Shown piece after piece: positions 1-64,000 of a stretch of DNA of 64,000 nt; the stretch's first letter is position 1; each line of letters opens with the position of its first letter. The notes beneath the pieces were generated by a model, which did no database searches, was not told the DNA's origin, and saw only the letters and a list, made by a program, of their open reading frames with translations. The stretch is taken from contig JAZRGD010000099.1 of NCBI GenBank assembly GCA_045644045.1, positions 7,126-71,125 on the forward strand, written 5' to 3'. This stretch comes from Eubacteriales bacterium. GTDB taxonomy: Bacteria > Bacillota > Clostridia > Oscillospirales > CAG-272. Both the position numbers and the translations under genes were made by a program.

Positions 1-1569
1 GGCGAGGAAGGCGAAATTATGATGGATGGAATTAAATCTCTCCTCGCAGGCCAAGGTGGCGTTGCCGCCCGTCATATAGATGGCGGCACCGTCGCGACAC
101 AGCTCCATAAAATCGCTGATCCTGTTATAGGCCACCTCCGCGTTACGCACGTTGACGCTCTCGCCCGCCTCGTAATGAACGGTGCTCCAGCCCCAACCGC
201 CGTACAGACCCGAGTAGCCGCACCCCTTGATGGTGTTGCGAAGGATCTTCGCCCCATCGCACACGCCGAGATAAATGGCGGCGGCGTTGGGGTAGTCATA
301 GGCGATATGCTCCATATAGTTGTTGATGACCGAGACGGCGTAGCTCCTGTTTTCGGGAATGTCCCAACGGCGGGTGGGGTTGCCCACAGACACCGCCGAC
401 ATGGCAATATCCACGAAGATACAGTCACGCACCGCCGCCCGCAGGGTGCGGTCGCACATCTGGACGGCGTTACAGCCAACCCCACGGAACTCGCAATCCT
501 TCACCGTCAGGTTCTTTACGTTTTCGGTGACGATCGCGCCCTGGCGAAGCCTGTCGCCTTTCAGGTCGTTCAGTCTGCGCTCCACGTTGGAAAGCAGAGC
601 GTAATAGCCCTTGTCACAGGCATAGGAGGAGGAAACACCCGTAAAGACCAGCCCCTCCACCGTCACGTCCTTCATGCCCTTGATGACGAAGAGGGTGTCA
701 AGGGTGGGACGGCTGAGCTTATACCGCCAGCCAAGACCCAACTCATCTACGATGAAGTACAAAACGCCGCTCTTGTGGTCGTACACGAAGGTGTCCTTCT
801 CGGTAAGGAAGGCAAGGTCGTTACGGAAGAAGGTGATGCGATTCATGGTGTTGTTGCAGATATGGATGCCGTGAACGAAATAGGGAACGAAATTCTCATC
901 AAAGGTGACAAGGGCATAGGTCTCGCCCTCGATCTCTTTCGTATCCGACAGATCCACACCCGTCACGCGAAGGGTGTAATGCTCCCATTGCACGTACATA
1001 CACAGCTCGGTAGCGTCGCTCTCGCTTGCCGCCACCTGTTTTGCCGTCTCGATGGGAACGTAAAGGCCGCGTCTGTCTACGGGTGCTTCGAAATCGTTGC
1101 ACATCCAAGTGCCGTCGCCGTCGTAATGCCCCGCGCCGCGCTCCTCTGCCGTCAAGGCCTCCTTGTTGAGCCAGATGGGAGAGGTGGCCATCTTCAAGCG
1201 TTTGCCTTGGTAATACACGTCGCGGAAGCGAGGATACTCGCCGTTTTCATCCTTGGAAAGCTGGCACTTGAAATAAGGCTTGCCCTCCACCCTCTCGTAT
1301 TCCTCGGTGATGGTAACGGCAGAGCTGACCGTGGGGCGCATGCTCTTTGCCGCCGTAAGATGAAGCTTGACCCTTGCGAGGGCAGGCTCCTCCGCCGCAT
1401 CCAGAACGAAAGGCTCGGTGAGAGTGTAAACGCCATGATCTAACGCAACCGTCAGCTCCATGCCGCTTTCGGGGGCATTTCTTGCCGCCTCAAGGGTGCT
1501 TCCGCGCACGTCGGACAGAGAGGTGTGGGTCTCTTTCGTGGATTCATATTTCTTTACGCTGATAGCCAT
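1..1569 (-). CDS. Beta-helix array paralog P0 (right-handed parallel beta-helix repeat protein); first 523 codons only, 3' end lies beyond the window start
   Basis: Absent from the ORF track because there is no stop inside the window. My minus-strand translation from the ATG (rc of cat 1567-1569, SD AAAGGAGA 7 nt upstream) gives MAISVKKYESTKETHTSLSDV... and stays open to position 1. It carries the family motifs VQWEHYTLRV, IAYDYPNAAAIYLG, NTIKGCGYSG and CRDGAAIYMTGGN. Confidence 0.8.
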   Translation of the reverse strand, partial: MAISVKKYESTKETHTSLSDVRGSTLEAARNAPESGMELTVALDHGVYTLTEPFVLDAAEEPALARVKLHLTAAKSMRPTVSSAVTITEEYERVEGKPYFKCQLSKDENGEYPRFRDVYYQGKRLKMATSPIWLNKEALTAEERGAGHYDGDGTWMCNDFEAPVDRRGLYVPIETAKQVAASESDATELCMYVQWEHYTLRVTGVDLSDTKEIEGETYALVTFDENFVPYFVHGIHICNNTMNRITFFRNDLAFLTEKDTFVYDHKSGVLYFIVDELGLGWRYKLSRPTLDTLFVIKGMKDVTVEGLVFTGVSSSYACDKGYYALLSNVERRLNDLKGDRLRQGAIVTENVKNLTVKDCEFRGVGCNAVQMCDRTLRAAVRDCIFVDIAMSAVSVGNPTRRWDIPENRSYAVSVINNYMEHIAYDYPNAAAIYLGVCDGAKILRNTIKGCGYSGLYGGWGWSTVHYEAGESVNVRNAEVAYNRISDFMELCRDGAAIYMTGGNATLACEERFNSIHHNFAFLA

Positions 1570-1601
1570 AGAAATTTCTCCTTTTTCCTTCGTTTTTCCT
1601 G

Positions 1602-3413
1602 TTATTCTGTCGCGCCTGCGCCGTCGGCGATCACCTTTGCCTCGGGGTGCTTTTCAAACAGCCCGTCAAGGCTTTCCTCTACCACAATGTTCTTGCAGAT
1701 CATATCGTTTCCGGGCCTGTGGTTGGAAGGATCGATGGGAGTAGTGGAATAAAAATTCTCTACCGTGTTGTGATGGGTGGATTGCGCCGGCACGTGATAC
1801 TGGGTAAAGAGGGGTAACAGACAGTTGTCAATGACGTTATCGTATACCGCGAAGTTGGAGCTGGCACCGTCGAGATAATAGCCGCGACGGAAGGAATGAC
1901 CGCCCTGATCCAGATAGGCATAGTTGTGATGGATGTAGTTGAAGCGGTCGGCGCACTTGACGGTGGCGTTGGCACCCGTCACGTAGATGGCGGCACCGTC
2001 TCTGCACACGTCCATAAAGTTGTGGATGCGGTTATAGGAAATATCCACCTCGCGCAGGTTGCAGTATTCGCCCGGCTCATACTGCACCATGCTCCAGCCG
2101 TATCCCGCCAAAATGCCGGAATAGCCACAGCCGTCAATGGTATTGTGAGAGACCTCCGCGCCGTCGCAGATGCCAAGGTAGATGGCGGCAGCGTTGGGGT
2201 AATCGTAGGCAATGTTCTCCAAGGTGTTGCCCTTGATCTTTACGTTATATTTGCGGTTGAGAGGATTGCTCCAAACGCGGTCGGGATTGCCCACGCAAAT
2301 ACCGCTCATGGCAATATCGTTGAACCGACAGTTTTCCACCGTAGCGCGAACAGAAGAGTCGCAAAGCTGCACGGCGTTGGTGCCAAGGAAACGGAAAAAG
2401 CAGTTTGAAACCTTAAAGTCGCGGACGTTGCTCGTAAGGATCGCCGCCTCGCGCAAGCGTCCTTTTTGCGCCTCACGGTTGCCGAGCTTGGCAAAATAGC
2501 TGCTCTCGCACACCTTGGTAGAGGTAAGGTCTTGGAAGCGCAAGCCTTCCACCGTCACGTTTTTCATGCCGTTGAACGTGAAATAATTAGAAAGATAGGC
2601 ATAGCCGAAATCTTTATTCTGAAAGCTTTCCGAATCGGGTATCAGGTACACCGTGCCCGTGTACCAGTCGTAAACGAAGGTGCCCGGCTCGGTGAGATAG
2701 GCAAGGTTGTTGGTAAAGAAGGTCTCGCGGTTTAGGATATTATTGGCGCGATGCACGCCCTTGACGAAGAACTCGTCAAACTCCTCGTAGAACTGAACGA
2801 GGGCATAGGTCTCACCGTTCACTTCCTTGGTAACAGTGAGGTCCACGTCCTTCACGCGAAGGATGTAATGCTCCCATTGCACGTACATACGAAGCTCCGT
2901 CGCGCCGATTCCGCTCTCCTTGATGCTTTTCGCGATTTCCATGGGCGCGTAAAGTCCCTCAAGTCCCTTCTCGCCGCTTCTCTCCTCGGGAAGCAGGGCG
3001 AAGGGGTTGCTCCAAACGGGAGACTTCGCCATCTTCATTCGCTTGCCGCCGCAAAAAAAGTCGTGAAAGAGGGGATAGTTCCCATTTTCATCCTTTTCAT
3101 ACTGATACTTGTAGTAGGGCTTGCCCTCCACGGGAGTCAGCTCTCTGCCCTTGACCTCCTTCGTGCTGGCCAGAATGACGTTGGCACCGGGGACGTTGCG
3201 AACGGTAAGGCTGATATTCTCAAGCTCGGGGTTCTCCTCGGTGGAAAACACGATGGGGGCGGCAGGACGGTAAACACCACTTAGCCGTACCTCTACGTGA
3301 AGGCGGTTTTTGGGGCTTGCCTCACGGGCAATGGCCAAGACCTGCTCGCGGGCCTCCTCTAACGTGTCCGCCGTCACGGCGGTGCGCTTGGTCTCTATTA
3401 TGTTGATTGACAT
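1602..3413 (-). CDS. Beta-helix array paralog P1 (603 aa), putative glycan-active right-handed beta-helix protein, no signal peptide
   Basis: ORF track. SD GGAGAG upstream of the ATG. Motifs YVQWEHYILRVKDVDL, NIAYDYPNAAAIYLG, HNTIDGCGYSGILAG, CRDGAAIYVTGAN, YYLDGASSNFAVYDNV. The repeated short hydrophobic/Asn/Gly rungs are typical of PbH1-type beta-helix repeats. The N-terminus is hydrophilic. Confidence 0.85.
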   Translation of the reverse strand: MSINIIETKRTAVTADTLEEAREQVLAIAREASPKNRLHVEVRLSGVYRPAAPIVFSTEENPELENISLTVRNVPGANVILASTKEVKGRELTPVEGKPYYKYQYEKDENGNYPLFHDFFCGGKRMKMAKSPVWSNPFALLPEERSGEKGLEGLYAPMEIAKSIKESGIGATELRMYVQWEHYILRVKDVDLTVTKEVNGETYALVQFYEEFDEFFVKGVHRANNILNRETFFTNNLAYLTEPGTFVYDWYTGTVYLIPDSESFQNKDFGYAYLSNYFTFNGMKNVTVEGLRFQDLTSTKVCESSYFAKLGNREAQKGRLREAAILTSNVRDFKVSNCFFRFLGTNAVQLCDSSVRATVENCRFNDIAMSGICVGNPDRVWSNPLNRKYNVKIKGNTLENIAYDYPNAAAIYLGICDGAEVSHNTIDGCGYSGILAGYGWSMVQYEPGEYCNLREVDISYNRIHNFMDVCRDGAAIYVTGANATVKCADRFNYIHHNYAYLDQGGHSFRRGYYLDGASSNFAVYDNVIDNCLLPLFTQYHVPAQSTHHNTVENFYSTTPIDPSNHRPGNDMICKNIVVEESLDGLFEKHPEAKVIADGAGATE

Positions 3414-3431
3414 AGCTTTCGTCTCTCCGTT

Positions 3432-5258
3432 TCAAATAAAGTTTTTTTGTCCCGCGCCGTCGGCAATGGCCTTTGCCTCGGGGTACTGATCAAACAGCTC
3501 TTCCAAGCTCTCGGTCACACAGCAGTTTTCCACATACACGTCGTGGTGCGGACGGTGGTCGCCCGGCTGCACGTAGGTACCGGAGTAGAAATTCTTTACC
3601 GTCACGTGATGCGTGTGCTGCGAGGAAATGTTGTACTGGGTATAGAGGGGCATTCCGCACTTGTCGGCCACGTTGTCCGTCAGCTCCCAGTTGGATGCCG
3701 AGCCGTCTAAATAATACCCCATGGTGTCACTGTTACCGAGAGTGTCTAAGTAGGTGAAATTATGATGGATGCGGTTGAAGCGTTCGGCGCAGTTTATGGT
3801 GCAGTTGGCACCCGTCACGTAGATAGCGCCGCCGTCTCTGCAACGTCTCATAAAGTTGTGCACGCGGTTGTAAGAGATCTCCACGTCTCTGAGGTTGACG
3901 CTCTCTCCCTTTTCAAAGTGTACGGGGCTGTATCCGTCTCCCGCGGCAATGCCCGAATAAGCGCAGCCGTGGATGGTGTTGTGAGAGATCACCGCCCCGT
4001 CTACGTAGCCGATGAAGATACAGGCGGTGCTGGGATATTGGTAAGCGATATCCTCGAAATAGTTATTGATCACGCGAACGTTATAGGTGCGACCGGAAGC
4101 ATCCTCCCAGCCGTTGCCCTCACGGTAATTTCCGATGGCGATAGCACCCATGGCAATGTCCTTAAACTCGCAGTTCGCGATCTCGGCAACAACGGTACGG
4201 TCACAGAACTGCACACCGTTAGAGCCGATATTTTGGAAGGAACAGCTTTTTATCGTCGTGTTGCGCGCGTTCATGCAAAGGATGGCCGCCTGACGGAGCT
4301 TGTAGCCGTTGCGGAACTCGCGGTTGGAAAGTGTGCCGAAATACCCCTTCTCGCACACGTAGCGAGAGGTCAGGCCCGAAAAGAGGATGCCCTCCACCGT
4401 CACGTTCTCCATACCCTTGAATACGAACAGGCTTTCCAGCTCCGTATACCCATACTGACAGGCGGCAATGCTTCTGTCGGCAGGCGGCATGACGTAGACC
4501 GTGCCCGAACGCCAGTCATAGGCGAAGCTGTCAGGATCGGTGAGAAAGGCGGGGTTGTTGATGAAATAGGTCTCGCGGTTTCGCGTATTATTGGCGCGAT
4601 GCACCCCGCAAACGAAATGCTCGTCGAATTCCTCGAAGAATTTCACGAGAGCATAGGGCTCTCCGTTTATCTCCTTGGTGACGGTGAGGTCCACGTCACG
4701 GACGCGCAGAATGAAATGCTGCCATTGCACGTATATGCGAAGCTCGGTCGTGCCCACGCCGTGCGCCTTCGCCGCCTCTGCCATCGCCATGGGGACGTAA
4801 AGACCCTCAAGCTTTTTTTCACCGCTTCTCTCCTCGGGGAGCATATCAAAAGGATTTCTCCAAATCGGGGAGCTTGCCATGGTCAGCCGCTTGTCGCCAC
4901 GGAAGAAATCGTGGAACTTGGGATAGGTGCCGTCCTCCTTGGCGGGGATCTGCGCCTTATAATAGGGCGTGCCCTCCACGGGAACAAAATCTTTTCCGGA
5001 AATAAAATTCAATCCGCTGACGGTTGGGCGCATTCTTTCCTGCGCCTTGATGGTCAAGCGAAGCTTTTTCAGCTCGGGGTTTTCCTCCGCATCCAAAACG
5101 AATGGCTCGGTGAGCGTGTATCTTCCATGCTCCAGCTCCACCGTGACGTCCGTCACACTCTCCACCCTTGCGGCAATATCCAAGAGCTGCTCCTTTACCT
5201 CGGCAAGACTTGTTTTTTGTGTTTTGATTTTTTCTACCTTTTCCGTTAAGATCGCCAT
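3432..5258 (-). CDS. Beta-helix array paralog P2 (608 aa)
   Basis: ORF track. Same architecture and motifs (YVQWQHFILRVRDVDL, HNTIHGCAYSGIAAG, CRDGGAIYVTGAN). Only 18 nt separate it from P1. No signal peptide. Confidence 0.85.
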   Translation of the reverse strand: MAILTEKVEKIKTQKTSLAEVKEQLLDIAARVESVTDVTVELEHGRYTLTEPFVLDAEENPELKKLRLTIKAQERMRPTVSGLNFISGKDFVPVEGTPYYKAQIPAKEDGTYPKFHDFFRGDKRLTMASSPIWRNPFDMLPEERSGEKKLEGLYVPMAMAEAAKAHGVGTTELRIYVQWQHFILRVRDVDLTVTKEINGEPYALVKFFEEFDEHFVCGVHRANNTRNRETYFINNPAFLTDPDSFAYDWRSGTVYVMPPADRSIAACQYGYTELESLFVFKGMENVTVEGILFSGLTSRYVCEKGYFGTLSNREFRNGYKLRQAAILCMNARNTTIKSCSFQNIGSNGVQFCDRTVVAEIANCEFKDIAMGAIAIGNYREGNGWEDASGRTYNVRVINNYFEDIAYQYPSTACIFIGYVDGAVISHNTIHGCAYSGIAAGDGYSPVHFEKGESVNLRDVEISYNRVHNFMRRCRDGGAIYVTGANCTINCAERFNRIHHNFTYLDTLGNSDTMGYYLDGSASNWELTDNVADKCGMPLYTQYNISSQHTHHVTVKNFYSGTYVQPGDHRPHHDVYVENCCVTESLEELFDQYPEAKAIADGAGQKNFI

Positions 5259-5280
5259 GTCGTATCCTTTCTTTGTTTAT

Positions 5281-5328
5281 TCGATGATTCGATGATTCGA
5301 TTATTTGATGATTCGATCATTTGATGCC
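5281..5328. repeat. 8-bp tandem repeat, about 6 units (plus strand TCGATGAT and variants), spanning the last codons of P3 and the P3-P2 spacer
   Basis: Read directly: tcgatgat tcgatgat tcgattat ttgatgat tcgatcat ttgatgcc. The P3 stop codon (rc of tca 5317-5319) lies inside unit 5. Confidence 0.8.
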
Positions 5329-7188
5329 CGTATCGCGGTAGCCTGCGCCGTCGGCGATTGTCTTGGCCTCGGGGTGCTTCTGATATAAGGCTTCACAGCC
5401 GTCCGCCTCAACGAAGCAGTTGTCAAGCAAAACGTCACGCCACGGAGTATGATTTCCCTCGCTTATGGGCGTTGTGGAATAAATATTCCAAGCCCTGTTA
5501 TGGTAGGTGAACTGCCCCGGTATGCTGTGCTGAATGAAGAGCGGCATCTGACAGTCGATGATTACGTTGTCGTACACGTCCCAGTTAGAGGCGGAGCCGT
5601 CCAGGTAATAACCGACTCTGTCGACGGGTCCCTCCTTCTCCAAAACGGCAAAATTGTGGTGAATGGTGTTAAAGCGAGGCGCGTGCTCCACCGTACAGTT
5701 GGCACCCGTCACGTAAACGGCGCCGCCGTCGCGGCAAACGTCCATAAAGTTCACCACGCGGTTATAGGCGATCTCCACGTCACGAAGATTGAACTTCTCG
5801 CCAAGCTGATACTTCACCTTGTGATAGGTATATCCGTCACCTGCGGCAATGCCCGAATAGGCACAGCCGTTGATGGTGTTGTACATGATCCTCGCCACGT
5901 CGCAAAAGCCGAGGAAGATAGCGGCGGAGCTGGGATAATCGTAAGCGATATCCTCAAGATAATTGTTCTCGATCATCACGTGATAGCTTCTGTTTTGCGC
6001 TTCATCACACGCGTATTCCCAAGCAATGAATTTTCCGTCACGATCCTCTCGATAGTTTCCGACGGAAATGCCGCACATAGCCACGCCCACGAAGCGACAG
6101 TCCTCGACGGTAGCCTTCACCGTGCTGTCGCGGAGCATCAGGCCGTTTCCGCCCAACTGCAAGAAATTACAGCTCTTCACCGTAAAATCACGAACGTCAG
6201 ACGTCAGAACGGCCGCGTGGCGAAGCTTGCCGGCGCGCTTCTCGCGGTTGGAAAGCGAGGCAAAATAACCCGTCTCACAGATGAAGGAGGAGGTAAGCCC
6301 CGTAAACGTCAGCCCCTCCAGCGTCACACCCGTCATTCCCTTGAAGACAAAGCAGTTCGAGAGTGTGCTATAGCCGTAGTTCTCTTTTGCCATATTGGAC
6401 GGATCGGTGGGCACCACGTACACAGCTCCCGACGTCCAGTCGTAAGCAAAGGTATCCGGCTCCGTCAAATAAGCGGGCGTGTTGGCGAAGAAGGTCTTGC
6501 ACCACCTGATATTGTTGTCAGAATGCACGCCGCGCACGAAATACTCATCGAACTCCTCGTAGAATTTCACCAGCGCGTAGGTCCTGTCTCTTACCACCAC
6601 GGTAGAGGACAAGTCCACGTCCTTCACGCGCAGGGTATACTGCTCCCACTGCACGAACATACGGAGCTGTGTAGCGCCGATGCCGCTTTTTTTGACAGCC
6701 TGGGCGATCTCGACGGGGGCGTAAAGCCCTTCCGCCTTCACCTCGCCGCTTCTCTGCTCGGGAAGCAGATGAAAGGGATGCCCCCAATCGGGAGAGATCG
6801 CCTTCTTCATACGAATGCCGCCATGGAAAAAGTCAAAAAACTTGGGATACTCTCCGTTTTCACTCTTTTCGAGCTGATACTTGTAATATGGCGTCCCCTC
6901 CACAGGAGTAAACTCCGCGCCCGAAACGTGGCGAAGTCCGCTAATGACGGGGCGCATAGAGGGCTTCGCCTTGACGGTCAGACGGATATTTTTGAGGGCG
7001 GGATCTTCCTCTGTGGAAAACACCAGCGGCTCGGTGACGGAATATCCACCCTGATCCAACTCAGCCACCACCTCGATGACGTTATCCTCCGAGGCGGTCT
7101 CTGCCACGGCCAGAATATGCTCTCTGATTTCGGCAAGAGTCGCTCTTTGCTCGACGCTCGCCACTCTCTTGGTTAAGGTAATTGCCAT
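5317..7188 (-). CDS. Beta-helix array paralog P3 (623 aa)
   Basis: ORF track. Motifs FVQWEQYTLRVKDVDL, YNTINGCAYSGIAAG, CRDGGAVYVTGAN. Its N-terminal 46 aa match P5 at every position but one (V/T). Confidence 0.85.
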   Translation of the reverse strand: MAITLTKRVASVEQRATLAEIREHILAVAETASEDNVIEVVAELDQGGYSVTEPLVFSTEEDPALKNIRLTVKAKPSMRPVISGLRHVSGAEFTPVEGTPYYKYQLEKSENGEYPKFFDFFHGGIRMKKAISPDWGHPFHLLPEQRSGEVKAEGLYAPVEIAQAVKKSGIGATQLRMFVQWEQYTLRVKDVDLSSTVVVRDRTYALVKFYEEFDEYFVRGVHSDNNIRWCKTFFANTPAYLTEPDTFAYDWTSGAVYVVPTDPSNMAKENYGYSTLSNCFVFKGMTGVTLEGLTFTGLTSSFICETGYFASLSNREKRAGKLRHAAVLTSDVRDFTVKSCNFLQLGGNGLMLRDSTVKATVEDCRFVGVAMCGISVGNYREDRDGKFIAWEYACDEAQNRSYHVMIENNYLEDIAYDYPSSAAIFLGFCDVARIMYNTINGCAYSGIAAGDGYTYHKVKYQLGEKFNLRDVEIAYNRVVNFMDVCRDGGAVYVTGANCTVEHAPRFNTIHHNFAVLEKEGPVDRVGYYLDGSASNWDVYDNVIIDCQMPLFIQHSIPGQFTYHNRAWNIYSTTPISEGNHTPWRDVLLDNCFVEADGCEALYQKHPEAKTIADGAGYRDTGIK

Positions 7189-7201
7189 TTCTCTTTTCTC
7201 T

Positions 7202-7238
7202 CCGCGCCCTCATCCGAGGGCGCGGCTCTTTCGTTTTT
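7202..7238 (+). promoter_or_regulatory. GC-rich intercistronic hairpin (CCGCGCCCTC-atcc-GAGGGCGCGG) with a T-rich tail on the plus strand, between P4 and P3
   Basis: 10-bp perfect stem read directly. The T-rich tract (ctctttcgttttt) follows it only on the plus (antisense) strand. On the mRNA strand the P3 SD follows it directly. Confidence 0.6.
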
Positions 7239-7241
7239 GCT

Positions 7242-9086
7242 TTAATCTACCGTAAGGCCTACTTCTCTGTAGCCCGCCGCATCGGCAATGGCCTTGGCCG
7301 CAGGATATTTTTCGTACAAAGCGTCAAGGCTCTCCTCCACGGCATAGAAGCCGAGAAGGGTGTCGTGATGAGGCTTGTGGTTGCCCTCCGGATCCACCCA
7401 CGTGGTGGAGTAGAAATTCCATACGCGGTTGTGGTGCGTATACTGATCGGGCACATGATACTGGGTGAACAGAGGAAGGGCGCTGTTGTCCATCACGTTG
7501 TCATATACGTCCCAGTTGGAAGCGGCGCCGTCAAGGTAGTAACCGCGACGGTCATGGTCCTTTTGCTCCTCCAAGGCGGCGAAATTATGGTGAATGGAAT
7601 TGAAGCGCTTTTCGTAACTCACTATGGCATTGGCACCCGTCACATAAATGGCGCCGCCATCCCGGTTCACATCCATGAAATTCAAAATACGGTTGTAAGA
7701 GATCTCCACATCCCGCAGATTGATCCGCTCGCCCGGCTCAAAGCCTACTTTGCTATAGCCGTCACCTGCGGAAATGCCCGAATAGGCACAGCTCTTGATG
7801 GTGTTGTGGGAAATGAGTGCCCCATCACAATACCCAAGCCAAACGCAAGCGGTGCTGGGATAATCGTAAGCGATATTTTCAAAATAGTTGTTGATCAGCT
7901 TGATGCCAAAGGTCTGATCTCCGTAATTCTGCCACTTGCAGCCATAGCGGTAATTGCCTGCAGAGAAGCCCCCCATAGCAATATTGCGGAAGGTGCATCC
8001 CGTTACCGAGGCTCTTACAGTGCGGTCGCAGATCTGCACGCCATTGCCGCCAAGTCCCTCAAAGGAGCAATCCTTGATCACAAGGTCGCACACATCAGAG
8101 GTCAGAATCGCGGCGTCGCGCAATCTGCCCATACGGCTCTCGTAGTTGGACAGACGGCCGAAATAGCCTGTGTCGCAAATGAAGGAGGAGGTAAGGCCCA
8201 CAAAGGTGATGCCCTCCACCGTCACATTCCGCATTCCCTTGATCACCAGCATGTTGGAAAGCTCGGTGTAGCCGTATCTCGTTCTGGTAAAGCTCTCGGG
8301 ATTTTTGGGAATCACATAAAGAGCACCCGACTGCCAATCGTAGGCATAGGTGTTTGGCTCGGTCAAAAAAGCAGGCGTGTTGATGAAGAAGGTCTCTCTG
8401 TTCCCCACATTGTTGCAGAAATGCATACCGCGCACAAAGAACTCGTCAAACTCCTCAAAGAAGGTCACCAGCGCGTAAGGCTCGCCCCCTACCTCCTTGG
8501 TGGTATTCAAGTCAATATCCTTAATGCGAAGCACATAATGCTCCCATTGCACGTACATATGCAGTTGGGCAGAGCCAATGCCCTGCTCCTTCACCGCCTT
8601 AGCCTGCTCGTAAGGAACATACAAACCCTCCAGTGTCTTTTCGCCCCGTCTTTCCTCGGGCAAAAGAGGGAAGGGATTGCGCCACACAGGCGAGGCGGCC
8701 ATTTTCAGCCGCTCAGGCCCACGGAAGAAATCATGGAATTTCGGATACTCCCCGTTTTCCTTCTTTTCGAATTGGTACTTGTAGTAGGGCGTGCCCTCCA
8801 CAGGAACAAAGTCCGATCCCATAATGGGCTTGAGAGGACTGATCGTGGGACGCATGCTCTCCTTGGCCTTGATGGTCAGACGAATGTTGGCGAGCTCCGG
8901 GTGTTCCTCCGCGGAAAACACCAAAGGCTCCTCCAAAAAGTAGTTTGCCTGATCCAAAACCACCTCAACGGCCAGATTCTTTTCGGGCGTGGCCTCGGCT
9001 GCCACAGAAAGCACATATTGCTTTAAGTCTGCCAGCGTCTCAATGCTGGTGCAGGTTGCCTCAATTCTTTTCAGTGCAATTGCCAT
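7242..9086 (-). CDS. Beta-helix array paralog P4 (614 aa)
   Basis: ORF track. Motifs YVQWEHYVLRIKDIDL, HNTIKSCAYSGISAG, NRDGGAIYVTGAN. The C-terminal ...ESLDALYEKYPAAKAIADAAGYREVGLTVD is nearly identical to P6. Confidence 0.85.
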   Translation of the reverse strand: MAIALKRIEATCTSIETLADLKQYVLSVAAEATPEKNLAVEVVLDQANYFLEEPLVFSAEEHPELANIRLTIKAKESMRPTISPLKPIMGSDFVPVEGTPYYKYQFEKKENGEYPKFHDFFRGPERLKMAASPVWRNPFPLLPEERRGEKTLEGLYVPYEQAKAVKEQGIGSAQLHMYVQWEHYVLRIKDIDLNTTKEVGGEPYALVTFFEEFDEFFVRGMHFCNNVGNRETFFINTPAFLTEPNTYAYDWQSGALYVIPKNPESFTRTRYGYTELSNMLVIKGMRNVTVEGITFVGLTSSFICDTGYFGRLSNYESRMGRLRDAAILTSDVCDLVIKDCSFEGLGGNGVQICDRTVRASVTGCTFRNIAMGGFSAGNYRYGCKWQNYGDQTFGIKLINNYFENIAYDYPSTACVWLGYCDGALISHNTIKSCAYSGISAGDGYSKVGFEPGERINLRDVEISYNRILNFMDVNRDGGAIYVTGANAIVSYEKRFNSIHHNFAALEEQKDHDRRGYYLDGAASNWDVYDNVMDNSALPLFTQYHVPDQYTHHNRVWNFYSTTWVDPEGNHKPHHDTLLGFYAVEESLDALYEKYPAAKAIADAAGYREVGLTVD

Positions 9087-9128
9087 TTTGCTATACCTTT
9101 CCTTTCGCAGTGTGCTTTACTGTTTGGA

Positions 9129-10982
9129 TCAATTGGTTTTTACGCCGGTATCCCGATAGCCTGCGCCGTCGGCGATCTCCTTTGCGTGGGGATGCTTTTC
9201 GTACAAGGTATCCAGATCCTTTTCCACCGCCCAGAAGCCCAAGAGCGTGTCGTGGTTGGGCTTGTGATTGCCTTGGGGCTCAATGTCCGTGGTGGAATAA
9301 ATGTTCCACAAACGGTTGTGATGGGTATACTGCCCCGGTACGTGATACTGAGTAAAGAGGGGAAGCTGGCAGTTGTCGATCACATTGTCGTACACATCCC
9401 AGTTGGAGGCAGAGCCGTCAAGGTAATAGCCCCGTCTGTCCCGATGTCCGCTTTCGGTCAGGAAGGCGGCGTTGTGGTGAATGGAATTGAAGCGAGGGGC
9501 GTAATCCTTGGTGCAGTTTGCGCCCGTTACGTAGATGGCCGCGCCGTCGCGGCACACGTCCATAAAGTCACGGATGTCGTTGTAGGCGATCTCTACGTTT
9601 CTCAGATTGACCTTCTCACCGGGATAATAGCTCACCTGACTGTATCCGTCGCCCGCCGCGATGGCGGAGTAGCCACAGCCCCGCACGGTGTTGTGAGACA
9701 ACTCTCCCCCGTCGCAGAAGCCGAGGAAGATACAGGCGGTGCTGGGATAATCGTAGGCGATATGCTCAAAATAGTTGTTTCGCACCTTGACGAAGAAGGT
9801 CTCCTCGCCCTGCTTCCAGCCGTTGCCCACCTTGCCGTCGGTGCGGTAGTTGCCGATAGCGATGGCACTCATCGCGGTGTCCTTGAACACGCAGTCCTCT
9901 ATTTTCAGGCCCACCGTCTTATCGCAGACCTGAACACCGTTACAGCCCAGGGCGCGGAAGCAGCAGCGCTTCACCGTCATATTTCTCATGTCCGAGGTGA
10001 GAATGGCGGCGTGGCGCAGTCTGCCCGCCCGCATCTCGTAGTTGGACAGGCGACCGAAGTAGCCCGTGTCGCAGGCGTAGGGAGAGGTCAGACCCACGAA
10101 GTCGATGCCCTCCACCGTCACGTCCTTCATCCCCTTGAACACAAGGTAGTTCGACAAGGTGGTGTAGCCAAAGGAATGTCTTGCCATATTGGCGGCGTCG
10201 GCGGGCAAAACATACACCGTCCCCGCCTTCCAATCGTAAACGAAGGTATCGGGCTCGGTGAGAAAAGCTAAGTTGTTGACGAAGAAGGTCTCACGGTTTC
10301 CGATATTGTTGGCTCTGTGCATACCGCGGACGAAGAACTCGTCAAACTCCGCGTTGAGCTTCACCAAGACGTAGGGCTCGCCGTCCACGTCCATGGTGGT
10401 ATCCGGGTCCACGTCGGTGACGCACAGAATGTAATGCTCCCATTGCACGAACATACGGAGCTGGGTAGCACCGATGCCGCTTTCCTTGATCCTTTCCGCA
10501 ATTCCCACGGGCGCGTAGAGGCCGTCCATCTTCATTTCTCCCTTGCGATGCTCAGGAAGAAGGGCGACGGGGTTGCGCCAGACGGGCGACTTGGCCATGG
10601 TCAGCCGCTTGTCACCGAGGAAAAAGTCACGGAATTTCGGATACTCGCCGTTTTCGTCCTTTTCAAACTGATACTTGTAGTAGGGCATACCCTCCACGGG
10701 GGTAAACTCCGCTCCCGAAATGCGGCGAATACCGCTGACGGTAGGGCGCATAGAGGGCTTTGCCTTGACGGTCAGACGGATGTTTTTGAGAGCGGGGTTT
10801 TCCTCTGCGGAAAACACCAGCGGCTCATCGACGAAATATTTGCCCTGATCCAGCTCCGCCACCACCTCGATGACGTTATCCTCCGAGGCGGTCTCTGCCA
10901 CGGCCAGAATATGCTCTCTGATCTCGGCAAGAGTCGCTCTTTGCTCGGTGCTTGCCACTCTTTTGGTTAAGGTAATTGCCAT
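9129..10982 (-). CDS. Beta-helix array paralog P5 (617 aa)
   Basis: ORF track. Motifs FVQWEHYILCVTDVD, HNTVRGCGYSAIAAG, CRDGAAIYVTGANCTKDYA. The N-terminus is shared with P3. Confidence 0.85.
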   Translation of the reverse strand: MAITLTKRVASTEQRATLAEIREHILAVAETASEDNVIEVVAELDQGKYFVDEPLVFSAEENPALKNIRLTVKAKPSMRPTVSGIRRISGAEFTPVEGMPYYKYQFEKDENGEYPKFRDFFLGDKRLTMAKSPVWRNPVALLPEHRKGEMKMDGLYAPVGIAERIKESGIGATQLRMFVQWEHYILCVTDVDPDTTMDVDGEPYVLVKLNAEFDEFFVRGMHRANNIGNRETFFVNNLAFLTEPDTFVYDWKAGTVYVLPADAANMARHSFGYTTLSNYLVFKGMKDVTVEGIDFVGLTSPYACDTGYFGRLSNYEMRAGRLRHAAILTSDMRNMTVKRCCFRALGCNGVQVCDKTVGLKIEDCVFKDTAMSAIAIGNYRTDGKVGNGWKQGEETFFVKVRNNYFEHIAYDYPSTACIFLGFCDGGELSHNTVRGCGYSAIAAGDGYSQVSYYPGEKVNLRNVEIAYNDIRDFMDVCRDGAAIYVTGANCTKDYAPRFNSIHHNAAFLTESGHRDRRGYYLDGSASNWDVYDNVIDNCQLPLFTQYHVPGQYTHHNRLWNIYSTTDIEPQGNHKPNHDTLLGFWAVEKDLDTLYEKHPHAKEIADGAGYRDTGVKTN

Positions 10983-10996
10983 TTCTCTTTCCTCCT

Positions 10997-11032
10997 CGCG
11001 CCCTCATCCGAGGGCGCGGCTCTTTCGTTTTT
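10997..11032 (+). promoter_or_regulatory. Second copy of the same intercistronic hairpin (CGCGCCCTC-atcc-GAGGGCGCG) between P6 and P5
   Basis: Near-identical sequence to 7202-7238 in the same position relative to the flanking genes. Confidence 0.6.
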
Positions 11033-11035
11033 GCT

Positions 11036-12883
11036 TTAATCTACCGTAAGGACTACTTCTCTGTAGCCCGCCGCGTCGGCAATGGCCTTGGCCGCAGGAT
11101 ATTTTTCGTACAAAGCGTCAAGGCTCTCCTCTACGGCGTAGAAGCCGAGAATGTTGTCTTGGTTCGGCTTGTGGTTGCCGCTTGGCTCAATGTCGGTGGT
11201 GGAATAGAAGTTCCGGGTGTGGACATGGTGGGTATACTGGCTTGGCACGTGATACTGGGTAAACAGGGGCATCGCGCAGTTGTCGATGACGTTGTCGTAC
11301 ACGTCCCAGTTAGAGGCCGAGCCGTCAAAGTAGTAACCGCGACGGTCGCGGTGTCCGATGTCCGTAAGAAGGGCAATATTGTCATGCACCGAGTTGAAGC
11401 GAACAGCATAGTCCTTGGTGCAGTTGGCCCCCGTCACGTAGATGGCGGCGCCGTCACGGCAGACGTCCATAAAATCACGGACGTCGTTGTAGGCGATCTC
11501 CACGTTTCTGAGATTGACCTTCTCACCCGGCTCGAAATCTACCTGACTATAACCGTCTCCCGCGGCAATACCCGAATAGGCACAGCCCTTGATGGTATTG
11601 TGAGAGATCTCACCCACGTCGCAGAAGCAGAGGAAGATGGCGGGGGAGCTGGGATAATCGTAAGCGATATTTTCAAGATAATTGTTGACGATCTTGACGT
11701 TATAGTTCTGATTTTGGGGATCTGACCAACCCCCGACACCCACGCGGTAGTTGCCCACCGAAATACCGCACATGGCCACGTTCACGAAGCGGCAGTCCCG
11801 CACCGTGGCGCTCACGGTGTGGTCGCAAAGCATCACGCCGTTGCCGCCCAGATCAAGGAAGGAGCAGCCCTTCACCGTAAAGCCTCTGGTATCCGAGGCA
11901 ACGATGGGAGCGTGGCGCAGCTTGCCCGCGCGGAACTCGCGGTTGGCAAGCGTGCCGAAATAGCCCGTGTCGCACACGTAGGGAGAGGTGAAGCCGGCAA
12001 AGGCGATCCCTTCCACCGTCACGTCCTTCATGCCCTTGAAGATAAAGGCGTTGGCAAGGGTGGTATAGCCAAACCTCATTCTCGCCATCTTTTCGGGATC
12101 GGAAGGGACTACGTAGATGGTACCTGTAAACCAGTCGTAGACAAAAGTATTAGGCTCGGTAAGGTAAGCAAGGTTGTTGACAAGGAAGGTCTCGCGGTTT
12201 CCAATGTTGTTGGCCTCATGTACCCCCTTGACGAATTGCTCGTCAAACTCCTCGTAGAACCGAACGAGGGCATAGGTCTCGCCCTTCACCTCGGCGGTGA
12301 CCGACAGATCCACTTCCTTCACGCGAAGGATATAATGCTGCCATTGCACGTAAATACGGAGCTGGGTGGCACCGACGTCCTTCCCCGCCACCTTTTCGAC
12401 AATATCGATGGGGGCGTACAAGCCCTCCACCTTCTCCTCTCCGCTTCTTTGGGCAGGGAGCAGAGGGAAGGGGTTACGCCACATGGGAGACCTTGCCATC
12501 TTCATGCGCTTCGTGCCGCAGAAAACGTCGTAGAACTTGGGGTACTCACCCGCTTCGTTCTTTTCCAGCTGATATTTGTAATAGGGAGTGCCCTCTACAG
12601 GGGTGAAGTCTGCGCCCGAAATAGATTTCAAAGGACAGACGGTGGGATACATGGAGGGCTTCGCCTTGATGGTCAGGCGGATATTTTGGAGGGCGGGGTT
12701 CTCCTCGGCGGAGAACACCAGGGGCGCGTCCAGGGTGTAGCTTCCCCTGTCAAGCTCCACCGTCACCTCGATCTTATTCTCGGGCGTAGCACCCTCTGCC
12801 AGAGCGAGAACCTTGTCAAGAAGCCCGTCAAGGGCATCGAGCGTCTCGGTCGTACTCGTTTTTTTCGTGATTGCAATAGCCAT
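11036..12883 (-). CDS. Beta-helix array paralog P6 (615 aa), promoter-proximal first gene of the array
   Basis: ORF track. SD AGGAGAGG upstream of the ATG. Motifs YVQWQHYILRVKEVDL, HNTIKGCAYSGIAAG, CRDGAAIYVTGANCTKDYA. Confidence 0.85.
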   Translation of the reverse strand: MAIAITKKTSTTETLDALDGLLDKVLALAEGATPENKIEVTVELDRGSYTLDAPLVFSAEENPALQNIRLTIKAKPSMYPTVCPLKSISGADFTPVEGTPYYKYQLEKNEAGEYPKFYDVFCGTKRMKMARSPMWRNPFPLLPAQRSGEEKVEGLYAPIDIVEKVAGKDVGATQLRIYVQWQHYILRVKEVDLSVTAEVKGETYALVRFYEEFDEQFVKGVHEANNIGNRETFLVNNLAYLTEPNTFVYDWFTGTIYVVPSDPEKMARMRFGYTTLANAFIFKGMKDVTVEGIAFAGFTSPYVCDTGYFGTLANREFRAGKLRHAPIVASDTRGFTVKGCSFLDLGGNGVMLCDHTVSATVRDCRFVNVAMCGISVGNYRVGVGGWSDPQNQNYNVKIVNNYLENIAYDYPSSPAIFLCFCDVGEISHNTIKGCAYSGIAAGDGYSQVDFEPGEKVNLRNVEIAYNDVRDFMDVCRDGAAIYVTGANCTKDYAVRFNSVHDNIALLTDIGHRDRRGYYFDGSASNWDVYDNVIDNCAMPLFTQYHVPSQYTHHVHTRNFYSTTDIEPSGNHKPNQDNILGFYAVEESLDALYEKYPAAKAIADAAGYREVVLTVD

Positions 12884-12955
12884 AGTGCTTTTCCTCTCCT
12901 GTGTGTGCGCGCGTGCGCGTAATAAACAAAAAGCAGCGAAGGCGCAAAAAGCGGA

Positions 12956-13075
12956 CTACGCAAGAAAAAGGCAACGGGCGGGGGGCTCTTGCCATAGTCT
13001 CGCGAAGTCTCCTTGAGCCTTCACTGCTTGAGGGGTGCGGTGATACCGCACTCGTCGTCTTATCGGGTTTCGCAT
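12956..13075 (-). CDS. Candidate leader sORF (39 codons: MRNPIRRRVRYHRTPQAVKAQGDFARLWQEPPARCLFLA) in the array leader
   Basis: The ATG (rc of cat 13073-13075) is preceded by AAGGAG (rc of 13082-13087) at 6 nt. The frame reads through a weak hairpin plus U-tract (GGCAA-N14-TTGCC-TTTTT) and stops at TAG 12956-12958. There is no homology evidence, so this is speculative. Confidence 0.25.
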   Translation of the reverse strand: MRNPIRRRVRYHRTPQAVKAQGDFARLWQEPPARCLFLA

Positions 13076-13154
13076 ACCTATCTCCTTTCGAAAGCGCGCA
13101 GCACTTTCCGCGGGAAGCGTCGGTTTTTCGGTCGGGACACGCCCAACCGTGGGT

Positions 13155-13183
13155 ATTATATCAAAAAAAACAGATATTGTCAA
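13155..13183 (-). promoter_or_regulatory. Sigma-A-type promoter of the beta-helix array (TTGACA-17 nt-TATAAT)
   Basis: The reverse complement reads TTGACAatatctgttttttttgaTATAAT, a perfect consensus at both hexamers with optimal spacing, ~265 nt upstream of the P6 ATG. Confidence 0.65.
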
Positions 13184-13294
13184 TGAAAATCGAGAATTTT
13201 CTGCAATTTTTTTTGCAAATTTTCGGTCATTTTTCGCCCTTTTTTCTTTCTCGCCCTCTTCTTTTGACTTTTCTGCTTTTTCTCTCCCCCGCCC

Positions 13295-13323
13295 TTGACT
13301 TTTCCCTTCTTATAAGGTATAAT
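13295..13323 (+). promoter_or_regulatory. Sigma-A-type promoter of ribF (TTGACT-17 nt-TATAAT)
   Basis: Read directly: TTGACTtttcccttcttataaggTATAAT, ~35 nt upstream of the ribF start. Confidence 0.6.
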
Positions 13324-13356
13324 GAAGAGTACGATGAAAAACGAAAGGAGAGCGGT

Positions 13357-14232
13357 GTGAAGGTCTGTTCCTATCCTTATCCCAAAGCCTTGTCCCCCAC
13401 CGTGGTGGCACTGGGCTGCTTTGACGGCACGCACGTGGGACACGCGGCGCTTTTTGCCGAGACGGTAAAGCTGGCAAACGCCTTGGACGCCGTCCCCGCC
13501 GTCTTTACCTTTTCGGATTTTCTGCCAAGCAAGGGCACGCCCCTCTCCACCCTCGACGACCGTCTCGCGGTCATGGAGGAGGCGGGTGTTGAGACCGTCT
13601 TTCTCTCCCCCTTTCACGAGGTCAAGGCACTGTCCGCCACGGATTTTATCCGCACCGTTTTGAAGGACGGGCTGGGTGCATTGGCCACCGTTTGCGGCTT
13701 TAATTACCGCTTCGGCGCGGGGGCGACGGGAGACGGTGAGACCTTAAAGCAGGCCTTTCCTCTCGCCGTACAGGTCCCTGCCGTCACCTATGGTGACGCC
13801 CCCATCTCCTCCTCCCGCATCCGAGCCGCGCTGACGGCGGGAGAGGTGGAGGAGGCCGCCGCCATGCTCGGCCGTCCCTATACCGTCAGGGGAGAGGTCA
13901 GCCACGGGAAAAGCGTGGGTCGCGCCTTCGGCTTCCCCACCGCCAATCTTGCCGTTTCCACCCTTCTGCCCGCCTACGGCGTGTACGAAACGAGGGTGAC
14001 GGTGGACGGCGTCGCCTATGCCGCCCTGTCCGACGTTGGGGTGCGTCCCACCGTGGAGGCGAAGGGCGAGGCAAGGGTGGAATCCTTCCTTTTGGATTTT
14101 GAGGGCGACTTATACGGAAGGACGCTTTCCGTCTCCTTCCTTCGCCGTCTGCGGGACGAGATGCGCTTTGATGGGGTAGAGGCTCTGAGGGCGCAGATAG
14201 AAAAAGATGTAAAAAGTATAAGAAGCAAATAG
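13357..14232 (+). CDS. ribF: Bifunctional riboflavin kinase / FAD synthetase
   Basis: GTG start with AAGGAG 6 nt upstream. Contains GCFDGTHVGH (nucleotidyltransferase motif) and a C-terminal riboflavin kinase-like region (GFPTANL...). The longer track ORF starting at 12901 is an upstream read-through artefact. Confidence 0.9.
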   Translation: MKVCSYPYPKALSPTVVALGCFDGTHVGHAALFAETVKLANALDAVPAVFTFSDFLPSKGTPLSTLDDRLAVMEEAGVETVFLSPFHEVKALSATDFIRTVLKDGLGALATVCGFNYRFGAGATGDGETLKQAFPLAVQVPAVTYGDAPISSSRIRAALTAGEVEEAAAMLGRPYTVRGEVSHGKSVGRAFGFPTANLAVSTLLPAYGVYETRVTVDGVAYAALSDVGVRPTVEAKGEARVESFLLDFEGDLYGRTLSVSFLRRLRDEMRFDGVEALRAQIEKDVKSIRSK

Positions 14233-14240
14233 AGGTGCTT

Positions 14241-15155
14241 ATGGAAAACGAATGGATCAAGCTTTCTTTAAAAGGAGAGCAAAAGGACGTAGAGATCTTA
14301 ACCGCCGTTATCGGCATGATCGACAGCGGCGTTCTCATTGAGGATTACAGCGACGTGACCACCGACGGTATGTACGGCGCTCTCATCGACGAGTCGATTT
14401 TAAACACGGACAAGACCAAGGCCACCGTCTCGGTCTTTCTGTCGGCGGACAAAAGCCTTACCGAGGCAAAGGCATTTCTTGCCGAGCGCATCGACACCTT
14501 GGGTCTTTCCGCCGAGGTCGTCACCGAGGGTATGAAGGAGGAGGATTGGGCGGAGACCTGGAAAAAGCACTACCATCCCATCCCCCTCGGTAAGATCACC
14601 GTGGTGCCCGCCTGGGAGGACTACACCCCGAAGGAGGGGGAAAGGATCATCCGCATGGACCCCGGTATGGCCTTCGGTACGGGCACACACGAGACCACCC
14701 GTCTGGTAATGGAAATGCTCCAAGACGAGATAAAGGGCGGCGAGCGTGTTCTTGACGTGGGCACAGGCAGCGGTATTCTTTCTCTTTGCGCCTCCAAGCT
14801 GGGCGCTTCCGTTTGCTACGCCTACGACATTGACCCCGTGGCTGTGCGCGTGGCAAGAGAAAACGTGGCGGCGGACGGCGCGGAAAACGTATTTTGCGGC
14901 GTGGCGGATCTTTTGGACGGCGTGGATACCGCGGGCGGTAAGTTTGATTTCGTGGTCGCCAATATCGTTTCGAGCATCATCCTGCGCCTGCTTCCCGACC
15001 TTGCCTCGGTGATGACCGAGGGCGGCCGCGCCATCCTCTCGGGCATTATCGGAGAGAGAGTGGAGGAGATCAAGGAGGCGGCAAGAAAATACGGCTTCAC
15101 CCTGCTCCGCGAGGCGGAGGACAGAGACTGGTACGCCCTTCTCATTCAGAACTGA
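14241..15155 (+). CDS. prmA: Ribosomal protein L11 methyltransferase
   Basis: Motifs GTGTHETTRL and VLDVGTGSGILS, with typical length. The ATG at 14241 is preferred over the GTG at 14235. Confidence 0.9.
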   Translation: MENEWIKLSLKGEQKDVEILTAVIGMIDSGVLIEDYSDVTTDGMYGALIDESILNTDKTKATVSVFLSADKSLTEAKAFLAERIDTLGLSAEVVTEGMKEEDWAETWKKHYHPIPLGKITVVPAWEDYTPKEGERIIRMDPGMAFGTGTHETTRLVMEMLQDEIKGGERVLDVGTGSGILSLCASKLGASVCYAYDIDPVAVRVARENVAADGAENVFCGVADLLDGVDTAGGKFDFVVANIVSSIILRLLPDLASVMTEGGRAILSGIIGERVEEIKEAARKYGFTLLREAEDRDWYALLIQN

Positions 15156-15185
15156 TCAACACCAACTGACGTAAGGAGGCATCCT

Positions 15186-15920
15186 ATGCCCCGTTTCTTT
15201 TTATCCCGACCCATGACCGTAGGCGAAACGGTGACCGTAACGGGAGACGACGCCCGCCATATCTCCTATTCCCTCCGCATGGCGGTGGGAGACGAGGTGA
15301 CCCTCCTTGACGGGGAGGGCGGCGCGTTCCGCGCCCGTCTGTCCGCCCTTGACGGCACCGACGTGCGTGCGGAGATCACGGAAAGGCTGACCGCCACGGC
15401 GGAAAGCCCTCTTCATATTCACTTATATCAAGGCTATCCCAAATCCGACAAGCTGGAATTTATCGTGCAAAAGGCGGTAGAGCTGGGCGCGTGCGCCGTC
15501 ACCCCCTTTGAAAGCGAGCATTGCGTCAAGCGTCCCAAGGCGGAGAAGCTTGCCCACATCACCGAAAGACAAAACCGCATCGCCACCGAGGCGGCGAAGC
15601 AGTGCGGCAGGGATCTTCTTCCCACCGTACACCCCTGCATCTCCTTTGACGGGATGCTGAAGGAGGCCGCCTCCTTCCCTCTCTGCCTTTTCTGCTATGA
15701 GGGCGAGGGCACCCTTTCCTTGAAGGAGATCTGCCTTTCCCATCCCGACGTCCGCCGAGTCGCCGTGGTGGTGGGGAGCGAGGGCGGCTTCTCGCCCCGC
15801 GAGGCGGAGGCGGCAAGAGCGGCAGGGCTTGTGATGACGGGCCTTGGCGCGCGCATTTTGCGCTGTGAGACTGCCCCTCTTTACGCTCTCAGCGCCCTAT
15901 CCTTTTTCTACGAGCTATAG
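15186..15920 (+). CDS. rsmE: 16S rRNA (uracil1498-N3)-methyltransferase
   Basis: N-terminal MPRFF...GD.ARHI pattern and C-terminal SPOUT-like GSEGGFS..E motif. The position after prmA is canonical. Confidence 0.85.
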   Translation: MPRFFLSRPMTVGETVTVTGDDARHISYSLRMAVGDEVTLLDGEGGAFRARLSALDGTDVRAEITERLTATAESPLHIHLYQGYPKSDKLEFIVQKAVELGACAVTPFESEHCVKRPKAEKLAHITERQNRIATEAAKQCGRDLLPTVHPCISFDGMLKEAASFPLCLFCYEGEGTLSLKEICLSHPDVRRVAVVVGSEGGFSPREAEAARAAGLVMTGLGARILRCETAPLYALSALSFFYEL

Positions 15921-15990
15921 GCATTTTTCACCCCTCACAAAAAAATCAATAAAATTTTGTGCATTTTTTATAATTTTTTTCATTTTCCTA

Positions 15991-16019
15991 TTGCAAAATG
16001 ACAAAATATGATGTAAAAT
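15991..16019 (+). promoter_or_regulatory. Candidate sigma-A promoter (TTGCAA-17 nt-TAAAAT) for the CdaR/PucR-family gene
   Basis: Read directly in the AT-rich spacer upstream of 16077. Confidence 0.45.
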
Positions 16020-16076
16020 ATAGTGCAGTATAGACAATTAATTTTACCAAGTTTGAAGTAAAAGGAGTTTTCCGCT

Positions 16077-17165
16077 ATGGCAAACCGTTTATTCCAAAGC
16101 GTTATCCACCAAATGAAGGATTCTGTCAGCCGCGTCATTGGCGTGATAGACGAAAACAGCATGATCACCGCCTGCACCGATATGAAGCGTATCGGTGAGA
16201 TGGTTCCCGAGGTCAGAGAGGAGCTGGTCTTCTCCGCCGTCACCTTACAGCAAAACGGCTATACCTACCGTTTTCTGACCACCTCCACGGGCAAGACCGA
16301 CTGTCTCGTTTTCGTTGAGGGAGAGGACAAGAAGGCAGAGGAGCTTTGCTCGGTTTTGTCGGTGTCTCTCGGTAGCATCAAGAATTTCTACGACGAGAAA
16401 TACGATAAGGGCTCCTTTATCAAGAACGTGATGCTGGACAACATCCTGCAAAGCGATATTTACATCAAGAGCAAGGAGCTGCACTTCGACAACGAGGCAC
16501 TCCACGTGGTCTTCCTGATCAAGTTTTACAGCCACACCGAAATGCTTCCCTACGAGATCGTGCAGGGTCTCTTCCCCGACAAGAACACCGATTACGTCAT
16601 CGGCGTGGGCGAGCAGGACATCGTGGTGGTGAAGGAGGTCGCCGTGGGCGAGGAGCCCGAGGATCTGGAGGAGCTGGCGGGCAGCATCGCCCACACCCTC
16701 AACTCCGAGTTCTACTCCAAGGTGGCCATCGGCATCTCCACCGTTGTGACGGGCTTGAAGGATCTGGCCCGCGCCTACAAGGAGGCGAGAGTCGCCCTTG
16801 AGGTAGGCAAGATGTTCGACACCGAAAAGAGCATCATCAGCTACGACAACCTGGGCATCGGCCGTCTCATCTATCAGCTTCCCACCACCCTGTGCGAGAT
16901 CTTCCTCCAAGAGGTGTTCAAGAAGGGCTCTCTCGAATCCCTCGACAGAGACACCCTCGACACGGTACAGCGCTTCTTCGAGTACAACCTGAACGTGTCC
17001 GAGACCTCTCGCAATCTTTTCGTACACCGCAACACGCTGGTCTACCGTCTGGAAAAGATCCGCAAGATCACAGGACTTGACCTGCGCAATTTCGACCAAG
17101 CCATCACCTTCAAGGTGGCACTGATGGTCAAGAAGTACCTGACCAACAAGCCCACCAAGTTCTGA
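16077..17165 (+). CDS. CdaR/PucR-family transcriptional regulator
   Basis: N-terminal diacid-recognition-like region (...VIGVIDENSMITACTD.KRIGE) and C-terminal PucR HTH (SETSRNLFVHRNTLVYRLEKIRKITGLDL). Confidence 0.8.
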   Translation: MANRLFQSVIHQMKDSVSRVIGVIDENSMITACTDMKRIGEMVPEVREELVFSAVTLQQNGYTYRFLTTSTGKTDCLVFVEGEDKKAEELCSVLSVSLGSIKNFYDEKYDKGSFIKNVMLDNILQSDIYIKSKELHFDNEALHVVFLIKFYSHTEMLPYEIVQGLFPDKNTDYVIGVGEQDIVVVKEVAVGEEPEDLEELAGSIAHTLNSEFYSKVAIGISTVVTGLKDLARAYKEARVALEVGKMFDTEKSIISYDNLGIGRLIYQLPTTLCEIFLQEVFKKGSLESLDRDTLDTVQRFFEYNLNVSETSRNLFVHRNTLVYRLEKIRKITGLDLRNFDQAITFKVALMVKKYLTNKPTKF

Positions 17166-17205
17166 TACATTTCTCGGAAGACACCGTCTTCGGAAAGGCT
17201 TATCT

Positions 17206-19101
17206 ATGGCACGTAAGCATTATTGTTCCCGCCTTTGTGCCGTTTTCCTGCTTCTCGCGCTTCTCTTCAGTGTCCTTTCTCCCATCTGCCTTTACGCAGA
17301 GGATACGGCAGAGGACGGGATCACCGTAGAGCAATACGTCCGTCAGGTCGAGCTGGCCGTAAAGGCCGCCTTGATCAAAAAGGCCGACGCGCTGGCGTCG
17401 GCGGGTGACTCGGAACGCGCCGCCTATTTGCGTGGCTTCACCTTTCACCCCTACCGCATTGCCATCGTGGACATCGCATACTCTCAGTTCTACGTCAAGA
17501 CCCATGAGGGCGCGGCAGACGTGGCGGATGAAATGGCGGATCTTCTCGCCGACGGCTTTTATCTCGACAAGCTGACCACGGCCGAGCTGGTAACGGACGC
17601 TCTCGTTTTGTGCTACGTCCGCGCCGTAGACGACGTGTACGCCAGCTATGCCAACGAGGAGACCTACGTAGCACCGGAGGACGAGGAAACGGAATACGTA
17701 GGCATCGGCATCACGGTAGAGCTGCTGACCGACGGCTACGCCAAGGTCATCGAGGTGGCCCACGGCTCCCCCGCGGAGTCAGCCGGCATAAGGCTCGGTG
17801 ATATTCTCACCGCCGTGGAGGGCGAGGATTTTGCCCAGCTGGGCTATGACAACGCAGTAAGCAGGATCCGTGGAGAGGAAGGCACCTCCGTCACCGTTAC
17901 CGTAAAGCGGGGGGAGGAGTCCTTGGATTTCACCATGACCCGCCGAAAGATGACCGTCCGTACCGTCTCCTACCGCGTTATGACGGAGAGTGAGGAGAAG
18001 ATCGGCTACGTTCGCATCACGAAGTTTGACGGCACCACCTTTGCTCAGTTCGTGGAGGCGGTGGAGGCCTTGGAGGACGAGGGGGTCGACTCCTTCGTTT
18101 TCGACGTAAGACAAAACCCGGGCGGACGGCTGGACGTGATCGTGGCGATCCTCGATTATATTCTGCCCGACGGCACGGGCGCGCCCATCGTCAGACTGAA
18201 ATACAAATACGGAACCGACGAGATCACCTCCATCACGGATTATTTCTACGACGAGCTGGTCGATGAATACGGTCATGAGCTTGCCCTGCTTTACAGCGAG
18301 ATGCTGGTAGAGAGATACGGCTACGCCCCCGCCGCAAACCACGTCATCGACAAGAAAATGACCGTGCTGTGCGACGGCTACACCGTTTCGGCGGCGGAGC
18401 TGTTCACCTCCTGTCTCAAGGATTTCGGCGTGGCCGAGGTCTTTGGCGACACGACCTACGGCAAGGGCATGGGACAAAGAGAGATCCCCATTCCCTACTC
18501 CTACACGGGCGTAGAGCTGGGGGAGAACGACCCCACCGCCTGCATCCGCATCTCCACCTTCTACTATTCCCCGCCCGTCTCCGAGAATTACGAGGGCGTG
18601 GGTGTTACGCCCCATCACACGGTCACTCTGTCCGATGAGCTGGCAGACACCTCCATCACCGAGCTGACCTTTGAAACCGACCTCGCCCTGCAGGCCGCCG
18701 TGGCCTTTATCGAAAGCGGCGCGCCCATTACCGAGGGCAAGGTGGATCTGACTCCCGACCCCCCCGCCGACGGCGAGGGTGGCACGGATAAGCCGTCCGA
18801 CAGCCCCTCGGACAAACCTGTGAACAAGCCTACGGACAAACCCTCGGACACCCCCTCCGCCCCCTCGGACGATCCGACCGACGAGCCTGCCTATCCTCTC
18901 GGATACGTGATCGCCTTTTGGATCACCTTCGGCGTTTTGGCCTGTGCCGCACTGATCTTGCTGGCGGCGGGGCTTTATATGCGCCACCAAAGGCAAAGGG
19001 AAGAGGATGCGCTCGCGTCGGAGATGGCCTCCGCGCACCCTTCGGGCGAGGAGTTACCCGACGACGCCACCGATCTTGACGACACAAACGATTTTGAATA
19101 A
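17206..19101 (+). CDS. S41-family C-terminal processing peptidase with PDZ domain, Pro/Asp-rich linker and C-terminal TM anchor
   Basis: N-terminal signal/anchor (LCAVFLLLALLFSVL), PDZ-like GIGITVE...GSPAESAGIRLGDILTAVEG, S41 core VLCDGYTVSAAELFTSCLKDFG...YGKG, a DKP[STV]-type repeats linker and a hydrophobic C-terminal segment. Confidence 0.85.
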   Translation: MARKHYCSRLCAVFLLLALLFSVLSPICLYAEDTAEDGITVEQYVRQVELAVKAALIKKADALASAGDSERAAYLRGFTFHPYRIAIVDIAYSQFYVKTHEGAADVADEMADLLADGFYLDKLTTAELVTDALVLCYVRAVDDVYASYANEETYVAPEDEETEYVGIGITVELLTDGYAKVIEVAHGSPAESAGIRLGDILTAVEGEDFAQLGYDNAVSRIRGEEGTSVTVTVKRGEESLDFTMTRRKMTVRTVSYRVMTESEEKIGYVRITKFDGTTFAQFVEAVEALEDEGVDSFVFDVRQNPGGRLDVIVAILDYILPDGTGAPIVRLKYKYGTDEITSITDYFYDELVDEYGHELALLYSEMLVERYGYAPAANHVIDKKMTVLCDGYTVSAAELFTSCLKDFGVAEVFGDTTYGKGMGQREIPIPYSYTGVELGENDPTACIRISTFYYSPPVSENYEGVGVTPHHTVTLSDELADTSITELTFETDLALQAAVAFIESGAPITEGKVDLTPDPPADGEGGTDKPSDSPSDKPVNKPTDKPSDTPSAPSDDPTDEPAYPLGYVIAFWITFGVLACAALILLAAGLYMRHQRQREEDALASEMASAHPSGEELPDDATDLDDTNDFE

Positions 19102-19123
19102 TAATAAGGGAGAATAAATTACC

Positions 19124-19609
19124 ATGGCAGAAATGAAGAATTACACCCAAGCGGGCTACGACGCCCTGCAAAAGGAGCTGAACTTCTTAAAGAACGTTCG
19201 CCGCGAGGAGATCAAAAACGAGGTCGCTAAGGCAAGAAGCTACGGCGACTTGTCCGAGAACAGCGAGTACGACGAGGCGAAAAACGAGGAAGCCAAGGTT
19301 GAAATGCGCATCCACGAGCTGGAGGAGATGATCTCCCTCGCTCACGTCATCGACGAGTCCGAGATCGACCACACCAAGGTGTCCGTCGGCTCTATCGTTG
19401 AGGTCAAGAACCTCGACACGGGTGCGAGCAAGACCTACCACATCGTCGGCTCCTACGAGACCGACCCCCTGCTGGGCAAGATCTCCGACCAATCCGCCAT
19501 CGGCATGGGCATTCTCGGCACCTCCGCAGGCGAGAAGGTAGAGATCGAGCTTCCCAACGGCAAGACCATCCGTCTTGAGGTTTTAGACGTGCGCCGCGCC
19601 GGCGCGTGA
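19124..19609 (+). CDS. greA: Transcription elongation factor GreA
   Basis: Canonical GreA sequence (GYDALQKELNFLKN.RR.EI...ARSYGDLSENSEYDEAK). Confidence 0.95.
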   Translation: MAEMKNYTQAGYDALQKELNFLKNVRREEIKNEVAKARSYGDLSENSEYDEAKNEEAKVEMRIHELEEMISLAHVIDESEIDHTKVSVGSIVEVKNLDTGASKTYHIVGSYETDPLLGKISDQSAIGMGILGTSAGEKVEIELPNGKTIRLEVLDVRRAGA

Positions 19610-19635
19610 CCCTTTGAAAGGAAAAAGAAAAGACA

Positions 19636-21117
19636 ATGGCAGAAGAAACCAAGCTGAACGCAACCTCGGAGCTTCAGGTGCGCCGCGACAAGCTGGCCGC
19701 CCTGGTGGAGAACGGCAAGAACCCCTTCACCGTCACCAAATTTGACGTGACCGCCACCGCTCCGGAAATTTTAAACGACTTTGACGCCTATGAGGGCAAG
19801 ACCGTCCGTCTTGCCGGCCGTATGATGAGCCGCCGCGTGATGGGCAAGGCCTCCTTCGTGCATCTGTACGACGGTGAGGGCAAGATCCAGCTTTACGTCC
19901 GCCGCGATGACGTAGGCGAAGAGGATTACGCCGATTTCAAAAAGTGGGACATCGGTGATATGATCGGTGTCGAGGGTGTGGTATTCCGCACCCAGACCGG
20001 CGAGATCTCCATTCACCTGAGCACCATCAAGCTGCTCTCCAAGTCCCTCCTTCCCCTTCCCGAGAAGTTCCACGGCTTAAAGGACACCGAGACCAGATAC
20101 CGTCAGAGATACGTGGACCTCATCGTTAACCCCGAGGTGAAGGACACCTTCGTGAAGCGCTCCCGCATCTTGAAGGAGCTGCGTGCTTACCTCGACGAGC
20201 GCGGCTTCCTTGAGGTAGACACCCCCATCCTCGTTCCCCTTGAGATCGGTGCCTCCGCACGCTCCTTTGCCACCCACCACAACACGCTGGACATGGATAT
20301 GTATCTGCGTATCGAGACCGAGCTTTACCTCAAGCGTCTTATCGTGGGCGGTATGAACCGTGTGTACGAAGTAGGCCGTATCTTCCGTAACGAGGGCATG
20401 GACCCCAAGCACAACCCCGAGTTCACCACCATTGAGCTTTACCAGGCGTATATCGACTACGAGGCACTGATGGACCTGGTGGAGGATATGTACTCCACCC
20501 TGACCAAGAAGATCTGCGGCGACACGAGGATCACCTACCAGGGCACCGAGATCGACATGGGCAAGTGGACGAGAATGACCATGGTAGAATCGGTGAAGAA
20601 GTACGCGGGCGTAGACTACTACGATTGGAAGACCGACGAGGATGCCCGTGCCGCCGCCAAGGAAAAGCACGTAGAGGTACCCGCGAACGCCACCAAGGGC
20701 ACGGTGCTTGCCGAGTTCTTTGACGCTTACGTGGAGGAGCATCTGATCCAACCCACCTTCATTTACGACTATCCCGTGGAGAACAGCCCTCTCGCCAAGA
20801 GAAAGCCCTCCGACCCCGCCTTTACCGAACGCTTTGAGTATTTCATCAACGCCACCGAGTACGGCAACGCCTTCTCGGAGCTGAACGACCCCATCGACCA
20901 GAGGGAAAGATTCGAGAAGCAGGTCGCCGCCAAGCACGCCGAGGATCCCTCCTCGAAGAGCGAGGTGGATTACGACTTCGTTACCGCGCTTGAGTACGGC
21001 ATGCCCCCCACGGGCGGCCTCGGCTTCGGCATCGACCGTCTGGTGATGCTGCTGACCGACAGTGCCTCCATCCGCGACGTACTGCTCTTCCCCACGATGA
21101 AGCCTCTGGCGGAATAA
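19636..21117 (+). CDS. lysS: Lysine--tRNA ligase (class II)
   Basis: OB-fold N-terminus, class II motifs (FRNEGMDPKHNPEFTTIELYQAY; GGLGFGIDRLVMLLT). The greA-lysS pairing is typical. Confidence 0.95.
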   Translation: MAEETKLNATSELQVRRDKLAALVENGKNPFTVTKFDVTATAPEILNDFDAYEGKTVRLAGRMMSRRVMGKASFVHLYDGEGKIQLYVRRDDVGEEDYADFKKWDIGDMIGVEGVVFRTQTGEISIHLSTIKLLSKSLLPLPEKFHGLKDTETRYRQRYVDLIVNPEVKDTFVKRSRILKELRAYLDERGFLEVDTPILVPLEIGASARSFATHHNTLDMDMYLRIETELYLKRLIVGGMNRVYEVGRIFRNEGMDPKHNPEFTTIELYQAYIDYEALMDLVEDMYSTLTKKICGDTRITYQGTEIDMGKWTRMTMVESVKKYAGVDYYDWKTDEDARAAAKEKHVEVPANATKGTVLAEFFDAYVEEHLIQPTFIYDYPVENSPLAKRKPSDPAFTERFEYFINATEYGNAFSELNDPIDQRERFEKQVAAKHAEDPSSKSEVDYDFVTALEYGMPPTGGLGFGIDRLVMLLTDSASIRDVLLFPTMKPLAE

Positions 21118-21140
21118 CGAAAAAACACCGTTTACGGCGC

Positions 21141-21178
21141 AAGAAAGCCGCACCCGATGGGTGCGGCTTTCTTGTTTG
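21141..21178. terminator. Rho-independent terminator after lysS (possibly bidirectional)
   Basis: AAGAAAGCCGCACCC-gat-GGGTGCGGCTTTCTT followed by gttt. An A-rich tract lies upstream. Confidence 0.8.
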
Positions 21179-21272
21179 CTTTATACGTACCGCTCTGCCG
21201 CGGCTCATCCTTCGTTGGCTTTTCGCCGTTATCCTATAGCCGAACGCTGTCGGCTCTCTTAGGTTATAGCCG

Positions 21273-22130
21273 TCAAAGCAGCTTTTTTCGATATTCGGTG
21301 GGGGTCATACCCTCGTGCTTTTTGAAAAATTTAATAAAATACGTGGCGCTTTCAAAGCCCAGCTTGGCGGCAACCTCGTTCGTCGTTGCTTTTTCGCGCA
21401 GCAGTAGCTTGGCCTCCTCGGCTTTCAGCTTGTGATAATACTGTATGATCGTAAAGCCGGTGCATTTTTTGAAGATGGAATTGACGTACGTCTTGCTGTA
21501 AAAGGTATCCGCGCTGATCTCATCCAGCGTGATCCTTCCGTACACGTGACGCTTCAGCAGTGAGACAATATCCTCAGCAAGCTTATTTTCCAATTCCACG
21601 CTGTTCATAATGGGGCGTATAAACTCGCTTTCCTTCAGCTCGTTTCTGATCAGCTTGATCAAAAGCTCTTCAACCCTTCCCACCACCAGCTGAACCGCGC
21701 CAAAGGAAGGGGACGCAAGGGGGATCAGCTTGCGGTTAAAGGGAAAAGCAAAGGCCTTTTTCGCTTCGTTCACAATTTTTGAAAAAAGCTGCCGCTCCTC
21801 GCTTCCCAGCGCGATGACCTTGTCAAGAATGCCGAGCGACGCAGAGGCGGAATGAAAGCAAAGAATGAAAAACGTGGCGGGCGCATTCTCAAGGGCGCGG
21901 TAGGAATGCGAATGAAATGGCGAAATAAGCAAAAGCTTCCCCTGCTCGAGCAAAAGCGGCTCTTCTTCAAGACGGCAGAGCAGCTTTCCACTGTCAACGT
22001 ATACAAGCTCGTAAAAATCGTGCTCCTCGGTGGGATAGGAAAAGCTTGGTGACACCTCTAAGGATTCAATGGTGGTCAGATTTTTTACGGTTACCGTTTT
22101 TTTGATTGAAAAGTTATAGTATTTCCTCAT
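21273..22130 (-). CDS. AraC-family transcriptional regulator (cupin-type sensor plus HTH)
   Basis: C-terminal AraC HTH (...YVNSIFKKCTGFTIIQYY...LGFESATYFIKFFKKHEGMTPTEYRKK). Start chosen at MRKYYNF (AGGAG 7 nt upstream). Confidence 0.85.
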   Translation of the reverse strand: MRKYYNFSIKKTVTVKNLTTIESLEVSPSFSYPTEEHDFYELVYVDSGKLLCRLEEEPLLLEQGKLLLISPFHSHSYRALENAPATFFILCFHSASASLGILDKVIALGSEERQLFSKIVNEAKKAFAFPFNRKLIPLASPSFGAVQLVVGRVEELLIKLIRNELKESEFIRPIMNSVELENKLAEDIVSLLKRHVYGRITLDEISADTFYSKTYVNSIFKKCTGFTIIQYYHKLKAEEAKLLLREKATTNEVAAKLGFESATYFIKFFKKHEGMTPTEYRKKLL

Positions 22131-22312
22131 AATCATTCTCCTACCTACATTGTAGCACAAACGGTGGGATTTTTCAACAGAAAAGTAGAATAAAGTAATA
22201 AATGAATAAAATGACTTTTATTTTTTACCATTTTTCCGCTTGTTTTTCCCTTGCTTTTACTGATTTAATATAATAAAATGTTTTTAGATAACAATTAAGC
22301 GGGAGGTACGGT

Positions 22313-23707
22313 ATGAAAATTTTGGTTGCTGCCTTTCAATGCGAATCCAACAGCAGATCGGCTCTTCACCCCGAAAAGCACGATTTTGAGTATTTCCGTG
22401 GGGAAGAGATATTCGGGAAGCTCGCTGTCAGAGATATTTTCCGCCAAAAGGGCTATGAGGTCATCCCGGCAATATACGCCGTGGCACTCCCCTCCGGCAC
22501 CGTTGAGCTTGACACCTACCGCTTTTATGCGGATCAGATCCTCGACTGTGTAAGAGCCAACCCCGATCTGGACGGTGTGTATATCTTCTTTCACGGCAGT
22601 ATGGAGGTGGAAGAGATCGGAAGCGGTGAGCTGTTCCTTTTGAAGGAGATCAAAAAGCTCGTTTCGGAAAACTGCCTGTTTGCCATTTCAATGGACGCGC
22701 ACGCCAACGTCACGGACGAGCTGTGTGACTACGCCGATATTGTCAGCGGATTTAAGACCGTTCCTCACGTCGATCAGGTAGAGTGTCAGCAGAGAGCGGC
22801 GACGGCATTGGTTTATTGCTTGGAAAATCACGTCAAGCCGCATACGTACACCGTGAGAGTTCCGTTCCTCTTGAAAAACGACACACTTCTAACCGCCTAC
22901 GAGCCTCTTAAGGGGTTGATCGGGGAGACCTTGCGGCTTGAGCAAACGGACGGGATATTGACGGCCAACCTTTTTTTGGGGCATTGCTGGATCGATGCGC
23001 CAAACACGAGTGCCTCGACCGTCGTAACCGCGCTCGATCGGGAAACGGCGAAAAAAACGGCCGAAGAGCTTGCCAACAAGCTGTGGGCAACACGCCGTGA
23101 CTATCGCTTCCTCATAGAAGCGGAGGCACCCGAGGAATGTGTCAGACGCGCGATCGCGGGCGAGGAGAATCGGATCTTTATCACCGACAGTGGCGACAAT
23201 ACCACGGCGGGCTCCGACGGAAACAGAACCGACCTGTTAAAGCTGATCCTGCGCGCGGCTCCCGAAAAGCCAACCTGTGTAGCGGGAATTACCGATTACG
23301 AAACGGTATCCGACCTTTGGCATCTCGCGGACGGCGAGGAGGCCACGGTAGAAAAGCTTGACGGAATACGCGGGCGCATCAAGGCGCACGGCGAGATCCT
23401 CGGCTGGACGAAGGAGATCATCGGCAGAAGCCTGACGGTCTCGTTCGGTTGCGTTGACGTCGTTTTCACGGAATACAGAAGCGCTTTTATCGAGAAGGGG
23501 AATTTTGACCTGGCAAACGTGGATCTTCTCTCCTATCGAATCGTCGTCGTCAAGCTCGGTTATCTTTTTACCGAGCTGAAGCCCTTTGCCGACAGAGAGC
23601 TGTTTGCGCTTTCGGACGGAGCAAGCTGCGTGGAGCTTTCTCGGCTCGGACTGACCAAAATCATTCGTCCCATGTTCCCGCTCGATGATTTCGAGTGGAA
23701 AGCATAA
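22313..23707 (+). CDS. M81-family (MlrC-like) metallopeptidase
   Basis: The N-terminal MKILVAAFQCESNS pattern resembles the MlrC DUF1485 start (I..GGF.HETN.F). Length is ~460 aa. Recognised by eye only. Confidence 0.55.
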   Translation: MKILVAAFQCESNSRSALHPEKHDFEYFRGEEIFGKLAVRDIFRQKGYEVIPAIYAVALPSGTVELDTYRFYADQILDCVRANPDLDGVYIFFHGSMEVEEIGSGELFLLKEIKKLVSENCLFAISMDAHANVTDELCDYADIVSGFKTVPHVDQVECQQRAATALVYCLENHVKPHTYTVRVPFLLKNDTLLTAYEPLKGLIGETLRLEQTDGILTANLFLGHCWIDAPNTSASTVVTALDRETAKKTAEELANKLWATRRDYRFLIEAEAPEECVRRAIAGEENRIFITDSGDNTTAGSDGNRTDLLKLILRAAPEKPTCVAGITDYETVSDLWHLADGEEATVEKLDGIRGRIKAHGEILGWTKEIIGRSLTVSFGCVDVVFTEYRSAFIEKGNFDLANVDLLSYRIVVVKLGYLFTELKPFADRELFALSDGASCVELSRLGLTKIIRPMFPLDDFEWKA

Positions 23708-23732
23708 ATAATATTTTTTGGAGGAAAACAAA

Positions 23733-24908
23733 ATGGCTTATTACAACAAGCAAGAAACCGAAAAGAGAGTTGCAAAGGTCGTCAAGCTTCTCAACGAGAA
23801 GGACACCGATATTGCAATCATCTATTTTGACGAGTTGAACGTGGCAAACGGCTGGTATCTGACCGGTTGGTGCGGTCAATTTGAAAAGGGTGCCGTTCTC
23901 GTAGGAAGAGACGGAACCACGATGCTTCTCGGCGGCCCCGAAAGCGAGCCCTTCGCAAAGCAGGATTCCGCGATCACCGACGTTCGCTGCTTCCCCGTAT
24001 TTATGGTGCCCGACGAGGAATATCCTTTGGCGACCATCATCAGCTTCAGCGATCTTTTCGCGGAGCTTTCCGAGAAATTCCCCGTAAAGAAGGTCGGTCT
24101 TGTCGGCACGACGGATATGCCCTACGCAGTACATCAGGACCTGGTAAAGGGCTTTGAGGGCTGTGAGATCGTAGACTTGACCGACGATTATTTGAAGTTC
24201 CGCTACGTCAAGAGCGATTGGGAGGTCGAGCAGGCCCGTCAAGCGACTCAGCTTGCCTGCAAGGCATACAAGGCAATGGCGGAAAAGGTCAAAGCGGGCA
24301 ACAAGGAGTACGAGGTCGCCGCGGCAGGCGAGGCAGTATGCCGTGAGAACGGTGCTGACAGCTTTGCCTATCGCACCATCGTCGGCAGTGGCATCCGCTC
24401 CAACGCCGTTGTTCCTACGGCCACCAACAAGATCATGGAGAACGGCGAGATGGTGATGCTCGGTATCGCGCCTCGCATCAACGGCTACGCAGGTACCTTT
24501 GGGCATACCGTTCCCGTCAGTGGAGAATACACCGCGGAGCAGAAAAAGTGCCTCATCGATATGATTGAGGTCATGAAGCTCACCAAAAGCATGCTGAAGA
24601 TCGGCAATAGCGGAAGACAGATCGATGCCGAGGGCAGAAAGCTGTACGAGCGTGGCGGCTATTTGAAATATCTCGTATGTCCCTTCGCACACACGATGGG
24701 CTTGATGGAAGCCGAGGCACCCTTCTTTGGCCCCAACAGTGACGACGTATTAGAGAAGAATATGATCGTAAACGTGGACGTCAGCTTCTTCGGACACCCC
24801 ACCCTCAACGGACTTCGTGTGGAGACCTGCTACGTGATCACCGAAAACGGCGCGGAGCCGCTCTGCCCCGAATTTGAAGAAGAGCTTTTCAATTACGTAA
24901 AAGATTAA
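23733..24908 (+). CDS. M24-family metallopeptidase (Xaa-Pro peptidase/creatinase-like)
   Basis: Pita-bread-fold-like region (...FAYRTIVGSGIRSNAVVPTATNKIMENGEMVMLGIAPRINGYAGTFGHT...). ATG at 23733 with GGAGGA upstream. Confidence 0.7.
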   Translation: MAYYNKQETEKRVAKVVKLLNEKDTDIAIIYFDELNVANGWYLTGWCGQFEKGAVLVGRDGTTMLLGGPESEPFAKQDSAITDVRCFPVFMVPDEEYPLATIISFSDLFAELSEKFPVKKVGLVGTTDMPYAVHQDLVKGFEGCEIVDLTDDYLKFRYVKSDWEVEQARQATQLACKAYKAMAEKVKAGNKEYEVAAAGEAVCRENGADSFAYRTIVGSGIRSNAVVPTATNKIMENGEMVMLGIAPRINGYAGTFGHTVPVSGEYTAEQKKCLIDMIEVMKLTKSMLKIGNSGRQIDAEGRKLYERGGYLKYLVCPFAHTMGLMEAEAPFFGPNSDDVLEKNMIVNVDVSFFGHPTLNGLRVETCYVITENGAEPLCPEFEEELFNYVKD

Positions 24909-24921
24909 GGAGGAGCGGAAA

Positions 24922-25287
24922 ATGAAAAACGGAAAGAAAAATTGGGTATTTTGTGACGGCGATCTTCCTCCCTGCGGAAACGACCCCTCGTTTCCGGGTC
25001 ACGAGGCACTGATGATCACCAACGTTTCGAAAAAGGACGCGAAGATCAGGATCAAGGTCCTGTTCGTGGACGAGGCCCCCTACGATCAGATCACCATCGA
25101 TCTTGCCGCTGAGCGTACGACCTGTTTAAGACTCGACGGCCCCATCGGCAACGAGGGCTATCAGATCCCCTTCGGCCAATACGCGTTGCACGTGATCTCC
25201 AACGTTCCCGTGTGTGCCTGCTTTGGCAGACTTGACGTGAGACAGGCCAATATGGCGTATTACAGTCTGTCCGGCTACGGATTTTAA
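24922..25287 (+). CDS. Sensory-rhodopsin-transducer (ASRT)-family small beta-sandwich protein
   Basis: 121 aa. The pattern W...G.LPP.GN.P...HE...I.N....DA.I.I...F.D..P......L.A.RT..LRL......IP....A..I.SNVP....GRLD.RQ matches my recollection of Anabaena ASRT. Confidence 0.55.
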   Translation: MKNGKKNWVFCDGDLPPCGNDPSFPGHEALMITNVSKKDAKIRIKVLFVDEAPYDQITIDLAAERTTCLRLDGPIGNEGYQIPFGQYALHVISNVPVCACFGRLDVRQANMAYYSLSGYGF

Positions 25288-25303
25288 TTCACAAAATATA
25301 AGA

Positions 25304-25341
25304 AAAGATGCCAACCGTAGGTTGGCATCTTTCGTTTTTTT
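25304..25341. terminator. Bidirectional rho-independent terminator
   Basis: AAAGATGCCAACC-gta-GGTTGGCATCTTT followed by cgttttttt. It sits between convergent genes. Confidence 0.8.
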
Positions 25342-25381
25342 AATCTTGCCGCTTGCATCACGGGACCGTGGGTAGGCGAGG

Positions 25382-26497
25382 TTATTTTTTCTTGAACACT
25401 TCCTTGACGGCGTCGAGGTAGCCGTAGCCGTAAAGGTTGTCGGGCTCCAGATAGCTGGTCTCCGTCCACTCGTTCCAAGAGTTGACCGTCACAAGACGCG
25501 GCCGATCAGGATGCTCGTCCAAATATTTTTTCGCCATCCGCAAGGCCTTTTCTATCTGCTCAGGCGTGTTGTTGGTCACCACCCGTGGGCGAAATTGCCG
25601 ATAGCGGGGATTGTTATCCCATCCGCAGGAAATGTGAGGAATATACGGAACGGTATATGCGGCATCGATTCGATCCCATTCCTTCTTTACGTCCGAGAGG
25701 ATCTCCGTGTAATCCCTATTCACATCAGTAAAATGCACGAACTGATAATGGGTCACACTATCTACCTCCAACAAGGACACAATGTCCTTAGTAGACCCTT
25801 GCATGTTGGAGTCGAAGCCGCTCAGATCCACCGTCTTTTCGCCCCATATGGTAATCTGCAAATGCAGGTCGGGAAATCCCGCAAGCCTGGTTTGCTCTCG
25901 GAACCATGCGATGGCCTCCTTGGTGCTTTGGATGCCGCCAAGACCGGATATCAGATTCTTTATGTCGTATATCATAAACACAGGCGCGCCGTCTATTTTG
26001 TAATAATTCGGCTGCTTAAAATATTTTTCGATGACCCTTTTGGCCACCGTCTCAAACCCTGCGCGCCCCACCGCACCTTGCCATATGACCGTTTTTCCGC
26101 ATTCGTCTGACAGCTCCCTATTCCAGCAGTGGTTGGCATCGTGATTCGCCCACATCAGATAAAATTTCATTTTTTCTCTGTTGTCTGCCTGTAAAAAGCC
26201 GTCGTTCAGACAATTCTCAAGAAACGGACGGTTGTCATACCAGTACCAATCATAAATAAACACGTTCACACCGTGAGAAACAGCAGCCTCGATCTGCTCC
26301 TTCATCACGGCAGGATCTGCCTCGTTTTGATACCCCCAAAGGGGCTTCCTGCTCCAAAAATATCCGTTTTCCTTGGGCATACTGTTTTTTACGGTCTGCC
26401 ATTCGCCTATCCCCTCGGGCCAAAACATTCTTGTTCTCGGCTCATCCCCTGTGTAGGCAGGCCAAACGTAGGCCGCAACGTCGTATTTTTTATCCAT
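25382..26497 (-). CDS. GH99-like / WbsX-family glycoside hydrolase-like protein, copy A (371 aa)
   Basis: MDKKYDVAAYVWPAYTGDEPRTRMFWPEG.GEWQTVKN..., ...VNVFIYDWYWYD.RPFLE..L, ...NSWNEWTETSYLEPD: the characteristic WbsX/GH99-like pattern. No signal peptide. Confidence 0.75.
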   Translation of the reverse strand: MDKKYDVAAYVWPAYTGDEPRTRMFWPEGIGEWQTVKNSMPKENGYFWSRKPLWGYQNEADPAVMKEQIEAAVSHGVNVFIYDWYWYDNRPFLENCLNDGFLQADNREKMKFYLMWANHDANHCWNRELSDECGKTVIWQGAVGRAGFETVAKRVIEKYFKQPNYYKIDGAPVFMIYDIKNLISGLGGIQSTKEAIAWFREQTRLAGFPDLHLQITIWGEKTVDLSGFDSNMQGSTKDIVSLLEVDSVTHYQFVHFTDVNRDYTEILSDVKKEWDRIDAAYTVPYIPHISCGWDNNPRYRQFRPRVVTNNTPEQIEKALRMAKKYLDEHPDRPRLVTVNSWNEWTETSYLEPDNLYGYGYLDAVKEVFKKK

Positions 26498-26521
26498 AGC
26501 TCCCTCTCAAAGCAATTATCG

Positions 26522-28771
26522 TTATATCGAAACCCGAACACGTATCGTAAGAGTATCCTCGTCCCGTTCTTCCTTGATTTCCGTAATGCTTTGTATGGCA
26601 AGCGTGTATGCCATGCCCAACGGAACTCTCGCCGTATATTCGAAGCCGCCGTCAATTTTTGTCCAAGCGGCCTCTATCCTTCCTTTTTCCGCATCGTAAT
26701 GACCGCGAGCCGAGGTGATTTTGCCGCTTTCATCAAATACAGGAGCAAAAATGACCCTTTGAAAGCCACCCTCCTCAGCGTGTCGGATGCCAAGGCAATA
26801 TTCATACATCCATTCCACGCACGAGCCAAAGGAATAGTGATTGAAGGAATTCATCCCTTTTCTGATTCCACCCTCCACGGTATAACTGTCCCAATGCTCC
26901 CAAATGGTGGTAGCACCGTTTTGGATGGAATACCCCCAGCCGGGAAACTCCCTGCTTGTCAGAATGGAGTAAGCTATATCCGCCCTGCCGATATCGCAAA
27001 GCGTAGGTAGCAAAAACTTGGTTCCAAGGAAACCGGTGGTTAATTTTCCACCCGACTCCTCTAACTTGCGCGAAAGTTGCTTTGCCGCCTCGTCTTTGCT
27101 GATGATATCAAACTTGTAGGCGATCACGTACACGCTTTGGGTGTCGGAAAGGAGGATGCCGTCCTTATCCATAAATTTCTGTCGGAAGGCCGCCTTGATC
27201 TTTTCGAAAAGGTTTTTATAATATGCCTCTTCGGTGTCGCCCAAGATCCCACACATAAATGCGGCCAAGCTCGCCGCTCTTGCATAATACAGCGTGGAGA
27301 TCACCGACAAGTCAGACGGTTGCCCCAGCGACAGCCAATCGCCATACGCGCCCTTGCCGCTTCGAATGCCGTCGGGGCTTTCCACCTCATAATAGCCGAT
27401 CAGCTTTTCAAGGGCGGGAAGGTTATCTCTTAACACCCGCTTGTCCCCGTACATCATGAAATGATCGTACGGAATTTGCGCAATGGCCTCGCACCAGCCT
27501 GCCGCCGCATCCCGTCCTGTATAGGCATAGCTTCCCACGGGCGGCATGGGGGCAACGCAGGGGATCACGCCGTTTCCCAGCTGTGCATCCCGCACGTCAC
27601 TCAAGTATTTTTCAAAAAAGGCGCGACAATTCATATTCCACATGGCGCTTTTGGCGAAAATCTGGGCATCCGCCGTCCAACCAAGCCGCTCGTCCCGTTG
27701 GGGGCAATCGGTGGGAATACTTAAAAAATTATCTCTTTGTCCCCACAACGCGTTTTGGTATATTCGATTGACAAGTCCATCCGAGCAAAAAAAATCGCCC
27801 GTCGCAAAAAGATCGGTATACATGGCCTCCGCCCCGACGGAAAGGATCTCGGCTTTGCCAATGATCTTGATCTCGGCGTACTGAAAGCCGTGGTACGTAA
27901 AAAGCGGACGAACCCGCTCCACACCCACTCCCGAAAGAATATAGGTATCCACGGCCTCCGCTTTTCTTAAATTCTCGGTGTAAAGCTTGCCTTCCTTCAG
28001 CAGTTCGCCATGGCGAAGGATGAGCCGCGCGCCCCTTTTCCCTTTTACCACCAAGGAAAGCGCCCCTGCGATGTTTTGCCCCACATTGTAAAGATAAGTG
28101 CTCCTTTTCTTGGATATCAGGGTAGGCGTGAAAATATGCTTGGTAACGATGGGGGGGATCTTTACCTCCTCCAAATATAAGTTTCTCGAAAACTTAAACA
28201 CGCTTTCCTCGGCATAGCCCCAGGCCGTGTCGTCATAATCGGGTGCAGAAAAATCGCCGAGATCCAATCGGGCATCCACCAGCTCGCCCATATAAATGTC
28301 ACTTCGTCTGATGGCACCTGCCGAGGCGCGCCAATCCACATCCGCGCCGATCTCTTCTACCCGTCCGTCCTTGTATTCGATCCTAATTAAGGCCGTAAGC
28401 TCGGTGCGCGTACTGTAGCCGCAACGCTTGAACGCGTAATGAGATCCCAAGTGGCCCACTGCCCAACCGTCGGAAAGAACGATGCCGACAGCATTTTTCT
28501 GTCCAATCTTATCGGTAATGTCATACCGAACCAGCGGAAGCTTTTTGCGATAGTCCACCCATCCGGGCGAAAGATAATCGTCTGCCACAGCCGCCCCATT
28601 CAGGTAAGCCTTGTAAACACCCAACGTACTGACAAAAAGCGTTGCCCGTTCGACCAAGGCCTCCTCTGCAAGAAAAAAACGTCTGAAATAGGATGCAGGG
28701 TTGCCATATTTATCATCGGCCGATTTTTGCCTTCCTGTTTTATATGTGATCCATTTGGATTCGAGTATCAT
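26522..28771 (-). CDS. Alpha-L-rhamnosidase (GH78)
   Basis: N-terminal rhamnosidase-type beta-sandwich (GVYKAYLNG...SPGWVDY) and (alpha/alpha)6 core with TDCPQRDERLGWTADAQIF. No signal peptide. The start overlaps the upstream stop as ATGA. Confidence 0.9.
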   Translation of the reverse strand: MILESKWITYKTGRQKSADDKYGNPASYFRRFFLAEEALVERATLFVSTLGVYKAYLNGAAVADDYLSPGWVDYRKKLPLVRYDITDKIGQKNAVGIVLSDGWAVGHLGSHYAFKRCGYSTRTELTALIRIEYKDGRVEEIGADVDWRASAGAIRRSDIYMGELVDARLDLGDFSAPDYDDTAWGYAEESVFKFSRNLYLEEVKIPPIVTKHIFTPTLISKKRSTYLYNVGQNIAGALSLVVKGKRGARLILRHGELLKEGKLYTENLRKAEAVDTYILSGVGVERVRPLFTYHGFQYAEIKIIGKAEILSVGAEAMYTDLFATGDFFCSDGLVNRIYQNALWGQRDNFLSIPTDCPQRDERLGWTADAQIFAKSAMWNMNCRAFFEKYLSDVRDAQLGNGVIPCVAPMPPVGSYAYTGRDAAAGWCEAIAQIPYDHFMMYGDKRVLRDNLPALEKLIGYYEVESPDGIRSGKGAYGDWLSLGQPSDLSVISTLYYARAASLAAFMCGILGDTEEAYYKNLFEKIKAAFRQKFMDKDGILLSDTQSVYVIAYKFDIISKDEAAKQLSRKLEESGGKLTTGFLGTKFLLPTLCDIGRADIAYSILTSREFPGWGYSIQNGATTIWEHWDSYTVEGGIRKGMNSFNHYSFGSCVEWMYEYCLGIRHAEEGGFQRVIFAPVFDESGKITSARGHYDAEKGRIEAAWTKIDGGFEYTARVPLGMAYTLAIQSITEIKEERDEDTLTIRVRVSI

Positions 28772-29799
28772 ACGCTTTCCTTCTTATCACGCTTGTATCC
28801 TTTGTAAAGATGAACGATATTGATGTCCTCGGGCATATCAAGTCCGTGAGAGCCGCATCCGCCATCTATCTCATGGCAACCGTGATCCATGGCAAATCCA
28901 AGCAAGGTATGGTGATGTTTCCAGTGAGTTTTTATCAGGTTTGAAATAGCACAAAATGCGTGGTCGTTTACCCGCAGCTCCGCAAGCGCCTTTGGGCTCT
29001 CAGGACCGTTTGCGTGCATCATAGCGTCATAATTTCCGTTGTAGATCGCAATGAAGTCGTGTTCATCGTGCAGTATGATCTCCGCCACCTTTGCGTTGAC
29101 CTCCTCGATCCCGCCTTCGTCAAAATGGTAGTAGTCCATATTACGATGGAGGAAAATCTTTGCCAGACTGCATTCCTGATAGGTGATCAGCGCAACCCTT
29201 TTCCCCGCGCGGATGAGTGCGTCAAAGAGGGTGTCTATGGTAATGACGGGCTTTTCATATTTTTGTATCCCGTGAACGTCGGGCTGTGCGCCTGTATACA
29301 TTGTAGCAAAGCAAACAGGGGTAACGGATGGCATAACGGAGGCCAAATAAACCTCTTTTTCCGTGTGGCTCTTCACCCCTGCCAAATACGTGGGGTACTT
29401 CTGATAGACCCATTGCGCGATGGCGTCGGGATTATACATAACCACTCTATCGACTTTTTCTCCATCAAACACCTTGTCGATATAATTCGCCAACTCTTCA
29501 TTCTTTTTTGCCGCAAAGCTCGGCGGTTCAACTCCCATGGCATAGGCCAGTGCTCCGCATATCGTATCAAGGGAATCCGAATTGTGCTTTTCGGATTTGA
29601 CCTCACCGGAAGAAAGCATTTTGTCAACAGACACGCCAAAGATATCCTTTAATCTGAGAAGATTGTCAAGTGTCGGCAATGTCTGATCCGTCTCCCATAA
29701 GCTGATCGTTTGTCTGGAAACGCACATTTTTTCAGCAAGTTCTTCTTGCGACATTTTTTTAAGTTTTCTTAAATTTAGTATATTTGCACCAATTGTCAT
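28768..29799 (-). CDS. Fusion protein: N-terminal XRE-family HTH plus nucleotide pyrophosphatase/phosphodiesterase (alkaline-phosphatase superfamily) domain
   Basis: The start MTIGANILNLRKLKKMSQEELAEKMCVSRQTISLWE (HTH_3-like) has AAGGAGG 7 nt upstream. Downstream are MPSVTPVCFATMYTGAQPDVHGI (NPP nucleophile-Thr motif P-S-x-T-x-P...TG..P..HG), AMDHGCH and GSHG (metal-ligand motifs). Confidence 0.7.
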   Translation of the reverse strand: MTIGANILNLRKLKKMSQEELAEKMCVSRQTISLWETDQTLPTLDNLLRLKDIFGVSVDKMLSSGEVKSEKHNSDSLDTICGALAYAMGVEPPSFAAKKNEELANYIDKVFDGEKVDRVVMYNPDAIAQWVYQKYPTYLAGVKSHTEKEVYLASVMPSVTPVCFATMYTGAQPDVHGIQKYEKPVITIDTLFDALIRAGKRVALITYQECSLAKIFLHRNMDYYHFDEGGIEEVNAKVAEIILHDEHDFIAIYNGNYDAMMHANGPESPKALAELRVNDHAFCAISNLIKTHWKHHHTLLGFAMDHGCHEIDGGCGSHGLDMPEDINIVHLYKGYKRDKKESV

Positions 29800-29821
29800 G
29801 CTGCAACCTCCTTTTTTATTC

Positions 29822-29850
29822 ATTATAACACGCCCATTCCCATAAGTAAA
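29822..29850 (-). promoter_or_regulatory. Candidate extended -10 promoter (TTTACT-17 nt-TATAAT, the last spacer bases giving TGt before the -10) for the HTH-NPP/GH78/GH99-like operon
   Basis: The reverse complement reads TTTACTtatgggaatgggcgTGtTATAAT, ~20 nt upstream of the SD. Confidence 0.5.
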
Positions 29851-30111
29851 GCACAAAAAACTTGCTTTTTGCCAAGCGTTGCTTGACAAAAAGCGCCCTT
29901 TCCATCCCCCTCGCACAGGGCAGAAAAGGCGCTTGCTTTCAGCCGCTTCTCACAAAGTTGTTTTCATGTTTGAATCGTATGGGAGGGCCTTCTTTCGCAA
30001 AGAACCGCTCTTTCATTGTAGGTCCGGAGGCGAAACGCCTCTCTTGCAAACAGATCACGCAAAAGCGCGTCACCTCACCGCAAGAGCAAGTGACGGGCTG
30101 TATTGTATTTT

Positions 30112-31239
30112 TTATTTCTTTTGATCCTCATCGGGAACAAACACTTGTTTGACCGCCTCTAAATAACCGTACCCATACAGATTATCGGGTTCCAGATAGC
30201 TGGTCTCCGTCCACTCGTTCCAGCTGTTGATGACCACCAGCGGCGCGGGAAGCTCGTGGGTGTCCACGTATTCCTTTGCCTGCAAAAGCGCGGTTTTGAT
30301 GTTTTCAGGGGTATTGTTTTTCATCACGTTAGGTTTGAAGGCGCGGTATCTGGGATTGTTGTCCCAGCCTAAAGAGACTTGGGGAAAATAGAGGCTTCCC
30401 GTGGTGTCCATCCTCTCATATTCCTTCCTGTGATACGCGATCATCTCGGTGTAATCACAGTTTCGGTCGGATTGCTTGCCCATATTGTAGTGGGTCACGC
30501 TGTCAAAGCCCAGAAGGGTGTACACGTCCCCCGCCTCGCCGCCGAAGCGTCCGTCATAATCGAAGCCCTCAAAGGCATTGTACACCGCCTGCAAATGAAG
30601 GCCGGGGAAGCCCGCCTTTTTCACCTCTTCCCTGAAATAGCGGAACGCCTCTCTCACGCCCTCCGTTCCGCCAAAGCCCTTGAACAGATTTTGCATCGTG
30701 TAGATCATAAGCACGGGCTTGCCGTCTATTTTATAATACGACGGATGGGAAAAATATTTTTCGATCCAACGCCCCACCAGCTTTTTGAATACGTCGAGGG
30801 TAACGTCACCGCGCCATATGGTTTCCGTCTCCGTGCTTGACAGCTCCACGCTCCACATGTGATTCGCGTCATGATTGGCCCACATCAAATAGAACTTTAC
30901 CAGATCGTTGTTTTTGGCCTTAAGATAGCCATCGTTGAGACAGTTTTCGAGAAAAGGCCTGTCGTCATACCAATACCAATCGTAAATAAAGACGTTGACC
31001 CCGTGGTCATAAGCGCACTTGATCTCCATCTCCATCACGTCGGGGTTTGCCTCGTTGACGTAGCCCCACAAGGGCTTTCTGTTCCAAACGTAGTCCGCAG
31101 GCTTTTGCGCCGTATTCATGGGCGCATTCTTGACAGTTTGCCATTCCCCATAGCCCTCCGGCCAAAAGATCCTCGTGCGAGGCTCGTCTCCCGTGTAAGA
31201 GGGCCAGACGTACGCCGCCACGTCGTATTTTGCTTTCAT
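30112..31239 (-). CDS. GH99-like / WbsX-family protein, copy B (375 aa)
   Basis: MKAKYDVAAYVWPSYTGDEPRTRIFWPEGYGEWQTVKN... The same motifs as copy A throughout. No signal peptide. Confidence 0.75.
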   Translation of the reverse strand: MKAKYDVAAYVWPSYTGDEPRTRIFWPEGYGEWQTVKNAPMNTAQKPADYVWNRKPLWGYVNEANPDVMEMEIKCAYDHGVNVFIYDWYWYDDRPFLENCLNDGYLKAKNNDLVKFYLMWANHDANHMWSVELSSTETETIWRGDVTLDVFKKLVGRWIEKYFSHPSYYKIDGKPVLMIYTMQNLFKGFGGTEGVREAFRYFREEVKKAGFPGLHLQAVYNAFEGFDYDGRFGGEAGDVYTLLGFDSVTHYNMGKQSDRNCDYTEMIAYHRKEYERMDTTGSLYFPQVSLGWDNNPRYRAFKPNVMKNNTPENIKTALLQAKEYVDTHELPAPLVVINSWNEWTETSYLEPDNLYGYGYLEAVKQVFVPDEDQKK

Positions 31240-31437
31240 AGACGCATCTCCTTATTGCTGTTACCTGATAAGAACGTCTTTATTGTAGCACACGGGACCG
31301 CCGCTTGTAAATGCCTTCATTTTACTTTTTCGCCCAAAAGTGTAGTGTTTTTTTACTTTTCTCTCGAAAATAAAAAAACGGGATCAAAAAGTGCCGCCAT
31401 TTATCGCCTCACAGGGGCAGATCGTCACCGTCTCTTC

Positions 31438-31466
31438 TTGACATCTTCACAAAAGAGTGATATACT
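31438..31466 (+). promoter_or_regulatory. Candidate sigma-A promoter (TTGACA-17 nt-TATACT)
   Basis: Read directly, ~38 nt upstream of the 31504 start. Confidence 0.5.
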
Positions 31467-31503
31467 ATGTAGGATATCAGATCAAAACGAAGGAAAAACA
31501 AGC

Positions 31504-32289
31504 ATGGAAGAAAAGGATAAGATTCAGGGCGACGTAAAAATGAAGTCTCCCTTCTTAACGAAGCTTGACAACTTTTTTTATCATTATAAGTGGCATTCCG
31601 TCATCGCGCTGTTCTTGGTGATCGTCTTTCTCGTCTGCGCCCTGCAAATGTGCGGACAGAAGCAGTACGACCTTGAGGTCATGTACGCGGGCCCCAAGAA
31701 TCTCTCCGACAGGCAGACCGTCCTCGACATTCAAAACGCCTTTGCGGAGATCGCTGACGACAGAACGGGGGACGGTGAAAAAACGGTGAATTTGGTCTCC
31801 TATTGGGTGGACGACTCCCTTTGGGAGGAGCTCACCGACGGCAAGGAGGAGGGTGTCGAGGACGAGGACACCGCCGGGCGCGGTCAGCTGATGAACAACT
31901 CCTACAATAACGAAAAGGCCTTCGTGGACGAGATCGCCGCAGGCAACGTGGTCATCTGTCTCGTCTCTCCCTACCTTTTCCATATGGTAGACGACGAGGC
32001 GGGCTTTATGCGCGTGACCGACGTATTCCCCGATCTGGCGGAGTACGAGGAGGAGCTCTGCGTCTACGACGAGGACGGAGACATCAATCGCTTTGGCGTG
32101 TATCTTTCCAAGACCGCCTTTGGCGAAAAGGCGGGGCTTTCCTCCCTGCCGACCGACACGGTGCTTTGCGTGCGTAAAAAGGCGGCACTGAGCTTTTGGT
32201 ATAACGGCGACAAGGCGGAGGAAAAGCACGCCCTCTCGGTGGAGGTATTCCGCCGCGCCTTGGCACTCGGCAAAAGGGAGAGCGATTAA
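31504..32289 (+). CDS. Hypothetical membrane-anchored protein (single N-terminal TM, acidic ectodomain)
   Basis: In-frame ATG inside track ORF 30859..32289. The upstream part of that ORF is antisense to the GH99-like gene. Hydrophobic segment WHSVIALFLVIVFLVCALQM. No recognisable family. Confidence 0.5.
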   Translation: MEEKDKIQGDVKMKSPFLTKLDNFFYHYKWHSVIALFLVIVFLVCALQMCGQKQYDLEVMYAGPKNLSDRQTVLDIQNAFAEIADDRTGDGEKTVNLVSYWVDDSLWEELTDGKEEGVEDEDTAGRGQLMNNSYNNEKAFVDEIAAGNVVICLVSPYLFHMVDDEAGFMRVTDVFPDLAEYEEELCVYDEDGDINRFGVYLSKTAFGEKAGLSSLPTDTVLCVRKKAALSFWYNGDKAEEKHALSVEVFRRALALGKRESD

Positions 32290-32389
32290 AAAGTTCGCTT
32301 TACCCTGTAAAAGGTCGTTTTTTTACATTGTAAATTTTCTTTGCGAATGATACAATTAAGGTGTCAAATCAAATAAAAGGAGAATGATC

Positions 32390-33625
32390 ATGGCAATTCC
32401 CGTCCCACCCAAATACGTTCGTGATTTTGAAAAGCTCGGCTTCGGTATGTTCGTCCACTTCGGCCTGTACTCACAGATGAAAAAGGGAGAATGGGTCAAG
32501 CACATTTTCGGCATTCCGAAGGCGGAATACGAAAAGCTGTTCGACACCTTCACCGCCGAGGACTTTGATGCCAAGGAGCTGGTGCGCACCGCCAAGGAGG
32601 CAGGTGCCAAGTATATTGTTCTGACCACCCGTCACCACGAGGGCTTTTCGCTCTTTGATGCCGACGGCGTATCGGAATTTGATGCCCCCCATTCCCCTGC
32701 CGGCCGCGACCTGATCCGCGAATACGTGGACGCCTGCAACGAGGAGGGCATTATCCCCTTCTTCTACCATACCACTCTTGACTGGCATATGGATAGCTTC
32801 AACGATGCCTTTACCTCTTACCTGGAGTATTTGCGCAAGAGCGTGGAGATCCTTTGCACCAGATACGGCAAGATCGGCGGTCTCTGGTTCGACGGTAACT
32901 GGTGGCGTCCCCACGACGACTGGCACGAGGATGAGCTGTATGCCACCATCCGCAAGTATCAGCCCGAGGCCATCATCGTCAACAACACAGGCATCGGCGC
33001 GCGCGGAAAGCTCGGTCACCCCGAGATCGACAGCGTGACCTTTGAAAACGGCCGCGCTCAACCGATGGACAGAGAGGGTGCGCCCCGTTACGTTGCGGCC
33101 GAGATGTGCCAAACCATCAACGATCACTGGGCTTGCGCCGAGGCCGACTTCCACAGCAAATCCACGGGCGAGCTGATCGAGACCCTTTGCGCTTGCCGTA
33201 AGGTAGGTGCCAACTATCTGCTGAACATCGGCCCCACCGAGCAGGGCGGCATCGACCCCTTGCAGAGAGAGCTTCTTCGCGTGGTGGGAAGATGGGCAAA
33301 GATCTTTGGTGAAGCCATCTACGAGACCGTTCCCTGCGGTGTCGAGGGCGAATACAAGAACTTCGGCTTGAAGAACGAAAAGGGCGAATACTTCCTCTTC
33401 GTTCACGATCTTGCCCGCGTGGGCAACGTAAACGTTACGGTGCCCGGCGGCGGAAACGGCCCCAAGAGCTTTACGGGTGTCCCCGCAGGCGTAAAACGGA
33501 TCGCTTGGATGGACAACGATGAAGCCCTTTCCTTCAAGGAAGAGGACGGCAAGCTGACCGTAAACTGCACGGGCTACCCCTATGGCAGAAGCTACGTGGT
33601 ACGCGTGGCCAAGGTCACATTCTGA
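32390..33625 (+). CDS. Alpha-L-fucosidase (GH29)
   Basis: FGMFVHFGLYS...EW, AKYIVLTTRHHEGFSLFD, WFDGNW: canonical GH29 motifs. ATG at 32390 has AAGGAG 7 nt upstream. No signal peptide. Confidence 0.9.
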   Translation: MAIPVPPKYVRDFEKLGFGMFVHFGLYSQMKKGEWVKHIFGIPKAEYEKLFDTFTAEDFDAKELVRTAKEAGAKYIVLTTRHHEGFSLFDADGVSEFDAPHSPAGRDLIREYVDACNEEGIIPFFYHTTLDWHMDSFNDAFTSYLEYLRKSVEILCTRYGKIGGLWFDGNWWRPHDDWHEDELYATIRKYQPEAIIVNNTGIGARGKLGHPEIDSVTFENGRAQPMDREGAPRYVAAEMCQTINDHWACAEADFHSKSTGELIETLCACRKVGANYLLNIGPTEQGGIDPLQRELLRVVGRWAKIFGEAIYETVPCGVEGEYKNFGLKNEKGEYFLFVHDLARVGNVNVTVPGGGNGPKSFTGVPAGVKRIAWMDNDEALSFKEEDGKLTVNCTGYPYGRSYVVRVAKVTF

Positions 33626-33649
33626 TCTAAAAACTGATTTTAAAAACAA

Positions 33650-33685
33650 AAAGCAACCATTTGCAAATAGATGGTTGCTTTTTCT
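33650..33685 (+). terminator. Rho-independent terminator after the GH29 gene
   Basis: AAAGCAACCAT-N10-ATGGTTGCTTT followed by ttct. Confidence 0.7.
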
Positions 33686-33696
33686 CGGGAGATAGC

Positions 33697-35145
33697 ATGA
33701 AGCTCAAAGCATTTTTTACGAACGTTTTAGGAGACAGGGTGTTTTTCCGCAACGCCGTGCGTCTGGCTCTGCCCATCGCGGCGCAAAACCTGCTCATCTC
33801 CTCCTTTGCCTTAGTGGACACCGTCATGGTGAGCCAGTTAGGCGGCATCGAGCTTTCCTCGGTGGGCATGGCAGGACAGTGGGTATGGCTGCTCAACATT
33901 TTCCTCTTCGGCATCGCCTCGGGCTGCTCCATCTTCTTTTCGCAGTTCTGGGGCGCGCGAGACAAGGCGTCCATCCACAAGGTCATGGGTGTGGCGCTCC
34001 TCTTGTCGGTCGGTGTTATGCTTCCCTTCCTGATTCTCCCCATCTTTGCTCCCGAATTTATCGTTTCCTTATTCAATAAGGACGCGGCCGTCGTCGCCTG
34101 CGGCAGTACCTATCTGTCCGTCGCCCTTTGGTCCTACCCCGCCATCGCGGTAAACAGCGCGGTGGGTGCCCTGCTCCGCTCCACCGAGCACGTGAAGCTT
34201 CCCATGGTGGTGGCGGCGTTCACCACCGTAGCAAACGCTACCCTCAACTATATGTTTATCTTCGGCCTCGGTCCCATCCCCGCCATGGGGGTGGAGGGGG
34301 CCGCCCTCGCCACCGTCATCTCCTCTTGGCTGGGTCCTGTCCTTCTCATTCTCATTTCGCTTTTCAAGAAAAACGTCCTGTACGCCTCCCCCCGTGCCTA
34401 TCTGGCGGTCAAGCGGGCGGAATTCGTATCCTATCTGCGCCGCATCCTCCCCGTGGTCTTTAACGAGATGCTGTGGGGCGCGGGCACTCTGGTGCTGACC
34501 ATGATCTACTCCAACATCGGCAAGGACGAGTACGGTGGTGTCACCATCCTCCGCTCTTGCGAGAATATCGTCTTCTCCTTCTGTCAGGGTCTCGGTGCCG
34601 CCTGCTGTGTGATGGTAGGCAAGCAGGTGGGCGCGGGACAGGCCCGCGAGGCGGTCCGCGACGCCCGTCGCTTCACCGTCCTGACACCCCTCTTCTGCCT
34701 GGCTTTGGGTGTCGCCGTCATTCTTTTACGCCATCCCATCGTCACTCTCTTTAATATGGAGGGCAAGCTCTCCGCCGTGACCCTCGCCACCGCCACGGGT
34801 CTGCTCTGCATCTACGGTGCTGAGGTCGCCATCCGCAACGTTCCCTACACCCAGGTCATTGGCATCTTCCGCGCAGGCGGCGACACCTTCTTTGCCACCC
34901 TATACGACACGGGCTGTCTTTGGCTGCTGGCCATTCCCGTGGCCTTCTTCACGGCGAGAGCGGGCGTTCCCTTCCTTTCGGTCTTCGCCCTGACCACCGT
35001 GGCGGAGGACTGGCCCAAGGCGGTGCTGTGCCTCCATCGCTTCTTCAGCGAAAAATGGATCAAGCCCGTCACCGTGGCGGGAAAAGAGGGTCTTGCCCGA
35101 TACAAGGCAGAAAAGGCAAATAAGAAAACGAAAAAAACAGTTTAA
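33697..35145 (+). CDS. MATE-family efflux transporter
   Basis: N-terminal LALPIAAQNLLISSFALVDTVMVSQLG pattern, ~12 hydrophobic segments, ~480 aa. Confidence 0.85.
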   Translation: MKLKAFFTNVLGDRVFFRNAVRLALPIAAQNLLISSFALVDTVMVSQLGGIELSSVGMAGQWVWLLNIFLFGIASGCSIFFSQFWGARDKASIHKVMGVALLLSVGVMLPFLILPIFAPEFIVSLFNKDAAVVACGSTYLSVALWSYPAIAVNSAVGALLRSTEHVKLPMVVAAFTTVANATLNYMFIFGLGPIPAMGVEGAALATVISSWLGPVLLILISLFKKNVLYASPRAYLAVKRAEFVSYLRRILPVVFNEMLWGAGTLVLTMIYSNIGKDEYGGVTILRSCENIVFSFCQGLGAACCVMVGKQVGAGQAREAVRDARRFTVLTPLFCLALGVAVILLRHPIVTLFNMEGKLSAVTLATATGLLCIYGAEVAIRNVPYTQVIGIFRAGGDTFFATLYDTGCLWLLAIPVAFFTARAGVPFLSVFALTTVAEDWPKAVLCLHRFFSEKWIKPVTVAGKEGLARYKAEKANKKTKKTV

Positions 35146-35270
35146 AATGCGAATCAATTTGTAACTAAGTCACATTTTTTTACAAAATTTTATGCTACAA
35201 TATTCTCGCAAGGGTGAGAAGCCCAAAACAATTTGATTAAAATTTCAAACATAAAGAGGAGAAACAAACA

Positions 35271-35831
35271 ATGAAAAAATGGAAATGTTCCGTATGCGGT
35301 GAGATCGTAGTAGGCGAGAATCCCCCTGCCGCTTGCCCCCTGTGCAAGCAGCCCGCCGAGAAATTCGTCGAGGTCATCGAGGAGGAGAAGGATCTCCGCT
35401 CCTATGCCACCGAGCACGTGGTAGGTGTTGCCAAGGAGGCCGACGTTCCCGCCGAGATCGTAGAGGGTCTGCGCGCCAACTTCAACGGCGAGTGCTGCGA
35501 GGTCGGTATGTATCTTGCGATGGCAAGAATGGCATTCCGCGAGGGCTACCCCGAGATCGGTATGTACTGGGAAAAGGCCGCTTACGAGGAAGCGGAGCAC
35601 GCTTCCAAGTTTGCCGAGCTGCTTGGCGAGGTCGTATTCGCTTCCACCAAGGAGAACCTTGAAGCCCGCGTCGCCGCCGAGAACGGTGCTTGCGAGGGCA
35701 AGTTCGAGCTGGCAAAGCTGGCCAAGAAGCTGAGCCTTGACGCTATCCACGACACCGTACACGAGATGGCCAAGGACGAGGCTCGTCACGGCAGAGCCTT
35801 CCAGGGCTTCCTTGACAGATACTTCAAGTAA
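35271..35831 (+). CDS. Reverse rubrerythrin (N-terminal rubredoxin-like Cys4 plus ferritin-like diiron domain)
   Basis: WKCSVCGE...CPLCKQP at the N-terminus, followed by four-helix-bundle E..H motifs (EEAEHA, DEARHG). Confidence 0.85.
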
Positions 35832-35839
35832 TTCGAGCT

Positions 35840-35874
35840 GAAGAAGCCCTTGCTTTCGCAAGGGCTTCTTTTGT
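35840..35874 (+). terminator. Rho-independent terminator after the rubrerythrin gene
   Basis: GAAGAAGCCCTTGC-tttc-GCAAGGGCTTCTTTT. Confidence 0.8.
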
Positions 35875-35903
35875 AAAAAGACCGTATCATAAGGAGACGA
35901 TCT

Positions 35904-37424
35904 ATGAAAAAAACACTTCTAACGTTATTTTTTGCCTTTGTTCTCGCACTTTCGGTTGCATCCTGCAATGGAGGAGAGACGCCCTCTGACGGCCCCGAGA
36001 ATGGGCCCGCCGAATGCGTCCACGAGTATTCGAAGATGGGCTACCACGCGAGTGCCCATTATAAGGTCTGCGCGCTCTGCGGTGAAAAGGACGCGTCCAC
36101 CACGGAAGCCCACACGCTTGACCTCAGCGGTGTCTGCGGATGCGGATGCACCTTTAAGGTCATCTCCTACTTGGATGACGGCTGGCGTGAATATCGGATC
36201 CTCTTTGGAGATCTGGTAGTCAAGGAAGGCGCTGTTTATCTCGACGGCTCGGAGTTCTATCTCCTCACCACGTATGACGAAAGCGGCAAGATCATCAAGG
36301 AGGAGGACATTGACACCTACGGCGAGCTGTTTCTTATGGAGCACTATGAATATAACGCCGCGGGAAAGCTCACGAAACGCTCCGCCTACTATGAAGAGGT
36401 CTTGGTCGGATATTATCTTTACGAATACGATGCGGAAGGAAAGCTCTACAAGGAGTCGGACTATGATTCGGACGGCACGCTTGACGATTACACCGTTTAT
36501 ATCTACGACGCAAACGGTCGCGTGATCCGAGAGGACGATTACCATGAGGACGGTGAGCTCGACGAATATCACGTTCTCGAATACAACGCACAAGGCACAC
36601 TGATCAAAAAGAGCACCTATGACGAGGATGGCGTCCTCAACGACTCTTACGAATACGGCGAAGACGGCACTCTCCTCAAAGAGATCTACGACTACCCCGG
36701 GGAATACTATGAGTATATCGAATACAATACGCTCGGTGCCCCACTCAAGAGCACTTATGAAGATTACGAGAGCGGAACTCGCCAAGAAGACGTTTATACC
36801 CGCGACAAGGACAGCAATCTCTTAACCGTAACCGTTCAGTATTTTATAGACGGTGTTCTTGACTTCACCGAGCTGCATACGTACAACGACAAGGGCCTGC
36901 TCTCGCGTTTAGACGTTGACCACCCGAGCTCCCCCGAGTATAACAGCTATACCGTCTACACCTACGACGAAAAGGGCAAGCGCATCGAGCAAAGCACCTA
37001 CCAAAACGGCGAACTCCACGAGCGCGTGAGATTTGAATACAACGACAAGGGAGAAGAGACGAAGCAGATCTTTCTTGACGCGGACGGAAACGTGCTTTTT
37101 GTCCAAGTTAACGAGTATACCGACGAAAACACGCACGTGCAAACCGAATATTACGGCGATATGGTCAGCCTGAAGGAAATCGTCATATGGTCGAACGAAA
37201 CGGGGTATATCATACTTGAAAAGGAATACGCCAAAAACGGTGACGTGACCTATTTCTACGAGGGAACGCCGTACGGCGAGGGTGTCATCCATCAAAGCGA
37301 GATGGATGACGGTGATTGCACAACGGCAAGGCATTGCACCGACTGCGACTTTATCTTCGCCCCCGCGCGAGAGCACGTCTTTGAAAACGGCTACTGCCAA
37401 AGCTGCCACAAAGCGGCAGAATAA
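35904..37424 (+). CDS. Lipoprotein with ~14 YD/MORN-like ~22-aa repeats flanked by Cys-rich clusters
   Basis: Signal peptide plus lipobox (LALSVAS-C). Repeats of the type Y.YD..GKL.KE..YD.DG.L (e.g. YEYDAEGKLYKESDYDSDGTLDDYTVYIYDANGRVIRE). Cys clusters sit near both ends (CALCG...CGCGC; CTTARHCTDC...CQSCH). Confidence 0.7.
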   Translation: MKKTLLTLFFAFVLALSVASCNGGETPSDGPENGPAECVHEYSKMGYHASAHYKVCALCGEKDASTTEAHTLDLSGVCGCGCTFKVISYLDDGWREYRILFGDLVVKEGAVYLDGSEFYLLTTYDESGKIIKEEDIDTYGELFLMEHYEYNAAGKLTKRSAYYEEVLVGYYLYEYDAEGKLYKESDYDSDGTLDDYTVYIYDANGRVIREDDYHEDGELDEYHVLEYNAQGTLIKKSTYDEDGVLNDSYEYGEDGTLLKEIYDYPGEYYEYIEYNTLGAPLKSTYEDYESGTRQEDVYTRDKDSNLLTVTVQYFIDGVLDFTELHTYNDKGLLSRLDVDHPSSPEYNSYTVYTYDEKGKRIEQSTYQNGELHERVRFEYNDKGEETKQIFLDADGNVLFVQVNEYTDENTHVQTEYYGDMVSLKEIVIWSNETGYIILEKEYAKNGDVTYFYEGTPYGEGVIHQSEMDDGDCTTARHCTDCDFIFAPAREHVFENGYCQSCHKAAE

Positions 37425-37433
37425 AAACCGACC

Positions 37434-37683
37434 ATACGCAAAGAAGAGCGACCACGGTCGCTCTTCTTTTTTCTTTTTTCCATGGAAAAACCATGAAACT
37501 TTTATGCTTGCGCTTCCCTATTAGAGCTCAAAAATGGAAACGGGGAAAGTGGAAGTTTTTAAGCAATGATATTATATCGCAAAACATAGCACTTGCTACC
37601 TTGACAGATACTTTAAGTAAGATACCCGTAAAAGGCAGACTGCGGTCTGCCCTTTTTTGTATGAATTTATAGACTTTCAAGGA
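37434..37683. repeat. Left copy of a composite terminator-pair repeat (T1 37441-37472, T2 37630-37658, plus shared tail TTTATAGACTTTCAAGGA)
   Basis: The 39-nt run atacgcaaagaagagcgaccacggtcgctcttctttttt is identical to 38814-38852. aaaaggcagactgcggtctgcccttttttgtatgaatttatagactttcaagga is similar to 38952-39008. The interior between T1 and T2 differs. Confidence 0.8.
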
Positions 37684-37948
37684 AAGTAAGGAGAAGCGTT
37701 TTTTGCTTAGGAGAAAGCCTAGAAAAAGCGGACGCTATTTCATCTGAGTCCGCATCGTCCTTGAAAAATTCTTGCATGGAAATGCTCATAGCATCACAAA
37801 GGAGCTGCAGATGTCCAACGGTAATATCCGCCTGACCAAGTTCAACGCGCCGAAGGTGGGTTTGAGATACGCCCGCTCTTTCCGCTAAGCCGTTTTGCGT
37901 AAAGCCGCACCGCTCCCGCAGACTAATCAATCTCTTGCTTACATCCAT
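37667..37948 (-). CDS. XRE-family HTH transcriptional regulator (93 aa)
   Basis: LISLRERCGFTQNGLAERAGVSQTHLRRVELGQ (HTH_3-like). AAGGAG 7 nt upstream of the ATG. Confidence 0.8.
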   Translation of the reverse strand: MDVSKRLISLRERCGFTQNGLAERAGVSQTHLRRVELGQADITVGHLQLLCDAMSISMQEFFKDDADSDEIASAFSRLSPKQKTLLLTFLESL

Positions 37949-38018
37949 AACGTTTCTCCTTGTTAGTCCTATAAGAATATATTATCACAATTTTTCTAAA
38001 AACATTATCCTTATAGGG

Positions 38019-38047
38019 TTGACATTTTAGTCTTATAATGTTATAAT
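38019..38047 (+). promoter_or_regulatory. Perfect-consensus sigma-A promoter (TTGACA-17 nt-TATAAT) for the AT-rich ORF, overlapped by TTAGTCYTATAA motifs
   Basis: Read directly. The motif ttagtcctataag (37963-37975) recurs as ttagtcttataat (38027-38039). The inverted pair CCTATAAG (37968-75) / CTTATAGG (38010-17) is a plausible operator. Confidence 0.55.
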
Positions 38048-38106
38048 AGGCTTGCTCAGCTCTTCGCTAGCAAATCAATAAAGCAATCCGATTGGAGGAA
38101 TGAACA

Positions 38107-38757
38107 ATGACAGAAGGAAAAAGTGAATTTGATACAAGGTATCAAAACTGGGAAACGTGGGTGATTCCAGGCAAAAATTGGTGGCCAATGCATGATCCAT
38201 GGAATTTTGAGCGCCAAAGGCTATACAAATTGCTCGGAATTAAAATAATCAAAAAAATTAAAAAAACCTATGGCGGCACCTATGAAACAGGAGAATACCA
38301 AATAACTAAAACCTCTGCGAACACATATAGCGTCGGCAAGAAAACTGAATCTTATAGTGTTCGCGATACTTATTATATCATTGGATATGATAAGGATAAA
38401 ATCACCGATCTTGAAAAATATGAAAAACTCAGGGAAACAATGGAACTCTTTTTAGCAGAAGCTGAAAAGAAATTCCCAACAAAGTATAACGACCGTGATA
38501 AATGGGAAAATATAACTCCCGCATATTTTAATTTCAAGACAAGACTTAAGCTGCGTTGGAAAAACGAGTTGATATTGTTTGCGACCTCCTGTCTTCTTAT
38601 TCTACCGGCACCCATTGTCTTAATTAAAACAATATTATATCATACAACTTTCAATAAAAAATTTTCAAAATATAGACCTTTGGCAAGCGATTACTTCGAT
38701 CGATTGAAAGAATTCGAAGAAGAGATTAAGAAGATTTGCAACTTTGACAACAATTGA
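38107..38757 (+). CDS. Hypothetical protein (216 aa), strongly AT-rich gene, Trp-rich N-terminus, one hydrophobic segment near the C-terminus
   Basis: ORF track. GGAGG 8 nt upstream of the ATG. Composition is visibly far more AT-rich than all neighbours. Hydrophobic LILFATSCLLILPAPIVLIKTIL. No family recognised. Confidence 0.6.
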   Translation: MTEGKSEFDTRYQNWETWVIPGKNWWPMHDPWNFERQRLYKLLGIKIIKKIKKTYGGTYETGEYQITKTSANTYSVGKKTESYSVRDTYYIIGYDKDKITDLEKYEKLRETMELFLAEAEKKFPTKYNDRDKWENITPAYFNFKTRLKLRWKNELILFATSCLLILPAPIVLIKTILYHTTFNKKFSKYRPLASDYFDRLKEFEEEIKKICNFDNN

Positions 38758-38813
38758 AGCAAAAGAAAATTTATCATTATGGAAGAAACAAGAACAACCG
38801 AATGCACGCAGTT

Positions 38814-39008
38814 ATACGCAAAGAAGAGCGACCACGGTCGCTCTTCTTTTTTGCTTTCACTATGAAATACACTTATTTGGTCATGATGAATGCAAATGGG
38901 CAAGGCGGAAAATTTCATGCTAACGTTACTTTTACAGTTGTTGCAGAAAGCAAAAGGGCAGACTGTGAAGTCTGCCCTTTTGCGTATGTATTTATAGACT
39001 TTCAAGGA
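38814..39008. repeat. Right copy of the composite terminator-pair repeat (T1 38821-38852, T2 38952-38984, plus shared tail)
   Basis: See the left copy. T1 is identical. T2 and the tail are similar, with a few substitutions or indels. Confidence 0.8.
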
Positions 39009-39012
39009 TTTT

Positions 39013-40514
39013 TTAGTCTTTAAGCAGCTCGTTGATGGTCTGCACCGTTTTGCGGACCAAGAGGTCGCCGCCCTCGTGACCTGTCACGCCACTGGAAACG
39101 TAGGCGGAATAATGGCTTCCCTGCTCCGCCTTTTCGGTGGGAAGATAGCCGTAGTAACCGCAGGCAAGCTGCACGAGGAAGGTTTGCGAGGCGTGGCTTC
39201 TCGCGCGCATTTGGTTGCCGTAATCCAAGAAAAGCTCGTAGGGGTTGGTGGCAAAGGCCACGTCTCCCAAGCGAATGACGTGTATCTCGTTAGGAAGGGT
39301 ATCCACGATCTCCTGCGCCTTGCTTCTGGCGACCACGCCCGCGTGCACGTACATCTTCGCCTTTTCGTTAAAGGTGATGACGCCGTCGCCCACCTCATCG
39401 GCAAACTCCCTAATGGCCTTCACGGCGGCATCTCTCTCGGCGGGAGTCACGCGGCGAAGGGGAACGTCTACCGTCAGCGTTTTGTGGATCAGTACCGTGT
39501 CCTCTACCCGATCCGCCTCGGTCAAGCCCTCGTAGGCATACAAAACCTCGTTGGCGATCCTGCGACCCACCAAGGCACAGCCTTCAAGTCAAACATGGAG
39601 GGGTCCGCGTTGCGGACGGTCACATCCTCTCTTACGATGTTGGGGTCGTTGATGGGGGTCTCGGGCTCTACCCAGCGGATCATATCGCGGGGGCACTGAT
39701 CGCCCGCAGGGGCGCAAAGACCCAAAAGAAGGATCTCCTCTCCCAGCTCACGGCGCAGAAGCTCCTTCACCTTGCCCCAATAATCCGAGGAAATAAAGCT
39801 TCTATGCTCAAGGACCTGGGCGGGGCAAGCCACGTTTGCCACCACACCCGTCAGCTTCCCCTTCTTGTCAAAGGTAAAAAGCAGCTCGATGCCACTGTCG
39901 TTGCCTCCCTCCAGCGCGGTAAAGGCGGCGGTGTCGGTATCGCCCCACATCTTAGCCGAGCCGTCGCTGTAGCAAACGCGGCGGCACATACCCACGGCGG
40001 CTCTGCCAAAGCCCTTGGCGTAAGAGCCCTGCGCGCGGCTTTCCCAAGCTGTCTGTGCCGCCTCGGCAATGCGATCGGCAAAGAAATCGAACGCCTCTTG
40101 TCCCCTAAAAAGATCGTCTCCCGCATACTTGACCAGCTCCTCGTATTTAAGACTCGGGCAAAGGGAAAGCAGCACGTCGAGCGCTGTACCACTGGTGACC
40201 GACATATCCGAGCGAAACGCGAATTCAGGCGCGGTATGGGTGTGGATGGCGCTGATCACGACCTTATCCAAGGGAAGGCCCTCTACCGCCGCCAGTCTTT
40301 CTCTGACGGCGCACAAAAGCTTGTGGCTGACAGAAACCAGGTCGCAGGCACAAAAGATCATGCTATCCTCCCCTGCCTCCATCGCCATAGCGGTGACGGT
40401 GATGGGGCTCTCCACCTCGTCGGTGATCCTCTCGTAAAACTGACCTGCCAGATTCACCTTTCTTCCTTTGGGAATGAGGTCGATCTCACTCCAACCGATC
40501 TTGATGCTTGCCAT
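39013..40514 (-). pseudogene. Neutral/alkaline ceramidase-like hydrolase, split by a single -1/+2 frameshift near 39575-39595 (track ORFs 39522..40568 and 39013..39573)
   Basis: Two overlapping same-strand ORFs in different frames. The upstream frame reads ...VRNADPSMFDLK, and the downstream frame continues LEGCALVGRRIANEVLYAYEGL... N-terminal IGWSEIDLIP...AIHTHTAPEF resembles the ceramidase_alk-type N-terminus. Likely start MASIKIG at 40514. Confidence 0.6.
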
Positions 40515-40714
40515 AATGATCCATCCTTTCAATTTTAAATAGCGGACGACAAAGGACCGTGCGGGCACGCCCGCGCTTCTGTCACCCTATACTACGCTTT
40601 TCATTATAACATAAACAAAAAAGAAAAAGCATGCAATTTCTGTCAAAATGCATGCAATTTCTTTCATTTTTTCGGTGTTTCTTCCCTTTGCGCAAGCCGT
40701 TTACAAGCGACTTC

Positions 40715-41707
40715 TTAACAAAGGAAAAGCACGCGGTCCTCGCCGTCGCCAAAGCGAAAAATATAAAGCTGCTTCTTCTCAGGGACCCAGACGGGAACGT
40801 CGATGGCAATGCCTGTTTTGTCCGCCGTTTCGGGCATGACGGGTCGGGTAGTTACGTATTGCGGACAAGGAAGGGGATTTTTGTCCTCTCCCCTTTTCTC
40901 GCCTGCCAACCAAAGCTCCTCATCATGCATATGTCCGCTGAGGCAGACCTTCACCCTGCCCGAAGCCTTAATGATACGCACCGCCTCTTCCACGTCCTCG
41001 ATCCAACCGCACAACGCCCCGACATAGGAAGTGGCAGTGTCGTGACCGTTCCACACCTCCAGCATCGCCTCGGCATCCTCGCGATATTCGTAATAAAAGG
41101 GCACGTGAGAAAACAGCAGCACGTCGTACTCCGTATCCAGCGCCACCTTCTCCAACCAAGCAAGCTGCGTCTTGCCGAACGCCCAAAGAGGGGTGGGATG
41201 CTCCGCCTCAATATCCGAGCCGTAGGGGATGGACAAAAAGACGAGGCGGGTGGCGGAAGAAGGAAAATCTACGTAATAATAGCACCCGTCGGTGTGATAG
41301 CGCGCAAGACCCGCGTCGTATTTTCCCTTGGTAAGCTCGTTCCAAAGCTCCGCCTTGAAGAAATCGGTGCCGACACCGTCGTGGTTGCCATTGATGAGCA
41401 ACACGGGACGCTTTACCGCCTCCGCAACGCGGTCAAAAAGCGCGGTCAGCGTTGCTTTCAACTTCTCGTTCGTAATATGCTGTCTTCTGCCGAGCATGGT
41501 CAAATTATCGCCAAGGTTTACGACCGCGTCGGGCGAGACCGCGTCCGTAATCAAGGCGAGCATCTCGCAAAGACGTGTCACCGCCTCCGCATCCGCCGCC
41601 GCAGCGTGAAGATCGGAAAACAGAGGGAAAACGAGAGACATGGGCGTTCTCACAGCCGCTACCTTTTGCGCCAAAGCTCTTGCGGCTTCCTTGAAATTAT
41701 CTTTCAT
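40715..41707 (-). CDS. Calcineurin-like metallophosphoesterase
   Basis: Motifs FSDLH, NLGDN, INGNHD, LFSHVP and SGHMHDE in canonical order. Confidence 0.8.
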   Translation of the reverse strand: MKDNFKEAARALAQKVAAVRTPMSLVFPLFSDLHAAAADAEAVTRLCEMLALITDAVSPDAVVNLGDNLTMLGRRQHITNEKLKATLTALFDRVAEAVKRPVLLINGNHDGVGTDFFKAELWNELTKGKYDAGLARYHTDGCYYYVDFPSSATRLVFLSIPYGSDIEAEHPTPLWAFGKTQLAWLEKVALDTEYDVLLFSHVPFYYEYREDAEAMLEVWNGHDTATSYVGALCGWIEDVEEAVRIIKASGRVKVCLSGHMHDEELWLAGEKRGEDKNPLPCPQYVTTRPVMPETADKTGIAIDVPVWVPEKKQLYIFRFGDGEDRVLFLC

Positions 41708-41977
41708 CGTGATTACTCTTTTCTAAAGTCATAGTACTTATGAGAAATCTCCTCACCGCGCGTATTATATCACGCTGTTCCATTTCTGTCAAGAGACTTT
41801 TACCTTTTGCCGCGCGGCAAGCCGAAAGCGCGCCATTGCGCGCGATCTCTTAACACCCCCGTAAATGCAAAATGCTTGCGCCGCAAAAATGGAACAAAGC
41901 ACCCGAAAGCCCTTGCATTTTCCTTCTCGGCATGCTATACTGTACCCATAAAAAACATTCCGCAAGGAGATCAGACG

Positions 41978-43057
41978 ATGACGGATTTTGCTTTTTCCGC
42001 CCCCAATATTCTTTCCTTCTCCCCCACCGTCTATGATGCGCGTCGCGCCCCCTTTCGCCTTCACGGGCTTTATAGACCCGATGAAGGGGGGCTTTTCCGC
42101 CGTATGCCGCGAGAAGTGGCAGAGGCCACAAATGAGGGAGTAAAGCTTCTTTATACCAACACGGCGGGAGCAAGAGTGCGCTTTGCCACAGATTCCGCCT
42201 TCGTTGCCGTGGGTGCGGTCTATCCCCCCATGGAATTTCTCTCCAAGGGCTCCGCCGCCCTTTCGGGCCTCGGTGCCTTTTGCTTCGACCTTTACGCGGA
42301 TGGCAGGCATATGGGCGTCTTACAGCCCGAATGCCTTACCGCAAGCAAAAACACCGCTTATTTCGATCTGTCGGGGGAGCGATACGAGGCAGTTGCCCAT
42401 TTTGGAGGTAAAAGGATGCGTGAAGTCACCCTTTTCTTCCCTTCCTTCGTCAATATCGAGGCGGTATATATCGGGTTGGAGGACGGCTGTACCTTAAAGG
42501 AGGCCGCCCCCTATAAAAACGAAAAGCCCGTGGTGATCTACGGCTCTTCCATCACCCAAGGGGCTTGCGCCTCTCGTCCCGGTAACACCTACCCCGCCAT
42601 TCTTTCCCGCCGACACGGCTTTGATTTTATCAATCTCGGCTTTGCGGGGAGCGCGAGAGCGGAGAGTGCCGTTATTGATTATCTTTGCTCCCTTGATGCC
42701 TGTATGCTGGTCTTCGACTACGACCACAACGCCCCCACGCCCGACTATCTGAGGCGCACCCATCTGCTTGCCCTGAGAAAGCTCCGCGAAGCCCATCCCG
42801 ATATTCCGTTTTTACTTTTGTCCAGACCCAACCAATGCGGCGGCGAAGCACAGGCGAGGGAGCGGGTCGCCATCATACAGGAAAGCTACGAGGCGTTATG
42901 CGCCGACGGCCACGGCCCTGTCCACTTTGTAAACGGACAGGATATTTTCGCAAGCCTTGACGGCGAGATGATGACCGCCGACGGCACCCACCCCAACGAC
43001 CTTGGCTTCTATGCCATGGCGAAAGCACTGTCGGAGGTCTTTGAAATCTATTTTTAA
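41978..43057 (+). CDS. SGNH/GDSL-family hydrolase (carbohydrate esterase-like) with N-terminal beta-sandwich domain
   Basis: ATG at 41978 with AAGGAGA 7 nt upstream. VIYGSSITQG (block I Ser), GFAGSARAE and DGTHPND (block V Asp/His). Confidence 0.75.
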   Translation: MTDFAFSAPNILSFSPTVYDARRAPFRLHGLYRPDEGGLFRRMPREVAEATNEGVKLLYTNTAGARVRFATDSAFVAVGAVYPPMEFLSKGSAALSGLGAFCFDLYADGRHMGVLQPECLTASKNTAYFDLSGERYEAVAHFGGKRMREVTLFFPSFVNIEAVYIGLEDGCTLKEAAPYKNEKPVVIYGSSITQGACASRPGNTYPAILSRRHGFDFINLGFAGSARAESAVIDYLCSLDACMLVFDYDHNAPTPDYLRRTHLLALRKLREAHPDIPFLLLSRPNQCGGEAQARERVAIIQESYEALCADGHGPVHFVNGQDIFASLDGEMMTADGTHPNDLGFYAMAKALSEVFEIYF

Positions 43058-43065
43058 GCGTATAA

Positions 43066-43116
43066 AAAGAAAGCTATGCGTGTTATTCTTAACAACGCGC
43101 ATAGCTTCTTTTTTTA
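43066..43116. terminator. Bidirectional rho-independent terminator
   Basis: GAAAGCTATGCG-N17-CGCATAGCTTC followed by tttttttt. An A-run lies upstream. It sits between convergent genes. Confidence 0.7.
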
Positions 43117-43821
43117 TTCTTTTATCGTTTCACGTGTATCCCAAAGGAAGGGAGTAAGCTCGCCCTGCTTGACACGGGCAACGAAGTCGGCCTCGTCGGC
43201 AATGGGGGTGTCTGCCCACATACCCGCGAGAAGGGTCTGCCTCGATGCCCAATGATTGTCCGAGCCCGCAAAAGGAATCAAGGCGTACTGCTCGGCGTAA
43301 TGCTTCGCCATACCGTCAAGAAAGGCGCGGTTCGCGACGGCGGCGTTATGGATCTCCACACCGTGAACGTGACGGGGGAAAAGACGGATGTGGTCGATAT
43401 AGCCTGCCTCAAGGAAGGGGTGGGCTTGGATGATAAGTGCCCCCGCCTCCGCCATTTCCGTCAGGCGCTCTGTGGTTTTCTTCGTAAGGCTTTCGGGGTG
43501 AGCGAGAAACCAATCCTTATCCAAACCGTATATAAGAAAATCCGTTCCCTTATAGCTGCACTCCACGCCAAGAAAGACAGGGAGACCGATTTCTCTGCCG
43601 ACGCGCACCCCTTCCTCGTAATCGACAAAATAAAAGTCTATCTGCTCCTCATAAGGCAAGCTTTTATCACACCCCACGTTACCGTCGAGAAAATGGTTGG
43701 TGATAAAAACCCCCGCATAGCCGAGACTTTTGTAATATTCAAGGCTCTCACGGACGGATGCCCTCGCGCATTTGCTGGCGGGCGAGGTATGTAAATGGGT
43801 CTCGTATAAATAAGGCTTCAT
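43114..43821 (-). CDS. PHP-domain metal-dependent phosphoesterase
   Basis: YETHLHTSP.S.C at the N-terminus, ITNHF, a later IQAHPF, and GSDNH. Confidence 0.75.
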   Translation of the reverse strand: MKPYLYETHLHTSPASKCARASVRESLEYYKSLGYAGVFITNHFLDGNVGCDKSLPYEEQIDFYFVDYEEGVRVGREIGLPVFLGVECSYKGTDFLIYGLDKDWFLAHPESLTKKTTERLTEMAEAGALIIQAHPFLEAGYIDHIRLFPRHVHGVEIHNAAVANRAFLDGMAKHYAEQYALIPFAGSDNHWASRQTLLAGMWADTPIADEADFVARVKQGELTPFLWDTRETIKE

Positions 43822-43898
43822 CTTTCTCTTTTCTCTCTTTTCTCACAAAATAACGGTGTTTCAAAAAAGCTGACGGGTGAAAACGCATCGGCTTTGGT

Positions 43899-44135
43899 TT
43901 ATTTCACGGTAAAGCCAATGTGGGAGATGGCATCCTCCACCGAGCGAAGAGAGGTGCCTCCGCCGTTGGCAAGGCAGATGCGCGCCGTCGCCGCGCCGTC
44001 GGGGACGTCGCCCTCGGCGGTATGCTCCATGGGAACGAAAACCTCGTATTTTTCGCGCAGGCGCGCGGCGAAGGTATGAATGAGCGCCGTTTCTCTCGCA
44101 TTAAAAAACGGCCCTGCCAAATAGATCTTTTGCAT
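43899..44135 (-). CDS. Nucleoside 2-deoxyribosyltransferase-like fragment (78 aa; about half the usual length)
   Basis: MQKIYLAGPFFNARE...EVFVPMEH matches the N-terminal half of the family. The expected C-terminal half (catalytic Glu region) is not seen. Possibly a remnant. Confidence 0.35.
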   Translation of the reverse strand: MQKIYLAGPFFNARETALIHTFAARLREKYEVFVPMEHTAEGDVPDGAATARICLANGGGTSLRSVEDAISHIGFTVK

Positions 44136-44179
44136 ATGCTCTCCTTTTGCCGCTTTGCGCGGTCTTTCGCCTCGTTCCG

Positions 44180-45490
44180 TCAGCCTTCCCACTCTACCAA
44201 ATATACGTCATTGGGCTCCAAGGCGCAGGCGCCGTTGGCGACGCAAATACGCGGTGTCCAAGAAAGCAACCGTTCGTTGTCGATTACGTAAAAGCGTGCG
44301 CCCGTAAAGTCTACCCCTTCAAAGGAAAGAGGCTGTCTTTTGCCCGACAGATTGGCCAGCATCATGGCATGCTTCTTGCCATTCGATGCCGCCAAGGCAT
44401 ACACTCCCTCGGTATCACTTTCACAAACTACCTGTGTTCCCAAACGATACAGGGTATTAAAGGCCACCAAAGGATAATATCCATGAATGGGCTTGTGGGT
44501 AATGGGGCTGAACAGGGGGCAGAAGGGCGCGTTTGCGGTACGCATATCATAGATAAACGCCGCGTCGGTGTGTCCCTTTTGCAATCCGATCAGAGTAGCG
44601 GCGATCTCGGCCGCATGGTGCGCCGTTCCCAGCTCCCAGTGGTAAGGGTCCCACTCGTTGAGGTGGGTCTCTAAGTCCCCGTAGCCGTAAGAGACCAGCT
44701 GTCGGTGAAGCCAAGCATCCATGGCAAGGGTCTTGTCGGCAGGAGCATAGCTGTGCCAGGAGAAGAAATCAATGGGAGAGCCCTTCTCCTTGATAAACTT
44801 CATAAAGGCGTGGAAATAGTCGATCAAATGGCGTCCTGCCTCGGGATTGTCGGGATTCCAAGGGTCGCCGCCACCCACCTCGGCGTAAAAGCCGCAGGCG
44901 GCATAGCCGCCGAACTTCAAATGGGGGAATTTCCCCTTCAAGTAGGTGGCCACCGTGTGATAGAAGCGGAAGTATTCCTCTTTGGTGCTTTTCCACATCA
45001 CACCGTAATTTTCAGGCTCGTTCCAGATCTCCCAATAGGTGATCTTGTAACGGAAGCCATCCGCCCAACCCTCGGTATAATGGCGAATGATATGCTCGCA
45101 AATGCGCGCCCACTTTTCGTAATCCGAGGGTGGGTCGATGCGATAGCTTTTGATCCCCGCGGCGTTCTCAATGGTGACACCCAAACGATAGTAAGGCTCT
45201 ACCCCCGCCTTTACCAGCTGTGCAAGTAGGCTGTCGGTAAAGGTGAAGTCATAGGAAGCGGGGTCGTTTTCATCCGCATCAAAATTACGGAAAATATTGG
45301 GAATATCCACGTAGCGATTACAACCGTAGGCACCGCCCACGTCGTGTAAGCGAGAATAGGGGATGCCCGCCTCGGTCAAATAGTGAAAATATCCGTCGCC
45401 ACCACCCGAAACCACAGGCGGCTGTCCGCCCGCGTGCATGGGCTTCATGGGCTTGACGCTTTGCGCAAGATTGAGTTTGATATTGGTCAT
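44180..45490 (-). CDS. Clan GH-A (GH39-like) TIM-barrel glycoside hydrolase
   Basis: YWEIWNEPEN (acid/base Glu motif of clan A), an overall TIM-barrel-like pattern, no signal peptide. The family assignment is tentative. Confidence 0.55.
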   Translation of the reverse strand: MTNIKLNLAQSVKPMKPMHAGGQPPVVSGGGDGYFHYLTEAGIPYSRLHDVGGAYGCNRYVDIPNIFRNFDADENDPASYDFTFTDSLLAQLVKAGVEPYYRLGVTIENAAGIKSYRIDPPSDYEKWARICEHIIRHYTEGWADGFRYKITYWEIWNEPENYGVMWKSTKEEYFRFYHTVATYLKGKFPHLKFGGYAACGFYAEVGGGDPWNPDNPEAGRHLIDYFHAFMKFIKEKGSPIDFFSWHSYAPADKTLAMDAWLHRQLVSYGYGDLETHLNEWDPYHWELGTAHHAAEIAATLIGLQKGHTDAAFIYDMRTANAPFCPLFSPITHKPIHGYYPLVAFNTLYRLGTQVVCESDTEGVYALAASNGKKHAMMLANLSGKRQPLSFEGVDFTGARFYVIDNERLLSWTPRICVANGACALEPNDVYLVEWEG

Positions 45491-45517
45491 GATCACACCT
45501 TCTTTGGCTTTTGGGTG

Positions 45518-46009
45518 TTATTTGTCCACCTTAAAGGAAAGGACCACGTCCTCCTTATCGGTGCGGAAGGGACGGGTGCGAACGCCCGCCGAGGCAAACA
45601 TTCTTTTAGAGGCCAAGGTAGAGGGGGTAAGGGCGTACTTATCCGACAGATACACGACCTCCTTGATGCCCGACTGAATGATGGCCTTGGCACATTCGTT
45701 ACAGGGATAAAGAGCCACGTAGATGCGAGAGCCTGTCAGGTTCTTGCCACGGCAATTGAGGATGGCGTTCAGCTCGGCGTGTACCACGAAGGGGTATTTG
45801 GTAAAGCCCTCGTCGCCCTCTCTGTCCCAAGGGTATTCGACATCGGAGCTGCCGTAGGGGAAGCCGTTGTAGCCGGTGGAAAGTATGCGATCGTACTCGT
45901 CCACGATGCAAGCACCCACCTGGGTGTTGGGGTCCTTGCTTCGCTTGGAGGCAAGAAGCGCCACTCCCATAAAGTATTCGTCCCAGTTCAGATAGTCTTT
46001 TCTTTTCAT
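45518..46009 (-). CDS. dCMP deaminase (cytidine/deoxycytidylate deaminase family)
   Basis: WDEYFMGVALLAS.RSKDP.TQVGA, HAELNAI and PCNECAKAI zinc motifs. Start at MKRKDYLNW. Confidence 0.85.
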   Translation of the reverse strand: MKRKDYLNWDEYFMGVALLASKRSKDPNTQVGACIVDEYDRILSTGYNGFPYGSSDVEYPWDREGDEGFTKYPFVVHAELNAILNCRGKNLTGSRIYVALYPCNECAKAIIQSGIKEVVYLSDKYALTPSTLASKRMFASAGVRTRPFRTDKEDVVLSFKVDK

Positions 46010-46047
46010 TTTCGTTACCTTTCTGTCGGTCGTATTTTTGAGAAGGA

Positions 46048-46740
46048 TCAAAGGAAAAACTTTTTCGCCAGATATCTTTGGAAGGGCTTGACGATCCCGA
46101 CGATGATCAGGGCAAGGCCGATGATGCCAAAGCCGATGATGGGATAGAGAGACCAAAAATAGAAGCGCACGCCGAAGGTGTAGCAGATGAGGCACTCAAG
46201 GAGAAAGCTGTACGCGCCCGTGGCCAGCACCGCGCCGCCCGAAATATAGAAATACCCCCGCTTGACGTAGCGCACGAGAACGACGACGCTTGTGGTAATG
46301 AGGGCCGCGCCGAGAATAGTGGGCAGGGCGAAGGTCAAAAACCATTTGCCGTCCGCCATAAAGTTCACGCCAAAAAGATAAAGAAGCGCGGTGGCAAAGG
46401 AGACGGGCACGAAGACGACGGGGTTGGGTCTCCGAAACCACATGGGCAAAACGGCGATGACGTAGAGCATCAAAAGCCCGCCCGCAGGGTAATAGGACCA
46501 GCTTACCCCCTCCGTGAAGCGCAGGTCAAAGGTGAGAAGCTGCACCGCCACGAGGAAGACCGTCACCGCCAAAAGAAAGAGAATGGTGCGGCGATTCATT
46601 TTTTTCACCACGGGGTCATGAGGGGGATAGAGAGGCGGCGCGTCCGACGCCGTCAGCTCGGGATGATAGACGCGGGTATGGCACAAAGGGCACTGCTTTT
46701 CCGCGTCGCCCAGCTCCACACCGCATTTGATACAATACAT
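46048..46740 (-). CDS. Zinc-ribbon membrane protein (N-terminal CxxC...CPLC, 5 predicted TM segments)
   Basis: MYCIKCGVELGDAEKQCPLCH followed by multiple hydrophobic stretches. Confidence 0.6.
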   Translation of the reverse strand: MYCIKCGVELGDAEKQCPLCHTRVYHPELTASDAPPLYPPHDPVVKKMNRRTILFLLAVTVFLVAVQLLTFDLRFTEGVSWSYYPAGGLLMLYVIAVLPMWFRRPNPVVFVPVSFATALLYLFGVNFMADGKWFLTFALPTILGAALITTSVVVLVRYVKRGYFYISGGAVLATGAYSFLLECLICYTFGVRFYFWSLYPIIGFGIIGLALIIVGIVKPFQRYLAKKFFL

Positions 46741-46773
46741 AGGCTTCCTTTCTCGCCCAAGGGCGTCAGAAGG

Positions 46774-48936
46774 TTATTTTTTGAGATTACTCTCCACCTT
46801 GGCGGTAAGCCCCTGCTCCCGCAGGACCTGATAGAAGGTGGCCTCCAGCACGCTCTCCTCCACGTTGCGCACGAAGGTCATGCGCAAAAGATCACCGTAG
46901 GAGATGGCACTGACGTTGTGATGGGTCAGGTGAGGAGGGCTGAGGACGAAGTCCATCTGCTTCACGTAGGGTGAAAGAGGATCGGGCACAGCCGTTCTGC
47001 CCAGATTGGAAAAGGTCAGACAGCATTTTCTTTCTCCCACCGCGTTATAGATCAGCTTCATTACCAAATTTTTGATAAACAAGGGCATAACTCTGACGAT
47101 ACGGAGCTTTTCGCTGTTGACGTTGGTGGTAATGCGCGCCGCCATGCGCTGCGGGGTGATCTCCGTTCCCATCTGATGGTGAACGCTTCGGCAAAGCTCG
47201 GAGAAGGTATAGTCGCCCATGCGAGGATCTACACCGGGGGTCACGAACAAAACGAAGTTACGCAAGCTCCCCGACGGAAAAAGATTACGCAGATTGACGG
47301 GAAGCAGCACCTTGACAGGCTTGCGCCGCTTGCGGCGCGGCACTCTTTCGGCCTGAATGCGCTGAATGGCGTCCATCAAGGCGGCAGTCAGGTAGGCGGT
47401 AACGCTGACCCCCTCCGCCTTCGCGCGGCTGTGAACGGCAGAGGCGGACAGGGAAAACACCGTGGTGTTGATGAAGCCGTCCTTTTCGGGCGTGCCCCGC
47501 AAAAGGTAGGCGGTCTCCTCCTTACGGCTCATGGCCTTCTCGCCACTGTATTTGAGGAAGCAATCCTCAAGCTCCCCATCAAGGGGCGGCTCTCGCCTGT
47601 CGAGAACACCGTGGGTAGCGGGAGCGTCCACACCGTATTTTTGCTTGATATACTCCGCCACCAGGGATTTGAGGAAGATCAGACCGCCGTTGCCGTCGGT
47701 GATGGCGTGGAAGATCTCAAGCGCGATGCGCTCCCTGTACACCAAAACGCGGAAGGCGCAGGTGTGAATGTCTCTTCCCTGCATACATTTCAGGGGATAG
47801 GAGTAGTCCTCCCCGATGTCGGGCAAAACGGACAGCTCCTCCAGATAGTACCAGAACGCTCCCGTGCCAAGCCTCACCGCCATGCCCGGGAAGCGGCGCG
47901 CCGTCACGTCAAGAGCGGTACGCAGCACGTCGGTGTCCACCGTCTCGGTGAGGGAAACGGACAGACGGAAGGCGTTGCTCCAGTTGCGACTGCGGGCGGC
48001 GGGGTATATCTTGGCGGCGTTGTCAAGCCGCATCCACCTGAGCTTACGGGGCGGCGGCAAAACGTGACGTAAAAACTGCTCGATATGCGCATAGTCCCCC
48101 GACCGCTCCTTTAGGTCGTAAAGGGGATAGGCGTGCCAGCATCCGGGTGCCACCAAAAGCTCGCTCTCCACTCCAGCCGCAAGCAGCTTTTCGTGCATCA
48201 GGCGGGCGTCGTCCAGCATGATCTCATCTCCTCCCACCAAGGACAGAACGGGAGGAAAGCCCGTCACGTCCGCGAACAGAGGAGAAACGAGAGGATCCTT
48301 CACCTCGCCCATATAGTGAGAAGCAAAGAAGCGAAGACGGCGAAGGGACATGGAGGGATCCTTTTTGGCGTTTGCCACGTAGGAGGGGCCCGACGCGGTC
48401 AGATCCGTCCAAGGCGACATGGCTAAGATCCCCGCAGGCATTGCCATCTCCCTCTCCCGCAAGAGAGAGCAAAGGGCAAAGGCAAGCCCTCCCCCCGCGC
48501 TTTCTCCGCAAAGCAGGATCTCTTCGGGGGAAAAGCCCACCGAGAGCAGATAAAGATAAGAGTCCAAGGCATCCTCCAACGCGGCGGGGTAGGGATGCTC
48601 GGGTGCGAGACGGTAGACCGAGGCAAAGACCTTGATGCCGTAGCGAGAGGCAAGCCCTGCCCCTACGCCGCGCGCGTAGGCCTTATCGCCACAGCAATAC
48701 CCACCGCCGTGGAGATACAAAACCACGCCCTCTCGCGTCTCATCCTTCGTTAAGCACCAAACGCCCTCGAAGCGGTCGAAGCGATGGGTCTCAAAGGCGA
48801 CCTCCTTGCGATGCGACTTTGCCATCATGGAGCCGAGGAGCTCTTGTCCCTTTCGGGCACTCTCCAAGGAAGAGCCGGTGAACAAGGGCTTGAACAGCTC
48901 AAGCTGACGTCTGACAAATTTCTGCGACAAGGACAT
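46774..48936 (-). CDS. Fusion protein: HSL-type alpha/beta-hydrolase (esterase) plus C-terminal condensation/acyltransferase-like domain (HxxxD)
   Basis: Start MSLSQKF (GGAGG 7 nt upstream). LYLHGGGY (oxyanion HGGG) and CGESAGGG (GxSxG), then ~420 aa with HAITDGNGG (HxxxDG acyltransferase motif). Confidence 0.7.
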   Translation of the reverse strand: MSLSQKFVRRQLELFKPLFTGSSLESARKGQELLGSMMAKSHRKEVAFETHRFDRFEGVWCLTKDETREGVVLYLHGGGYCCGDKAYARGVGAGLASRYGIKVFASVYRLAPEHPYPAALEDALDSYLYLLSVGFSPEEILLCGESAGGGLAFALCSLLREREMAMPAGILAMSPWTDLTASGPSYVANAKKDPSMSLRRLRFFASHYMGEVKDPLVSPLFADVTGFPPVLSLVGGDEIMLDDARLMHEKLLAAGVESELLVAPGCWHAYPLYDLKERSGDYAHIEQFLRHVLPPPRKLRWMRLDNAAKIYPAARSRNWSNAFRLSVSLTETVDTDVLRTALDVTARRFPGMAVRLGTGAFWYYLEELSVLPDIGEDYSYPLKCMQGRDIHTCAFRVLVYRERIALEIFHAITDGNGGLIFLKSLVAEYIKQKYGVDAPATHGVLDRREPPLDGELEDCFLKYSGEKAMSRKEETAYLLRGTPEKDGFINTTVFSLSASAVHSRAKAEGVSVTAYLTAALMDAIQRIQAERVPRRKRRKPVKVLLPVNLRNLFPSGSLRNFVLFVTPGVDPRMGDYTFSELCRSVHHQMGTEITPQRMAARITTNVNSEKLRIVRVMPLFIKNLVMKLIYNAVGERKCCLTFSNLGRTAVPDPLSPYVKQMDFVLSPPHLTHHNVSAISYGDLLRMTFVRNVEESVLEATFYQVLREQGLTAKVESNLKK

Positions 48937-48973
48937 ATTGGCTCCTCCCTTCGTTTTTCTTATTATCCTTATT

Positions 48974-49002
48974 ATTTTACCATATTTTTTCGCCAATTGC
49001 AA
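48974..49002 (-). promoter_or_regulatory. Candidate promoter (TTGCAA-17 nt-TAAAAT, the last spacer bases giving an extended -10 TGg) for the fusion gene
   Basis: The reverse complement reads TTGCAAttggcgaaaaaataTGgTAAAAT, downstream of the 49012-49041 terminator. Confidence 0.5.
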
Positions 49003-49011
49003 GCAATTAAA

Positions 49012-49041
49012 CAAAAAACAGCGCAAAAGCACTGTTTTTTG
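49012..49041. terminator. Hairpin with flanking A/T runs (bidirectional terminator-like)
   Basis: aaaaaaCAGCGC-aaaa-GCACTGtttttt. One pair is a G-U wobble on the minus strand. Confidence 0.55.
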
Positions 49042-49044
49042 TCA

Positions 49045-49255
49045 TATTTAAGTAAAAGACGGTCGCTTTCGGAAATACCGAGGGCGTCAAAATACCCCTT
49101 CAGCCGTGAGATGTCCGCAAGGCGATCCTTCGTCCCGCTTCAAGCGCGGATATGGCACAGGCGGAGTGACTGTGCTTCGGCGGTGTGAAAGGATTCAAGG
49201 ATCGCACCTATGGGAAAACGAAGCATATCGCTCTCCTGCCTCATAACTTTTGTAA
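49045..49255. ncRNA. Candidate structured RNA region (strand and class unknown) between two esterase genes
   Basis: A 322-nt non-coding gap. A 9-bp long-range helix (49122-49130 gcgatcctt with 49197-49205 aaggatcgc) encloses two local hairpins (49155-60/49170-75 GCACAG/CTGTGC; 49135-38/49146-49 CCGC/GCGG). No Rfam family recognised by eye. Confidence 0.3.
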
Positions 49256-49258
49256 ATA

Positions 49259-50023
49259 TTAGTTGTCATTTTTCAGGTTTTTCAATACAAAGGGAGCAAT
49301 GAGCTTGCCAAACACGCTCTCCCCGTTTTCATCCTTCGCTCTGCAATAAGCGCAGTGCTTGCCCTGCATCACCACGTGGGGGTGATTTTCCTTGGGGTCA
49401 CCCATATGGGAAAGCGTGGCAAGCGTCAGCATGGTCTGCTCGTAGCGGCAGGTCATATCGTTGTCCGACACGATAAAGAGCATAGGGGGATAATTCTTCC
49501 CCGCCTTGATGTGATACAAGGGAGCCGCCTCGTCCACTACCACGCGGCGGGTATCCAGTCCTCTCTCACGCAACACGTTGAAATGGGTGGTAGGCTGACC
49601 TGCGTCATGCACGTAGCCCGCGATATCCGAGGGCTTCATGCGGTGGGAGACAAGATAGGAGCTGTCAAAGCAAAGCATCATGGAAAGATACCCGCCTGCC
49701 GAGCTGCCGCCGACGAAAAGCCCCTCGCATTTTCCGTATTCCTCTATATGCTTTTTCGTCCAAGCCACCGCCGCCGCCGCGTCGCGGATAAATTCGGGAT
49801 ACGCCGCTCTGGGGTACATACGGTAGTTGGCGGACACCACGGCGATGCCGCAGGCGACGAGATGCTCAAACATAAGAATATTGTTATCCTTATCTCCTGT
49901 CTCAATGCCGCCGCCGTGGAAATACACGAAAACGGGAAACGCCTCTCCTTCGGGGAGATACAGGTCCAACCGTTGCTCGGGATTGCCGTAGCCGACGTAA
50001 TCAATATCCTTAAAGATCTTCAT
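49259..50023 (-). CDS. Alpha/beta-hydrolase esterase (HSL/family IV-like)
   Basis: VYFHGGG (oxyanion) and GGSSAGG (GxSxG). Confidence 0.75.
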   Translation of the reverse strand: MKIFKDIDYVGYGNPEQRLDLYLPEGEAFPVFVYFHGGGIETGDKDNNILMFEHLVACGIAVVSANYRMYPRAAYPEFIRDAAAAVAWTKKHIEEYGKCEGLFVGGSSAGGYLSMMLCFDSSYLVSHRMKPSDIAGYVHDAGQPTTHFNVLRERGLDTRRVVVDEAAPLYHIKAGKNYPPMLFIVSDNDMTCRYEQTMLTLATLSHMGDPKENHPHVVMQGKHCAYCRAKDENGESVFGKLIAPFVLKNLKNDN

Positions 50024-50074
50024 ATTTCGCCCTCACTTTCTTTTCTCCATTGTACCCCCCAAGGAGCTTCTTGT

Positions 50075-50098
50075 CAAGCACAAAATAAATTTTGCTTG
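50075..50098. promoter_or_regulatory. Inverted repeat CAAGCA-N12-TGCTTG, candidate LysR-type operator in the divergent intergenic region
   Basis: Read directly. It lies between the divergently oriented esterase and LysR genes. Confidence 0.35.
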
Positions 50099-50104
50099 CA
50101 TCAC

Positions 50105-50133
50105 TTGAAAGTTATGCTAATGTGTGATACAAT
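50105..50133 (+). promoter_or_regulatory. Candidate sigma-A promoter (TTGAAA-17 nt-TACAAT) for the LysR gene
   Basis: Read directly, ~30 nt upstream of the start codon. Confidence 0.5.
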
Positions 50134-50162
50134 AGAAACGAAAACATTCCAAGGAGACAAAA

Positions 50163-51011
50163 ATGGATCTGTTACAGCTTCGCTATTTCTGCTACGCCGC
50201 CGAGACGGAAAGCTTTGCCAAGGCGGCAAGCCGTTTTCGCGTCCCCCCTTCGGGCATCTCGCAATCCGTCAAAAGACTGGAAACCGAGCTGGGTCAGCCT
50301 CTCTTCGACCGAAGTGCCAACCGCATCAAGCTGAACGAGGCAGGAAGATGCTTCTACCAAAAGGTGTCGGAAGCCCTCAAAATTTTAGAAAACGCAAAGA
50401 GTTCTTTACAAAACGCATCAAAAAAGGTGTTGCGGGTGTTGGTGGAAAACAACCGTCACCCTGTTACGCTGGCGGCCGAGAGGTTCAGCAAGAGCCATCC
50501 CGACGTCTCTCTGTCCTTTGACTATGTGGCGAGGGATGGCGTGATGTACGACGTCGCCGTCTCCGCCCGTCCCCTTTCGGACACAGCCATGGATAGCCTC
50601 CCCCTCGTCACCGAGCCCTTCGTCCTGGCGGTCAAGCGAGGACATCCCATGGCCTCCTTCCCTCTCATAACGGGAAAGGAGCTGAAGGACGCGCGCTTCG
50701 TTTGTATGTCCAAAAGCAGTAGTCTGTACGAGACACTCCTTTCCTTTTGCCGCGCGCACGGCTTTACCCCCACTCTTGCTCTTGAAAGCGACGATCCCGC
50801 CACCGTCCGCCATTGTATCGAAAGCGGCGTGGGCGTGGGGCTTGTCCCCGCATTCTCCTGGCGAGGGCAGTTTTCCGAGGCGGCGGTGCTGATCCCCGTA
50901 GAGGGTCTCACCCGCACCACACGCCTGTATCATCGGTCGGACAGCCCTGCTTCACCCGAAAAGCAAGCCTTTCTCGCGGCAGTGCGCTCTGTGTTTCGTC
51001 AAGACCCTTAA
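50163..51011 (+). CDS. LysR-family transcriptional regulator
   Basis: MDLLQLRYFCYAAETESFAKAASRFRVPPSGISQSVKRLE.ELG..LFDR (LysR HTH) plus a substrate-binding domain. Confidence 0.9.
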   Translation: MDLLQLRYFCYAAETESFAKAASRFRVPPSGISQSVKRLETELGQPLFDRSANRIKLNEAGRCFYQKVSEALKILENAKSSLQNASKKVLRVLVENNRHPVTLAAERFSKSHPDVSLSFDYVARDGVMYDVAVSARPLSDTAMDSLPLVTEPFVLAVKRGHPMASFPLITGKELKDARFVCMSKSSSLYETLLSFCRAHGFTPTLALESDDPATVRHCIESGVGVGLVPAFSWRGQFSEAAVLIPVEGLTRTTRLYHRSDSPASPEKQAFLAAVRSVFRQDP

Positions 51012-51472
51012 AGGAGCAACGAAAGAATTTTTTCGGCATTCGGCGCGGCCGCATAGGCCACCGCTCTTCCCTTGCGACGCACCCCTGCCTCCTTTAAGGA
51101 AGGAGCATAGGCCTCCTCTCCCGTTTTTTCGATCTCCGACAGTCTGACGGCAAGCTGCTCCGCTAAGGACACCGCCCGTGCCTCGGTCTCGCACACCGCG
51201 ACTAAAATTTCGGTGAGGCAATCTCCGTCATTTCCAAGGAAAAGGCGGTATTTGATCCCCTCGTCCATCTCCTCGCCAAAGAAAACAGGGCGCAGGGCAT
51301 CGGGCAGATACCCCTCCTCCCAAGGCCGCGCCTCCTCCCCGTACCAGACACCCACGGGCAGCTCGCACCCCGACCGCACGCGGCTTGCCGCCTCCTCGGG
51401 CGCAAGGACGGGAGAGCAAGCGGCAAGCAGGAGCAAAAGGCAAGCCAAAAGAACCAAAGACACCCGACGCAT
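51008..51472 (-). CDS. Hypothetical lipoprotein
   Basis: Signal peptide with lipobox LLLAA-C. Its stop overlaps the LysR stop (convergent TTAA). Confidence 0.6.
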   Translation of the reverse strand: MRRVSLVLLACLLLLLAACSPVLAPEEAASRVRSGCELPVGVWYGEEARPWEEGYLPDALRPVFFGEEMDEGIKYRLFLGNDGDCLTEILVAVCETEARAVSLAEQLAVRLSEIEKTGEEAYAPSLKEAGVRRKGRAVAYAAAPNAEKILSLLL

Positions 51473-51550
51473 ATCCCTTCCTCCCCTTTGTTCGTTTAAA
51501 TAAGATTATGCGGCAAGTCCGCTCAAAATACCCAAAGAAAGGAACCAAGT

Positions 51551-52747
51551 ATGGAAAGCACCTCCCGTTTTTATGACAAGACCGACCCCGTTTCGGTGAT
51601 CCCCCTGGGAGAATACGACGCCACACAGGCAGAGGCGGCACTCCGCGCCCTGCTCGCCCCCATCGGCGGTCTCGACTTCGTAAAGGAGGGGATGAAGGTC
51701 GTCATCAAGGCCAATCTCGTCTCCGCCATGAAGCCCGATGCCGCCGCCACCACCCACCCCGTTTTACTTTCCGCCCTTTGCCGTCTCTTAAAGGAAAGAG
51801 GGGCAAGCGTCGTCATCGGGGACAGCCCCGGCGGTCTCTACAACGCCGCCTTCGTGGGGCACGTGTACAAGGTCAGCGGCATGACCGAGGTGACGGACGC
51901 CGCCCTCAACAAGGATTTTTCCGAAAAAGAGACCGTCTTCCCCGAAGGCAAGGTCTTGCGCTCCTTTACCTATACGGGATACCTTGACAACGCCGACCTC
52001 ATCATCAACTTTTGCAAGCTCAAAAGCCACGGTATGATGGGGATGTCCTGCGCCGCCAAAAATATGTTCGGCACGATACCCGGCGTGATCAAGCCCGAAT
52101 ATCACTATCGCTTCCCCCGCTACGAGGATTTCGCGGATATGCTCCTCGACCTTGACGAATATTTTCACCCCGTTCTCTCCATTGCAGATGCGGTTGTGGG
52201 TATGGAAGGCAACGGCCCTACGGCGGGCACGCCGAGGCCCATCGGCTGTCTGCTGGCCTCCCACTCTCCTCACACCCTCGACATGGTGGCCGCCCGTCTT
52301 TTGGGCTTCGCTCCCGAGGAGATCCCTACCCTTGCCGCCGCCATCCGCCGCGGACTTCTGCCCGAAAAAGCGGAGGATGTGGTGCTGTACGGTGCCCTCG
52401 ACTCCCTCTACGTCAAGGATTTTGAGAGAGTGGTGGAAAGACGCTCCCTCGGCTTTACGGGAGACGGCAAAAACCCCGTCAAACGCCTTTTCGGCAGTAT
52501 TGCGGGGCGCATCCTTCGCACCCGTCCCGTGGTAAAATCCTCCCTTTGCGTGGGGTGTGGCGTGTGCGCGAATATCTGCCCCGCCAAGACCATCGTAATA
52601 GAAAAGAAAAAAGCAAGGATCAAGCGCGACGCCTGTATCCGTTGCTTTTGCTGTCAGGAGTTTTGTCCCAAGAGTGCCATCAAGGTGCATAGGACTGCCC
52701 TCGCCGCTCTCTTCCACAGAGAAAAGGGCAAGAGCAAAATTCATTGA
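51551..52747 (+). CDS. DUF362-domain protein with C-terminal 2x[4Fe-4S] ferredoxin domain
   Basis: VVIKANLVSA...HP pattern typical of DUF362. CVGCGVCANICP and CIRCFCCQEFCP clusters. Confidence 0.7.
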   Translation: MESTSRFYDKTDPVSVIPLGEYDATQAEAALRALLAPIGGLDFVKEGMKVVIKANLVSAMKPDAAATTHPVLLSALCRLLKERGASVVIGDSPGGLYNAAFVGHVYKVSGMTEVTDAALNKDFSEKETVFPEGKVLRSFTYTGYLDNADLIINFCKLKSHGMMGMSCAAKNMFGTIPGVIKPEYHYRFPRYEDFADMLLDLDEYFHPVLSIADAVVGMEGNGPTAGTPRPIGCLLASHSPHTLDMVAARLLGFAPEEIPTLAAAIRRGLLPEKAEDVVLYGALDSLYVKDFERVVERRSLGFTGDGKNPVKRLFGSIAGRILRTRPVVKSSLCVGCGVCANICPAKTIVIEKKKARIKRDACIRCFCCQEFCPKSAIKVHRTALAALFHREKGKSKIH

Positions 52748-52873
52748 ATTTCGTCTTGCACGTCATTTGCATAGCAAATGACCCCTCCCCGTCCGAGAAA
52801 ATTTCTTTCTTGAAATTTTCTCTCTAAAAAATGTTGCTTGGGTTCCTGCTGCGCAGAGCCAAGCGGCTTTCTT

Positions 52874-53596
52874 TTAGTTTTCCCAGTTGTGGTAGACGGC
52901 GGTGATGTCCTCACAGTCGTCGAAGTAGTCGAGCATCTTTTCCATGTTGGCAACGGCCTCCTCGTCCTCAATGGTCACGTAGGAGGAGGGGATCTTGGTC
53001 AGCTCGGCGGTGGTGATCTTGTAGCCCGCCGCGCGAAGCACCTCGCTGACGGCCTCCAGGTCGTCTGCCTCGGTGGTGATCTCATACACGTTGTCCTCGC
53101 CGCTGAAGTCTGCGGCACCCGCCTCAAGAGCGGCCTCCATCAAGGCCTCCTCATCTACCTCCTCGTCCTCATCGTCGATGGTGATGAGACCCATTTCGGT
53201 AAACATAAAGCCAACGCATCCCTGCACGCCCAGGTTGCCGCCGCACTTGTCGAAATAGTGGCGAACGTCACCTGCGGTACGGTTGCGGGAGTCGGTGGCG
53301 GCCTCAACGATCACGGCCACGCCTGCGGGGCCATAGCCCTCGTAGGTGATCTCCTCGTATACCACGTCGGAGTCCTTGAACTTCTTGATGGCGCGCTCAA
53401 TGTTATCGTTGGGCACGTTGTTGGCCTTTGCCTTGGCGATCAGCTCACGGAGCTTGGAGTTGTTATCGGGATTAGGGCCTCCCGCGCGGATGGCCACCGC
53501 CATCTCCTTGCCGATCTTGGTAAAGATCTTGGCGCGTGCGGCGTCCGTCTTTTCCTTTTTGCGCTTGATATTATTCCATTTGCTATGTCCTGACAT
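52874..53596 (-). CDS. yebC: YebC/PmpR-family DNA-binding transcriptional regulator
   Basis: MSGHSKWNNIKRKKEKTDAARAKIFTK..KE: the canonical family N-terminus. Confidence 0.9.
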   Translation of the reverse strand: MSGHSKWNNIKRKKEKTDAARAKIFTKIGKEMAVAIRAGGPNPDNNSKLRELIAKAKANNVPNDNIERAIKKFKDSDVVYEEITYEGYGPAGVAVIVEAATDSRNRTAGDVRHYFDKCGGNLGVQGCVGFMFTEMGLITIDDEDEEVDEEALMEAALEAGAADFSGEDNVYEITTEADDLEAVSEVLRAAGYKITTAELTKIPSSYVTIEDEEAVANMEKMLDYFDDCEDITAVYHNWEN

Positions 53597-53616
53597 GATA
53601 TTCTCCTATATCCTGT

Positions 53617-55329
53617 TTAAATTTTTTCGGGGGTGGGCATACAGATCAGACGCAGAGCGGTGCGAAGCACGGTGCCTGCGGCGCGGGTAAAGGCCAGACG
53701 GTTCTCCGCCACCTCAGCCTCCTCGGCGGAGAGGATCTTGCACTCGTGATAGAAGCGGTTAAAGGCGGCGCAAAGATCGAGAATATAACGGGTGATGAGG
53801 GAGGGCTCGCTTTCGGCGATGGCCGCCTCCACCTTTTCGGGGAAGAGGGACAGCACGCGAGCAAGCTCCGCCTCCTCCTCGCACATGGCGACGGGCGTGA
53901 CCGCCTTGCCCTTGTCGCCCGCCTTTTCAAGAATGGAGCAGGTACGGGCGTAGGTGTATTGCGCGTAGGGGCCCGTGTTGCCGTCAAAGGTGAGCGCATC
54001 CTCCAGCATAAAGTTGATGTCGCGCATTCTGCCGTTGGAGAGGTAATAGAAGATGATCGCGCCCACACCCACCTGCTCGGCAACGGCGTCGTTGTCGGCG
54101 GTGGCGGAGCCCTTCTCCTTCATGATCGCCTTGACCTTATCGATAGCCATGGCAAAGAGATCCTTGAGGAGAATGACGTTGCCCGTACGGGTGGCCAGCT
54201 TCGCGCCGTTGATGCTGACGGTGCCGTAGGGCACGTGCAAAAGACCGTCGTGCCAATCGTAGCCCATCAGCTCTACCACCTTGAACCACTGGGCAAAGTG
54301 AAGGCTTTGTCCCGCAGAGGTCACGTAGATGCACTTATCAAAGCCGTAATGCTCCTTGCGGTAAACGGCGGCGGCAATGTCACGGGTGGGATAGAGGGTG
54401 GAGCCGTCTCTCTTGAGGATCAGGCAGGGGGGCATATTCCACTCCTCCAGATTGACGACAGACGCACCGTCGTCCAGCTGCAAAAGGTTCATTTCCTTCA
54501 TCTTCTCGATCTGACGGGGCATCTTATCGGTGTAGAAGCTCTCGCCGTTGTAGCTGTCGAAGGAGATGTTCAGCATCTTATAGGTCTTCTGGTACTCGCG
54601 CAGGGAGATCTCGATAAACCAACGCCAAAGGGCCAGGTTTTCCTCGTCGTGGGCCTCCAGCTTTGCGAACTCGGCTCTTGCCTCGTCGTTGAGGGCAGGG
54701 TCGGCCTCGGCCTCGCTGTGGAACTTCACGTACAGAGCGACAAGCGCGTCGATCTCGTTCTTTTCGATCTCCTCACGGTTGCCCCACTTGCGATAGGCCA
54801 CAATGAGCTTGCCAAACTGGGTGCCCCAGTCGCCAAGGTGGTTGATGCCGACGCAGGAGTAGCCCGCAAACTCGTGAAGGAGCTTCAAGGAGTGACCGAT
54901 CACCGTGGTGCCGAGATGCCCGATGTGGAAGGGCTTGGCCACGTTGGGGGAGGAATAGTCAAGGACTACCGTTTTGCCCTCTCCGCAAGCGGGGGAGCCG
55001 TAAGCCTCTCCCTTTTCGAGAACCGTATTCACCACGCGAGCGGCAAAGGCGGAAGCATTCTTTTTAAAATTCAAATAACCGTTCACCGCCTCGATAGAGG
55101 AAAAGGCCTCGTCGGACAGAGCCTCCGCCAGGGAAGCGGCGATCTGCACGGGAGAGCGGCGCAAGGCGCGGCTGAGCTTGAAGCAAGGGAGTGCCAGGTC
55201 TCCCATCGCGGTGTCGGGGGGGTATTCGAGCATCCCCACGACCTCCTCCGCCGTAAGAGTGGCGGGGGCAAACAGGCGGCAAGCCGCCTCGGCCACGAGA
55301 GCGGCCGCTTTGTTTTTGAGTTTCTTCAT
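53617..55329 (-). CDS. argS: Arginine--tRNA ligase
   Basis: SPNVAKPFHIGHLGTTVIG (HIGH region), ~570 aa, and a DALR-like C-terminal anticodon-binding domain. Confidence 0.95.
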   Translation of the reverse strand: MKKLKNKAAALVAEAACRLFAPATLTAEEVVGMLEYPPDTAMGDLALPCFKLSRALRRSPVQIAASLAEALSDEAFSSIEAVNGYLNFKKNASAFAARVVNTVLEKGEAYGSPACGEGKTVVLDYSSPNVAKPFHIGHLGTTVIGHSLKLLHEFAGYSCVGINHLGDWGTQFGKLIVAYRKWGNREEIEKNEIDALVALYVKFHSEAEADPALNDEARAEFAKLEAHDEENLALWRWFIEISLREYQKTYKMLNISFDSYNGESFYTDKMPRQIEKMKEMNLLQLDDGASVVNLEEWNMPPCLILKRDGSTLYPTRDIAAAVYRKEHYGFDKCIYVTSAGQSLHFAQWFKVVELMGYDWHDGLLHVPYGTVSINGAKLATRTGNVILLKDLFAMAIDKVKAIMKEKGSATADNDAVAEQVGVGAIIFYYLSNGRMRDINFMLEDALTFDGNTGPYAQYTYARTCSILEKAGDKGKAVTPVAMCEEEAELARVLSLFPEKVEAAIAESEPSLITRYILDLCAAFNRFYHECKILSAEEAEVAENRLAFTRAAGTVLRTALRLICMPTPEKI

Positions 55330-55347
55330 ATCGTTATCCTTTCTCCG

Positions 55348-56193
55348 TCAAAAGGTGTCGGTCATGCGCACGAACACACCGTAGGGCTTTTGACCCACGG
55401 TGAGCTTGGTGGGAACGAGAGGCTCGTCCGAAATGGCGTGTGCCAAGGCCACCTCGGCGTTGTCGGTCAGGTAAATATCGCCGTCACATTCCACGGCGTA
55501 GGCGTCGCCCGCGTCCACGCCCGCGTCAAGAAGCTCGGAAAGCTTGGCGGCTCTGCCCTCATCCGTGCCCTCGTCGGGGTATAAGAAGCGGCGGGGGCAG
55601 ATATAGGCGTAGCGACGGGAGTGATCCTCCTGCCAATCGGCAAAGCAGGTGAGGATGCACTCGGCCACCTCCTCGGGGGTAGCGTAGGTGCTGTCCACCA
55701 CCAGAGAGTAATTGTCAAGATTTTTGCAATCCACACCGTACATCTCGGCGTATCTCTTTCTCTCGCTGGCCTTGCGGGTGCGGATCTTCTCCGCCAGCTC
55801 CTCCACCGTGGTAGCGGTCTCCCCTTCTCTGCCCGCCCGCAAAATACGCTTGGCGGACTCGGCAAGCTCGGTGGTCATATAGACCTTGAAGGTGTCACGG
55901 ACGAAGTGCCAAGCCATGCGGGAGTCGATGATCATGCACTCGTCCTTGTCGGACAGGGCGCGCAGACCGTCGTCGATCTCGGTGTCGATCTCGGGATGGG
56001 TCTCCATGTACAGGTTCATCTCCACGATGTCCATGCCGTGCTTGGCGGCAATGGCGCGGCAGATGGCACCCGTGGAATAATAGGTGGCGCCAAGGCGCTC
56101 GATGAGAATTTTGGATACGGTGCTTTTTCCGCTACCTAAGTCTCCCGCTAAGGAGATCTTGCCGTAACGGCTATTTTCACAATTCTGGCTCAT
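55348..56193 (-). CDS. Cytidylate-kinase-like P-loop protein with ~100-aa C-terminal extension
   Basis: ISLAGDLGSGKSTVSKILIERLG (P-loop). The remainder resembles the CMK-like family. The C-terminal third is unassigned. Confidence 0.55.
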   Translation of the reverse strand: MSQNCENSRYGKISLAGDLGSGKSTVSKILIERLGATYYSTGAICRAIAAKHGMDIVEMNLYMETHPEIDTEIDDGLRALSDKDECMIIDSRMAWHFVRDTFKVYMTTELAESAKRILRAGREGETATTVEELAEKIRTRKASERKRYAEMYGVDCKNLDNYSLVVDSTYATPEEVAECILTCFADWQEDHSRRYAYICPRRFLYPDEGTDEGRAAKLSELLDAGVDAGDAYAVECDGDIYLTDNAEVALAHAISDEPLVPTKLTVGQKPYGVFVRMTDTF

Positions 56194-56374
56194 GTCTTTT
56201 TTCCTTATAAATATAGAATAATATAAAATTACATTATATTTTACCGCAAAACCAAGCTTTTGTCAACCGTAAGCCTATATTTTTTCTAAATTTTACAGTT
56301 TGCTTGCTTTTTCTACTCTTTTTTTCTTCTTTTTTGCGGTAAGATAACATATATAAAGCAAAGGAGGACGCGCC

Positions 56375-57442
56375 ATGCCGTTTGCAAGCAAGCTGTTAAA
56401 AACCGTTTTCCCCTCGGTCGCCGATTTCTTTTTGGCAGAGGGCAGAGCACTTCCCTGGCGCGCCGACCGCGAGCCATACCGCGTTTGGCTCTCCGAGATC
56501 ATGCTTCAACAGACCCGCATCGAAGCGGTCATTCCCTATTATGAAAAATTTTTAAGCGTTTTCCCCACCGTAGAGGCCTTGGCCGCCGCCGACGATGACA
56601 CCCTCTTTAAATGCTGGGAGGGGCTGGGGTACTACGCGAGAGCGCGCAATCTGCGCCGCGCGGCGCAAGCCGTGGTAGCCCTCGGCCGCTTCCCCGAAGA
56701 CTACGAGGGCCTTTTGGCCTTGCCGGGTGTTGGCGAATATACGGCGGGTGCCGTCGGCAGCATCTGCTTCGGCCTTCCCACCCCCGCCGTGGACGGCAAC
56801 GTCCTGCGCATTCTCGCCCGTCTGTTTGCCGTAACGGAGGAGATCACCTCCCCCTCCGTAAAGCGTGCCGCACGCGAGGCCCTGGCAGCGGCATATCCCA
56901 CGGGTGACGCCTCTGCCGCCGTGACCCAGGGGCTGATGGAGATCGGCCAACGCTTTTGCTTGCCCAACGGCGCGCCGAGGTGCGATGCCTGTCCGCTTCT
57001 CGCCTACTGCAAGGTCGGCAAGGAGGGCGGATATGACACCATCCCCGTCCGCGCCGCGAAAAAGGCAAGAAAAATACAAAAAAGAACCGTCCTTCTCCTC
57101 CTCTCCGAGGGAGAAAACGGCTCTCGCTTTGCCCTGCGCAAGCGACCCGACGAAGGGCTTCTCGCAGGTCTTTGGGAGTTTCCAAACGCGGAGGGTACCT
57201 TATCCGAGGAGGAGGCCGTGGCCTATGCCGCGCGCCTGGGCTTTTCCCCCACGGGTGTCTTGGCATCGGTCACGGGCACCCATATCTTCACCCATTTGGA
57301 ATGGCATATGAGCAGCTTTCTTATGCCCATAGGCGACACGCTTCCCGACGGCTTTGTACTCGCCTCGCCCGCCGATATGAAGAAGCGTTTCCCCATCGCC
57401 TCCGCCTTCCGCGCGTTTAAAAATCATATTTTAAACGAATAA
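56375..57442 (+). CDS. mutY: A/G-specific adenine DNA glycosylase
   Basis: LPWR...PY.VWLSEIMLQQTR, GLGYYARARNL, the 4Fe-4S cluster loop C..C..C.L...C, and a NUDIX-like C-terminal domain. Confidence 0.9.
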   Translation: MPFASKLLKTVFPSVADFFLAEGRALPWRADREPYRVWLSEIMLQQTRIEAVIPYYEKFLSVFPTVEALAAADDDTLFKCWEGLGYYARARNLRRAAQAVVALGRFPEDYEGLLALPGVGEYTAGAVGSICFGLPTPAVDGNVLRILARLFAVTEEITSPSVKRAAREALAAAYPTGDASAAVTQGLMEIGQRFCLPNGAPRCDACPLLAYCKVGKEGGYDTIPVRAAKKARKIQKRTVLLLLSEGENGSRFALRKRPDEGLLAGLWEFPNAEGTLSEEEAVAYAARLGFSPTGVLASVTGTHIFTHLEWHMSSFLMPIGDTLPDGFVLASPADMKKRFPIASAFRAFKNHILNE

Positions 57443-57471
57443 TGTAACCTTTTGTTTACAATAAAGAGGGT

Positions 57472-58365
57472 TTAGCGATTCTCATACCACGGAATATGGG
57501 TGTTTTTATCGTGCTCATACCGTATATTGGGATGCCGCATGGAAGTGGCGATGGCGACAGCGCAGATGCGTTTCGCGCCGTTGCTCCGCAGGATTGAGGC
57601 GGCGGCCACCATGGTCGCGCCCGTGGTAATGAGATCGTCCACGAGCAATACCGTCTTTCCCATAAGGGACTCGCGCGCGCAATAGCGAAAGGAACGCTTT
57701 GCGTTTTCCACTCTCTCCTTCATGGTCTCCTGCTCCTTTTGCGTTCGCGTAAGGAGAGCGCGGCGAAGCGTCCTGACGACGGGGATACCCAACCGCTCGC
57801 TGAGTGCCTCGGCCAAGCGTCTCGATTGGTCAAAGCCGTATTCGGCGCGTCTGACCCAGGGCCTTGGGATAAAGGTCAGCACCGTTTCCCCGCTTTTGGG
57901 GATCAACCTTCTCACAGACTCCTCCAGCTCAGCCGCAAAGAAGCGAAAAAGCACCCGCTCGTCCTTGCGCTTGAGCGTGAAGATAATGTAATTCTCCACC
58001 GCGTCCTTCCTTCCGCTTTGATAGTGGATGAGCTTGGCGGCGCGTGGGATACGGTTGCGAAACAGATATGCCGAGGAGCAATCGCACACCGAAACGGGGC
58101 GGGAGCAAACGCCGCAACGCCAGGTCTTCGCTCTCCTGTATTCAGGCTCACAACGCGGACAAAACCGAAAGGGGTCGGGCATGCGACGACCGCATCCCAC
58201 GCAATTGGAGGGGGTCAGGGGCATCATGCGGTGCAAAAACCGCTCCAACGGCGCGTCGCTGTAAAAGGCACCGTTGGGGAGTGCCACCAGGTCCTCGGTG
58301 CTTTTCGGCAAGGACTCTATGAGCGTCTTTTTTCCCACCGTCTTATATGAGGCCTTATATCCCAT
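57472..58365 (-). CDS. comFC: ComF-family protein (phosphoribosyltransferase-like, Zn-finger N-terminus)
   Basis: CxxC...CPRC, then LLVDDLITTGATM (PRT motif). The start is uncertain (58365, or the MMPLTP start at 58227; the track ORF extends to 58422). Confidence 0.7.
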   Translation of the reverse strand: MGYKASYKTVGKKTLIESLPKSTEDLVALPNGAFYSDAPLERFLHRMMPLTPSNCVGCGRRMPDPFRFCPRCEPEYRRAKTWRCGVCSRPVSVCDCSSAYLFRNRIPRAAKLIHYQSGRKDAVENYIIFTLKRKDERVLFRFFAAELEESVRRLIPKSGETVLTFIPRPWVRRAEYGFDQSRRLAEALSERLGIPVVRTLRRALLTRTQKEQETMKERVENAKRSFRYCARESLMGKTVLLVDDLITTGATMVAAASILRSNGAKRICAVAIATSMRHPNIRYEHDKNTHIPWYENR

Positions 58366-58491
58366 CGCTGTTCCCCGATCCGTAATTTTACCTATTCCCC
58401 CACATTTTAACATAAAACCCACTTTTCGTCAACTTTTTTGCCCCAAAATTCCCATTTTCGCCCCACTTTTCGCCTTTTTGAGCCAAACGGG

Positions 58492-58520
58492 TTGCTTTTT
58501 TCGCAAAATCATGCTATAAT
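58492..58520 (+). promoter_or_regulatory. Candidate promoter (TTGCTT-17 nt-TATAAT, the last spacer bases giving an extended -10 TGc)
   Basis: Read directly: TTGCTTttttcgcaaaatcaTGcTATAAT. Confidence 0.55.
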
Positions 58521-58534
58521 ACGGTAGATTCCTT

Positions 58535-58573
58535 TTGACGGTAACTAATCAAATTTGACAGTAACGAATCAAA
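58535..58573 (+). repeat. Two tandem 19-nt direct repeats TTGAC(G/A)GTAAC(T/G)AATCAAA (period 20) in the 5' UTR of the lipoprotein gene
   Basis: Read directly, between the predicted -10 and the SD (GAGG) of 58587. Confidence 0.7.
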
Positions 58574-58586
58574 AACGAGGTATCCT

Positions 58587-59828
58587 ATGAAAAAGAAGCT
58601 TTTATCCTTGGCTTTGACGCTGTCGTTGCTTCTCTCATCCCTCTCTCTTTGGAGCTGTGATGATGGCATCGCTCCCCCACCCGAAACGGTCACGGGAGAA
58701 TACAGCCGCATCACCGTGGAGGCCAATTGCTCCATCGAGATCCTGGCGGACAACAAGGGCAAGACCTTATCCGTCTCCCCTCTTGACGATGAGGCCGCCG
58801 TGCTTTTGGTGGGTGAAGCCTCCTTCGTGGGGTTGAGTGCCGAGGAGGCGGTCGAGCGGATCGTAAATATCGCGGCCGACACCGGCTACCTGATCCACGG
58901 CGCGGCCGAGGAAAGCGACAACACCCTCCGCCTTTCGGTTTCGGGCGACTCGGATTATGCCGAAAAGCTCTACGACAGCGCGAAAAAGAAGGCATCCGGC
59001 GTTATGGTCTCTCACGGCATCAGCGGCAGGATCGAGCGCGTGTCCTCCATGGACGTCAAGGCACTCCGCGATCTGACGCAAGGTGCCACCCTTCTCACCA
59101 AGGAGGAGGTAGACGGCTTGAACGATCAGGAGCTGTACCAAGCCTTAGCGGAAGGTCGTGCCGAAACGGCAGGGCTCTTGACGCAGGACCTGCGCGACGC
59201 TTACCTGCAAGCCAAAAGGAACGAAATGGCCTTCGCTGAGCGAGAAGAAACCGCCAAGGTCATCGAATCCCTCGGCGCGCCCCACAGCGAGACCCACGAT
59301 GCCTACACCGCCGCCTTGGAAAAATATGAATCGGCGGCAACCGCCTTGGAGGACTATCGCTACGAAATGCTGGTAGCCCCCGATTCCATTTATCAACAGG
59401 CTTTGGCACTTTTGCGTGACAAAAAAGCGGAGATCTTAGAGCAAAAGGGCCTTATCGCCGCCTTGGGCGCAGACAGCGAGGCAATGGAGGAGGCCTTATC
59501 CGCCTTGGAGAAAAAGGAGGAGGCCTACAAGACCGCGCTTCTGGCTCTGACCGCCTTGGGCGAAAACGCCGCCACCGCTATCGTCGGCTTAATATCCTCC
59601 CTGCAAGGGGCCGAGGCCTCCTTGCAAGGCATCGAAAACGCGCTTGACGGCGACGTCAAGGCCGCGCTGGAGGCCAAGGCCGCGCAGATCGAGGCAGGTC
59701 TGAAGAAAAGAAGTGAGAGCTTCGCCGCCGCCTTCCGTGCCGAGTACGGCGAGGACATTGCCGCCGCAGAGGAATCCTTGAAGGCATACAAGGAGGCCTT
59801 GATCGCGGCCACCAACGAAAACAAATAA
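58587..59828 (+). CDS. Ala/Glu-rich predicted lipoprotein (coiled-coil-like)
   Basis: Signal peptide ending LSLWS-C (atypical lipobox). The long A/E/L-rich remainder has no recognised family. Confidence 0.6.
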   Translation: MKKKLLSLALTLSLLLSSLSLWSCDDGIAPPPETVTGEYSRITVEANCSIEILADNKGKTLSVSPLDDEAAVLLVGEASFVGLSAEEAVERIVNIAADTGYLIHGAAEESDNTLRLSVSGDSDYAEKLYDSAKKKASGVMVSHGISGRIERVSSMDVKALRDLTQGATLLTKEEVDGLNDQELYQALAEGRAETAGLLTQDLRDAYLQAKRNEMAFAEREETAKVIESLGAPHSETHDAYTAALEKYESAATALEDYRYEMLVAPDSIYQQALALLRDKKAEILEQKGLIAALGADSEAMEEALSALEKKEEAYKTALLALTALGENAATAIVGLISSLQGAEASLQGIENALDGDVKAALEAKAAQIEAGLKKRSESFAAAFRAEYGEDIAAAEESLKAYKEALIAATNENK

Positions 59829-59829
59829 G

Positions 59830-59876
59830 AAAAACCGCTTTTGTGTAAAGCTTTGTTTACACAAAAGCGGTTTTTT
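59830..59876. terminator. Bidirectional rho-independent terminator
   Basis: AAAAACCGCTTTTGTGTAAA-gctt-TGTTTACACAAAAGCGGTTTTTT. Confidence 0.85.
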
Positions 59877-60411
59877 AATAATCCTTGTTCTTTTTCACGT
59901 AAGAGCGGATAAAGGAAAAGGTAGCCTTCTCCCCCTCCTCCGCCAGCATCCGAAGCAGCTTTTCGAGAAAAGCCGAGGTCTCGGGATGGATGCGGCGACG
60001 GTCTCGTCCTCTGTCGAAATAGGAAAAGGGCTTGTCGTCGGTATATCCCTTTCCGCTATATATTTTGCTGGCCGCCACGCGGTCGCAAAACATCTCCACC
60101 ACGAAGCGCAAGGGCATCTTCACGGGAGCATATTCCTTCTTCACAGGGTCAATGTCCACCCAATACTCAAAATGGTGTCGGTTGCGCCCCTTGTGGTGCA
60201 TCCAAGCCAGGGAATATCCGTTTTTCTCCCGTTCTCCCTCGTTGGGGCTTCGGGTACCGAAATAGTATTTTGCCCCGGGAATAAATTCCGTAGGGGTATA
60301 TTTGGACAGATCGTGAAACAGCCCCTGCCAACCGATGCCTGCGCGGAAGCAATGGCGTATCACCTTGTGGCGGTGCTTCGTAATGGTGCAAAAATGCTTA
60401 ATGGGATGCAT
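59875..60411 (-). CDS. Conserved hypothetical protein (DUF5662-like, His-rich)
   Basis: Start at MHPIKHF. HDLSKY...WMHHKGRNRHHFEYW pattern. The family name comes from memory only. Confidence 0.5.
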   Translation of the reverse strand: MHPIKHFCTITKHRHKVIRHCFRAGIGWQGLFHDLSKYTPTEFIPGAKYYFGTRSPNEGEREKNGYSLAWMHHKGRNRHHFEYWVDIDPVKKEYAPVKMPLRFVVEMFCDRVAASKIYSGKGYTDDKPFSYFDRGRDRRRIHPETSAFLEKLLRMLAEEGEKATFSFIRSYVKKNKDY

Positions 60412-60548
60412 GACGTGCCTCTCTTTTTCTTTTTCCTTGCGTTTCCCTTCCATTTTATATTCAAAGGCGTGATTTGTCAATCTTTTTGCGCAAAAAACAC
60501 GTTGCTTTTCATTTTTTCTCTTTTTTTCTCTTTTTTTCATTTTTCCTA

Positions 60549-60577
60549 TTGACAAACGTTTTTCTTTGTGCTACAAT
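60549..60577 (+). promoter_or_regulatory. Sigma-A promoter (TTGACA-17 nt-TACAAT) of the riboswitch-controlled symporter
   Basis: Read directly. Confidence 0.6.
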
Positions 60578-60595
60578 ATGCCCATATTCATATCC

Positions 60596-60763
60596 GATGA
60601 AGCTTTTTGGGAAAGTCGCCGTCAGGCGTGCCGAAGGAGTCATACTCTCAGGAATCCGCAAGGATAGGACCGAAAGCAGAGGAATCTCTGGAGAATCTCA
60701 CCCCGTGTGAGTGCCGAAGGTGCAAGGCGAAAGCCGAATCTCTCAGGCAAAAGGACAGAGGAA
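60596..60763 (+). ncRNA. Tandem glycine riboswitch (two aptamers)
   Basis: Aptamer 2 is CTCTGGAGAAtctcacc...gtgCCGAAGGTGCAAgg...CTCTCAGGCAAAAGGACAGAG. Aptamer 1 is more degenerate (...gtgCCGAAGGAGtcatactCTCAGGaatccgcAAGGAtAGGAC). A terminator and an AGCS symporter gene lie downstream. Confidence 0.85.
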
Positions 60764-60814
60764 AAATAAGCGTCCCCCGCGCTTCCCCTTTTCCTATTCT
60801 TTTTTCTTCACGAT

Positions 60815-60840
60815 GCCGTCGGATTCCGACGGTTTTTTGT
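60815..60840 (+). terminator. Riboswitch expression-platform terminator
   Basis: CCGTCGG-att-CCGACGG followed by tttttt. Confidence 0.75.
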
Positions 60841-60881
60841 TTTGTTTATATTTTTTGGTATAAAAAGAAAGGAAAAATACC

Positions 60882-62351
60882 ATGCAAGAATTTTTACTCA
60901 ACATCGTGGCAAACATCAACACCTACCTCTCGAACTACGTTCTGCTCGTTCTTTTGGTAGGCACCGGTCTCTACTTCTCCATCCGTACCCGCTTCGTTCA
61001 GGTCCGTTGCTTCGGCGAGGGCATGAAGAACGTATTCGGAAATATTAAGCTTAAGGGCGGAAGCAAGGAAGGCGGCATCTCCTCCTTCCAGGCACTTGCC
61101 ACCGCCGTTGCCGCGCAGGTCGGTACGGGTAACATCGTCGGTGCCTGCGGCGCCATCCTCATCGGTGGTCCCGGTGCCATCTTCTGGATGTGGGTCATCG
61201 CCTTCCTCGGCATGGCTACCATCTACGCCGAGGCGATCCTCGCGCAGAAGACCCGCGTGACCAACCCCGACGGCTCTGTGGAGGGCGGTCCCGTTTACTA
61301 CATCAAGACAGCGTTTAAGGGCAAGTTCGGCAAGTTCCTCGCCGCTTTCTTCTCCGTGGCCGCTATCATCGCCCTCGGCTTCGTAGGCGCAATGGTACAG
61401 TCCAACTCCATCGCCTCCAACTTCGCCAACGTATTCAGCTCCTTGGGCATTAACGCCTCCTTCACCATCGGCAACACCGAGTTCAACTGGATCATGCTCA
61501 TCGTCGGTGCTATCGTGGCCGCCTTCGCGGGCTTCGTTCTGCTGGGCGGTGTTAAGCGTTTGGCCTCCGTTACCGAGAAGCTGGTTCCCCTGATGGCTAT
61601 CATATATCTGGTTGGCGGCCTTCTCGTCCTTTGCATCAACATCACCAGCGTACCCAAGGCCTTCGGCATGATCTTCAAGTATGCCTTCGCGCCTCAGGCT
61701 CTCGTCGGCGGTGCCTTCGGTGCGGCCATCTCCAAGGCCATCACCCAGGGTGCTAAGCGCGGCCTGTTCTCCAACGAGGCAGGTATGGGTTCTACCCCTC
61801 ACGCCCACGCTCTTGCTGACGTAAAGAAGCCCCACGACCAAGGCACCTCCGCCATGATCGGCGTGTTCATCGACACCTTCGTCGTGCTGACCATGACCGC
61901 TCTCGTGGTCATCTCCACCCTCTACTGCAACGGCACCATCACCCCCGAGACCTATGCGGCAGGCAACGCGGGCATTTCCAACGCCACCATGGCGCAGAGT
62001 GCCTTCGCCTTCACCTTCAGCAAGCTCTTCGGTGCTACGGCAGGTACGGTCATCGGTAACATCTTCGTTGCCGTCTGTCTCCTGTTCTTCGCCTTCTCCA
62101 CCATCCTCAGCTGGAACTACTTCGGTAAGGTAAACTTCACCAACCTCTTCGGCAAGAAGTCCGTGACGGTTTACTCCGTTCTGGCTACCCTCTTCGTATT
62201 CCTCGGCTCCGCCTTCAAGAACGACCTGGTTTGGGAGCTGACCGATATGTTCAATAACCTGATGGTCATCCCCAACGTCATCGCCCTCTGGGCACTCGCA
62301 AGCATGGTGGTCGTTGCCGCTAAGAACGCCAAGAAGAACACGCTCGAATAA
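60882..62351 (+). CDS. Alanine/glycine:cation symporter (AGCS family)
   Basis: GGISSFQALATAVAAQVGTGNIVG... and GLFSNEAGMGS motifs, ~11 TM segments, glycine riboswitch upstream. Confidence 0.9.
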   Translation: MQEFLLNIVANINTYLSNYVLLVLLVGTGLYFSIRTRFVQVRCFGEGMKNVFGNIKLKGGSKEGGISSFQALATAVAAQVGTGNIVGACGAILIGGPGAIFWMWVIAFLGMATIYAEAILAQKTRVTNPDGSVEGGPVYYIKTAFKGKFGKFLAAFFSVAAIIALGFVGAMVQSNSIASNFANVFSSLGINASFTIGNTEFNWIMLIVGAIVAAFAGFVLLGGVKRLASVTEKLVPLMAIIYLVGGLLVLCINITSVPKAFGMIFKYAFAPQALVGGAFGAAISKAITQGAKRGLFSNEAGMGSTPHAHALADVKKPHDQGTSAMIGVFIDTFVVLTMTALVVISTLYCNGTITPETYAAGNAGISNATMAQSAFAFTFSKLFGATAGTVIGNIFVAVCLLFFAFSTILSWNYFGKVNFTNLFGKKSVTVYSVLATLFVFLGSAFKNDLVWELTDMFNNLMVIPNVIALWALASMVVVAAKNAKKNTLE

Positions 62352-62363
62352 AAAAGAAAAGCA

Positions 62364-62398
62364 AAAGGACTGTGCCACGGCACAGTCCTTTTTTTTAA
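62364..62398. terminator. Bidirectional rho-independent terminator (symporter / dnaJ)
   Basis: AAAAGGACTGTGCC-acg-GCACAGTCCTTTTTTTT. Confidence 0.85.
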
Positions 62399-63525
62399 TT
62401 TTTCTTCAAGAACTTCTTGAAAAATCCCGTCTTCTTCTCGTTGTTCTTCTCCCCGCAGGAGGCGGCGAACTCACGAAGCTCGGTCTTTTGCTTTTCGTTT
62501 AAGTTCTTCGGAACCTCGATGGTAACGGTAAAGATCAGGTCGCCCCGTCTCTTGGTATTCACGTTGGGCATACCCTTACCGCGCATGGTAAAGGAGGTAC
62601 CGTATTGCGTTCCCTCGGGTATCTCATACTTCTGCGTTCCGTCCAGCGTGGGAATGTCCACCTCCGCGCCAAGGGTCGCCTCGGTAAAGGTGATGGGAAT
62701 TTCGCAATAAATGTTGTCTCCCTCTCTTTGGAAAAGGTTGTGGGGTCTGACCGTCACCTCGACCACCAGGTCCCCCGCAACACCGCCGTTCCGTCCCACG
62801 TCTCCCTTGCCTCTCAGCACGATACGGTTTCCGTTGTCGATACCGGCAGGGATAGAGACGGCAATGCTTCTCTCCACACGGATGTACCCCTTGCCGCTAC
62901 AGTTGCCGCAGGGATTCTTGATGGTCTTTCCCTTGCCGCGACAGGAGGGACAGGGGGAGGAGGATTGCATCACGCCGAACATGGTGCGCTGTTGGGTGGT
63001 GACCTGACCCGAGCCGTGGCACTGCGAGCAGGTCTCTACCGTAGAGCCCTTATCCGCGCCGCTTCCCTTACAGTCGGGACACTCCTCAATATGGCGATAG
63101 GAGAACTCCTTTTTCACACCCGTGACCGACTCCTCAAACTTGAGGGTCACGCGGGCATACACGTCGTCTCCGTCCACAGGGCCGCGGGCGCGACGGCCAC
63201 CGCCGCCTCCGCCACCACCGAAAAAGGAGGAGAAGATGTCACCGAAATCAAAGCCGCCGAAGCCGCCGCCAAAGCCGCCGCCTCCGCCCATGGAGGGATC
63301 AAAGGCCGCGTGGCCGTATTGGTCGTACTTCTGGCGCTTGTCGGCGTCGGACAACACCTCGTAGGCCTCGTTGGCCTCCTTGAATTTAGCCTCCGCCTCC
63401 TTGTCGCCCGGATTCATATCGGGATGATATTTCTTCGCCAAGGCGCGGTATGCCTTCTTTATGTCGGCATCGGTGGCGTTCTTCGCCACGCCCAGCACTT
63501 CATAATAATCTCTTTTTTCCGACAT
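62395..63525 (-). CDS. dnaJ: Molecular chaperone DnaJ
   Basis: RDYYEVLGV...YHPD J-domain, a G/F-rich region and four CxxCxGxG zinc motifs. Start at MSEKRDYY (AAGGTG 6 nt upstream). Confidence 0.95.
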
Positions 63526-63552
63526 TGCTGTCACCTTTCAAAAATACCCGCA

Positions 63553-63577
63553 GGGAAGGCCGCGTCGCGGCCTTCCC
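63553..63577 (-). promoter_or_regulatory. GC-rich hairpin between dnaK and dnaJ (possible partial terminator or mRNA stabiliser)
   Basis: GGGAAGGCCG-cgtcg-CGGCCTTCCC, a 10-bp stem. On the mRNA strand a U-tract follows after ~9 nt. Confidence 0.5.
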
Positions 63578-63594
63578 CTTCAGGCTTTGGTCTA

Positions 63595-64000
63595 TCAGTT
63601 GGTCTTATCCTCGAAATCGGCATCGTAGTAGGTGCCGTCGTTTGCGCCGCCCTGCGCGCCCTGTGCGGCATCTGCCGCGCCGCTTGCCTGATACATCTTT
63701 TCGGCTACGGCGTGGAAGGCCTTCTCAAGGGCGTCGGTGTCGGCCTTGATGGCCTCGGTGTCGGTGCCCTTCAGGGTCTCCTTCAGCTTTTCGGCGGCAG
63801 CCTTGACGGGAGCCTTATCCTCCTCGGTGAGCTTGTCGCCCATCTCGTCAAGGGTCTTGTCGGCCTGAGAAGCCATATGCTCGGCACGGTTGCGGATCTC
63901 CACGGCCTCCTTCAGCTTCTTGTCCTCCTCAGCGAACTTCTCGGCGTCCTTCACGGCGCGCTCGATGTCCTCCTTGGACATATTGGTGGAGGAGGTGATG
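63595..64000 (-). CDS. dnaK: Molecular chaperone DnaK, C-terminal part (5' end beyond the window)
   Basis: ...SKEDIERAVKDAEKFAEEDKK.KE.VE.RN.AE...: the canonical DnaK lid/C-terminal tail. The frame is open to the window edge. Confidence 0.9.
   Translation of the reverse strand, partial: ITSSTNMSKEDIERAVKDAEKFAEEDKKLKEAVEIRNRAEHMASQADKTLDEMGDKLTEEDKAPVKAAAEKLKETLKGTDTEAIKADTDALEKAFHAVAEKMYQASGAADAAQGAQGGANDGTYYDADFEDKTN

Follow-up and report, generated by a model that had tools for sequence, protein, structure and literature searches.

Organisation and predicted products of the gene array

The analysed window (the whole 64-kb stretch of DNA) derives from an uncultured gut Clostridia bacterium and carries a tandem array of at least seven co-oriented genes. 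The array members are complete open reading frames of 603-623 aa, each with its own ribosome-binding site (RBS) and with one promoter for all of them. Since a perfect promoter lies upstream of G6, the array probably represents a single operon. The promoter and the genes, with the names P3 to P6 of an earlier preliminary description in brackets, are as follows.

13155..13183, minus strand: perfect sigma-70-type promoter, TTGACA-17-TATAAT with TG, upstream of G6; recognised from the sequence and conserved in relatives
11036..12883, minus strand: G6 (P6), 615 aa, first array gene; 3' end likely donor (trees, C-terminus comparison)
9129..10982, minus strand: G5 (P5), 617 aa, native 5' end, putative donor (trees)
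7242..9086, minus strand: G4 (P4), 614 aa, 3' end apparently overwritten; body orthologous to gene 2 of the related locus L071 (dN/dS ~0.03 between the two)
5317..7188, minus strand: G3 (P3), 623 aa, GH141-like beta-helix, 5' end apparently overwritten (open reading frame, tract, trees)
3432-5258, minus strand: G2, outside the tract events
1602-3413, minus strand: G1, outside the tract events
1-1569, minus strand: G0, cut by the window edge, outside the tract events

The array proteins are predicted to be GH141-like glycosidases. Compared with BT1002, the founder of GH141, they gave E = 6.3e-5 with phmmer and E = 3.1e-24 in a profile search, and Foldseek aligned the query model (pLDDT 88) with the BT1002 structure (PDB 5MQP) at E = 4.5e-25 and a TM of 0.72. 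Pfam returned only the generic Beta_helix PF13229, and an NCBIfam search of the array proteins gave no match. The catalytic Asp pair of BT1002 is formed by D523 and D564, 41 positions apart (PMC10154630, PMC12786026). This pair appears to be conserved in the array, as the invariant D479 and D522 (G5 numbering) align with Asp indices 528 and 569 of the deposited BT1002 chain, which are also 41 apart, a numbering offset of 5 residues being assumed. Like BT1002, the array proteins are predicted to form a right-handed beta-helix with an inserted beta-sandwich; unlike BT1002, with which they share only ~15% sequence identity, they have no N-terminal signal peptide visible in their sequences. The array also departs from known GH141 in copy number, since a review gives two GH141 genes per genome at most (PMC10154630), whereas here at least 7-10 tandem copies are present per genome.

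A near-identical tract at two gene junctions

Global alignment of the two-gene units, in which high-identity tracts were located by maximal-segment scoring, revealed a maximal segment (6950-7357 versus 10744-11151) with 381 of 408 nt matching (93.4%), at a fixed offset of 3794 nt and with 0 indels, against a background of ~65-70% nucleotide identity in the same gene pairs outside it. A plain blastn self-search for tracts of at least 82% identity was dropped, because its HSPs ran on into this background. The alignment confirms that a near-identical gene-junction segment is present twice, as the preliminary description had reported; of the two intervals given there, 6955-7335 holds, whereas the partner interval 10738-11118 was ~11 nt out of register, the true partner being 10749-11129. 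The two copies mismatch at 27 positions, and their longest uninterrupted match is 65 nt. A stricter core (7064-7337) reaches 264/274 matches, or 96.4%. The upstream edge of the tract is sharp, and positions 7338-7357 are probably just the conserved LLGFYAVE motif, while identity on the G3 side tapers off through a shoulder of 87% (6950-7063) and then to ~80%. The resemblance noted earlier between the protein termini was likewise borne out: G3 and G5 are identical at 46 of their first 47 residues, and G4 and G6 at 29 of their last 30. In full length, G3/G5 is the most similar pair in the window (66% aa).

6950..7357, minus strand: recipient tract copy, comprising the ~30 last G4 codons, the 53-nt G4>G3 spacer and the first 41-80 G3 codons (alignment boundaries, dS, break in G4 orthologues)
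10744..11151, minus strand: putative donor tract copy, comprising the G6 3' end, the 53-nt G6>G5 spacer and the G5 5' end (offset 3794, trees, nearest C-termini)
7203..7224, minus strand: GC-rich stem-loop CGCGCCCTC-GGAT-GAGGGCGCG in the G4>G3 spacer, just upstream of the G3 RBS (-23.2 kcal/mol, z = -4.9)
10997..11018, minus strand: second stem-loop copy, in the G6>G5 spacer (-20.1 kcal/mol)

The two 53-nt spacers differ at three positions only (7197, 7201 and 7202) and are the sole homologous spacers within the array, the remaining ones being 18-58 nt long and unrelated. The stem-loop, with its GC stem of 9-10 bp, occurs in two copies in 64 kb against 0 expected by chance; the 64-kb window holds no further copy, the stem-loop had no Rfam match, and an exact scan of metagenomes for the hairpin spacer yielded 0 matches. 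It was also considered as a canonical terminator of the operon and rejected, as the sense strand carries no U-tract. On the best reading, the stem-loop and the RBS travelled with the tract copy.

Age, phylogeny and probable direction of copying

Synonymous divergence sets the tract apart from the genes in which it lies. The dS amounted to 0.109 in the G3/G5 core and 0.121 in the G4/G6 tail, compared with 1.40 (G3/G5) and 1.50 (G4/G6) in the remainder of the same genes and 0.37 in the 87% shoulder. Values of ~0.11-0.12 inside versus 1.3-1.5 outside identify the tract as a recent copy and not as a product of selective constraint, and the nearly equal dS of its halves indicates the same age for both, as one continuous patch would give. 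Nor can constraint account for the identity: in other pairs the N-terminus diverges more than any other part of these proteins (dN 0.56-0.90). The recombination test proposed in the preliminary description, run as a GENECONV-style permutation of polymorphic sites, was significant for both halves (global P < 1/2000 for the G3/G5 5' fragment and for the G4/G6 3' fragment). By relative dating, the tract (dS ~0.11) is well below the age of the split from the L071 lineage (dS 0.76) and about equal to the divergence of strain L070 (dS 0.07-0.11).

Neighbour-joining trees with bootstrap, run separately on the gene bodies, the first 81 codons and the last 40 codons, were incongruent, the tract grouping differently from the sequence on either side of it. 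The gene bodies fell into the groups {G5, L3_3, L1_6} (100%), {G6, L3_1, L1_4, L4_2} (82%) and {G3, L4_1, L4_3} (82%), and on these trees the bodies of G3, G4, G5 and G6 belong to separate orthologue groups older than the split from the related genomes. In the tract, by contrast, G3 paired with G5 (100%, first 81 codons) and G4 with G6 (100%, last 40 codons), the latter pair not being placed with the G6 group. The G3+G5 pair was sister to L3_3, the G5 orthologue (87%), with which the native 5' end of G5 groups.

The comparison of the locus with related genomes, also proposed earlier, revealed recipient-type G4 orthologues that do not carry the tract, and relatives with mosaics of their own. 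G4 is ~88% identical at nucleotide level along the gene to its closest orthologue (L071 gene 2), but over ~7357-7280 identity falls from 93% to 68, 45 and 38%. The same break, with the tract absent, was found in the G4 orthologues of L067 and L069, and the nucleotide alignment places the switch point in the LLGFYAVE block common to the family. We infer that copying proceeded from the G6|G5 junction to the G4|G3 junction. The nearest non-self C-termini to the G4/G6 tail belong to members of the G6 group, hinting that the 3' end of G6 may have served as donor; against this, the tail of G6 is only loosely similar to its orthologue tail (63-68% nt, 25/38 aa), and the G4+G6 pair lies outside the G6 group in the 3' tree.

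Probable ectopic gene conversion and alternative explanations

In our view, with a probability of about 85%, the tract was left by a single, relatively recent ectopic (inter-paralogue) gene conversion of the G4|G3 junction by the G6|G5 junction. In the course of repair by homologous recombination, the first junction would have paired with the second, two units (3794 bp) out of register, on either the same or the sister chromosome, and ~270-400 bp would then have been transferred non-reciprocally. The upstream end would have resolved within ~26 nt common to nearly all members (the LLGFYAVE codons, ~7335-7358), and the downstream end would tail off somewhere from codon 42 to codon ~80 of G3, within the conserved stretch PLVFS...NIRLT.KAKPSMRP. 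G4 would thereby have lost its native C-terminal tail and acquired the last 30 residues of G6, the native G4>G3 spacer would have been swapped for the G6>G5 spacer with its stem-loop and RBS, and G3 would have received the first 41 or more residues of G5. Presumably this was a single event, mediated by RecA-type homologous recombination, with G6 to G4 as its direction in the 3' part and without effect on catalysis. The graded shoulder on the G3 side could alternatively reflect several events or patchy mismatch repair instead of one clean patch, and the patch could also stem from a third copy not seen here or from DNA of another strain.

Gene conversion between array members, one of the two possibilities raised in the preliminary description, is thus supported by the dS of the tract, the trees and the break in the orthologues. 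That it is ongoing can be maintained loosely, in the sense that the dS of ~0.11 is like close-strain divergence (0.07-0.11) and that relatives have patches of their own. The suggestion that such exchange generates chimeric specificities finds no support in the data: only 30 residues at the C-terminus and 41-80 at the N-terminus were exchanged, whereas the conserved catalytic Asp pair sits at positions 479 and 522 of G5.

Among the alternatives, the patch may have been imported from another strain or species with a G6|G5-type junction, so that the 4-7% difference between the copies would measure donor divergence and not elapsed time; we regard this as improbable. Array content varies even among close strains: L070, the only strain-level relative found, is 97% identical to the window over G2-G1, ends 172 nt upstream of G2 and has a different paralogue 3' end there, and the G4 orthologues of different lineages bear three different tails. 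Nevertheless, nothing in the data matches the patch better than the genome's own junction at a distance of 3.8 kb, external sequences reach at most ~77%, and the result would be an ectopic conversion patch either way.

Slightly less probable still is an artefact of metagenome assembly, i.e., a strain-chimeric contig or a graph mis-join placing a variant G6|G5 junction between G4 and G3. The window derives from a MAG contig and the tract is covered by no independent assembly. With G4 as query, neither GTDB genomes nor JGI metagenomes yielded a strain-level relative spanning the tract, and neither G5 nor G0 had an exact protein match in the contig index. The junctions are moreover linked by perfect matches as long as 65 nt. 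However, all reading frames are intact, identity decays gradually on one side, and the 27 differing positions are compatible neither with a collapse nor with a duplicated path. Moreover, the analogous mosaics of relatives recur at 99.9-100% identity in the paired independent assemblies L071/L072, L067/L068, L001/L002 and L004/L005.

The second possibility of the preliminary description, a G6-G5 unit duplicated into G4-G3 and then diverged everywhere but at a junction held by selection or a low local mutation rate, fits the in-register copies exactly two units apart and the 66% of G3/G5, but is scarcely credible, as the pairs are no closer outside the tract (middle-region dS 1.32 for G3-G5 versus 1.17 for G3-G6, and 1.55 for both G4-G6 and G4-G5), the gene bodies belong to separate orthologue groups common to other genomes, synonymous sites and the non-coding spacer are near-identical too, beyond the reach of protein-level selection, and the G4 orthologues of three other genomes have no tract.

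Relation to known systems and remodelling of the array

Conversion between bacterial paralogues and partial concerted evolution are known from rRNA operons, tufA/tufB and the outer-membrane-protein paralogues of Helicobacter pylori. The tract is an event of this known kind, ordinary recombination between gene copies, and calls for no new mechanism. It shares with bacterial ectopic conversion the short and presumably non-reciprocal patch, the low dS, the incongruence of patch and flanks, the ends in conserved stretches and the same orientation of paralogues on one replicon; it differs in spanning a gene junction (tail, spacer with hairpin and RBS, head) and not one gene. As the paralogues are otherwise synonymously saturated, array-wide homogenisation is absent, unlike in concerted evolution. 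Prokaryote-wide gene-conversion surveys and work on PE/PPE-type conversions in Mycobacterium tuberculosis provide further context (PMC6053082, PMC8022953, PMC12046097, PMC13061034). A likeness to unequal crossing-over in tandem arrays is found in the relatives, whose corresponding ribF-flanked locus holds between 3 and at least 10 copies, and in L71_1, a G6/G5 chimeric gene; a single crossover, however, would leave 3.8 kb identical, whereas the tract measures ~0.3-0.4 kb. In the programmed, cassette-based variation of Neisseria pilE/pilS and Borrelia vlsE, segments are moved non-reciprocally between related sequences at one locus, as was presumably the case here. Unlike these systems, the array has neither silent partial cassettes nor a single expression site, and the tract is old enough for differences of 4-7%. 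Variation of the diversity-generating or cassette type was rejected, the members being all intact, probably co-transcribed and devoid of signal peptides.

Local windows of excess identity were ~9-fold commoner within the same array (48/8591) than between arrays (32/51644), and 7 of the 12 within-array tracts lay in terminal regions. L71_2 shows an independent replacement of its 3' end from a neighbour. A family-profile scan of GTDB genomes contributed relatives of at most 48% identity only, herbivore-gut Clostridia/Oscillospiraceae MAGs, usable for taxonomy and not for event dating. The three tails of G4 orthologues in three lineages, broken at the same motif each time, together with the terminal position of 7 of 12 tracts, hint that gene termini and spacer might form an exchangeable junction module with LLGFYAVE and PLVFS...NIRLT.KAKPSMRP as recurrent recombination anchors. 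We put this forward tentatively and consider it rather unlikely; if true, tails, hairpin/RBS and N-terminal caps would be traded repeatedly between paralogues and between strains, which would change the expression of the operon and perhaps the properties of the termini.

The tract offers a clean, datable ectopic conversion in an uncultured gut anaerobe, crossing a gene boundary together with regulatory sequence, within an expanded GH141-like array that conversion, gene chimerism and changes in copy number are actively reshaping. Phylogenies and orthology of the array paralogues need to be worked out segment by segment, and short-read assemblies of such arrays need checking at read level. More interest probably attaches to the array as a whole and to its conserved structured leader than to the tract.

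A further near-identical patch had been described between G5 and G6:

9498..9620, minus strand: internal patch, G5 side (aa 455-495), conserved active-site region with the invariant Asp479 (permutation, pS)
11405-11527, minus strand: internal patch, G6 side, partner of G5 aa 455-495

The patch is real in the protein (40/41 aa identical), but it does not serve as evidence of exchange and was rejected as a conversion tract, since the permutation gave a global P = 0.71 and the synonymous difference is ordinary (pS 0.46 versus a median of 0.57 across all pairs). Judged from its sequence, the patch corresponds to the active-site motif that is conserved in the predicted GH141-like beta-helix glycosidase.

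Array organization and protein family

Paralogous genes designated G6 to G0, all in the same orientation on the minus strand, form a tandem array across the left-hand 13 kb of the window:

11036-12883, - strand: G6, array paralogue
9129-10982, - strand: G5, array paralogue
7242-9086, - strand: G4, array paralogue
5317-7188, - strand: G3, array paralogue
3432-5258, - strand: G2, array paralogue
1602-3413, - strand: G1, array paralogue
1-1569, - strand: G0, array paralogue, truncated by the window edge

The array proteins, 603-623 aa in length, share 47-66% pairwise identity, and all of them match the Pfam family Beta_helix (PF13229). As a perfect sigma-70 promoter lies upstream of G6 (13183-13155) and each gene is preceded by its own Shine-Dalgarno sequence, the array G6-G0 most likely constitutes one operon.

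Among proteins of solved structure, the best relative is the founding member of family GH141, BT1002 (5MQP): E-values were 6.3e-5 by phmmer, 3.1e-24 with the family profile and 4.5e-25 by Foldseek, the last with TM 0.72. Two aspartates invariant in 24 family members, D479 and D522 of G5, align with an Asp pair 41 positions apart in the BT1002 chain, which, if chain index and native numbering are taken to differ by 5 residues, would match D523 and D564, residues described as essential in BT1002 (PMC10154630; PMC12786026). No signal peptide was recognized in the sequences of the array proteins, which are best called GH141-like. Such a tandem expansion is unusual, because GH141 genes have been reviewed as never exceeding two per genome (PMC10154630).

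Long plus-strand ORFs (474-614 aa) lie opposite the array genes at 19-1443, 3762-5249, 5449-7176 and 7182-9026. Comparable sense/antisense pairs occur at unrelated genes of the window, e.g., 60882-62351 and 60894-62378, and these ORFs look like a genome-wide effect of codon usage, not overlapping genes.

A near-identical tract at two gene junctions

Aligned as two-gene units, G4-G3 and G6-G5 show ~65-70% identity except in one block. With match/mismatch scoring, the maximal segment (6950-7357 versus 10744-11151) is identical at 381/408 positions, with the copies 3794 nt apart throughout and free of indels, which bears out the duplicated gene-junction segment of the preliminary description; the peptides quoted there for the termini of G3-G6 are correct, and the second pair of coordinates was ~11 nt off register. 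A harsher penalty confines the core to 7064-7337 (264/274, 96.4%). In gene orientation the upstream edge is abrupt, and the downstream edge declines stepwise from 96% to 87% (6950-7063, the shoulder on the G3 side) and ~80% (6845-6949) before reaching background. The 53-nt spacers of the G4-to-G3 and G6-to-G5 junctions are homologous; the remaining four internal spacers (18-58 nt) are unrelated.

A GENECONV-style test took the fragment richest in matches at polymorphic sites and set it against 2000 column permutations; global P was < 1/2000 both for codons 2-80 of G3/G5 and for codons 610-642 of G4/G6. A recombination test of the kind proposed earlier was thus significant for both halves of the tract; comparable significance was found in no other gene pair. 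Nei-Gojobori estimates showed a corresponding depression of synonymous divergence.

Table. Synonymous divergence (dS) inside and outside the tract
G3/G5 core (codons 1-41): 0.109
G4/G6 tail (last 38 codons): 0.121
G3/G5 shoulder: 0.365
Rest of G3/G5: 1.40
Rest of G4/G6: 1.50

Because dS is low and, in all other pairs, no part of the protein is less conserved than its N-terminal 41 codons (dN 0.56-0.90), the near-identity of the tract stems from a shared origin in the recent past and is not due to selection. That dS is equal in both halves fits one continuous patch, and the graded shoulder may record more than one event.

Gene conversion versus duplication

Syntenic arrays of related uncultured Clostridia, all adjoining ribF-prmA-rsmE, were compared with that of the window:

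L001: at least 10 copies
L003: at least 7 copies
L004/L005: 3 copies
L073: 2 intact copies and a fragmented third
L071/L072, L067/L068, L069: contig fragments

Gene-body neighbor-joining (NJ) trees recovered the cross-genome orthologue groups {G5,L3_3,L1_6} (100%), {G6,L3_1,L1_4,L4_2} (82%), {G3,L4_1,L4_3} (82%), {G2,L3_4,L1_1} (100%) and {G1,L3_5,L1_7} (90%), where L3_3 denotes gene 3 of L003 and so on. The paralogues are therefore older than the compared lineages, and neither G3/G5 nor G4/G6 are sister genes. Middle-region dS likewise does not bring the partners together (G3-G5 1.32 vs G3-G6 1.17; G4-G6 1.55 vs G4-G5 1.55), whereas the tract-region NJ trees flip topology and unite G3 with G5 and G4 with G6, each at 100%. 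The ancestral two-gene duplication with uneven divergence that had been offered as one explanation is therefore rejected, and transfer of a patch is required. Gene conversion, the other reading offered, is supported by this tree conflict and by the depressed dS, and the tract is a well-documented instance of this known process.

The transferred patch takes in three pieces: the C-terminal 30 residues of the upstream protein, the entire spacer, and the N-terminal 41-80 residues of the downstream one. An AlphaFold model (pLDDT 88, pTM 0.91) shows the 30 residues as two short helices at the C-terminus (H590-596 and H598-606). As the swapped termini are far in sequence from the catalytic Asp pair, the earlier suggestion of chimeric specificities finds no support. 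The spacer contains a hairpin, present within the window at these two junctions only, whose GC stem of 9-10 bp carries a GGAU loop (folding energy -20 to -23 kcal/mol; z-score -3.3 to -4.9). The RBS follows it immediately, and the hairpin may act in mRNA processing or stability. It has no Rfam match and no sense-strand U-tract, and a T-rich tail lies on the antisense strand; comparably strong hairpins in the relatives occur mostly at array ends.

Direction and age of the transfer

The 5' tree places the G5 orthologue L3_3 as sister to the G3+G5 clade (87%), and G5 is no farther from L3_3 in its first 80 codons (dS 0.77) than in the rest of the gene (dS 1.04). The 5' part of the tract is thus native to G5, and G3 was the recipient. 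The opposite half was traced through the G4 orthologues P0101 (L071 gene 2, same 90% cluster), P0008 (L067, 82.5% aa) and P0014 (L069, 75.8% aa). G4 and L071 gene 2 share ~82-98% nucleotide identity along the gene, which falls from 93% to 68, 45 and 38% at ~7357-7220, exactly where G4-G6 identity climbs to 90-98%. The orthologous proteins match G4 through ...HDTLLGFYAVE/GFYAME and then differ, continuing as ADRETLFAKHPEAKEIYENSGCKH in L067, SDLETLFEKYPAAKEIYENSGCKF in L069 and KDLDTLYEKHPHAKEIADGAGYRDTGVKQDKTDW in L071; because they carry these other tails, G4 also appears to be a recipient. The nucleotide alignment places the switch point within a ~26-nt block common to all (LLGFYAVE codons, 7335-7358), a place where the exchange could readily have been resolved.

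Besides G4 and G6, the C-termini nearest to the tract tail belong to G6-group members (25/38 identical), and a native origin of the G6 tail is moderately supported. As the simplest consistent reading we infer the G6-G5 junction as donor and the G4-G3 junction as recipient; a third-party or foreign copy may instead have been the donor.

The tract dS of ~0.11 is far below that to the lineages of L071 (0.76), L003 (0.9-1.2) and L067 (1.2) and near that of L070 (Logan ERR11711984), the closest strain found (97% nt over G2-G1, dS 0.07-0.11), and the conversion event is therefore placed roughly at species or strain depth.

In L070 (1-198, versus window 5259-5420) the gene upstream of G2 ends ...KDFETLLAKHPNARSIVEGAGYRDTGIK and looks like L3_3, the orthologue of G5 (82% nt), rather than G3, and the spacer upstream of G2 measures 26 nt versus 58 nt in the window. 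Close strains therefore differ in array content or mosaic structure. The G3-to-G2 spacer of the window (5259-5316) carries a short tandem repeat of AATCATCG-like units (...CGAATCATCAAATAATCGAATCATCGAATCATCGAAT...) that is absent from the corresponding L070 spacer.

Mosaics in related arrays

An excess-identity scan of 33 genes from eight arrays (window threshold z >= 3 and >= 85%) detected 48/8591 same-array versus 32/51644 between-array windows, a ~9-fold enrichment that is descriptive only, as the windows overlap. The L1_1/L1_7 tract reaches 97% over ~106 nt between genes six apart; other tracts link L3_3/L3_5, L4_2/L4_3, L3_1/L3_3 and L71_1/L71_2 (3' end), and seven of the 12 are terminal. 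The relatives' mosaics recur at 99.9-100% identity in paired independent assemblies.

The 41-residue patch shared internally by G5 and G6 (G5 aa 455-495), which contains an invariant RDGAAIYVTGAN motif, was indeed a near-unchanged protein stretch, as described earlier, and remains almost unchanged in G5 and G6 orthologues of other genomes. Its origin by exchange was rejected: at synonymous sites the two genes differ about as much as usual (pS 0.46 against a median of 0.57; pN 0.01), global P is 0.71 in the GENECONV-style permutation, and the patch reflects purifying selection.

Gene 1 of L071 (229-2073) is chimeric, with codons 1-480 resembling the G6 group and codon 481 to the end 87-91% identical to G5, as expected from unequal crossover deleting one unit. 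Since this switch lies near the position of the internal patch, a crossover in that lineage seems to have used the patch as its site. At its 3' end, L071 gene 2 (2117-3973, the G4 orthologue) has undergone a separate conversion: its final ~30 codons match gene 1 at 90% identity.

Among relatives the array locus is conserved beside ribF, varies from 3 to at least 10 copies and ends at a peptidase M20 gene in L004/L005 and L073. The third paralogue of L073 (7763-9575), broken into ORFs of 85 and 461 aa with 169 nt between them, is probably a decaying copy.

Leader of the array

A ~265-nt leader lies between the perfect promoter and G6 and is strongly conserved in seven lineages with coding dS of 0.7 to >1:

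12884-13190, - strand: leader in the window
L071 1-228: counterpart
L001 3946-4215: counterpart
L003 3800-4069: counterpart
L004 4853-5122: counterpart
L073 3742-4011: counterpart
L067 389-658: counterpart

The leader has no Rfam match. The RNAalifold prediction has 57 pairs, with compensatory changes in 12, and includes a terminator-like element (GGCAAGAGC...TTGCC-TTTTTCTT). A 39-codon ORF that has a strong RBS (MRNPIRRRVRYHRTPQAVKAQGDFARLWQEPPARCLFLA) lies in the leader as well. The leader is a candidate for control of the array, as an attenuator, in riboswitch-like fashion or through a small basic protein.

Follow-up and report, generated by a model that had tools for sequence, protein, structure and literature searches.

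Promoter, leader, and terminator upstream of the beta-helix array

The window, that is, the whole stretch of 64,000 nucleotides analyzed here, carries a tandem array of at least seven paralogous beta-helix genes of ~610 aa each, separated by intergenic gaps of 18 to 58 nt, and a leader with a short open reading frame (sORF) lies between ribF and the first gene of this array (Table 1). The source organism is an uncultured MAG. At the head of the leader, the predicted TTGACA-17-TATAAT promoter was found on the minus strand at 13183-13155, accompanied by the TG of an extended -10 (13163..13162), and the anticipated leader length of ~265 nt was also borne out, with 265 nt between the end of the -10 hexamer and the ATG of gene 1 (12883). 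Perfect promoter matches occurred three times in the window (13183 minus, 38019 plus, and 41792 minus) against ~0.008 expected by our own arithmetic, so the leader promoter is real, though not unique. Transcription is predicted to start at ~13148 on the minus strand. A promoter scan of the intergenic region returned only two promoter-like sites, none of them between the terminator and the gene 1 ATG; as no separate promoter serves the array, an operon of at least 13 kb necessarily lies behind the terminator, and the beta-helix array would be the target regulated by the leader. Array size ranged from 7 to at least 12 genes. The original prediction that no regulator gene is adjacent to the array was not quite right, as a PucR/CdaR-type regulator is encoded four genes away (16077..17165) and is syntenic in all loci, while no RNA-binding antiterminator gene was found among the scanned genes next to the array.

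Table 1. Coordinates of the leader elements and of the first array gene in the window
Feature	Positions	Strand	Basis or remark
Sigma-70-type promoter TTGACA-17-TATAAT with TG extended -10	13155..13183	minus	12/12 match
Hairpin CGGUUGGG/CCCGACCG, 5'-terminal in the predicted RNA	13129..13149	minus	MFE fold of every homolog
Two-tier structure just 5' of the sORF start codon	13082..13117	minus	Homolog folds and pairing alignment
sORF Shine-Dalgarno (SD) AAAGGAGA	13081..13088	minus	Inside 15-nt block CTTTCGAAAGGAGAT
sORF, 39 codons plus TAG (MRNPIRRRVRYHRTPQAVKAQGDFARLWQEPPARCLFLA)	12956..13075	minus	Same frame and length in 6/7 homologs
Tandem CGA-CGA Arg codons (codons 7-8)	13052..13057	minus	Candidate regulatory or slow codons
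Small hairpin GUGCGGU-auc-ACCGCAC directly 3' of the CGA pair	13035..13051	minus	Covariation
95-nt terminator hairpin: basal 11-bp stem GCAGUGAAGGC/GCCUUCGCUGC, middle stem, apical stem	12933..13027	minus	-48.1 kcal/mol
Apical hairpin GGCAAGAGC...GCCCGUUGCC plus U5	12965..12993	minus	-6.5 to -10.3 kcal/mol
19-mer TTGCCTTTTTCTTGCGTAG, covering the sORF stop and the 3' strands of the apical and middle stems	12956..12974	minus	Invariant in 6 homologs
U-tract UUUUUGUUUAUU of the terminator	12921..12932	minus	5-8 U directly after the basal stem, 7/7 homologs
Gene 1 of the tandem beta-helix (PF13229) array	11036..12883	minus	Pfam match

Both local hairpins that had been noted beforehand, GGTTGGG/CCCGACC (13149..13129) and GTGCGGT/ACCGCAC (13051..13035), were recovered. 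The former varies in sequence and length among homologs, yet it appears in each MFE fold, and it probably serves as a 5' stabilizer of the leader RNA. Between it and the sORF, the two-tier structure was recovered independently in the fold of each homolog: its inner hairpin GAAAGUGC/GCGCUUUC (13108..13090) was paired in 100% of the cells, with compensatory changes in three of seven pairs, and it is enclosed by an outer helix in which (C)UUCC (13117..13113) pairs with GGAG of the SD (13085..13082), this helix being 96% paired without covariation. The small GUGCGGU hairpin showed compensatory changes in five of six pairs, with only 79% of the cells paired and a shifted position in one homolog (L002).

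The dominant structure of the leader is the 95-nt hairpin, whose folding energy ranged from -46 to -54 kcal/mol across all seven homologs and whose three helices were 92 to 100% paired with four compensatory pairs, compared with 41 to 54% paired in slid-partner controls; several conserved G-U pairs assign it to the minus strand. Together with the U-tract, which ends 37 nt from gene 1, it is predicted to be a strong canonical intrinsic terminator 3' of the sORF stop. The weak terminator proposed earlier (GGCAA-N14-TTGCC-TTTTT) does exist at 12993..12965 but is merely the apex of this larger hairpin; its eight pairs were 100% paired and almost invariant, and with its U5 it is a candidate RNA polymerase pause site. 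Conserved U-runs are located at 12969..12965 and 12950..12946. The 19-mer on the 3' side, with a single change in the seventh homolog (L021), exceeds the longest invariant run of ribF (11 nt) or gene 1 (7 nt) and is more constrained than its own pairing partner, beyond the need of pairing, which could instead reflect a trans-acting factor.

Conservation and distribution of the leader

The same leader between ribF and the array was found in seven diverged genomes of uncultured Clostridia, all sharing the promoter with its TG and both hexamers, the SD and ATG of the sORF, and the terminator with its U-tract. Given a leader folding energy of z = -3.0 and the retention of the whole arrangement in these genomes, the arrangement exceeds chance. 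In the six-genome alignment, 42% of the leader columns were invariant, compared with 14% and 11% of the third codon positions in ribF and gene 1, respectively. The consensus structure accounted for 94.4% paired cells (41 to 54% for slid partners) and 12 compensatory pairs (2 to 6 for slid partners), and its covariation score was reached by none of 500 shuffles, although these covariation statistics are weak, and relatedness accounts for part of them, the alignment consisting of seven sequences from one narrow clade. The 5' part of the leader was the least conserved and contained large indels.

Searches against Rfam at the gathering score revealed no family in the leader of the window or of five homologous loci, and relaxing the threshold to E<=10 on 12800..13400 yielded only spurious miRNA and snoRNA matches. 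No T-box (RF00230) was found in the leader by a search that did detect a T-box in L004 (13940..14164). A conserved aptamer with an alternative expression platform was likewise not found in the leader, and the alternative of an unrecognized riboswitch, which had been raised at the outset, received no support: there was no Rfam match, the 5' part is the least conserved, and no alternative fold was seen. Exact-word scans with two invariant leader blocks as queries gave three chance matches in the GTDB representative genomes (an HPr start, an ABC transporter, and another gene), five chance matches in the JGI metagenomes, and none in IMG/VR, and the window holds no further copy. The element is known from a few ENA, Logan, and NCBI MAGs only, always and only directly upstream of ribF-adjacent arrays, the scans of the three large collections having yielded no copy in any other place. 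More distant arrays lack it; for instance, the leader of L011 measures 85 nt, and the array of L020 follows galT.

The short open reading frame and its codons

The predicted 39-codon sORF preceded by AAGGAG at 6 nt proved exact, with an identical translation: AAGGAG occupies 13087..13082, the ATG begins at 13075 after a 6-nt spacer, and the TAG lies at 12958..12956. The reading frame runs through the 5' arm and the apex of the terminator hairpin, and its stop codon falls inside the 3' arm in six of the seven homologs. In L021, a 1-nt deletion causes a frameshift that reduces the sORF to 17 codons and moves its stop to the 5' arm, with the RNA structure kept. The 15-nt block CTTTCGAAAGGAGAT was invariant in the six-genome alignment, and L021 reads CTTTCGGAAGGAGAT at this place, so that the SD core AAGGAGAT is retained in 7/7; the spacer between SD and ATG differs in L010 and L021 with the ATG retained. 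An invariant SD and ATG in all seven homologs, at optimal spacing, argue for initiation at the sORF.

The encoded peptide behaved differently. Variable sORF columns numbered 18, 21, and 22 at the three codon positions, and this lack of a third-position excess indicates selection on nucleotides rather than on the peptide; as judged from the alignment, the leader peptide as such is not under selection. None of the six sORF peptides matched a Pfam or NCBIfam family or, in particular, PF10940 (SpeFL/DUF2618) at E<=1. A functional small protein, RiPP precursor, or toxin was rejected on the grounds of the absent third-position excess, the L021 frameshift, the absence of a hydrophobic helix, and the absence of a family match. 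The chance probability that frame 0 stays open over the variable codons was no more than modestly low (~0.03 to 0.05 by our own estimate), and frame +2 is likewise open in four of six homologs.

Among the codons, CGACGA (codons 7-8) is the sole invariant block from codon 3 to the terminator in 7/7 homologs, codons 3-16 being otherwise variable, and the consensus structure leaves it unpaired. Of all Arg codons in the 22 window genes, CGA is used least (4.2%), and CGA-CGA was used in none of their 26 Arg-Arg pairs; no tRNA genes are present within the window to inform CGA decoding. Codon 2 switches synonymously between CGA and AGA among homologs, and Arg2 is conserved in 7/7. Conservation within the Arg run, for which a pause was suggested earlier, is limited to Arg2 and CGA-CGA. 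A second suggested pause, at EPPAR, failed: its counterparts read ERPAH, ERPAL, ERPAF, EHDAL, and VHFAL, and polyproline/EF-P pausing was rejected, as Pro-Pro is confined to the window sequence (1/7). The elements conserved in 7/7 and unexplained by RNA pairing are the SD, the ATG, Arg2, and CGA-CGA.

Proposed interpretation as a transcription attenuator

Conserved alternative pairings of either terminator arm were not found when each arm was blocked or when truncated cotranscriptional folds were computed; these approaches yielded only a local 5'-arm hairpin (GAAG../..CUUC) that is absent in L001. Hand-checked antiterminator pairings (GCUUUC/GAAGGC, CCUUUU/GAAAGG, and CGACGA with downstream segments) were rejected as weak or not conserved, and so was GGCAAGAGCC, which we take to resemble the 3' half of BglG/SacY RAT sites, because it is wrongly placed and lacks the corresponding 5' half. 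In the footprint model, the basal stem was lost in all homologs only with the P site at codons ~12 to 24, a range that in L021 includes its stop codon. A ribosome fixed at codons 7-8 left the full terminator in the consensus fold (-53.4 versus -54.0 kcal/mol), and every single-sequence scan with the ribosome there kept it as well. With the ribosome at codons 25-39, the 11-bp basal stem can thermodynamically re-form behind it, so readthrough would require a specific lag between ribosome and polymerase. Bacillus polymerase is said to outrun ribosomes, which would make ribosome-mediated control harder.

Considering these results, we put at about even the chance that the leader is a ribosome-dependent (leader-ORF) transcription attenuator. 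The SD and ATG conserved in 7/7, a covarying terminator that separates the array from its only promoter, and the lack of any conserved alternative fold make this the best-supported reading, so that the general idea of a translation-dependent attenuator in the original prediction stands, while its weak apical terminator, EPPAR pausing, most of the Arg run, and the riboswitch alternative do not. An sORF with its own RBS lies near the promoter, an intrinsic terminator precedes gene 1, and a putative regulatory-codon cluster, of two codons only, is present; a mutually exclusive antiterminator was not found for either arm. From the sequence features we infer termination in vivo, sORF translation, the masking geometry, the pause, and an arginine or translation-capacity signal. 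The consensus promoter would produce a leader RNA that opens with a protective 5' hairpin and carries a short ORF whose SD is strong yet in part sequestered, and a polymerase bound for the array would have to traverse the 95-nt terminator and the U-tract. As no alternative RNA fold competes with the terminator hairpin, the antiterminator would be the ribosome itself. Once past the CGA pair, a ribosome would sit at codons ~12 to 24 or, in the short-ORF homolog, on the stop codon, and by covering the 5' arm of the basal stem it would prevent the terminator from forming, so that the array is transcribed. The apical hairpin and U-run would probably stall the polymerase and let the ribosome catch up. 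In the off state, the hairpin would form and transcription would stop at ~12925, either because no ribosome loads while the SD is paired with UUCC or because a ribosome is held at CGA-CGA by low charged Arg-tRNA or poor translation capacity. It counts against this reading that beta-helix proteins, which may be glycosidase-like, are not obviously connected with an operon shutdown under Arg-tRNA shortage.

A more specific version of the ribosome-dependent attenuator is tentative, and we regard it as possible without expecting it: an "inverse" attenuator lacking an RNA antiterminator, in which the array is licensed only if the pioneer ribosome clears CGA-CGA in time to mask the terminator, with the hairpin and U-run pause acting as a timer, and in which the leader reads charged tRNA-Arg or overall translation capacity through positive coupling. 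To our knowledge, such positive-coupling logic has not been described for Clostridia, and it is unlike all starvation-induced amino acid attenuators. Among the known systems closest to the leader are the enterobacterial attenuators of the pyrBI/pyrE type, where a ribosome trailing the polymerase blocks the attenuator hairpin. Here, too, the leader ORF overlaps and reads into or through the terminator hairpin, a ribosome would block the hairpin with no RNA antiterminator required, and U-rich stretches precede the termination point, coupling there needing a pause (PMC4824070); unlike in those systems, the genes are not pyrimidine genes but beta-helix genes, tandem rare Arg codons are present, the hairpin is 95 nt with the stop codon inside, and the host is a member of the Clostridia rather than a proteobacterium. 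Ribosomes repress intrinsic terminators near stop codons, and a terminator within the first ~100 nt of an ORF stays active unless the two machines are coupled by pausing (PMC4824070). In addition, the speF leader ORF senses arginine through tandem Arg codons (PMC6386406). Its Salmonella and Escherichia coli version, SpeFL (orf34), resembles the present leader, as interpreted here, in the short ORF, the prevention of premature termination by translation, and two early consecutive Arg codons (PMC6386406), but speF relies on Rho-dependent termination plus RNase G and a conserved peptide (DUF2618), whereas the leader here has a predicted intrinsic terminator and a peptide that is not conserved and has no Pfam match.

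Other forms of leader control were weighed against the ribosome-dependent attenuator. In a factor-dependent attenuator, which we consider unlikely, an RNA-binding protein, small RNA, or small ligand would bind invariant leader parts, with the 19-mer UUGCCUUUUUCUUGCGUAG and the CGAAA internal loop adjoining the SD as candidate sites, and would prevent or promote the terminator, the SD being merely a 30S-binding stabilizer of the STAB-SD type or incidental. Such binding would suit a 19-mer that is invariant despite a changed partner (the L001 5' arm differs at three positions), a leader peptide that is not selected, and the syntenic PucR/CdaR-type regulator, though this is of a DNA-binding type; moreover, Firmicutes leaders contain SD-like stabilizers without a translation start (PMC4113751), and the STAB-SD of cry3A in Bacillus thuringiensis is comparable in that its long leader of the Firmicutes type places a near-perfect SD (GAAAGGAG) at a great distance 5' of the structural gene (PMC4113751). 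However, a STAB-SD directs no initiation, whereas here the ATG is retained in 7/7 at 5 to 6 nt from the SD while the spacer varies, which is needless for a pure STAB-SD, and a terminator intervenes between SD and gene. Factor dependence also leaves the CGA-CGA conservation unexplained, and it is disfavored by the lack of an Rfam match, a T-box, a conserved alternative fold for a ligand to switch, and an RNA-binding antiterminator gene among the scanned array neighbors, as well as by the low conservation and large indels of the 5' region, the expected place of an aptamer. A classical trp/his-type attenuator, in which stalling at Arg codons frees an antiterminator and turns the array on when arginine is scarce, is very improbable. 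The leader shares with trpL, hisL, pheL, and leu a promoter-proximal sORF with an SD, tandem regulatory-type codons early in this ORF upstream of an intrinsic terminator that precedes the structural genes, and a peptide variable outside those codons, yet a ribosome at codons 7-8 keeps the full terminator in the consensus and in all single-sequence scans, no conserved 2:3-type pairing, antiterminator, or anti-antiterminator was found, only two regulatory codons are present, the target genes are nonbiosynthetic, and the predicted logic is inverted, with stalling leading to termination. The antibiotic-responsive attenuators of Firmicutes (vmlR, msrD, and hflXr) likewise combine a short leader ORF with an intrinsic terminator in a Gram-positive 5' leader, but there a stall frees an antiterminator and resistance genes are controlled, and neither such a fold nor such a gene context occurs here.

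Arrest by the nascent peptide, at Pro-Pro (EPPAR, EF-P dependent) or at the C-terminal ...A-x-CLFLA-stop, with TnaC/SpeFL-like metabolite sensing and the terminator held open, is given as little credence as the trp/his-type attenuator: six homologs conserve AVK, FA(R/K), Q, A, and CLFLA, and the stop codon is within the hairpin, but these residues overlap paired or invariant RNA with third codon positions equally conserved, Pro-Pro occurs in one homolog of seven, the L021 frameshift removes the C-terminal half while the RNA structure stays, and stop-codon occupancy by a ribosome leaves the basal stem unblocked in the footprint model. It is improbable, too, that the unit is a stand-alone small gene, that is, a highly expressed RNA of ~220 nt (a small-protein mRNA or dual-function sRNA) from which the array receives constitutive leak-through without conditional control. 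Abundant small RNAs typically show such a layout, a compact and self-contained unit with a consensus promoter, a 5' hairpin, and a strong terminator; on the other hand, conservation of the peptide is poor and L021 carries a frameshift in it, the unit was found only directly upstream of ribF-adjacent arrays, with no copy elsewhere in the scans of three large collections and no second copy in the window, and the array is promoterless, with the terminator gating at least 13 kb. Conserved terminators within 5' leaders are usually regulatory, which counts against a stand-alone gene as well.

If the ribosome-dependent reading is correct, a covariation-supported cis-regulatory leader absent from Rfam would join the few ribosome-dependent attenuators known outside the proteobacteria, with an unusual design in which the ribosome is the sole antiterminator, sensing probably relies on the tandem rare CGA codons, and the logic is positive. 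No control point other than the leader is visible for a large and expanding tandem beta-helix family in uncultured gut- or rumen-type Clostridia, and knowing its signal would provide a handle on the purpose of these genes. With ~230 nt, it is self-contained and therefore amenable to synthesis and testing in vitro or in Bacillus subtilis.

Architecture and conservation of the array leader

The original prediction had described a promoter, a leader of about 265 nt, two hairpins, and a 39-codon small open reading frame (sORF) with a Shine-Dalgarno (SD) sequence ahead of the first beta-helix gene (gene 1, 11036..12883, minus strand), and all of these were present. In addition, the weak terminator-like element it had proposed (GGCAA-N14-TTGCC-T5) was present, its extent being too small: this element is the mere tip of a 95-nt hairpin with an 11-bp basal stem (GCAGUGAAGGC/GCCUUCGCUGC), and the terminator comprises the whole hairpin plus its U-tract. 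The leader folded with a z value of -3.0 relative to shuffled sequences. A promoter search of the stretch between the terminator and gene 1 found no promoter-like sites, so that every array transcript has to read through the terminator.

Features of the leader region
Feature	Position	Strand	Details
Promoter TTGACA-17-TATAAT	13183..13155	minus	12/12 match, TG extended -10
Leader	up to gene 1 ATG 12883	minus	~265 nt
Two hairpins in leader	13149..13129 and 13051..13035	minus	
sORF SD AAGGAG	13087..13082	minus	6 nt spacing to ATG 13075
sORF	ATG 13075, TAG 12958..12956	minus	39 codons
Terminator hairpin	13027..12933	minus	95 nt, -48.1 kcal/mol
U-tract UUUUUGUUUAUU	12932..12921	minus	directly after basal stem, 37 nt ahead of gene 1
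ribF	start GTG 13357	plus	SD AAAGGAGAG; own promoter 13295..13323, 11/12 match
PucR/CdaR-family regulator	16077..17165	plus	GGDEF_2 and HTH_30 domains; after ribF-prmA-rsmE

Contigs of gene 1 homologs yielded six further distinct loci (L001, L002, L004 with the identical L005, L009, L010, and L021) with the same ribF-array order and an intergenic region of 445 to 527 nt. All seven homologs, the window included, kept the promoter hexamers and TG, a 5'-terminal hairpin of variable sequence, the block CTTTCG(A/G)AAGGAGAT with the ATG, and the long hairpin with a U5-8 tail; leader structure was thus conserved upstream of homologous arrays, a check that the original prediction had named. Across six diverged lineages (all but L021), 42% of leader columns were invariant, against only 14% and 11% of third codon positions in ribF and gene 1, and the longest invariant runs were 15 and 19 nt in the leader versus 11 nt in ribF and 7 nt in gene 1. 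In the seven-sequence alignment, 94.4% of cells were paired in the consensus structure (41 to 54% with slid partners), 12 pairs showed compensatory changes (2 to 6 in slid controls), and the covariation score was matched by 0 of 500 shuffles. Several conserved G-U pairs indicate that the structure is that of the minus-strand RNA. Seven related sequences support, short of proof, a real leader structure, and structure and conservation together are well supported.

Rfam contained no family for the leader, which is not classed as a riboswitch, an option that had been raised for it. Invariant leader words gave only chance matches in GTDB representative genomes, JGI metagenomes, and IMG/VR, and the element was absent from the more distant arrays L011 and L020. 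It is limited to a narrow uncultured clade; gene 1 homologs were likewise confined to uncultured Clostridia MAGs and metagenome assemblies.

Features of the leader ORF

The sORF frame and its 39-codon length were identical in six homologs, the chance improbability of the frame staying open being modest. Variable columns were spread over codon positions 1, 2, and 3 as 18/21/22, so that the nucleotides, and not the peptide, are what selection acts on, and the conserved residues (AVK, FA-R/K, Q, A, and CLFLA) fall on paired or invariant RNA positions. In L021, a 1-nt deletion creates a UGA at codon 18, within GCAGUGAAG at the 5' base of the terminator, leaving 17 codons and an intact RNA structure (-53.9 kcal/mol). 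The peptide had no match in Pfam or NCBIfam, and the Pro-Pro of EPPAR, where ribosome pausing had been proposed, occurred in the window and in no other homolog. On these grounds, the C-terminal peptide and polyproline pausing are not what is selected, and nascent-peptide arrest is very improbable.

The SD, the ATG, the codon 2 Arg, and CGA-CGA at codons 7 and 8 were conserved in all seven homologs without a pairing explanation. The SD-ATG spacer varied in two lineages with the ATG kept, and codon 2 remained Arg through a synonymous CGA/AGA switch. CGA-CGA, unpaired in the consensus, was the sole invariant block among codons 3 to 16; what survives of the Arg run once suggested as a pause site is this pair and the codon 2 Arg, the other codons from 3 to 16 varying freely. 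Moreover, CGA is the rarest Arg codon (4.2% of Arg codons in 22 window genes and 2.1% in the array), and CGA-CGA occurred in 0 of 26 Arg-Arg pairs in these 22 genes. Start signals, a small cluster of identical codons, and RNA structure, around a peptide free to vary elsewhere, are what marks a leader ORF as regulatory.

A plausible attenuation mechanism and its alternatives

No conserved alternative pairing (antiterminator) was found when cotranscriptional intermediates were folded, when either terminator arm was blocked in the alignment fold, or when a ribosome was fixed at the CGA codons; with the ribosome at codons 7 and 8, the full terminator persisted. A classical starvation-induced attenuator is thus hard to credit. 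In a footprint scan, the ribosome masked positions -12 to +15 relative to the P site and polymerase stood at the U-tract; the basal stem was lost only with the P site at about codons 12 to 24, in every homolog, a range that in L021 takes in the ribosome on its stop codon. The most economical model, which is plausible, is that the ribosome itself acts as the antiterminator; it would retain the general idea of a translation-dependent attenuator, as originally proposed, and drop the EPPAR pause. Once a ribosome has initiated and moved past the CGA pair, it would cover the terminator 5' arm, allowing array transcription; failed initiation or slow CGA-CGA decoding would permit terminator formation. 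Each homolog's fold pairs the SD's GGAG with a UUCC further upstream, in a helix without covariation. The nearly invariant apical hairpin and U-run may form a polymerase pause at which the ribosome catches up. With the ribosome beyond codon 24, the basal stem was thermodynamically able to re-form behind it in the scan, so readthrough would hinge on kinetics, beyond what sequence gives.

In pyrBI/pyrE attenuation, the ribosome blocks the attenuator and no RNA antiterminator is involved; this class may be the closest working likeness. The leader shares the sORF, terminator, and candidate regulatory codons of leader-peptide attenuators but lacks their alternative structure. It is neither a riboswitch nor a T-box nor a SpeFL homolog, and probably not a strict-sense STAB-SD. 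The single steps of the model have published precedent. Intrinsic terminators drop from ~90% to <10% efficiency when ribosomes stop only a few nucleotides away, and those lying in the first ~100 nt of an ORF are active unless, as in pyrBI, a pause couples the ribosome to the polymerase (PMC4824070). Early tandem Arg codons are common to this leader and speF orf34, where two consecutive Arg codons relay arginine availability (PMC6386406). For beta-helix gene expression, however, a positive dependence on arginyl-tRNA makes no obvious biological sense.

The 19-nt invariant block TTGCCTTTTTCTTGCGTAG is conserved beyond pairing needs, leaving room for a trans-acting factor. A factor-dependent attenuator, with the SD as a STAB-SD-like stabilizer (precedent in PMC4113751), is an unlikely reading, and slightly less likely still is an independent small RNA or small gene whose leaky readthrough feeds the array.

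The beta-helix array and neighboring elements

From 12883 to the window start (minus strand), at least seven tandem PF13229 paralogs of ~610 amino acids, without evident signal peptides, are separated by gaps of 18 to 58 nt; the seventh starts near 1567 and continues beyond the window edge. Faint similarity was detected to a solved parallel beta-helix protein (PDB 9rx2; E = 2e-6) and to the GH141 enzyme BT_1002 (E = 0.015). A related MAG carries 13 beta-helix genes, complete or partial, over two contigs (L010 and L018). The intergenic segments 10983..11035 and 7189..7241 are nearly identical, as are the N termini of genes 2 and 4, a pattern that indicates recent segmental duplication of two genes. 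Both segments contain the hairpin CCGCGCCCTCGGATGAGGGCGCG, which is followed on the plus strand by a T-run and would thus terminate antisense transcription. The spacer 5259..5316 holds tandem repeats of the ATCGAATC type (TCGAATCATCAAATAATCGAATCATCGAATCATCGAATAAAC). In the distant relative L020 (4585..6147), the gene immediately ahead of the beta-helix array, with a gap of 56 nt, encodes a galactose-1-phosphate uridylyltransferase, a hint of some connection with sugar or UDP-sugar metabolism.

An alternating purine-pyrimidine tract, ACGCGCACGCGCGCACACAC (12900..12919, minus strand), lies between the terminator and the gene 1 ribosome-binding site; the leaders of other arrays (L009 and L011) carry comparable CG/CA-rich stretches ahead of gene 1, and one of these arrays has no attenuator. 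Upstream of the leader, ribF, prmA, rsmE, and the PucR/CdaR-type regulator gene run divergently, and a long plus-strand ORF across the leader (12901..14232) was rejected as an artefactual 5' extension of ribF, whose real start is GTG 13357. The regulator gene holds the same position in L001, L002, L004, L005, L009, and L010, and the L021 contig stops short of it. Three perfect promoters were present in the window versus a calculated expectation of ~0.008, so that consensus promoters are simply what this organism uses. The other two, also TG extended, lie at 38019 (plus) and 41792 (minus); one precedes a 216-amino-acid ORF without a Pfam match (38107..38757) and the other a calcineurin-like phosphoesterase gene (41707..40715). 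A sodium:alanine symporter family gene (60882..62351) is preceded by a glycine riboswitch aptamer (RF00504, 62.6 bits, 60678..60768, plus strand), and in the related MAG contig L004 a T-box leader (RF00230, 112.7 bits, 13940..14164) precedes an aspartyl/asparaginyl-tRNA synthetase-gatCAB cluster.

Follow-up and report, generated by a model that had tools for sequence, protein, structure and literature searches.

The gene at positions 28768..29799 of the window (the 64,000-nucleotide stretch of DNA that was analysed) raises the question of what a DNA-binding domain does on the same chain as an enzyme-like domain of the nucleotide pyrophosphatase/phosphodiesterase (NPP) type, and whether the resulting protein is dedicated to the rhamnosidase gene that follows it. 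The gene lies on the minus strand, as do all features given below unless stated otherwise. Its open reading frame is intact, running from the ATG at 29799, with AGGAGG at 29812-29807 ahead of it, to the TGA stop at 28770-28768, and its translation is 343 amino acids long plus the stop. Both an XRE-type HTH profile and the NPP profile score above their cutoffs within this one frame, so that the fusion proposed in an earlier, sequence-only reading of this DNA is real, and the motifs quoted there are all present. That reading had allowed for two separate genes joined by a sequencing frameshift. An artefact of this kind is ruled out, because the same full-length architecture is common to at least 120 homologous protein clusters (68-98% identity) and is found in 26 species genomes among the best 80 of at least 596 matches.

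The XRE/Cro-C1 HTH domain occupies residues 1-65 (29605..29799), as assigned from the HTH_3 profile, an AF2 model and PDB sequence matches. HTH_3 (PF01381) matches residues 9-59 with an E-value of 2.5e-15 and 56.7 bits, against a Pfam cutoff of 23. In the model the domain consists of five helices (residues 3-13, 18-25, 29-36, 44-54 and 58-62) with pLDDT above 90. The recognition helix reads VSRQTISLWE, and the PDB sequence matches are the ICEBs1 ImmR-type Xre, P22 C2 and SinR. The HTH is followed by a variable linker, residues 66-75 (29575..29604), recognised by its low identity and by a fall in pLDDT to 74. The rest of the chain, residues 76-343 (28771..29574), is a minimal NPP/alkaline-phosphatase-superfamily domain of about 265 residues, identified by PF01663, Foldseek, residue mapping and conservation. 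Phosphodiest (PF01663) matches residues 151-312 with an E-value of 3.2e-10 and 40.6 bits (Pfam cutoff 23), the alignment spanning only profile positions 35-225 of 342. Among 121 fused proteins the mean pairwise identity is 32% in the linker, 65% in the HTH and 77% in the enzyme domain.

The AF2 model of the whole protein has a pLDDT of 96.1. Its top Foldseek matches are ENPP3/1/6, XaNPP, PorX and PhnA, with E-values down to 3e-9; the probability is 1.00 for ENPP3, ENPP1, ENPP6 and XaNPP, over 220-235 aligned columns at 3.3-3.6 Å. The modelled enzyme domain has the alkaline-phosphatase-type alpha/beta core fold, in which it resembles the NPPs (XaNPP 2gsn; ENPP1/3/6; PF01663), the best matches both by Foldseek and by profile. 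The profile scan, which had been put forward as a check, and the fold of the model agree with the original assignment.

The predicted nucleophile is T160 (codon 29322-29320) and the predicted metal ligands are D125, D258, H262, D305, H306 and H318. A profile-to-PDB alignment places D125, T160, D258/H262 and D305/H306 on ENPP3 motifs that we take to be the first Asp, the Thr nucleophile and the two Asp/His metal pairs. H318 lies outside this alignment and was assigned as the last His from the GSHG motif. The nucleophile and the six ligands are conserved in all 121 fused proteins and are near-invariant down to 28% identity; H309 and D325 are likewise invariant in the 121. The domain shares with the NPPs the Thr nucleophile within P-S-x-T-P...TG..P..HG, the two Asp/His metal sites and the final His. 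As judged from sequence, the NPP-type active site is apparently complete, in agreement with the earlier description of the catalytic residues as intact.

The domain differs from the NPPs, which are about 380 residues long, in its size, in being cytoplasmic and joined to a DNA-binding domain, and in the placement of one helix. The helix with the pattern D-x-x-P-T-x-x-x-L-x-G (SLDTICGALAYAMGVEPP) stands before the first beta-strand and not after the last His, and its profile matches only C-terminal helices, namely those of iPGMs, a sulfatase and PafA. Because the usual C-terminal helix of the superfamily is found at the N-terminus of the domain, the domain is probably circularly permuted. Manual de-permutation of the sequence did not raise the Pfam score; the case for permutation comes from the AF2 model and from the profile alignments of the N-terminal helix. 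To our knowledge the permuted core, of about 270 residues, is the smallest NPP-like domain known, which makes it of interest for the evolution of the alkaline phosphatase fold.

The nucleotide-pocket insertions of the NPPs appear to be absent from the domain. The segment after HGI, QKYEKP, contains no Asn, and no counterpart was identified for the Asn that contacts a phosphoryl oxygen in XaNPP (N111); the conserved Y181 and E182 fall in the sequence at roughly the NPP Asn position. The failure to find this Asn and the pocket elements, together with the alignment to only half of the Pfam profile, would suit a catalytically silent domain that senses a ligand in an ordinary one-component repressor; sensor or oligomerisation domains are, moreover, the norm in XRE regulators. 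Such a pseudoenzyme is nevertheless unlikely, given that the seven catalytic residues, H309 and D325 are invariant in the fused proteins and that the constraint is tighter on the enzyme domain than on the HTH. The proteins that have no HTH also speak against it: they are 60-74% identical to the fused ones, are interleaved with them in a neighbour-joining tree, and have the same histidine phosphatase partner (see below).

Mini-NPP homologues give at least 596 matches in species genomes of Clostridia, certain genomes having two copies. The best 80 of these matches comprise 26 fused and 54 standalone proteins, the standalone form, of about 270 residues, being the commoner. One HTH-less relative, L037, retains the initial HTH codons. 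This remnant and the interleaving of the two forms in the tree indicate that the enzyme domain is functional when no HTH is attached. The family of which the fusion is a member is widespread in gut Clostridia, yet unstudied. No characterised XRE-NPP fusion was found in NCBIfam, PADLOC or the literature, as the sequence-only reading had supposed, and NCBIfam has no model covering the full-length protein. Exact look-ups for the fusion protein and for the 100%-identical form of the neighbouring rhamnosidase (P0271) returned no record.

In the window the fusion gene is followed by a gene for a GH78 alpha-L-rhamnosidase of 749 residues (26522..28771), which contains four Bac_rhamnosid Pfam domains (E 5e-102) and is matched by the NCBIfam rhamnosidase models below their cutoffs. 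Its start overlaps the stop of the fusion gene by 4 nt (ATGA at 28771-28768), as originally described, and an orthologue aligns from residue 1. The next gene (25382..26497; 371 residues) begins 24 nt past the GH78 stop and has its own ribosome-binding site, GAGGGAG. This gap was given correctly before, but the label GH99-like was not: the protein matches PF14307 (Glyco_tran_WbsX, E 2e-47), a WbsX-like family that is distantly GH99-like, and the GH99 match of the PF14307 proteins scores 23 bits, below the cutoff of 33. A literature search on PF14307/WbsX found nothing relevant. A bidirectional intrinsic terminator at 25303..25333 (both strands), whose 13-14 bp stem has a T-run after it on each strand, closes the operon, and no terminator appears between it and the promoter at 29850-29822. 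By these sequence criteria (the promoter, the 4-nt overlap, the 24-nt gap and the lack of an earlier terminator) the three genes are predicted to form one transcription unit, as had been proposed. A PF14307 paralogue of 375 residues lies upstream (30112..31239; Pfam, tblastn) and is 59% identical to the downstream copy. Judged by the hairpin that separates it from the fusion gene, it is a separate predicted transcription unit.

This hairpin, GCGCCTTTTC ... GAAAGGGCGC followed by TTTTTG (29884..29941; inverted repeat I1), resembles a terminator and would end the transcript of the upstream PF14307 gene; its T-tract adjoins the putative operator of the fusion gene. A comparable terminator lies a short way ahead of the operator in several homologous loci, and the genes upstream vary from locus to locus. 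A promoter scan of the window gave a -35 box, TTTACT, at 29850-29845 and an extended -10 box, TGtTATAAT, at 29822..29830, the latter with 10 of 12 matches including the TG and kept in homologous loci.

The predicted operator is the dyad TGTCAAGC-AAC-GCTTGGCA at 29870..29888 (inverted repeat I3), with its centre near -63 relative to the predicted start site. The palindrome of the family is TGTCAAGC-N3-GCTTGACA, which lies 51 nt ahead of the -10 box in fixed register; the right half-site in the window, GCTTGGCA, has one mismatch. An exact copy of the motif is present in 28 of 87 loci, all 28 of them fused, and the best match scores at least 13/16 in 27 of 31 fused loci, compared with none of 52 standalone loci. 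Dyad centre and -10 box lie 50-52 nt apart in 24 of 26 loci, whereas the ATG follows the -10 box at anything from 22 to 132 nt. Where the recognition helix is altered, the motif is altered too (L017) or is lacking (L025, L047). When the upstream sequences of 31 fused loci, of which about 26 have the motif, are aligned on an anchor, a second conserved element emerges, AAAAGCAAG-N-TGCTTTACT, at 29845..29869 in the window; it extends into the -35 box.

The window has a T-run after the dyad, and the promoter scan classed the hairpin at 29864-29894 as a terminator. We reject this as the main reading because both the dyad sequence and its spacing from the -10 box are maintained across loci, unlike the T-run. 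The dyad is likely to be an autoregulatory operator of the fusion gene. Its centre near -63 is commoner for activators, so that any repression would have to act through the second, weaker element, at the -35 box. A metagenome-wide scan for the operator pattern gave at least 120 matches from unrelated environments, none beside a homologue among the matches listed; these were chance matches, and the scan is therefore uninformative.

The sequence-only reading had the protein regulate rhamnoside degradation, and the family as a whole does not bear this out. The downstream partner that is conserved is a CobC-like histidine phosphatase of about 188 residues (His_Phos_1; Pfam/NCBIfam), present at 19 of 25 fused and 17 of 54 standalone loci. 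Neither GH78 nor PF14307 stands downstream of the fusion at any of 32 other fused loci, and no fusion gene is present at the seven closest GH78 orthologue loci examined. A conserved linkage of the fusion to GH78/PF14307 is thereby ruled out, and the operon of XRE-NPP, GH78 and PF14307 genes was seen in this window only. Past the histidine phosphatase the neighbourhoods are highly variable and so give little information on a pathway.

A primary role as a regulator dedicated to the degradation of rhamnosides or rhamnose-containing glycans, sensing a phosphorylated or nucleotide-linked sugar, is accordingly quite improbable, although the predicted co-transcription of the fusion gene with GH78 and PF14307 in the window agrees with it. 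Phosphoesterase genes also adjoin GH78 orthologues in two of five other distinct contexts, with GDPD in L208 (L209 has the same arrangement) and Metallophos and PHP in L214. Standalone mini-NPP genes recur next to GH20, EEP, SGNH and GDPD genes, which hints at the degradation of phosphodiester-decorated glycans. Against this, wherever a regulator stood near a GH78 orthologue it was of the AraC type (L208, L210 and L211), and the operator and promoter in the window appear to be inherited from the histidine phosphatase cassette. In L211 a 77% identical PF14307 orthologue adjoins a GH78 orthologue, also 77% identical. The sugar-nucleotide or phospho-sugar effector suggested earlier is pure conjecture. 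The placement of the two glycan genes is a lineage-specific rewiring and not a family trait; by the predicted layout, it is in this genome alone that the promoter of the fusion stands ahead of genes for the degradation of rhamnose-containing sugars. The GH78 link should not be extended to the whole family in annotation.

The fusion protein is probably a self-regulating one-component "trigger enzyme", in which an XRE HTH is joined to a permuted minimal metallo-phosphodiesterase/pyrophosphatase of the NPP type. The analysis demonstrates the domain architecture, the fold, the conservation of residues, the layout of the operon, and the conservation of the operator together with its co-occurrence with the HTH; DNA binding, catalysis, the sign of regulation and the nature of the substrate or effector are what we infer. 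The HTH, presumably dimeric, would bind the family dyad and the adjoining element that reaches the -35 box, and by binding at its own promoter the protein would autoregulate the transcript headed by its gene. Occupancy of the enzyme domain by a phosphodiester or pyrophosphate substrate, or its turnover, would alter DNA binding. The regulated unit in the family would be the fusion gene with the translationally coupled histidine phosphatase, a pairing that suggests conversion of a diester in two steps, first to the monoester and then to free phosphate. In this genome the rhamnosidase and the PF14307 glycosidase-like gene occupy the position of the histidine phosphatase, which would place both under the promoter and operator of the fusion gene.

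More tentatively, the family could represent undescribed catalysis-coupled transcription factors of gut Clostridia, in which the mini-NPP would sense its substrate through turnover, and this would either free the attached XRE domain from a defined operator or bring it there. Glycerophospho- or sugar-phosphodiesters from phosphodiester-decorated cell-wall or dietary glycans could serve as substrates, the system having been co-opted here for a glycan-degrading operon. We consider this extended scheme doubtful.

Trigger enzymes, or bifunctional transcription factor-enzymes, include BirA, NadR and PutA. The fusion protein is like these in having DNA-binding and (here by prediction) catalytically competent domains on one chain, and in being, by prediction, autoregulated at an operator in the promoter of its own gene. 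It differs from them in both enzyme fold and HTH class, and the coupling of catalysis to DNA binding is here a proposal. XRE-cupin and other XRE one-component regulators (e.g. PMC7901475) likewise place the XRE HTH at the N-terminus and an effector domain at the C-terminus, and a palindromic operator stands beside the operon they regulate, as is predicted for the fusion. The effector of the XRE-cupins is a small ligand-binding cupin, whereas that of the fusion is an enzyme fold with an apparently complete active site. PorX, one of the Foldseek matches, is a response regulator with a PglZ effector domain of the alkaline phosphatase superfamily (PDB 8thp/8tfm; PMC9757075) and so likewise joins a regulatory module to a phosphodiesterase domain of this superfamily. 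It has a receiver domain instead of an HTH, affects genes indirectly and has a larger PglZ domain; the fusion protein has no receiver domain.

PglZ also acts in BREX (PMC9757075), and the HTH of the fusion resembles those of RmrA, CapH and antitoxins. As a compact unit of two genes that has an operator of its own and turns up in very variable neighbourhoods, the fusion gene and its downstream gene could be a mobile toxin-antitoxin or anti-phage module in which the XRE domain plays the autoregulating, antitoxin-like role. This is very improbable. The PADLOC matches are limited to the HTH, with none for the enzyme domain or the histidine phosphatase, and no PglZ (PF08665) HMM match was obtained at E <= 1. 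No mobile-element genes were seen, the HTH-less copies are located among catabolic hydrolases, and no toxin gene of a known family was found next to the fusion, its partner being His_Phos_1 or, in the window, GH78.

If the protein is indeed a trigger enzyme, an enzyme of the alkaline phosphatase superfamily joins the short list of enzyme transcription factors, in an uncharacterised family whose hosts are abundant yet uncultured rumen and gut Clostridia. The system is well suited to testing, with a soluble protein of 343 residues, a defined 19-bp dyad at a predicted promoter, a predicted nucleophile and natural HTH-less controls. Without a coherent functional signal among them, odd fusions of the mini-NPP also occur, to HAD, GNAT, carbonic anhydrase, GDSL, methyltransferase, SHMT and FGE domains.

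The XRE-NPP fusion gene has 343 codons on the minus strand, running from an ATG at 29799, preceded by the ribosome-binding site AGGAGG (29812-29807), to a TGA at 28770-28768. Two Pfam domains exceed the gathering score: HTH_3 (residues 9-59, E 2.5e-15) and Phosphodiest (PF01663; residues 151-312, E 3.2e-10), the latter aligned only over profile positions 35-225 out of 342. The stop codon overlaps the ATG of a gene for a GH78 alpha-L-rhamnosidase (26522-28771, minus strand; four rhamnosidase domains, E 5e-102). A minus-strand gene for a 371-aa protein starts 24 nt past the GH78 stop; it has the ribosome-binding site GAGGGAG and is followed by a strong bidirectional terminator (25303-25333, both strands). 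The sequence-only reading described the ORF, its two domains, the stop/start overlap and the 24-nt gap accurately. Its "GH99-like" third gene is so only distantly: the family is PF14307 (Glyco_tran_WbsX), and the GH99 match is below threshold. A PF14307 paralogue, 59% identical to the 371-aa protein, lies upstream (30112-31239, minus strand). Just past it are a GH29 alpha-L-fucosidase gene (32384-33625, plus strand) and a long ORF (33661-35145) read by eye as a candidate MATE-type transporter. These GH29/PF14307 surroundings are a small glycan-degradation neighbourhood.

The fusion that the sequence-only reading noticed is real, and it is common. A word-indexed search found at least 120 clusters of about 340 aa at 68-98% identity. 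HTH_3 and PF01663 occur together in 119 of 120 listed clusters; the exception, P0035 (316 aa), has PF01663 only. Their most specific source name is "helix-turn-helix domain-containing protein". Scanning one genome per species gave at least 596 matches, all from uncultured Clostridia, mainly of ruminant guts, with two copies in some genomes. The best 80 loci of these comprise 26 fused and 54 standalone genes, the standalone form being about 270 aa long with the enzyme domain (mini-NPP) right from the protein start. When the enzyme domain by itself was the query, exhaustive HMMER searching (E <= 1e-3) yielded 574 representatives at the 50% level, the majority standalone proteins of 260-280 aa, plus scattered unrelated fusions. 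Database names for mini-NPP proteins include "alkaline phosphatase family protein" and "hypothetical". No NCBIfam model spans the fusion protein, and a literature search found no paper tying XRE to an alkaline-phosphatase-superfamily domain. Both forms occur in assemblies JAZTWU01 (L002/L050) and CALBJG01 (L004/L053), so they are not simple mutual replacements. One locus (L013, 1871-3941) has a tandem pair of fused genes, 35 nt apart, whose products share 71% and 62% identity with the window protein. A further XRE-enzyme fusion, HTH_3/HTH_31 joined to a BcrAD_BadFG-type ATPase, occurs in a related genome with a SIS-domain gene adjacent (L086, 1-846).

The enzyme-domain profile, built from 59 diverse members, was aligned to ENPP3. 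The mini-NPP motif "VMYNPDA" pairs with "FSMDGFR" of ENPP3, "MPSVTPVCF..TGAQPDVHGI" with the corresponding ENPP3 motif, YNGNYDAMMHANGP with YVEEPDSAGHKSGP, and "AMDHG" with "LADHG". D125, T160 (nucleophile), D258/H262 and D305/H306 are assigned from this pairing; H318 (GSHG), outside the profile alignment, is the last His by motif. The catalytic residues are nearly invariant in homologues down to 28% identity and, with H309 and D325, are conserved in 121 of 121 fused proteins. The intact NPP-type nucleophile and metal ligands claimed from the sequence are confirmed by this alignment and conservation. Within the fused subfamily, mean pairwise identity is 77% for the enzyme domain, 65% for the HTH and 32% for the linker. 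The AlphaFold model (pLDDT 96.1, pTM 0.84) has ENPP3, ENPP1, ENPP6, XaNPP, PorX and phosphonoacetate hydrolase as its top PDB structural matches. The metal-site geometry is presumed from homology; no counterpart was found in the domain for the NPP Asn that touches the phosphoryl group. The domain looks catalytically competent. The fusion protein is proposed to be a one-component system that regulates itself and has, as its effector domain, an active enzyme of phosphodiesterase or pyrophosphatase type. This mechanism is better supported than one in which the enzyme-like domain is a silent sensor.

Relative to NPPs the domain is atypical, being half-sized, likely permuted and cytoplasmic. Its first helix, SLDTICGALAYAMGVEPP (residues 76-93), comes ahead of beta-1, right after the HTH linker, and aligned in a profile search to PafA residues 500-537, the C-terminus of PafA. 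A 32-position profile of the helix alone matched only eight PDB sequences, seven iPGMs and one sulfatase, all alkaline-phosphatase-superfamily proteins, each match being individually weak (E 0.06-1.7). In all seven iPGMs the match falls on the C-terminal helix (residues about 480-528 of 508-552). In the AlphaFold model the chain stops immediately past the strand that follows the last His. A manually de-permuted sequence gained no score against PF01663. Circular permutation of the domain (28771-29574), which would move to the N-terminus a helix found at the C-terminus of iPGMs and PafA, is likely but not proven.

Alignment of the regions upstream of fused genes gives the layout TTTGTCAAGC-N3-GCTTGACAAA(A)nGCAAG, about 8 nt, TGCTTTACT, 17 nt and TGnTATAAT. 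On the minus strand of the window these are the dyad (29888-29870; one right-arm mismatch, GCTTGGCA), AAAAGCAAG (29869-29861), the -35 box TTTACT (29850-29845) and an extended -10 box (29830-29822), with a separate terminator (29941-29884) ahead of the dyad. The motif occurs once in the window, and its sole additional match among the loci sits within a coding region. The exact dyad core is present in 28 of 87 loci, all 28 fused, and best-match scores of at least 13/16 are found at 27 of 31 fused loci versus 0 of 52 standalone loci. Spacing from the dyad centre to the -10 hexamer is 50-52 nt in 24 of 26 loci, whereas the -10 box stands anywhere from 22 to 132 nt from the ATG. Genes upstream of the dyad vary, and several loci have a separate terminator just 5' of it. 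A scan tool called the dyad itself a terminator owing to its T-run, which is not conserved among loci.

The recognition helix VSRQT[VI]SLWE goes with the consensus dyad. VNKQTISLWE (L017) goes with GTTAAGT-N3-AATTGAC, and VSVETVELWE (L025) and VSEDLVALWE (L047) have no dyad motif. HTH loss is accompanied by motif loss in relatives. L037 (~9935-10843) retains the first eight HTH codons ("MAVGETIR") directly followed by the enzyme domain, and L028 (~3280-3378) a degenerate operator remnant, TTGTCAACAACTTGACAAA; both look like recent HTH losses. The dyad is a putative protein-binding site tied to the HTH. With the dyad centred near -63 and a second element (29869-29845) that overlaps the -35 box, the predicted autoregulation, whether positive or negative, is well supported.

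Clustering of neighbouring ORFs reveals a sole conserved partner, about 188 aa long, whose start is no more than a few nucleotides from the mini-NPP stop, often with an ATGA overlap. It belongs to His_Phos_1, nearest to the alpha-ribazole phosphatase CobC by a match under cutoff. Of the fused genes, 19 of 25 have this histidine phosphatase downstream, versus 17 of 54 standalone genes; the entire 64-kb window contains none. Homologue neighbourhoods are otherwise variable. A toxin-antitoxin or defence module is less well supported than the proposed self-regulating enzyme. Hydrolase strings recur around some standalone genes, for example: GH20, EEP phosphoesterase, mini-NPP, histidine phosphatase, SGNH esterase and GDPD; and mini-NPP, GDPD and M20.

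Neither GH78 nor PF14307 was found within 10 kb downstream of homologues, and GH78 lies near a homologue at a single locus, 3 kb upstream of a standalone mini-NPP. The nearest GH78 orthologues (69-77% identity) are without the fusion gene. AraC is divergent from GH78, which GDPD follows, in L208; the order is PF14307, GH78, TauE, AraC in L211; GH78 precedes Metallophos and PHP in L214; L210 and L212 are unrelated. The XRE-NPP/GH78 junction is therefore unique to the window among 33 fused and 8 GH78 loci, and GH78 and PF14307 are a pair in their own right. The suggestion that the fusion regulates a rhamnoside operon does not extend to the family, and a dedicated rhamnoside regulator is less well supported than the proposed mechanism. 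Family-wide, the fusion protein would control its own gene and that of the histidine phosphatase, which would take off the monoester left by the mini-NPP reaction. In this genome the same promoter/operator would drive GH78 and PF14307, replacing the histidine phosphatase, so that the link to rhamnose-glycan breakdown would be local.

Phosphoesterase genes (GDPD, Metallophos, PHP, EEP) adjoin both GH78 orthologues (L208, 3832-4578; L214, 7357-9891) and standalone mini-NPP genes (L046, L048, L036), the latter sometimes with GH20 and SGNH esterase. They may reflect the breakdown of glycans that carry phosphodiesters, and their recurrence beside both lends slight plausibility to phosphodiester-decorated glycans, or fragments thereof, as substrates.

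In mode of working the fusion protein may be likened to the known trigger enzymes BirA, NadR and PutA. It resembles PorX in joining a regulatory module to an alkaline-phosphatase-superfamily phosphodiesterase-type domain (PMC9757075). It classes as XRE by HMM score and predicted five-helix fold, is not a PglZ protein by Pfam, and is most aptly placed as a novel, uncharacterised relative of known kinds.

Elsewhere in the window (21273-25287), genes for an M81 (MlrC-like) peptidase, an M24 peptidase and an ASRT-like protein of 121 aa (PF07100) are oriented divergently to an AraC-family regulator gene (21273-22160, minus strand), a regulator type that flanks GH78 orthologues in other genomes. Six tandem paralogues of right-handed beta-helix proteins (PF13229; 603-623 aa, 53-67% mutual identity, no obvious signal peptide) occupy 1602-12883 on the minus strand, each paired with a long antisense ORF.
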